DNA of 40,470 bases, taken from NCBI GenBank assembly GCA_965233585.1, contig CBDDTI010000449.1, forward strand, positions 1-40,470, read 5' to 3'. The translations under genes were made by a program, and so were the position numbers. Source of the stretch: a bacterium (GTDB lineage Bacteria > SAR324 > NAC60-12). This document shows, in pieces, positions 1 through 40,470 of this stretch. Each line of letters opens with the position of its first letter. The stretch's first letter is position 1. The notes beneath the pieces were generated by a model. That model was given only the letters and a program-made list of their open reading frames with translations. It searched no databases and was not told the origin of the DNA.

Positions 1-3000
1 TCTTCGAATAAGTTTTTTCGTTTGAAAATTACTTTCAAAATGTTGACCTTTTCACGTTTTGTATTTAAGAAATATCCGTCGTAATTTTGTTCATTTGAAT
101 GGGGTGCCAGGAATAATAGATAAAAGGCAGGTATTTCACAATTTTGGAAAAAGTTACCAAGGACTTTTTTGAAGCACTTTTTAGTTTTTGAAAGCTGAGC
201 GCGAAAACGATATATTTTCAGGCCATTGTAAATGTTCAAAAGGTGCCAAAAATGAAAACCTTATGAGAAAAAGTAAAAATCTAACCAAAAAAGGCATCAC
301 ACACATCGCTTAAAACGACACGGCATTCCAGTACCAAACAAAAAAAATGTCGTTTCATCTTACCATAAAACACGAAAAAAAATTTTGGGCCCAGAAAAAA
401 AAAACACAACTCATTTGCAACTGATGTGCAAACATTCCCATATACGCATTTTCTCTTCTTCGCGTATCTTACTATCTTCTTTGTTCTTCCAATCTTCAAA
501 CAAAAATTTTGTCATCTCAAACTTCCACTCGTTCACATCTTCTAACCACCAAACCTTGACAATTTTATTTATATTCAAATCGTTTTCACCTGACATACTT
601 ACATCTTCACCTTTTTCTGTCCTCTCACTCAAACATCTTTTTTTAATGATCAAGTCGTTACACCTCGAAAATTCTCTTCATTTCTTTTAACTGGAGCGGA
701 GCAGCATATTTTTGGCACGAACTAACGTTCGATAAAAACTTGTGTCAAAAAAAATATTTTGTGCATCTTGACTGCTTGGCGCCAAAAATTTGAACCCTTC
801 AAACTCATGCCAGACCCTGGCGTTTTGTTTTCCCTTGACCGTGTGAGTCTATATTGTTTGAAAAACACACTGTCCATGCTCATTCTTTGATCTCAGATGG
901 TTGACTGTGTGAACAATCCTCCATATGTAGGTTCTACAAGTAACGGGGTTTTCACGCGCGGACTTTTTTGCAAATAACCTTGCGTCTTCGCGAAGAAGGC
1001 AAACCGTTAATATGCACAAGTTTTGTGTGTGATCGCGTCTGTGTGTGAAAGGATCGATGTGTATAAATTTCTGTCCGTCACAAAAAAGCCTCTAAAAGTG
1101 AATAGTCTTTGTGCGTAAAAGGGTTGTTTGTTGGCAAAAGAATGTGTGTGCGAAAGCGTTCTTGGTAAAACCGTCTGTGTGAAAAGGTTTCGGTGTCAAA
1201 TTGTTTGTGTGCTGTTTGTGTGGCAGGAAATGTTTCGGATCTAACAGCATCTGTGTGAAAAAGGTAGCGAAAAAGCGCGTGTACAGAAAAAATGTTTGTG
1301 TGTCAACGCTTCTCTGGAAACAACTTTGCGTGTCAATGCTTCCGTGTGCGAACGAAAATCAGCAAAATATGTCCGTGTATGTGTGTAACATTGTTTGTGC
1401 AGAAAAAAGTGCTTGTGAATAAAAATTCCTGTTTTGAAATCAAAAATCAAAACCTTTGGTCTGGACAAGCCCATGTGTGTACGGCAGAAGATTATGGAGG
1501 TAAAAAATTTGTGTGTCAAAGCATTTGTGTGCAAAAGTGTTTGCTTGCAACAGCGCCGGTAAATTTTTTTGGTGTGCAAATGCTTCTGTGCATAAAGGTT
1601 TGTGTGCAAAAAGGGCTCAGTGTAAAACTGTTCCATTGACAAGGTGCTGTTCACACAAAAATGCCTCTATAACACGGCCTCTGCGTATAAAACTGGCATA
1701 GTGTGTCATATGCGGTAGGAAAAGAATTTATCCATTCTTGGGCCATCTTCGAATAAGTTTTTTCGTTTGAAAATTACTTTCAAAATGTTGACCTTTTCAC
1801 GTTTTGTATTTAAGAAATATCCGTCGTAATTTTGTTCATTTGAATGGGGTGCCAGGAATAATAGATAAAAGGCAGGTATTTCACAATTTTGGAAAAAGTT
1901 ACCAAGGACTTTTTTGAAGCACTTTTTAGTTTTTGAAAGCTGAGCGCGAAAACGATATATTTTCAGGCCATTGTAAATGTTCAAAAGGTGCCAAAAATGA
2001 AAACCTTATGAGAAAAAGTAAAAATCTAACCAAAAAAGGCATCACACACATCGCTTAAAACGACACGGCATTCCAGTACCAAACAAAAAAAATGTCGTTT
2101 CATCTTACCATAAAACACGAAAAAAAATTTTGGGCCCAGAAAAAAAAAACACAACTCATTTGCAACTGATGTGCAAACATTCCCATATACGCATTTTCTC
2201 TTCTTCGCGTATCTTACTATCTTCTTTGTTCTTCCAATCTTCAAACAAAAATTTTGTCATCTCAAACTTCCACTCGTTCACATCTTCTAACCACCAAACC
2301 TTGACAATTTTATTTATATTCAAATCGTTTTCACCTGACATACTTACATCTTCACCTTTTTCTGTCCTCTCACTCAAACATCTTTTTTTAATGATCAAGT
2401 CGTTACACCTCGAAAATTCTCTTCATTTCTTTTAACTGGAGCGGAGCAGCATATTTTTGGCACGAACTAACGTTCGATAAAAACTTGTGTCAAAAAAAAT
2501 ATTTTGTGCATCTTGACTGCTTGGCGCCAAAAATTTGAACCCTTCAAACTCATGCCAGACCCTGGCGTTTTGTTTTCCCTTGACCGTGTGAGTCTATATT
2601 GTTTGAAAAACACACTGTCCATGCTCATTCTTTGATCTCAGATGGTTGACTGTGTGAACAATCCTCCATATGTAGGTTCTACAAGTAACGGGGTTTTCAC
2701 GCGCGGACTTTTTTGCAAATAACCTTGCGTCTTCGCGAAGAAGGCCTGGGTGGCGATTCCAATTTCATACAAGCTTTCACATAAAACGCTTTATTTCAAA
2801 GCATGAAAAATTTAGCATTTTATAAGATATTTTTGTTACACAAATGCTTTAACACAAAGAAGATTTCACTGTCAAACAAAAGCTGTTTGGAACCATACGT
2901 TTTCATAGGCAGATACTTTTACACAAACGATTTCACACACAAAAGCTTTTGCACACAGAAGCTTCAGAAGCTTTCAAAGACAGAAAATGCTCTTGAAGTT

Positions 3001-6000
3001 AGCGCCACTCTATACCAGGCCTTCCAGACCTTCTCCGGAACCTTTTCTGGAACTTTATTAAGCCTGACCTGTTTGACGGTGCACCAAAGCTTTCGGAACC
3101 TTCGTCGAATTTTTCCCAAATCCATCCAAACCGTTAATATGCACAAGTTTTGTGTGTGATCGCGTCTGTGTGTGAAAGGATCGATGTGTATAAATTTCTG
3201 TCCGTCACAAAAAAGCCTCTAAAAGTGAATAGTCTTTGTGCGTAAAAGGGTTGTTTGTTGGCAAAAGAATGTGTGTGCGAAAGCGTTCTTGGTAAAACCG
3301 TCTGTGTGAAAAGGTTTCGGTGTCAAATTGTTTGTGTGCTGTTTGTGTGGCAGGAAATGTTTCGGATCTAACAGCGTCTGTGTGAAAAAGGTAGCGAAAA
3401 AGCGCGTGTACAGAAAAAACGTTTGTGTGTCAACGCTTCTCTGGAAACAACTTTGCGTGTCAATGCTTCCGTGTGCGAACGAAAATCAGCAAAGTATGTC
3501 CGTGTATGTGTGTAACATTGTTTGTGCAGAAAAAAGTGCTTGTGAATAAAAATTCCTGTTTTGAAATCAAAAATCAAAACCTTTGGTCTGGACAAGCCCA
3601 TGTGTGTACGGCAGAAGATTATGGAGGTAAAAAATTTGTGTGTCAAAGCATTTGTGTGCAAAAGTGTTTGCTTGCAACAGCGCCGGTAAATTTTTTTGGT
3701 GTGCAAATGCTTCTGTGCATAAAGGTTTGTGTGCAAAAAGGGCTCAGTGTAAAACTGTTCCATTGACAAGGTGCTGTTCACACAAAAATGCCTCTATAAC
3801 ACGGCCTCTGCGTATAAAACTGGCATAGTGTGTCATATGCGGTAGGAAAAGAATTTATCCATTCTTGGGCCATCTTCGAATAAGTTTTTTCGTTTGAAAA
3901 TTACTTTCAAAATGTTGACCTTTTCACGTTTTGTATTTAAGAAATATCCGTCGTAATTTTGTTCATTTGAATGGGGTGCCAGGAATAATAGATAAAAGGC
4001 AGGTATTTCACAATTTTGGAAAAAGTTACCAAGGACTTTTTTGAAGCACTTTTTAGTTTTTGAAAGCTGAGCGCGAAAACGATATATTTTCAGGCCATTG
4101 TAAATGTTCAAAAGGTGCCAAAAATGAAAACCTTATGAGAAAAAGTAAAAATCTAACCAAAAAAGGCATCACACACATCGCTTAAAACGACACGGCATTC
4201 CAGTACCAAACAAAAAAAATGTCGTTTCATCTTACCATAAAACACGAAAAAAAATTTTGGGCCCAGAAAAAAAAAACACAACTCATTTGCAACTGATGTG
4301 CAAACATTCCCATATACGCATTTTCTCTTCTTCGCGTATCTTACTATCTTCTTTGTTCTTCCAATCTTCAAACAAAAATTTTGTCATCTCAAACTTCCAC
4401 TCGTTCACATCTTCTAACCACCAAACCTTGACAATTTTATTTATATTCAAATCGTTTTCACCTGACATACTTACATCTTCACCTTTTTCTGTCCTCTCAC
4501 TCAAACATCTTTTTTTAATGATCAAGTCGTTACACCTCGAAAATTCTCTTCATTTCTTTTAACTGGAGCGGAGCAGCATATTTTTGGCACGAACTAACGT
4601 TCGATAAAAACTTGTGTCAAAAAAAATATTTTGTGCATCTTGACTGCTTGGCGCCAAAAATTTGAACCCTTCAAACTCATGCCAGACCCTGGCGTTTTGT
4701 TTTCCCTTGACCGTGTGAGTCTATATTGTTTGAAAAACACACTGTCCATGCTCATTCTTTGATCTCAGATGGTTGACTGTGTGAACAATCCTCCATATGT
4801 AGGTTCTACAAGTAACGGGGTTTTCACGCGCGGACTTTTTTGCAAATAACCTTGCGTCTTCGCGAAGAAGGCCTGGGTGGCGATTCCAATTTCATACAAG
4901 CTTTCACATAAAACGCTTTATTTCAAAGCATGAAAAATTTAGCATTTTATAAGATATTTTTGTTACACAAATGCTTTAACACAAAGAAGATTTCACTGTC
5001 AAACAAAAGCTGTTTGGAACCATACGTTTTCATAGGCAGATACTTTTACACAAACGATTTCACACACAAAAGCTTTTGCACACAGAAGCTTCAGAAGCTT
5101 TCAAAGACAGAAAATGCTCTTGAAGTTAGCGCCACTCTATACCAGGCCTTCCAGACCTTCTCCGGAACCTTTTCTGGAACTTTATTAAGCCTGACCTGTT
5201 TGACGGTGCACCAAAGCTTTCGGAACCTTCGTCGAATTTTTTCCCAAATCCATCCAAACCGTTAATATGCACAAGTTTTGTGTGTGATCGCGTCTGTGTG
5301 TGAAAGGATCGATGTGTATAAATTTCTGTCCGTCACAAAAAAGCCTCTAAAAGTGAATAGTCTTTGTGCGTAAAAGGGTTGTTTGTTGGCAAAAGAATGT
5401 GTGTGCGAAAGCGTTCTTGGTAAAACCGTCTGTGTGAAAAGGTTTCGGTGTCAAATTGTTTGTGTGCTGTTTGTGTGGCAGGAAATGTTTCGGATCTAAC
5501 AGCGTCTGTGTGAAAAAGGTAGCGAAAAAGCGCGTGTACAGAAAAAACGTTTGTGTGTCAACGCTTCTCTGGAAACAACTTTGCGTGTCAATGCTTCCGT
5601 GTGCGAACGAAAATCAGCAAAGTATGTCCGTGTATGTGTGTAACATTGTTTGTGCAGAAAAAAGTGCTTGTGAATAAAAATTCCTGTTTTGAAATCAAAA
5701 ATCAAAACCTTTGGTCTGGACAAGCCCATGTGTGTACGGCAGAAGATTATGGAGGTAAAAAATTTGTGTGTCAAAGCATTTGTGTGCAAAAGTGTTTGCT
5801 TGCAACAGCGCCGGTAAATTTTTTTGGTGTGCAAATGCTTCTGTGCATAAAGGTTTGTGTGCAAAAAGGGCTCAGTGTAAAACTGTTCCATTGACAAGGT
5901 GCTGTTCACACAAAAATGCCTCTATAACACGGCCTCTGCGTATAAAACTGGCATAGTGTGTCATATGCGGTAGGAAAAGAATTTATCCATTCTTGGGCCA

Positions 6001-9000
6001 TCTTCGAATAAGTTTTTTCGTTTGAAAATTACTTTCAAAATGTTGACCTTTTCACGTTTTGTATTTAAGAAATATCCGTCGTAATTTTGTTCATTTGAAT
6101 GGGGTGCCAGGAATAATAGATAAAAGGCAGGTATTTCACAATTTTGGAAAAAGTTACCAAGGACTTTTTTGAAGCACTTTTTAGTTTTTGAAAGCTGAGC
6201 GCGAAAACGATATATTTTCAGGCCATTGTAAATGTTCAAAAGGTGCCAAAAATGAAAACCTTATGAGAAAAAGTAAAAATCTAACCAAAAAAGGCATCAC
6301 ACACATCGCTTAAAACGACACGGCATTCCAGTACCAAACAAAAAAAATGTCGTTTCATCTTACCATAAAACACGAAAAAAAATTTTGGGCCCAGAAAAAA
6401 AAAACACAACTCATTTGCAACTGATGTGCAAACATTCCCATATACGCATTTTCTCTTCTTCGCGTATCTTACTATCTTCTTTGTTCTTCCAATCTTCAAA
6501 CAAAAATTTTGTCATCTCAAACTTTCACTCGTTCACATCTTCTAACCACCAAACCTTGACAATTTTATTTATATTCAAATCGTTTTCACCTGACATACTT
6601 ACATCTTCACCTTTTTCTGTCCTCTCACTCAAACATCTTTTTTTAATGATCAAGTCGTTACACCTCGAAAATTCTCTTCATTTCTTTTAACTGGAGCGGA
6701 GCAGCATATTTTTGGCACGAACTAACGTTCGATAAAAACTTGTGTCAAAAAAAATATTTTGTGCATCTTGACTGCTTGGCGCCAAAAATTTGAACCCTTC
6801 AAACTCATGCCAGACCCTGGCGTTTTGTTTTCCCTTGACCGTGTGAGTCTATATTGTTTGAAAAACACACTGTCCATGCTCATTCTTTGATCTCAGATGG
6901 TTGACTGTGTGAACAATCCTCCATATGTAGGTTCTACAAGTAACGGGGTTTTCACGCGCGGACTTTTTTGCAAATAACCTTGCGTCTTCGCGAAGAAGGC
7001 CTGGGTGGCGATTCCAATTTCATACAAGCTTTCACATAAAACGCTTTATTTCAAAGCATGAAAAATTTAGCATTTTATAAGATATTTTTGTTACACAAAG
7101 GCTTTAACACAAAGAAGATTTCACTGTCAAACAAAAGCTGTTTGGAACCATACGTTTTCATAGGCAGATACTTTTACACAAACGATTTCACACACAAAAG
7201 CTTTTGCACACAGAAGCTTCAGAAGCTTTCAAAGACAGAAAATGCTCTTGAAGTTAGCGCCACTCTATACCAGGCCTTCCAGACCTTCTCCGGAACCTTT
7301 TCTGGAACTTTATTAAGCCTGACCTGTTTGACGGTGCACCAAAGCTTTCGGAACCTTCGTCGAATTTTTTCCCAAATCCATCCAAACCGTTAATATGCAC
7401 AAGTTTTGTGTGTGATCGCGTCTGTGTGTGAAAGGATCGATGTGTATAAATTTCTGTCCGTCACAAAAAAGCCTCTAAAAGTGAATAGTCTTTGTGCGTA
7501 AAAGGGTTGTTTGTTGGCAAAAGAATGTGTGTGCGAAAGCGTTCTTGGTAAAACCGTCTGTGTGAAAAGGTTTCGGTGTCAAATTGTTTGTGTGCTGTTT
7601 GTGTGGCAGGAAATGTTTCGGATCTAACAGCGTCCGTGTGAAAAAGGTAGCGAAAAAGCGCGTGTACAGAAAAAACGTTTGTGTTTCAACGCTTCTCTGG
7701 AAACAACTTTGCGTGTCAATGCTTCCGTGTGCGAACGAAAATCAGCAAAGTATGTCCGTGTATGTGTGTAACATTGTTTGTGCAGAAAAAAGTGCTTGTG
7801 AATAAAAATTCCTGTTTTGAAATCAAAAATCAAAACCTTTGGTCTGGACAAGCCCATGTGTGTACGGCAGAAGATTATGGAGGTAAAAAATTTGTGTGTC
7901 AAAGCATTTGTGTGCAAAAGTGTTTGCTTGCAACAGCGCCGGTAATTTTTTTTGTGTGCAAATGCTTCTGTGCATAAAGGTTTGTGTGCAAAAAGGGCTC
8001 AGTGTAAAACTGTTCCATTGACAAGGTGCTGTTCACACAAAAATGCCTCTATAACACGGCCTCTGCGTATAAAACTGGCATAGTGTGTCATATGCGGTAG
8101 GAAAAGAATTTATCCATTCTTGGGCCATCTTCGAATAAGTTTTTTCGTTTGAAAATTACTTTCAAAATGTTGACCTTTTCACGTTTTGTATTTAAGAAAT
8201 ATCCGTCGTAATTTTGTTCATTTGAATGGGGTGCCAGGAATAATAGATAAAAGGCAGGTATTTCACAATTTTGGAAAAAGTTACCAAGGACTTTTTTGAA
8301 GCACTTTTTAGTTTTTGAAAGCTGAGCGCGAAAACGATATATTTTCAGGCCATTGTAAATGTTCAAAAGGTGCCAAAAATGAAAACCTTATGAGAAAAAG
8401 TAAAAATCTAACCAAAAAGGCATCACACACATCGCTTAAAACGACACGGCATTCCAGTACCAAACAAAAAAATGTCGTTTCATCTTACCATAAAACACGA
8501 AAAAAAATTTTGGGCCCAGAAAAAAAAACACAACTCATTTGCAACTGATGTGCAAACATTCCCATATACGCATTTTCTCTTCTTCGCGTATCTTACTATC
8601 TTCTTTGTTCTTCCAATCTTCAAACAAAAATTTTGTCATCTCAAACTTCCACTCGTTCACATCTTCTAACCACCAAACCCTGACAATTCTATTTATATTC
8701 AAATTGTTTTCACCTGACATTTTGTCCTCTCACTCAAACATCTTTTTCTTATGATCAAGTCGTTACACCTCAAAAATTCTCTTCATTTCTTTTAACTGGA
8801 GCGGAGCAGCATATTTTTGGCACGAACTAACGTTCGATAAAAACTTGTGTCAAAAAAAAATATTTTGTGCATCTTGACTGCTTGGCGCCAAAAATTTGAA
8901 CCCTTCAAACTGATGCCAGACCCTGGCATTTTGTCTTCCCTTGACCGTGTGAGTCTATATTGTTTGAAAAACACACTGTCCATGCTCATTCTTTGATCTC

Positions 9001-12000
9001 AGATGGTTGACTGTTTGAACATTCCTCCATATGTAGGTTCTACAAGTAACGGGGTTTTCACGCGCGGACTTTTTTGCAAATAACCTTGCGTCTTCGCGAA
9101 GAAGGCCTGGGTGGCGATTCCAATTTCATACAAGCTTTCACATAAAACGCTTTATTTCAAAACATGAAAAATTCAGCATTTTATAAGATATTTTTGTTAC
9201 ACAAATGCTTTAACACAAAGAAGATTTCACTGTCAAACAAAAGCTGTTTGGAACCATACGTTTTCATAGGCAGATACTTTTACACAAACGATTTCACACA
9301 CAAAAGCTTTTGCACACAGAAGCTTCAGAAGCTTTCAAAGACAGAAAATGATCTTGAAGTTAGCGCCACTCTATACCAGGCCTTCCAGACCTTCTCCGGA
9401 ACCTTTTCTGGAACTTTATTAAGCCTGACCTGTTTGACGGTGCACCAAAGCTTTCGGAACCTTCGTCGAATTTTTTCCCAAATCCATCCAAACCGTTAAT
9501 ATGCACAAGTTTTGTGTGTGATCGCGTCTGTGTGTGAAAGGATCGATGTGTATAAATTTCTGTCCGTCACAAAAAAGCCTCTAAAAGTGAATAGTCTTTG
9601 TGCGTAAAAGGGTTGTTTGTTGGCAAAAGAATGTGTGTGCGAAAGCGTTCTTGGTAAAACCGTCTGTGTGAAAAGGTTTCGGTGTCAAATTGTTTGTGTG
9701 CTGTTTGTGTGGCAGGAAATGTTTCGGATCTAACAGCGTCTGTGTGAAAAAGGTAGCGAAAAAGCGCGTGTACAGAAAAAACGTTTGTGTTTCAACGCTT
9801 CTCTGGAAACAACTTTGCGTGTCAATGCTTCCGTGTGCGAACGAAAATCAGCAAAGTATGTCCGTGTATGTGTGTAACATTGTTTGTGCAGAAAAAAGTG
9901 CTTGTGAATAAAAATTCCTGTTTTGAAATCAAAAATCAAAACCTTTGGTCTGGACAAGCCCATGTGTGTACGGCAGAAGATTATGGAGGTAAAAAATTTG
10001 TGTGTCAAAGCATTTGTGTGCAAAAGTGTTTGCTTGCAACAGCGCCGGTAATTTTTTTTTGTGTGCAAATGCTTCTGTGCATAAAGGTTTGTGTGCAAAA
10101 AGGGCTCAGTGTAAAACTGTTCCATTGACAAGGTGCTGTTCACACAAAAATGCCTCTATAACACGGCCTCTGCGTATAAAACTGGCATAGTGTGTCATAT
10201 GCGGTAGGAAAAGAATTTATCCATTCTTGGGCCATCTTCGAATAAGTTTTTTCGTTTGAAAATTACTTTCAAAATGTTGACCTTTTCACGTTTTGTATTT
10301 AAGAAATATCCGTCGTAATTTTGTTCATTTGAATGGGGTGCCAGGAATAATAGATAAAAGGCAGGTATTTCACAATTTTGGAAAAAGTTACCAAGGACTT
10401 TTTTGAAGCACTTTTTAGTTTTTGAAAGCTGAGCGCGAAAACGATATATTTTCAGGCCATTGTAAATGTTCAAAAGGTGCCAAAAATGAAAACCTTATGA
10501 GAAAAAGTAAAAATCTAACCAAAAAGGCATCACACACATCGCTTAAAACGACACGGCATTCCAGTACCAAACAAAAAAATGTCGTTTCATCTTACCATAA
10601 AACACGAAAAAAAATTTTGGGCCCAGAAAAAAAAACACAACTCATTTGCAACTGATGTGCAAACATTCCCATATACGCATTTTCTCTTCTTCGCGTATCT
10701 TACTATCTTCTTTGTTCTTCCAATCTTCAAACAAAAATTTTGTCATCTCAAACTTCCACTCGTTCACATCTTCTAACCACCAAACCCTGACAATTCTATT
10801 TATATTCAAATTGTTTTCACCTGACATTTTGTCCTCTCACTCAAACATCTTTTTCTTATGATCAAGTCGTTACACCTCAAAAATTCTCTTCATTTCTTTT
10901 AACTGGAGCGGAGCAGCATATTTTTGGCACGAACTAACGTTCGATAAAAACTTGTGTCAAAAAAAAATATTTTGTGCATCTTGACTGCTTGGCGCCAAAA
11001 ATTTGAACCCTTCAAACTGATGCCAGACCCTGGCATTTTGTCTTCCCTTGACCGTGTGAGTCTATATTGTTTGAAAAACACACTGTCCATGCTCATTCTT
11101 TGATCTCAGATGGTTGACTGTTTGAACATTCCTCCATATGTAGGTTCTACAAGTAACGGGGTTTTCACGCGCGGACTTTTTTGCAAATAACCTTGCGTCT
11201 TCGCGAAGAAGGCCTGGGTGGCGATTCCAATTTCATACAAGCTTTCACATAAAACGCTTTATTTCAAAACATGAAAAATTCAGCATTTTATAAGATATTT
11301 TTGTTACACAAATGCTTTAACACAAAGAAGATTTCACTGTCAAACAAAAGCTGTTTGGAACCATACGTTTTCATAGGCAGATACTTTTACACAAACGATT
11401 TCACACACAAAAGCTTTTGCACACAGAAGCTTCAGAAGCTTTCAAAGACAGAAAATGATCTTGAAGTTAGCGCCACTCTATACCAGGCCTTCCAGACCTT
11501 CTCCGGAACCTTTTCTGGAACTTTATTAAGCCTGACCTGTTTGACGGTGCACCAAAGCTTTCGGAACCTTCGTCGAATTTTTTCCCAAATCCATCCAAAC
11601 CGTTAATATGCACAAGTTTTGTGTGTGATCGCGTCTGTGTGTGAAAGGATCGATGTGTATAAATTTCTGTCCGTCACAAAAAAGCCTCTAAAAGTGAATA
11701 GTCTTTGTGCGTAAAAGGGTTGTTTGTTGGCAAAAGAATGTGTGTGCGAAAGCGTTCTTGGTAAAACCGTCTGTGTGAAAAGGTTTCGGTGTCAAATTGT
11801 TTGTGTGCTGTTTGTGTGGCAGGAAATGTTTCGGATCTAACAGCGTCCGTGTGAAAAAGGTAGCGAAAAAGCGCGTGTACAGAAAAAACGTTTGTGTGTC
11901 AACGCTTCTCTGGAAACAACTTTGCGTGTCAATGCTTCCGTGTGCGAACGAAAATCAGCAAAGTATGTCCGTGTATGTGTGTAACATTGTTTGTGCAGAA

Positions 12001-13731
12001 AAAAGTGCTTGTGAATAAAAATTCCTGTTTTGAAATCAAAAATCAAAACCTTTGGTCTGGACACACACGCCCATGTGTGTACGGCAGAAGATTATGGAGG
12101 TAAAAAATTTGTGTGTCAAAGCATTTGTGTGCAAAAGTGTTTGCTTGCAACAGCGCCGGTAAATTTTTTTGGTGTGCAAATGCTTCTGTGCATAAAGGTT
12201 TGTGTGCAAAAAGGGCTCAGTGTAAAACTGTTCCATTGACAAGGTGCTGTTCACACAAAAATGCCTCTATAACACGGCCTCTGCGTATAAAACTGGCATA
12301 GTGTGTCATATGCGGTAGGAAAAGAATTTATCCATTCTTGGGCCATCTTCGAATAAGTTTTTTTCCTTTGAAAATTACATTCAAAATGTTGACCTTTTCA
12401 CGTTTTGTATTTAAGAAATATCCGTCGTAATTTTGTTCATTTGAATGGGGTGCCAGGAATAATAGATAAAAGGCAGGTATTTCACAATTTTGGAAAAAGT
12501 TACCAAGGACTTTTTTGAAGCACTTTTTAGTTTTTGAAAGCTGAGCGCGAAAACGATATATTTTCAGGCCATTGTAAATGTTCAAAAGGTGCCAAAAATG
12601 AAAACCTTATGAGAAAAAGTAAAAATCTAACCAAAAAAGGCATCACACACATCGCTTAAAACGACACGGCATTCCAGTACCAAACAAAAAAAATGTCGTT
12701 TCATCTTACCATAAAACACGAAAAAAATTTTTGGGCCCAGAAAAAAAAACACAACTCATTTGCAACTGATGTGCAAACATTCCCATATACGCATTTTCTC
12801 TTCTTCGCGTATCTTACTATCTTCTTTGTTCTTCCAATCTTCAAACAAAAATTTTGTCATCTCAAACTTCCACTCGTTCACATCTTCTAACCACCAAACC
12901 CTGACAATTCTATTTATATTCAAATCGTTTTCACCTGACATACTTACATCTTCACCTTTTTTGCCCTCTCACTCAAACATCTTTTTTTAATGATCAAGTC
13001 GTTACACCTCAAAAATTCTCTTCATTTCTTTTAACTGGAGCGGAGCAGCATATTTTTGGCACGAACTAAAATTCGATAAAAACTTGTGTCAAAAAAAATA
13101 TTTTGTGCATCTTGACTGCTTGGCGCCAAAAATTTGAACCCTTCAAACTGATGCCAGACCCTGGCGTTTTGTTTTCCCTTGACCGTGTGAGTCTATATTG
13201 TTTGAAAAACACACTGTCCATGCTCATTCTTTGATCTCAGATGGTTGACTGTGTGAACATTCCTTCATATGTAGGTTCTACAAGTAACGGGGTTTTCACG
13301 CGCGGACTTTTTTGCAAATAACCTTGCGTCTTCGCGAAGAAGGCCTGGGTGGCGATTCCAATTTCATACAAGCTTTCACATAAAACGCTTTATTTCAAAA
13401 CATGAAAAATTCAGCATTTTATAAGATATTTTTGTTACACAAATGCTTTAACACAAAGAAGATTTCACTGTCAAACAAAAGCTGTTTGGAACCATACGTT
13501 TTCATACGCAGATACTTTTACACAAACGATTTCACACACAAAAGCTTTTGCACACAGAAGCTTCAGAAGCTTTCAAAGACAGAAAATGCTCTTGAAGTTA
13601 GCGCCACTCTATACCAGGCCTTCCAGACCTTCTCCGGAACCTTTTCTGGAACTTTATTAAGCCTGACCTGTTTGACGGTGCACCAAAGCTTTCGGAACCT
13701 TCGTCGAATTTTTTCCCAAATCCATCCAAAC
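1..13731. repeat. Tandem macrosatellite array of ~2.1-kb units (extends beyond the left window edge)
   Basis: Units begin at CGTTAATATGCAC at 1005, 3132, 5260, 7388, 9494 and 11601. The array exits to unique sequence after 13731 (TCCATCCAAAC|TTTGCG). Unit lengths are 2127, 2128, 2128, 2106, 2107 and 2131 bp; 1-1004 is a partial, shorter unit. Identical short ORFs recur with this period. Confidence 0.98.
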
Positions 13732-14099
13732 TTTGCGCCAAGCTAAAGACGGTGAAATAGATACATGGAATGGTTTCATTTTTCGGCTCTGATGAAGCAT
13801 TCGCATCATTTGCTGCACTGGAATCTGTCACTGTATTTTGGGTCTTCTTGGGCAAATTTTAGAACATTTCACGTTTGAGAAAGGAAAATTATGTTTTTGG
13901 TTGAAACCGTACAATTACTGTCCACTCGAGATTTTTGGGTGTTAGTGCCAAATACGGTTGAGGCGGTTTCTGTTCCTCGAGTTTGGAAAATACAGTTTCA
14001 AAAATTTATTTCTGGGCATGTCAATTGCAGGTTGCAGTTTTGTCGAAAAAAATTGTTTTATTGGTCGTGTGCAGCGAATAGACTTGCTTGCTCAAAGAA

Positions 14100-26200: not shown

Positions 26201-29134
26201 GTTTCTAATCATTCTCCCTAGAATTGGAAAGAGAAACAGAGAATATCAAGATCACCTAAGATCACTTAAGATCACCTAAATTAAAGGATATCCCCAAAAT
26301 TCTCAGGATCTCACCATTTGACAAATGGTGATCGGAACTTTCAAAGAATTCATATCATCCCAACGTCCTGGCACAAAGCTGGCGACCTGAGGCAGGGAAA
26401 ATCATCTATCAATGGAGGGTTTTCAATGAGGGTAGATGGTTACCACTTACCATATATGAATGGTAAAGAGAATGTTGTCATGAGGCTAAGCTTGCTGTCT
26501 CATCTACTTGTTCATCGATTTATCCAAACAACCCGCTTTTCTGCAGGGAGCTAGTGGATATCGCCACGGTCTGTGGCAAATCCAACCAGCCCAGGAACGA
26601 TATCAAATAGGTATTTATATTATACATACTTAATTTCATAAACCCCAGAACTAGGGGATGGTTCCATCACCCAGAATTGTTTTTCATTTTGTCACATCAT
26701 CCTGTAATCATTCATTGGCACCAGACTAGTAATACCACTTATGGCATATCTGAAATACCCAACATTATTTTCATCACCCCATCATAATTGGCCAATGATG
26801 GTCAAAATAGTTCTCCATTTCTTAGATTTTCTTAGCTTTGCCACGTGTTTTTTCAATCTCCGTCGTGCTCCTGGCTCCCGCCCTTGAGGCCGGGGGCTCC
26901 GCATCCATAGCAGGGCCCAACTCGCGTCTGGCTCGACTCGTGGATATCTGGGGATTTACGGATATTTTTTTTATATTTCCCTAAAAAATAGCCTGAAGAT
27001 ATCTGAAGATCCAAGACATATGTTTGAAGTCTTGAATTCTACACATGTATATATGTATATGTATAAATATATATGTTAATATGGTTTGATCCCTTGGTGA
27101 AAGTTGCCAACCCACTAACAAGGAATGGTTTCAGATCCTAAAAACAACCAACCTTTCATGGGTTGATACCCCAATGACTCGACGACTCGGCCGGTGTCTT
27201 GCTGGCGGATTCACGGCTTCATCATGGTTCAAGCTTGCAGAATGATGTTTTGCTGTGCTGTTGGAATGTGTAGTTTTGACCGTTTCTATAGTTTCTAGAG
27301 TTACTCTCTAGTAAGCTGCTCTTGCCTTTCAGCAAAGATAAGCTCAAACCCAAAGCCACAAGACAGCGGCGTCATTCCAAAGTCGGGTTGGAGCAGTTGA
27401 TTGGTTCTCACTGCTACCATCTTCATCTAACAATCAAACCTCTGCCTTTGATTTCCACTTGGAAGTGCAGTCCAGTTATAAATGGATGTATACCTTGTAT
27501 GACCAGAGCTATAGGTGCCCATTGGGACCATATCCCAATTTATGGGCCTTATTTCACCATGGCACCTGTTTATTTCACCCCAACTGCTCTTTGATTCCCA
27601 TAATAAGACATGCAGAAGCGAGTCCTCAGCAGGATGGTATGGCATAAAACGTGCACTTTTTGTATACACTCGAAGAAGATCTTTTCAGCCCGTCGGCTCA
27701 CAAGGCACACGGTTCAAGAAGGCACAAGTTTGGGCCCAAGAATTCAAAGACTGGATATTAATCACCGGATGATCATTCTGACATTAGATAATGACCCACA
27801 AATGACTGGGTATGTCCCATGAATCTCCGTGACCAGGTGAGGGACGGAAACCGAACTCTCAGGGTTTGCCATGTTCTCACACGGGTCTCACAATGCATGG
27901 CTCAAATGCCAGGGCCACTCAGCAAATTGAACCTTGGCCCGACAAAAGTGAGTTGCTGGATACTTGCTGGGATATTCATTGAAATTTGTGTGGTATATAC
28001 ATGTATATACTATAAATATCTATTCACATGCAAGTCCGCAAATAAATCAACATGATACACATGATGCATCCACATATTCATCATTATATGGATATGTGAA
28101 CGGGATATCCCCAAATCATACCTTTGCACCACCAGTGTCATGATCTACCAAAATGAATCCGCTTTGACGCTGTTTCTCTTGCTAAGCATCACTTCTGTGA
28201 TGGCGTCGTCTAAAAAATTGGACCAAAATTTGGTACCGGATCATTGCTTGTCAACCATTATTGGTTGCAACTACACCCACTACTTCAGTTACTTACTTCA
28301 TTTCTCCAACCATACATCAGGCAATGACATTCTATTTGTAATTAGGACCATTATTGACCACTCACTTCCTATCTATAAATGATTTCCCCAGCTATGAACT
28401 GAACCTTCCATTTATAGATGAATTTTGCAATTTTAATGGCCAATTGATAGATTGTTTTCCCATTAAAGCCTCCACTGGTAGTTGATTTTCCTATATATTT
28501 TTCTATGTTTTTTCCATTGAAAGCTCCATTTATTGGAGGACTTCACCATGGCACCGACACCAGGAGCTCTGGGCACTCCGGCGGGAACTGCGACTCCTTC
28601 GGCTGCTCCTTGCAGGCAATGCATCGGTATCATCGGGATATGATTGGGAAAAGGCCAATGGAGTTCCCACGAACAAAATACCATGAAAATACCGATTCAA
28701 TCTGCTTCTCCCTATTTTTTATCCCATGGTTACTTCCCAATAACATATCCATATCTGTGGATTAATCTGCTTATCCCATGAAAATAGTCCCTTATGATCC
28801 CATATATAATGTTAACTGGATATTCCATTCATCTAACTATATATCCCATAGATGTGGATATTCCATTCATCCAACTGGGGAAAAAAAACCATGGTTATCC
28901 CATGAAATCTCATCAAAAATTCCCAGAAACAATTTGCCTCCCATGAAATCCCATGGTGAAATCCCACTAAAACCCATGGGTTCATCCCATCTCTGGAATC
29001 CATTGGATCCCCGGTTTCCCGGGGCGTCGCCCTCGGCTCCTTCACCTTGGGCGCTCCCTTCTGCGTGCCACCGCCCGAGGGCAACGCTGCGGTGCCACTG
29101 GCGGGCGCCACGCCGCCGCCGGCGCCCCTGTCAT
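20201..29134 (-). CDS. Multi-exon gene B: hypothetical Pro/Arg/Ser-rich protein with short coiled coil (~243 aa in the shortest model)
   Basis: Phase-consistent exons: 29134-29046, 28608-28555, 27857-27834, 27233-27192, 26927-26871, 26386-26368, 26183-26160, 25941-25924, 25433-25394, 25202-25171, 24721-24607, 23766-23713, 22978-22950, 22749-22724, 22625-22603, 22372-22332, 22122-22090, 20212-20201. Translation: MTGAPAAAWRPPVAPQRCPRAVARRRERPRSSRRSRSSRRS...SPALCQDDELAELQALCRSQARIQELESERAAPG...MTPLASPRPPGPSEALQRAQDLADLWGQRWSSDLPAGALPSPRPSPRGFQARIPVAWRPTQVLV*. Exons are GC-rich islands bounded by AG acceptors and GT/GC/GA donors. The start, the junctions at 25200-24600 and the 3' end are ambiguous. 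Confidence 0.6.
20320..21950 (-). pseudogene. Possible highly decayed non-LTR retroelement relic inside an intron
   Basis: High-complexity, microsatellite-free stretch with faint motif remnants on minus: CSDHSLVV (APE SDH-like, ~21560-21590), LDM..S.NSMEH (~21130-21170) and GTR-GAP-SS (~20740-20775). Spacing is imperfect and there are many stops. Confidence 0.25.
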
Positions 29135-29632
29135 GTGTAGTATTTTTTAGGATTCAATAGCTTCAATATGGTTCAACAACCAAAACTAGTAGGATCAGAA
29201 TTTAATGGACCAAATTTGTGCCCAACTAATTGTTTCAGGAGTAAGAAGGCATTAATGATAGGGATCATCATAACGAGAATATTTGACAATAGACATCATT
29301 ATAGTGATCATTTACAATGCCACAAGACGTCATTGGTGCGGCAAGAATCCATAGAGGGGATTGGGCAAAACCAGCCAGAAATGGGAATGTAGTCACTGTA
29401 GTCCAATACTTGGGGATTTAGCCTGGTAATCAAAACACCGGGCCCCATTTCGAATGCCATGGAAGAAAATCACAGGAGCCTCACTGGATGATCGCCGACA
29501 TCTTTTTTAACATGTTCAAACACCTTTCCCCTTCAGAACTTCTTTGGAATCGATCTCTGGAATTTGGATCCCTTGGATCACTCAACTCCGGCCATCAAAA
29601 CCATCCGACTCCGGTCACCCTGGCCCGTCGCA

Positions 29633-32600
29633 TTATACGCGCCTCAAGAAGACCGGTCTCTTGGCCTGGAGCTTCTCGAGAAGTCGACCCAGAAATCAGA
29701 GTTTCGTATGGCTTGATATTGGGAAGATACCACCATGAAATATGTAGAGGTGATACTTTCCTCCATTCACATGGAAGTTTTGGGTTATGCAGTTGTGCCC
29801 CCTTTTGAAACAAATCCATTGGGGGTTGGAACCCCAAAAATTGGGGTTGTTATTCCTAGATTTGAACTGAATTTTACTTCTAAACCTACTGACTGTTGGT
29901 TATACTCCCTAAATGCTGGTTGGTATCCTCCGCTTTGAGACAAACTCGGCTGATTGGTACATATCACAATCTGGCTTTGGGAGGAAACACCGACATCCCG
30001 TGGTTACCATCATTTTTCCGCCATTTAAATACCAAGTTGGGGGTATTTCATTGACTAAATCCACTACGATTAATCGTTAACACCTATATCGGTTCGTTCC
30101 CCGCCGGTCATCAAACATGGCCACGGGAAACCCCCTATAAATGGATGCTTGAATGGGAACATCATCACCAGTTAATCGATTATCTATAAAAATAAATGGG
30201 GGATGATCTATCTATAAATGGGGGGTTTCCAAGTGCTTCAAACATTCAAACCCAGCAGCGGCATATGGCACCTGCAAGGGCTCTGCATAGCCAGAGGTTT
30301 CAGATGGCACGCCCGGCATGGAGGGCTTCGCGATGGGCACCTTTAATGGGTGAGGCCCCATTGAAATCCATGGGAAAATGGTGATTTAACCAAGAAACAT
30401 GGGGTTTTCATGGGATTTGTAGCTGATTTATGGCCAAGTTGAGTTATAACTTGATTAACTAGGGTTGAAAGGGAGGAATATACTCTAGTTTTCATGGGTT
30501 ACATTATAACTTGGGGGTCTCACCGTGATATCCCATGAATCTGGTATCTCATGATCATTATACCCCATTAAATCCCATTAATTTGACTGAGCAATGCGTC
30601 CATTTCGTCGATTTCCCGTAGATTTTCTCACCTTTTTTTGAATCCGATAATCCCATTGAGTCCCGAGAGAAGTTCCCCACAGATTCCCCAACCATGGAGG
30701 GAAACTGAGCACAAGCACAGCGAAATTCATGTGCGTGGGGGTTTTCAACGATGCTGACACATGGCATTTAGCTAAGCCTTGCATGGAACCAAGTGCGGAT
30801 CTAATGACCAAATATGGGGATACTATAAGCGCTTGCTATCACCATGCAACAAAACAAGAGATTTACAGATGCAAATATAACCTGTCTTATCATCTGCAAA
30901 GTGTAATTGTAAATCCCACTTTTTATGTTGGCGATATTTTTAAACATCCCCAAATTCTGCTTGGTATCCTTAAAAAATCAGTAGTAAGTAGAAATCCCAC
31001 CACAACCTCCTGATAACCCCTAAATTCCCTAAATTGTGGCTAATCCCCCAAAATCCCCATGATCATCATGATATTTGACAAGATTTGATGGGATAGTATC
31101 ATCAAATTTTCTGGCACATAATCCCAATAAATCCCCATTGACTATATCATGATATGATTAAAAAATCCCAATAAATCCCAATACATCCCCATTGTTCAAA
31201 ACGAATGATCTTTTCCCTATATGGGGCTGGCCAAGTCACTGAAGCAGCTACCAGGCGTGGCACGTAGGCATCGCCACCCAAGAAACGCACCTCTAATTGT
31301 GAAGCGATGGGAAGATGGTGGGGGTTTGGGATACAAAGTAACCATCTAATTGTAATCTGGTTGGTGGTTTCAACCCTCTGAAAAATGTTAATCATTGGGA
31401 AGGATTATCCCATGTATTATGGAAAATAAAAAATGTTCCAAACCACCAACCAGTAATTTACATATACCATCCCTATATGGTAATCCCCATCTAATTGATA
31501 CATTACTACCCCCATAATGGGAAGATTTGTAATCGGGATGTGAGTTTTTTGGATAGAGTGGGAATATTAGATATGGGATATAACCTACACTTCAAAGTGA
31601 TTCACAAACAGTGCAGGAGATGTCATGTCGTCTAGGGAGGTGTTATGTCAAAACATGAGCAGCTTGGTGGCTATCACAATGCAGTTCTTTGAAAGAATCC
31701 CGAAGATCAAAATTGCCATGTCCTCTCAAAACTCGCCAAAAGATGGACATGTGCATGGATAAGTATGACTTTCATTAATCATTAATCTTGCCATATGGCT
31801 ATGAGTCAAAACCTTGGTGCCCAAACCGTACCCTAAGAAAGCTGGTTAATGGATGTTGGTTCCTCTAAATATGGGAATACCATCTGGTTATTTAACATAG
31901 CCATGGAAAATCACAATTTTTAATAGGTAAACCATCTATAAATGGGTCATTTCCCGTGGCTATGTTAAATAACCAGAGGGTAATAGTTTTGAGCCCATAC
32001 CCATATCGATGGCCTCCAGCTCCCTTGGGCCTCATCTTCGCCTTCGATGGCTGTGACTGGCTGACCACCAGGGTACCACTTGTTCTGCACCAGTCGTTGA
32101 TGTGCCACCTGCCAGGGCAGGGTGAGGAAGTGAAACCTCTATGGCTCTGGATGTTTGATCATCTAAGTTCTCTTAAACATGTTACGTAACTCACTTATTC
32201 TATGGATATCCACACTGATTTATATATATATATATACACATGTCTACATGATACATATTATATGAAAATATAATACCATGTGTTTTATATAGATGGGGTG
32301 TTTTTAACTTCTCAGTGCTGCTGGATGCCAGTGCACCTCCTCCTGCACCGTGGTGAAGGTCTTCTTGTTGAGGACAGCTTGGGCCGCCATCCCTCGGCGA
32401 TCGTCAATGGACGTTGAAACTATGGTAAAATGGATGGCCTGGATATGAAATAACCATGACGCAATGGCTTATGGATTTTGGAAGCATTTCATATGGATGG
32501 ATGAATTCTTTTTAGAATTAGGATTTGAATCTTGGAACCACAGAGTTTGGAGGGTTCTTGTAAACTGTAAGCAAGCAAGACATTCCCCCACCAATATTGT

Positions 32601-33078
32601 GATGTCTATCGACTTCTCTTTCAATATTCATCCATTCTGACAAATCTATAGCACGACAGGTTGGGAGCGATGCTTGCTGAATCCTATTCTTGGTTCACTT
32701 GATATATTGCAACCATCCCTTTGTATGCTTTACTTGAAAAATCCTACTGATAAGGATGGATGTCCTATTTCTCACTGCTCGTGATGTTCTGACACTGACA
32801 CTCCATGTAGTTTTGTCTGAAAAGGGTGATTCGGAGTGATCATCATTTTCCCCTGTTTGCATTGCCATGTGGCGTGCCTTATCACATTTCCAGACACGCC
32901 CAAAAATCATATTCTTGGTACATCCAATTATACCCAATGAAATCCCCATTCAATTCCCATATGGCTGTTTAATACCATGAAATGGGAACAATCCCTACGA
33001 ACCAGACTTATCCTCCTTTGGGTCATGTCGCAACTCACATAGCTCCACAGGTCCCAACTGTGGGAATCGGTCGAACGC
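29633..33078 (-). CDS. 3' part of multi-exon gene A: protein with PKS/FAS ketoreductase structural-subdomain (pseudo-KR) C-terminal motif; 5' exons probably lie beyond the LINE, outside the window
   Basis: Exons 33078-33039, 32392-32337, 32108-32031, 31290-31240, 30340-30272 and 29665-29633 splice in frame: AFDRFPQLGPVELWMAAQAVLNKKTFTTVQEEVAHQRLVQNKWYPGGQPVTAIEGEDEVRFLGGDAYVPRLVAASVPIAKPSMPGVPSETSGYAEPLQAKRPVFLRRV*. The motif GEDEV..GG..YVPRL is formed only across a splice junction, which supports the model. Confidence 0.75.
31357..31453. mobile_element. 97-bp MITE
   Basis: Perfect 14-bp TIRs CTGGTTGGTGGTTT / AAACCACCAACCAG, flanked on both sides by TAAT (candidate target-site duplication). 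Confidence 0.85.
31793..32006. mobile_element. MITE (outer) interrupted by a nested MITE
   Basis: Left ATATGGCTATGAGTCAAAAC vs reverse complement of right end ATATGGGTATGGGCTCAAAAC. A related partial copy lies at ~33090-33175. Confidence 0.65.
31878..31982. mobile_element. 105-bp MITE with long TIRs and TA ends (Tc1/mariner-Stowaway-like)
   Basis: TACCATCTGGTTATTTAACATAGCCATGGAAAAT vs reverse complement of right end TACCCTCTGGTTATTTAACATAGCCACGGGAAAT match 31/34. Decayed relatives occur at ~16951-17065 and ~30100-30232. Confidence 0.9.
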
Positions 33079-33375
33079 CTGGTGCCTAGAAGGTGCCCTA
33101 ATTCATAGCTGGTAATAGCTGGATGTTTAAATTCCCCCAGTCATGTGGTAATGGGCCAACGACCCATCCCCATTTCTCCCAATTTCTACCAGCTTTTTGT
33201 TGGAAGTGTTGGACTTTTTTCCGAACCAAAAGATTGTTGAAATACTAAACAGTGGCGTCATCCAAATCTGGTGTCATTTGAGCAGTATTCGAAACCTTCT
33301 GTCGTCCCTTTTCCGTTTCCATCCCGCCGAGTCTTCGCAAACTGGTGAAACGCAGAGTTGCGACGGCAAAGATGG

Positions 33376-35715
33376 TTAGTGCAACTTCCCCTTGAAGTCG
33401 TCGAGGTGCCGGAGGGCTTGAACTGTTTTAACACCGCTGGCTCCGCTTGCCCGCAGGAGGCCATCGACCCTTCCAAAAACCTCAGGGCTCGTTCTGACAA
33501 GAAGGCATCTCTGCCAGCTACGGAAAACTCCTCCTGCTGGCATATTTGGCCTCACAGTGAGAGGCAAGTCCAAGGTCTTGGCAAAGCACTTCAGAGCGGC
33601 CATTATCCATGCAGAAAAACGTACAAAATCAAATCCCTCAGTTATCGCATGGTGATCAGCTGAGAGCCAGACTTTGTTCTTTCGATCATACATGAGTCCG
33701 TATTGCCCCATAGTGCCCTGAAAGTGGACTAGGAGCTGGTAACTGCAGAGCCAAAGTGGTATACAGTCGGTGCCCTGCTGAAGCAGTGTGACCCATTGAA
33801 ACATTGTCTGCAGTGTATCCCCCATTGTGTGTTGGTCAGGTATAACAAGTGCATCTGGTAGCGGAGCCAGGCTCACTGTTTCACTGACCTCACTGGGTTG
33901 TTCTGCAACCTGAGCCCATGCTGTGTCGTCTTGGCGACTTAAGGCATCCTTGGCTTGCACGCACTTCCGAGCATTGCAGACAAACATGGTATGCAATTCA
34001 AAACATGCCTTTTTACGTTGAGTCCACATTGATTCTGCTTGGTGAAGAACGTGCTTAAGCGGCTGCGGCAGGTTCTGTTGGACGGTTTCTGCCATCCTGT
34101 CCACAAAATCATTTCCCTGAATGACCCACTGATCGATCGGGTGATCGTACTTTGTCCTATCCAAGTGGGACACAACTTTAACCACTTTCTGAAAAAGGCC
34201 CCTGGACATGGTCTGTTTAACCAGAGAAAAAAGCTGCATCCAAAGATCATGGTCATTCTGCTTACGACGCGGCGGAATTGCACGATCTTGTTGGTACTGA
34301 CAGAGTCGCTTGTAGACAGTATCGTTATCCGTCCAAACATAAAACTTCCTACGGTGTGCAAGGGCAAAACGGAAAGCAACAATGGCGGCTGTGGCTTCAG
34401 CTCTAAGGGCTGTTTGGTACATTCCTGACAAAACTGCACTTGCTACCGGAGCAAAGTCACCTTCATTCAATGTGGCAATGGCCACTCCCCATGATGCAAC
34501 CCGCAGCCTGGGCACTGTCGGGTTTCGGCAGCTTCCATCTACGAATAGGTGGGCTGTCTCTACTTCGCAAGGTGTGGCAAACTGACATGTGTTGTGATGT
34601 GGCATGGTGTGCAAGACCCTACGCAGGTGTTCATCGCATGCATGCTCAACAAACCATCCATGGAGTTGGGTACACTCAGGTTGCGCAGCAACATATGTAC
34701 GCGTGGTGTCTGATAGCTGCCATCTGGTTTCTGAGAAAGCTGGGCATTCCCATGCTCGATGATAAACTGAGTCCTGGGCACTGCACCATGGGCAATCCTT
34801 GGATGGAATCTTGCCTGCATGAATCTGCTTATTTCTCGTATAAAAAGTACCGTTCATACTGGTGCGCAAAAGCCCAAGGTCTTCTAAACTCATGGCGTCC
34901 TGGGTGGACCTGGACAACTCTCCATCAACTTGGCCGAGCCCTGCAAACTCCTGCCTGGATTGCATGAGACATCCAACGGTCTTTTCCCATGCCTGCATCA
35001 GTCTTTTCCGCAAGAGCTGGATTGGGCTATCGATCAGGTGAAGAGTGCAGTGTTCATGATCCAAGAGAAATCCATCTTGTGCCCACTGCCACTGTATTTC
35101 ATGCAACCTAGCCAGGAAAACTCCACACGGGCCAGGGTTGTAATGTCGAGGTGGGCAACTTGTGAGGGCATTGAGCAATGGGAAAGCAACCTCAGGTATG
35201 CAAAAATTCCGGAATGAAGAGACCGTCTCAATCAGAGTATACAAACCAGGGTCTTGCTTGGGGGAAAGGAGGCCAAACTGGATAGTGGCTGATGCCCCTT
35301 TCTTGTTCCATCGAAGGGCAGCCATAGCCTGGGCTCTCATACGGGAGAAATGTTCAGTGGCTAAAGCTACTCCGGCAATGCCGTGGAGGCATCGTGGCCA
35401 AGCGACTGCTGCTATGGCTCGAAGTTTCTGCTGTTGCGGTGCTGTACTCCTGGAAAGTAAGCTCCAAAACTCCTTGGTTTTTTCAATTCTGGTGCGTGAC
35501 ACTTGATTAGTAAATTTCCTAGTGTAATTCAACTGTCCTCCCAAGTCCTTGGCTGAGAAAACAACGGAGTACTGCTGATTTCGGAGAAATTTACGATCTT
35601 CACTGGTGGTTGCCCAGAAATGGGTTTTGGCACGATCTAATTGCAAGTCAACGCTGAGGGCAAATTCTTCCATCATGCAATATACCCTACATGTTGTGTG
35701 AGCGCAAGATGACAC
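33376..35715 (-). CDS. LINE ORF2 C-terminal part: RT thumb, CCHC zinc knuckle, RNase H
   Basis: RT C-terminal motifs LDRAKT and KDLG; zinc knuckle CPWCSAQDSVYHRAWEC; RNase H catalytic motifs LFVDGS, RAEA, VWTDN, KVVSH and GNDFVD. It continues the upstream frame via a 1-nt frameshift at ~35720. Confidence 0.92.
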   Translation of the reverse strand: MSSCAHTTCRVYCMMEEFALSVDLQLDRAKTHFWATTSEDRKFLRNQQYSVVFSAKDLGGQLNYTRKFTNQVSRTRIEKTKEFWSLLSRSTAPQQQKLRAIAAVAWPRCLHGIAGVALATEHFSRMRAQAMAALRWNKKGASATIQFGLLSPKQDPGLYTLIETVSSFRNFCIPEVAFPLLNALTSCPPRHYNPGPCGVFLARLHEIQWQWAQDGFLLDHEHCTLHLIDSPIQLLRKRLMQAWEKTVGCLMQSRQEFAGLGQVDGELSRSTQDAMSLEDLGLLRTSMNGTFYTRNKQIHAGKIPSKDCPWCSAQDSVYHRAWECPAFSETRWQLSDTTRTYVAAQPECTQLHGWFVEHACDEHLRRVLHTMPHHNTCQFATPCEVETAHLFVDGSCRNPTVPRLRVASWGVAIATLNEGDFAPVASAVLSGMYQTALRAEATAAIVAFRFALAHRRKFYVWTDNDTVYKRLCQYQQDRAIPPRRKQNDHDLWMQLFSLVKQTMSRGLFQKVVKVVSHLDRTKYDHPIDQWVIQGNDFVDRMAETVQQNLPQPLKHVLHQAESMWTQRKKACFELHTMFVCNARKCVQAKDALSRQDDTAWAQVAEQPSEVSETVSLAPLPDALVIPDQHTMGDTLQTMFQWVTLLQQGTDCIPLWLCSYQLLVHFQGTMGQYGLMYDRKNKVWLSADHHAITEGFDFVRFSAWIMAALKCFAKTLDLPLTVRPNMPAGGVFRSWQRCLLVRTSPEVFGRVDGLLRASGASGVKTVQALRHLDDFKGKLH

Positions 35716-37420
35716 TACCTCCAGTTGTCTACAAAACTCAAAACCTGAGCAGGCTGGTTAGAGGCTTCAAGGATTTTGTGCATCGCAATGTTCAACAGCG
35801 ACATGGCCACAACCGAGAGTGGGTCACCCTCTGGGTACCCCGTGGAGCTGAACATGGCTGGGGACACTGCACCAGATACCACAAAAGATCTCTGTACCCT
35901 TGCCACTGCATTATGCCAGGTCCGGATCAGGGCAAGTGGGAGACCAAAATGTCGGGCACATGCATAGATAGCAGGTCGAGCAAGGTTGTTGAAACACTTC
36001 TTGATGTCAGTGACGATACCTGTCAAGGCTTCATTGGTGTTACTAGCTGCTTCAATTGCTTGGGAAACATGCCACCACATGTTGGCTGTGGAGCAATTTG
36101 GCCGGTTGCCTACCAATCCAGGAGGTGACTGGCTGTCCAACCATTTGAGGGCTTGTTTGGCACGGATGGACGCCCACACCCGATATGGGAGCGGTAGCAC
36201 TGTTATTGGCCTGAACTCTTGAGGAGAACATGCGTCTGGGACCTTCTCAACTGACGTGATGTGTCCCTGAAGTGCCTCCTGGGGCCAATCTGCTTGGCCA
36301 GTGTCGTACTCATTGACCAATTGGACCAACCTATCGGTCAGCAGGGCTGGCATCCTCAAAAGATCTAGTCTAGACACTCCATCTGGACCAGTGGCTGTGA
36401 TGGATTTTTTGTTCTGGACTGTCTGCATCCATTGATCGGTGGTTATGGGCGGTAAAGGCATGGTGTCGGAAGCTCCCTCAGTGTGGGTGAGCAGGTTAAC
36501 AACAAAACCGTCCCAGTGCCCCACTGGAGTGTCCTCGTGTTTTTGCCACATGGGTTTCCACAAGGCCTCGAAGGCTGCAAAAATGTCAGGCAAATCTGCT
36601 TGCATTTTTTGTTGTGACAACAAATCACCTACCTCCACGTGGCCTGGATCGGTGAGCACTAACTCGCCTGGAGTGTGGGCTATGTCGATGAGTGGCACAG
36701 TGGCGGCTTCCACAGGGAAATCACATGCCAAATGGGCAGGCTGGTATTGAATGGTTTTTCCCTCGTTGAGAATAGCTGTCACTGTGGCATGAACCTGTGT
36801 TACCACAGACTGCACTGGCATGGCTCGTGGTCTTGCTACATCTTTGAAGATCACATTGGGGTCTTGGACCCTTCTGCTTTTGGCTTGTTCCCGCCTGGTG
36901 CGGTTCAACACATTGGTCAGGGCTTGATACTGCTGTTGAAAGGTGTGAAAGACTGCACTGGCTACATCATAACCCGGGGGCTTGTGAGGCAGGCTGGCAG
37001 GGCTATGCTCATGGTGTGGAAAATCCCTCCATGCTCGTGGAAAACCCCCGGGAAAACCGGGTGCTGCTCGGATGCAATGCCAAAGGTCAGTCTTGTGTTG
37101 CTGGGTCTGGGCATGGCCCTTCTGGCTCTTGGTGACGGCTACATAACTTTGGATCCTATGGAGCTGCCTAATCCACTGCGTGTGTTGCCAGTGCTCCCCA
37201 AGGAAAAGGACCTGGCATTCATGCTTCCGTGAAGGCCTCACTGGTGTGATCGGGTGGTGCAACCATTTGGGAACTTGGGTCTGGCATCGTCCCTTCTGAT
37301 TGGGCATCAGGCCGGGGTGGTGCTTGGCCCGAAGTGCCTGGTCCGCACACTGCTCAAGCTGTTGAAAAACCTGGTGATATGTACTGGCCGGGCATGGGTC
37401 TGTCATTACTTGGTCAGGGG
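35715..37420 (-). CDS. LINE ORF2 middle part: linker and reverse transcriptase core
   Basis: Motifs TATGPDGV, FRPITVLP, DIKKCFN, GYPEGDPLS and SFVDN in canonical non-LTR RT order. Confidence 0.93.
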
Positions 37421-38329
37421 GATATCCTCCCATTGAATGGCCTGTGGTTTCCTCCAAATGGGGACTGGCTGAAAAGATCCCAAGTCTTGAAAAGTTGCAT
37501 AAACTATGGCATGATCCGCAAAGAAGTTGGAATCCACACATACTGATTGCAACCTACCTATCAACTCAGGGCTGATCCAGACATGGTCTTTTACGCTAGT
37601 GTTTTTACATGTCATGGCGATAGGCTGGTGCCATTTATGCAATGCAATCTCTTGGACTTCTCGGAATCCATGTGCTCGCCAAATGTCGAACTGTGGCAAA
37701 TCCCCTGTCAGGGCATTGAAGTCCCCTGTTATGGCCCGAAAACCCTTTGATTGGAGGACTATGCGCTCTGTGATGTGGCTGAGCAGGGCATCTGTTTTGT
37801 CCTTAGTGGCCTTAGTATGAGCATCTCGTGCGTAGCCATAAAAGGCTCCTACTTTAATCCACTGCTGCTGGACATGTACTGCTGCTGTTTGGATGCGCCC
37901 TGTTTTCCATGCTTGATCATTCCATTGGCCTGGGAGTGGTCTGGTGGGGCAATTGGTTAGTACGCCCACTCCAGTAGCTTTGCCTCCAATGGCAGCTGCA
38001 GATGTGCCGATCAGGGGAGCTGATGCGCTAGGGACAAATTTCCATGAGTCAGGTTGATACTTGGCTTCTTGTTGGAACTTGATGATACCTGGAGCTGACA
38101 AGTGCGTTTCGGCCAATCCCCAGATCCTGGGGTGGCCTTTGCCAGGGGTGTCTTGGAACAAATGTGCCTTCCCAAGAGCTCCGCAAGGGTTGGCTGTCCC
38201 AATGATGAACGGTCCTGATTTGCTGCCTCTCCTACTCTGGCAAAAATCATCAAAATGATGAACTTGAGAAAAGCAAATGTACCAAGTCCATTGCAAAACT
38301 GCCGCTTGGGTGCCTGTGTACTTCGACAT
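37406..38329 (-). CDS. LINE ORF2 N-terminal part: AP-endonuclease-like (EEP) domain
   Basis: EEP motifs GTANPCG, GLAETH, GVGVL, TGDFN, DHVWIS and FADHAIV. The true start is uncertain because of a probable frameshift at ~38218. Confidence 0.9.
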   Translation of the reverse strand: MSKYTGTQAAVLQWTWYICFSQVHHFDDFCQSRRGSKSGPFIIGTANPCGALGKAHLFQDTPGKGHPRIWGLAETHLSAPGIIKFQQEAKYQPDSWKFVPSASAPLIGTSAAAIGGKATGVGVLTNCPTRPLPGQWNDQAWKTGRIQTAAVHVQQQWIKVGAFYGYARDAHTKATKDKTDALLSHITERIVLQSKGFRAITGDFNALTGDLPQFDIWRAHGFREVQEIALHKWHQPIAMTCKNTSVKDHVWISPELIGRLQSVCVDSNFFADHAIVYATFQDLGSFQPVPIWRKPQAIQWEDIPLTK

Positions 38330-38451
38330 GGTCTATCCTGTGTGGGCTTATGGCATGTGATTGGTGGCTGTACATCGGACGAATGAAAAATTCGGGCCTC
38401 ATTGGTATGGGTGGGCGTTGACTCAGCAAAATGCTGGGTCCGCCCTGGGAG

Positions 38452-40468
38452 TCATTCTGTTCTGGATTTCTTGGAAAACAGACGCTCAATATGGTTGAGC
38501 TGCTCCTGCATCTTGGAATCGATATGGCTGTGGATGGCATTGGTTTGCCTCTCCACTTGCGTTTGGACAGCGGTGATCTGGCTTGCCAACTGCCCTGTGA
38601 TCTGAGCTTGCTGTTCATGTTGGTCCTTCCTTGATGGTGGTCTCCATCTTGGCGACTCTCTCCTCCAGGGCAGTGACTCGATCGTCCCCCATGGTGACAT
38701 CGTTGTCGGAAGTTCCTGGCAGGATGGGCTTGGTTTCTCGCATCTTCTTGGCTACTCTGGCTGTGATGACATTAAGATGTTCTTCTCTGATGCCGTTTGA
38801 CTGGGCAGGCTTGCTCACTGTACCCTGGAAATTACCCCATGGGTCATTATCCTGCAGAAAATCAACCTCTTGGTTTGGCACCGCCGGCTTGGAGAGTGCT
38901 GCAATTGTTTTGACGGAGCCCTGCACCTGGTGGGCAATGTGAGTGGGCTTCTGTTTTTTCGGCACCTCAGAAATCAACACGTCAGCATGGGATAACTGAT
39001 ACACCTCGTATTGCGGTCTGGGTGCCGCCTGAATTTCCCACACAACCCCCCGTCCGTCTGGTGTTCTATGCCGTGGTTGGCTTGGGCGGGCTTGCCATCC
39101 CCATGTTGCAAATAACTTCAGTAATGCGGCCCGATTTGACCCGTGTGGAAATGGGCCTGCATGGAAAGTCAAGATCTCGCTGGAGGCCAGGTATGGTGTT
39201 GATGGCTTGTGTTGTGTGTGCACAGCTTGTGCTTCTGAGGCTTTGACTCGGAGGCCGAACCTGTTGCCTGACCTGACCACCACATTCCATTGGGCTGTGG
39301 ACTGGGACGCCAGCAGAACTGCCTGTCGGTCTTGCTTGTTGATCCAAATGACTCGAAACTCCTCATGATGAGACCGGCCATCGTAGCTTCTGGGTTCAAC
39401 ATAGTGGGCTATGGTGCCATGGTGCTGCAAGAGGTCATACCAATCTGCAATTTCAAGCCTGAAACAGGCGGAGAACATGTTCGCATCTGCTGGCTTCATC
39501 CTCTCAAGCTTGTCATTTAACCACTGTCGGTCCCAGATGTCAATGATTGGGCTGTTGCCTTGGACCTTCTGCAGTGCAGGCATGTCATCAACAATGGCTT
39601 TGATGGGTTTGGAACAGAAGGATGCCCATCCCATGTCGGTCAGCTTGTCTCGATAGACTACAACTCGAACGACTTCTGTGCTAACCTCATCAACGACTGT
39701 GGCTTGAGCGGGGGTGAGGCGGCAGACTTCAATTGCTCCGATCTGGATGATCCTGGCCGTGATCAGGATTGGCTCATTGGTCTTTTCGCATCTTGCAGGG
39801 AATCGGATTTCTTCCCCCGATCCATGGATCAGCGGGCTTTGGTAGTCCACGACGATGAGGGCGAGGCCGTGTTTGGACACTGGTTGGGAGAACCTGAGGT
39901 AGGGTACAGCCTGATCGGCCTGTACTACCACCAGTCCCCGTGCTTCAGGGCCAATGCTTGCCAGTGGTATCTGCTTCATCTGTGTGCTTGAGGCATCTCG
40001 GAAAATTCCTTCTGGGATGGCTATGTCAGTGGCAGAGATGTTGACACTTCTCCTGGGTTCCTTGTTGGCTTTCTGTTTGTTCTTTTTGTCGCCAAACTTG
40101 CCTGACTCTGTCCTTGCTTGGATGGCGGCTTGCATTTCACTTGGCAGGACTAGCTGAAGCTTAGGAGTGGCTAAGTTGGCCAATTGCTTGATCTCCTTCC
40201 ATGGGTTGGTAGTTCTGAGTGCTTTGGCAATCGGTTGGCGACCAAGCTTCTCCAGTACAGCTGTGGCCCTGGCTGATGCTTCCTCAGTGGGAACTCCTCT
40301 GTTGTGCAAGGGTGCTTCAAGTTGTTCAGTCAACTCATGATGGGACACTCCTCCGAAGGCAATGGATGCTGGGGGCACAACAGACTGGATGGTATCCCGT
40401 GTTCGCAAGGCATGCTCAAAAATGCTCCTCCATGTGATGGCATTTTCTACCGTGAGTGGTGCTACCGT
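38452..40468 (-). CDS. LINE ORF1 (5'-incomplete; frameshifted near 38630), ending in a coiled coil
   Basis: The 597-aa frame stays open to the window edge (TVAPLTVENAITWRSIFEHALRTRD...). The C-terminal heptad-like DRVTALEERVAKMETTIK continues in another frame as DQHEQQAQITGQLASQITAVQTQVERQ...LFSKKSRTE*. It lies directly upstream of the endonuclease. Confidence 0.85.
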
Positions 40469-40470
40469 CT

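What the first reader, a model, noticed from the sequence alone, without database searches (positions are those of the whole stretch)
35724..36010. Non-canonical reverse transcriptase active site: FVDN, PEG and KCFN
Seen: the catalytic motif reads FVDN (35735-35724) rather than Y/FxDD, the upstream motif GYPEGDPLS rather than G.PQG..LSP, and DIKKCFN rather than D..KAFD. All other domains, including RNase H catalytic residues, are intact with no internal stops. Established: both Asp of YxDD and the Q of PQG are near-invariant in non-LTR RTs. Inference: the acid/amide swaps (Q>E, D>N, D>N) look coordinated and may define an active RT clade with a rewired catalytic site rather than decay. I recall similar motifs in other Symbiodiniaceae LINEs but cannot verify that here.
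Basis: partly seen in the sequence, partly recalled or inferred. Interest (0 to 1): 0.7.

Follow-up and report, generated by a model that had tools for sequence, protein, structure and literature searches.

The report
LINE reverse transcriptase with rewired site
The odd catalytic motifs are real and are kept by selection across a very large family of jumping genes found in coral-associated DNA, where the "missing" acidic residue of the copying enzyme changes hand in hand with acidic residues at two other positions of the same domain, although the copy in this window is itself broken.

Summary
The three motifs are at the stated coordinates on the minus strand: DIKKCFN, GYPEGDPLS and FVDN. The claim of "no internal stops" is wrong. 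A TAG follows FVDNW-R, and the frame continues only after a one-base shift. At least two more one-base deletions break this copy.

The substitutions are not private. Among 155 homologues, 151 have N after K[AC][FY], 150 have E in motif B, and motif C reads D-N in 120 and D-D in 26. Six distant relatives read FD / LLQG / FADD.

DN-type copies keep open frames of 1,500-2,065 codons and show dN/dS 0.06-0.14.

- **Family-wide changes:** E (motif B) and N (motif A) are fixed and do not vary with D/N.
- **Coupled positions:** D/N covaries with the residue two places on (Q with DD; E or a small residue with DN). It also covaries with the primer-grip residue before LG (N/S with DD; D or E with DN). 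These three pairs rank 1, 2 and 5 of 67,896 column pairs.
- **Tree:** neither DD nor DN forms one clade (AU p about 0.001).
- **RNA:** contigs from RNA libraries keep AAC, so they give no sign of editing.

Best reading: a LINE family whose reverse transcriptase is probably active, with a relocated carboxylate. Enzyme activity is untested.

The parts
38615..40468 (-). ORF1-like open frame (617 codons, runs off the window end); no Pfam family
38218..38238 (-). R-V-G-E-A-A-N of a 2A-like R[IVLF]GEAx[NH]PGP motif just before the endonuclease. In this copy the PGP part is lost to a one-base deletion; another copy has a base put in behind 38216.
   Evidence: P0001 reads MIFARVGEAANPGPF
37406..38332 (-). 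APE-type endonuclease part (GLAETHL 38119-38099, GDFN 37726-37715, FADHA 37522-37508). Its frame differs from the RT frame; other copies have a base put in behind 37416.
   Evidence: Pfam Exo_endo_phos appears only in full-length relatives and below its cut-off (P0040 E 2.9e-5, 24.4 against 24.5 bits; L002 E 1.9e-4). There is no hit on the window's own frame.
35715..37553 (-). RT, N-terminal part up to motif C, ending FVDNWR-TAG
   Evidence: RVT_1 E 6.6e-10
35988..36011 (-). RT motif A, T-D-I-K-K-C-F-N. Catalytic Asp codon at 36008-36006; Asn (AAC 35990-35988) in place of the Asp of KAFD.
35814..35840 (-). RT motif B, G-Y-P-E-G-D-P-L-S. Glu (GAG 35831-35829) in place of the Gln of QG.
35724..35735 (-). 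RT motif C, F-V-D-N. Asn (AAC 35726-35724) in place of the second Asp of YxDD.
35715..35723 (-). Break point. The run TGG-AGG-TAG lacks one G compared with copies that read W-E-V-V. The Glu codon at motif C +2 (GAG 35721-35719 in the next frame) is the codon that is split.
   Evidence: X15 contig has a base put in behind 35720; P0026 and P0029 read FVDNWEVVSS
33376..35757 (-). RT C-terminal part (motif D LQLDRAKT 35646-35623), thumb, CX2CX10HX4C knuckle (34794-34744), RNase H and C-terminal region, in a frame shifted by one base
35533..35550 (-). RT motif E (primer grip), K-D-L-G-G-Q. Asp (GAC 35547-35545) where R2 proteins have the Tyr of YLG. This is the third member of the covarying triad.
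34078..34590 (-). RNase H domain (LFVDGS, LRAEAT, VWTDND, GNDFVDRMA)
   Evidence: (PF00075 E 4.7e-6, 27.3 bits, cut-off 25.8)
33311..33375 (-). Short 3' untranslated tail with no poly(A). A near-identical copy in run X15 leaves the window sequence at 33310.

Best explanation
The window holds one broken copy of a very large family of endonuclease + RT + RNase H non-LTR retrotransposons (LINEs). The family is abundant in coral-associated DNA and probably belongs to the dinoflagellate symbionts.

In the whole family the RT has Asn for the Asp of the motif A box KAFD and Glu for the Gln of motif B. By register with HIV-1 RT these are F116 and Q151, neighbours in the pocket around the 3'-OH of the incoming dNTP. 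I read this as a polarity-swapped acid/amide pair.

Within the family the second residue of the YxDD box exists in two states that have interchanged several times:
- D-D with Gln two residues on and a neutral residue (mostly N/S) before the LG of the primer grip.
- D-N with Glu two residues on plus Asp in the primer grip, or with a small residue two on plus Glu in the primer grip.

I propose that DN-type enzymes are working reverse transcriptases. In them the job of the second Asp passes to the Glu/Asp that appears beside it. In human L1 that Asp sits next to the primer 3' end, and a simulation proposes it as the proton acceptor.

Shown: conservation, purifying selection, repeated switching and covariation. 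Inferred: the spatial contact, the catalytic role and enzyme activity.
For: 1. Motifs read directly and aligned to solved R2 proteins: FN opposite FD, EG opposite QG, VDn opposite ADD, +2 e opposite V, dLG opposite YLG.

2. Family-wide conservation in 155 homologues, leaving out 8 near-identical sequences and 6 outgroup sequences. The motif A catalytic D is present in 155 of 155. N follows K[AC][FY] in 151. E is in motif B in 150 (4 gapped, 1 misaligned). The first D of motif C is present in 149 (6 gapped). The second position is N in 120, D in 26, T in 1, S in 1 and gapped in 7. The full library search gave 453 cluster representatives at E<=1e-30. Six distant relatives read KCFD and FADD (one FADG); five of them read LLQG and one LLKG.

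3. Both Asn codons are used in 76 metagenome loci (AAC 27, AAT 12; GAT 18, GAC 13). Open frames of at least 1,500 codons occur in 13 of 39 DN loci and 17 of 31 DD loci.

4. Purifying selection. L006/L007 (both DN) give dN 0.015, dS 0.239, ratio 0.063 over 1,186 codons. The other DN pairs with a finite dS give ratios of 0.07-0.14.

5. Repeated switching. The trees need 6 changes of the D/N label, and well-supported branches force 3-4. AU tests reject DD as one clade (p 0.0007) and DN as one clade (p 0.0012).

6. Covariation.
- DD has Q at +2 in 23 of 24 proteins and 31 of 31 loci.
- DN has E at +2 in 100 of 121 proteins and 22 of 39 loci.
- DN has D or E before LG in 102 of 103 proteins and 31 of 33 loci where the motif was found.
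- DD has D or E before LG in 5 of 23 proteins and 1 of 30 loci.
- When DN lacks E at +2, the primer-grip residue is Glu in 15 of 19 proteins and 10 of 12 loci.
- APC-corrected mutual information over 190 sequences ranks the three pairs 1, 2 and 5 of 67,896.

7. Fold. The AlphaFold model of an intact DN-type RT (L002) has pLDDT 92.7. The best fold matches are human L1 ORF2p (8c8j, E 4e-19) and R2. DSSP puts N369 and E371 on the same strand, two residues apart.

8. Literature passages read.
- L1 Asp703 lies by the primer 3' end and is proposed as proton acceptor by QM/MM (PMC12428982).
- The HIV-1 RT 3' pocket is D113, A114, Y115, F116 and Q151. Y188 and W229 both line the NNRTI pocket (PMC2850067).
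- YVDN is a lineage trait of nematode BEL/Pao elements (PMC554778, PMC9094657).

9. Contigs of RNA libraries cover the element. One of them (X15) is in frame across FVDNWE.
Against: No enzyme assay exists.

The review passage in PMC554778 states that mutating either Asp of YXDD inactivates HIV-1 and MoMLV RT.

No distance between N369, E371, D429 and the catalytic Asp residues was measured. The contact rests on register with HIV-1 RT and on covariation.

The test on phylogenetically independent pairs found only 2-3 pairs on well-supported branches. None went the opposite way, but significance cannot be reached. Mutual information does not remove shared ancestry.

Proteins and loci overlap in origin, so their counts are not independent. 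The locus scan selected on the motif B pattern, so E in motif B is by construction in that set.

By register with HIV-1, Y188 and W229 face a pocket beneath the hairpin rather than the metals. The new acids may therefore be structural.

The window copy itself cannot make a full RT.

RNA-library contigs may contain DNA and hide rare variants.
Confidence: 0.6

Rival explanations
1. DN-type RTs are active but simply work with two carboxylates (motif A Asp and the first motif C Asp). I recall, but did not check here, that polymerases with GDN (non-segmented negative-strand RNA viruses) or ADN (birnaviruses) in motif C do this. On this reading the covarying Glu/Asp only rebalance charge or packing under the hairpin and take no part in chemistry.
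For: The catalytic Asp of motif A and the first Asp of motif C are invariant. YVDN is also a lineage trait of nematode BEL/Pao elements. By register with HIV-1 RT the two partner positions are Y188 and W229, which line a pocket beside, not in, the active site. The size-for-size exchange (E at +2 with D in the grip, against a small residue at +2 with E in the grip) looks like packing compensation.
Against: DN almost always goes with an acid in the primer grip (102 of 103 proteins, 31 of 33 loci). That is more specific than packing alone would require. In L1 the second Asp lies at the primer 3' end and is proposed as proton acceptor, so its loss should need a substitute.
Confidence: 0.22
2. The DN-type RT domain is dead as a polymerase but is kept for another job, such as RNA binding, RNP assembly or regulation. 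These elements are then copied in trans by DD-type relatives, or they are domesticated host genes.
For: Mutation of either Asp inactivates retroviral RTs (review passage in PMC554778). DD-type relatives with long open frames were found in the same set of 76 metagenome loci.
Against: DN is the majority state: 120 against 26 cluster representatives. DN forms deep clades of its own. The columns that never vary in the window clade's alignment are nearly all in RT motifs A, B and C. Selection acts on the whole ORF2 with endonuclease and RNase H. Hundreds of diverged lineages with ORF1 and a 2A-like leader look like autonomous elements, not host genes.
Confidence: 0.1
3. A-to-I editing of the RNA turns AAC into a codon read as Asp, so the protein is canonical.
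For: None found.
Against: Contigs of RNA libraries X15 (33310-36783) and X17 (35497-35922) show no change at 35726-35724, 35831-35829 or 35990-35988. If Asn were edited back to Asp there would be no reason for Q/E and N/D to covary with it at the DNA level. Contigs cannot exclude rare editing.
Confidence: 0.03
4. The motifs are private inactivating mutations of a decaying copy.
For: This copy has at least three frame-breaking one-base deletions. Two of the three codon changes (GAC to AAC after a C) are of the CpG-to-CpA type, and CpG is depleted in the element (observed/expected 0.46).
Against: Relatives at 35-60% identity carry the same residues, encoded by both Asn codons, in long open frames under purifying selection.
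Confidence: 0.01

Closest known systems
APE-type non-LTR retrotransposons; solved relatives are human LINE-1 ORF2p (8c8j, 8uw3, 9hdo) and R2 proteins (8gh6, 9nl2, 9dou)
   Same: Domain order is endonuclease, RT, zinc knuckle, RNase H, with an upstream ORF1. The RT fold matches best to L1 ORF2p and R2 (Foldseek E 4e-19; profile E 4e-32 to 2e-24). The motif register is the same.
   Different: N for the D of KAFD, E for the Q of QG, VDN (or VDD-x-Q) for [FY]ADD, and D/E/N/S for the aromatic residue of the YLG primer grip. Which named LINE clade it belongs to was not tested, because no LINE reference library was at hand.
Nematode BEL/Pao (Belpaoviridae) LTR elements with YVDN: the Cer7-Cer12 series and Atlas virus
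   Same: A whole lineage of retroelements has Asn in place of the second Asp of YxDD. Its activity is likewise untested (PMC554778 and PMC9094657, passages read).
   Different: A different class of element (LTR, integrase-dependent) in animals. No covarying partner residues are mentioned in the passages I read. Here both states coexist and interchange within one non-LTR family.
Polymerases with Asn in motif C: GDN of non-segmented negative-strand RNA viruses, ADN of birnaviruses (recalled, not checked here)
   Same: Right-hand polymerases that work with D-N in motif C.
   Different: They are RNA-dependent RNA polymerases and only distantly related. The comparison is by analogy alone.
HIV-1 RT Q151M complex (Q151M followed by A62V, V75I, F77L and F116Y)
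   Same: Residues at the Q151 and F116 positions change together. This fits a coupled change of motif B Q-to-E and motif A D-to-N here (PMC2850067 passages).
   Different: Those are drug-selected changes in a retrovirus, not a natural family trait, and the residues involved are different.

Membership tests
APE-type non-LTR retrotransposon (LINE) | RT domain with the non-LTR/group II type fold and motif order | tested here: met
   RVT_1 E 6.6e-10. AlphaFold model with pLDDT 92.7. Top Foldseek hits are L1 ORF2p and R2. Profile hits to R2 (E 4e-32) and L1 ORF2p (E 2e-24).
APE-type non-LTR retrotransposon (LINE) | N-terminal apurinic/apyrimidinic-type endonuclease | tested here: inconclusive
   No Pfam hit on the window's own frame. 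Full-length relatives hit Exo_endo_phos just under the cut-off (P0040 24.4 against 24.5 bits, E 2.9e-5; L002 E 1.9e-4). The strings GLAETHL, GDFN and FADHA lie in this frame; taking them for APE-type endonuclease motifs is my recall.
APE-type non-LTR retrotransposon (LINE) | Canonical catalytic boxes D..KAFD, QG..LS and [FY]xDD | tested here: not met
   The window reads KCFN, PEG and FVDN. Family-wide: N in 151 of 155, E in 150 of 155, DN in 120 and DD in 26.
APE-type non-LTR retrotransposon (LINE) | Multiple dispersed copies with 3' ends at a fixed point and differing flanks (target-primed insertion) | tested here: inconclusive
   There is one copy in the held assembly. A >99% alike copy in X15 leaves the window sequence at 33310. 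The protein cluster has 51 members on several contigs. Target-site duplications could not be looked for because the 5' end is off the window.
RNase H-bearing LINE | RNase H domain downstream of the RT | tested here: met
   PF00075 E 4.7e-6, above its cut-off, on 34078-34590. Also found in P0042 (E 1.8e-7), and in P0040 just under the cut-off (25.5 against 25.8 bits).
Lineages with Asn at the second position of YxDD (as in nematode BEL/Pao) | Asn conserved across a diverged lineage rather than in single copies | tested here: met
   120 of 148 scorable cluster representatives. 39 of 71 loci, with both Asn codons in use.
Symbiodiniaceae (host attribution) | Sequence lies in a dinoflagellate genome | tested here: inconclusive
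   16 public runs hold at least half of the stretch's sampled words. They carry eight organism labels and the labels 'metagenome' and 'coral metagenome', and the RNA runs are coral metatranscriptomes. Two relatives come from EukProt. Flanks of relatives average 47% G+C. No spliced-leader relic was found in the window. The held assembly also contains animal-like Polinton DNA according to earlier notes.

The most novel reading that the evidence does not exclude
A large, probably still mobile LINE family has moved the function of the second catalytic Asp of the RT YxDD box onto a Glu/Asp supplied by the next-but-one residue or by the primer grip. It has switched back and forth between the two active-site designs (DD-Q-N and DN-E-D / DN-small-E) several times. 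That would be a natural series of compensated active-site variants. It would show which carboxylate an RT really needs and where that carboxylate may sit.
Probability: 0.4. Interest if true: 0.8.

Novelty: new variant of a known kind. Interest (0 to 1): 0.68.

Why it matters
The YxDD box is treated as the hallmark of a working reverse transcriptase. Copies lacking the second Asp are often scored as dead in annotation and in activity predictions. Here hundreds of diverged lineages keep D-N under strong selection, with a clear rule for what must change alongside it.

If the enzymes are active, three things follow:
- A large share of LINE load in coral symbionts has been mis-scored.
- The role of the second Asp (metal ligand or proton acceptor) can be tested with natural, matched DD and DN enzymes.
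- The same rule can be checked in the nematode YVDN elements.

It also offers variant RT scaffolds with an acidic dNTP 3'-pocket, which might differ in metal use, fidelity or nucleotide choice.

Tried and rejected
- **Spliced-leader relic.** A search for a dinoflagellate spliced-leader relic in the window found nothing. It says little about the host either way.
- **Protein atlas.** It gave only generic RT clusters and no usable taxa.
- **Earlier findings.** The searches by words and by sequence returned nothing. The search by genome returned only Polinton notes.
- **Independent pairs test.** Only 2-3 usable pairs, so there is no power.
- **Model coordinates.** The coordinates of the predicted model are not placed in the script box, so no active-site distances could be measured.
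- **Oversized input.** The first structure input was too large. I rebuilt it as a trimmed alignment (A4) and it then ran.
- **Sequence search for RNase H in the PDB.** No hit; Pfam did match.
- **Pfam on other frames.** No meaningful hit on ORF1, the window's endonuclease frame or two ORFs elsewhere in the window.
- **dN/dS for most pairs.** Synonymous sites are saturated, so only one pair (L006/L007) gives a well-measured ratio.
- **Literature.** The searches found no paper describing D-N or E-G motifs in a non-LTR or dinoflagellate RT. This covers only the open-access library. Repbase-type reports and subscription journals were not searchable.
- **CpG decay as the origin of the two AAC codons.** I considered it and rejected it as an explanation for the family, though it may be how the changes first arose.
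Full report
**Observation.** On the minus strand the window reads T-D-I-K-K-C-F-N (36011-35988), G-Y-P-E-G-D-P-L-S (35840-35814) and F-V-D-N (35735-35724). The frame that holds them matches Pfam RVT_1 (E 6.6e-10). Sequence and profile alignments to solved R2 retrotransposon proteins confirm the positions. N lies opposite the D of KAFD, and E opposite the Q of QGDP[LM]S. The N of VDN lies opposite the second D of ADD.

The statement that everything else is intact is not correct. The RT frame stops two codons after FVDN (FVDNWR-TAG). The rest of the RT, a zinc knuckle and RNase H continue in a frame shifted by one base (33376-35757). The endonuclease part (37406-38332) and the start of ORF2 are in yet other frames.

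**The copy in the window.** The element lies on the minus strand from about 33311 to beyond the window end. Its parts, in order, are:
- an ORF1-like frame;
- a 2A-like motif;
- the endonuclease;
- the RT;
- a zinc knuckle;
- RNase H (Pfam RNase_H E 4.7e-6 when scanned alone);
- a short tail without poly(A).

The window is a whole contig of a 12-Mb assembly filed as prokaryotic, and this is the element's only copy there.

Twenty of 24 listed public runs hold the stretch or a part of it, 16 of them at least half of its sampled words. They come from 13 studies. The holders carry eight coded organism labels or the labels 'metagenome' and 'coral metagenome'. The six RNA runs are coral metatranscriptomes.

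I laid contigs of three RNA libraries and one other run on the element.
- An RNA-library contig of X15 (33310-36783) carries one extra base behind 35720. This restores W-E-V-V after FVDN.
- X1 and X16 carry an extra base behind 37416.
- X15 carries one behind 38216.
- X17 carries one behind 35612.

Fifteen of the 51 members of the 90% identity cluster were listed. Six end at FVDNWR, two read FVDNWEVVSS, and seven do not cover the site.

So the frameshift after FVDNW is a real variant carried by some copies. It is not a property of the family. None of the contigs that cover them shows a change at the AAC, GAG and AAC codons. That gives no support to RNA editing, but contigs cannot exclude rare variants and RNA libraries can contain DNA.

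**Family conservation.** A word-indexed search found 19 relatives. Of the 12 closest non-identical ones:
- 10, at 48-62% identity, read K[AC][FY]N, PEG and [FY]VDN;
- 2, at 41-42% identity, read KCFN, PEG and VDD.

Six distant relatives (22-27% identity) read KCFD, LLQG (one LLKG) and FADD (one FADG).

An exhaustive HMMER search of 1.84 billion cluster representatives found 3,761 hits at E<=0.001 and 453 at E<=1e-30. The best 150 were returned. I tallied 155 homologues, leaving out 8 near-identical sequences and the 6 outgroup sequences:

| Position | Result (of 155) |
|---|---|
| Motif A catalytic Asp | present in 155 |
| Motif A, residue after K[AC][FY] | Asn in 151 |
| Motif B | Glu in 150 (4 gapped, 1 misaligned) |
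| Motif C, first Asp | present in 149 (6 gapped) |
| Motif C, second position | N 120, D 26, T 1, S 1, gapped 7 |

A scan of metagenome contigs gave 76 loci. It selected on the motif B pattern, so E is by construction in that set. Among these loci motif C is DN in 39, DD in 31 and DS in 1, and it was not found in 5. The codons are AAC 27, AAT 12, GAT 18, GAC 13 and AGT 1.

Uninterrupted frames of at least 1,500 codons occur in 13 of 39 DN loci and 17 of 31 DD loci. Full-length relatives show Exo_endo_phos (just under its cut-off), RVT_1 and RNase_H.

**Selection.** I computed Nei-Gojobori estimates on aligned open frames. For the two DN-type loci L006 and L007, dN is 0.015, dS is 0.239 and the ratio is 0.063 over 1,186 codons. 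In the other DN pairs with a finite dS (1.9-3.0, near saturation) the ratio is 0.07-0.14. Many pairs were too saturated to score. In the alignment of the window clade, the columns that never vary are nearly all in RT motifs A, B and C. The private-decay reading is refuted.

**D/N switching.** Motif C's own columns were left out of every tree.
- A FastTree tree of 156 sequences needs 6 changes of the D/N label, and well-supported branches force at least 4.
- An IQ-TREE tree of 86 sequences also needs 6, with at least 3 forced.
- AU tests reject a tree with all 25 ingroup DD sequences held together (log-likelihood 124.9 lower, p 0.0007). They also reject one with all 56 DN sequences held together (138.0 lower, p 0.0012).

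The window's copy sits in an all-DN clade of 31 (support 100). Its sister is a nine-row clade with eight DD rows, among them P0011 and P0012, and one row that could not be scored. The direction of change cannot be told, because basal ingroup clades are DN while the outgroup is DD.

**What covaries.** E (motif B) and N (motif A) are constant across DN and DD members. A column scan and a full tally showed two other partners. One is the residue two places after the D/N position, called +2 here. The other is the residue just before the LG of motif E, the primer grip.

| Motif C state | Residue at +2 | D or E before LG (where the motif was found) |
|---|---|---|
| DD | Q in 23 of 24 proteins (the other is N) and 31 of 31 loci | 5 of 23 proteins, 1 of 30 loci |
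| DN | E in 100 of 121 proteins and 22 of 39 loci | 102 of 103 proteins, 31 of 33 loci |

When a DN sequence has no Glu at +2, it has a small or other residue there. The primer-grip residue is then Glu in 15 of 19 proteins and 10 of 12 loci.

Three architectures result:
- VDN-x-E with D-LGG, which is the window's type;
- VDN-x-small with E-LGG;
- VDD-W-Q with N/S-LG.

APC-corrected mutual information over 190 sequences (effective number 174) ranks the pairs among 67,896. Pair (D/N, +2) is 1st, pair (+2, grip) is 2nd and pair (D/N, grip) is 5th.

Caveats:
- The paired test on independent branches had only 2-3 usable pairs. None went the wrong way, but it has no power.
- Proteins and loci partly overlap in origin.
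- Mutual information does not remove shared ancestry, although all pairs share the same tree.

In R2 proteins the +2 position is Val and the grip residue is the Tyr of YLG. In the six outgroup sequences they are Thr or Ala at +2 and, in five of six, Leu before LG.

**Structure and mechanism.** An AlphaFold model of the RT region of an intact DN-type relative (L002, 54% identical to the window's RT) has mean pLDDT 92.7 and pTM 0.89. Its best fold matches are human LINE-1 ORF2p (8c8j, E 4e-19, TM 0.59) and R2. In the model the motif C hairpin turns at V367-D368. N369 and E371 lie two apart on the second strand, so their side chains should face the same way. D429 ends the first strand of the primer-grip hairpin. 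I could not obtain coordinates, so no distances were measured.

From passages read:
- In L1 ORF2p, Asp600 and Asp702 bind the Mg2+. Asp703 lies nearer the primer 3' end, and a QM/MM study proposes it as the proton acceptor (PMC12428982).
- In HIV-1 RT the pocket around the dNTP 3'-OH is lined by D113, A114, Y115, F116 and Q151. Y188 and W229 both line the NNRTI pocket next to the active site (PMC2850067).

By motif register, which is my inference, the positions correspond as follows:

| Position in this family | HIV-1 RT residue |
|---|---|
| Motif A N | F116 |
| Motif B E | Q151 |
| Motif C +2 | Y188 |
| Primer-grip residue before LG | W229 |

Each covarying or co-fixed pair therefore consists of spatial neighbours. 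I conclude two things.
- The family-wide D-to-N and Q-to-E changes are most simply a polarity swap within one acid/amide pair.
- Loss of the second Asp in DN types is compensated by a carboxylate at +2 or in the primer grip. That carboxylate may take over the Asp's role at the primer 3'-OH.

A weaker version is that DN enzymes run on two carboxylates and the new acids only rebalance the hairpin. A dead RT kept for another role, and RNA editing, are less likely for the reasons given under the rival explanations.

**What is known.** YVDN in place of YxDD is described as a lineage trait of nematode BEL/Pao elements. Its effect on activity was stated to be untested (PMC554778 and PMC9094657, passages). 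Six full-text searches found no report of D-N, E-G or F-N motifs in a non-LTR or dinoflagellate RT. The library covers only open-access papers and preprints. I therefore rate this a new variant of a known kind. The element type and fold are ordinary. The active-site make-up, the toggling between two states and the covarying triad appear to be undescribed.

**Host.** Coral-associated runs, two EukProt relatives and flank G+C near 47% fit a dinoflagellate symbiont. The same assembly also holds animal-like Polinton DNA according to earlier notes, and no dinoflagellate-specific mark was found in the window. The host attribution stays an inference.

Noticed in passing
window 38218-38238 (minus); relatives L002-L062: A conserved R[IVLF]GEAx[NH]PGP motif, like a 2A 'ribosome-skipping' peptide, sits just before the endonuclease. 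It is present in 29 of 31 loci that have enough upstream frame, and in many full-length proteins. Many copies read HPGP rather than NPGP. Comparable 2A sequences in other non-LTR elements are known to me only from recall.
   Followed up: partly
window 35612, 35720, 37416, 38216: Near-identical copies differ by single-base length changes in short G or C runs, in several combinations across DNA and RNA libraries. The window copy lacks a base at three of these sites.
   Followed up: partly
window 1-13400: Seven tandem copies of a unit of about 2.1 kb (96-100% alike), at 37-38% G+C and without long open frames.
   Followed up: no
window 13478-16400 and 18229-19674: Long A+T-rich arrays with 16-base periodicity (ACACAGAAGCTTTT-like units) and arrays of 8-10-base periods. 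G+C falls to 26% at 14-16 kb.
   Followed up: no
whole window / G000: The contig has almost no long open frames outside the LINE (5 ORFs of 150 codons or more in 33 kb). It is clearly eukaryotic, yet it lies in an assembly filed as a prokaryote genome (12.0 Mb, 747 contigs, 92% 'complete'). Earlier notes report many Polinton/Maverick copies in the same assembly.
   Followed up: partly
window 33376-40470: CpG is depleted in the element (observed/expected 0.46), with an excess of TpG and CpA (1.47). This is consistent with cytosine methylation of the element.
   Followed up: no
G000 contig C293:2544-3197: A second, unrelated RT-like stretch in the same assembly (23% identity to the window's RT, E 1.6e-8).
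   Followed up: no
window 33310: A copy more than 99% alike in run X15 diverges from the window exactly here, about 65 bases after the stop codon. This marks the element's 3' end and indicates a second insertion site.
   Followed up: partly
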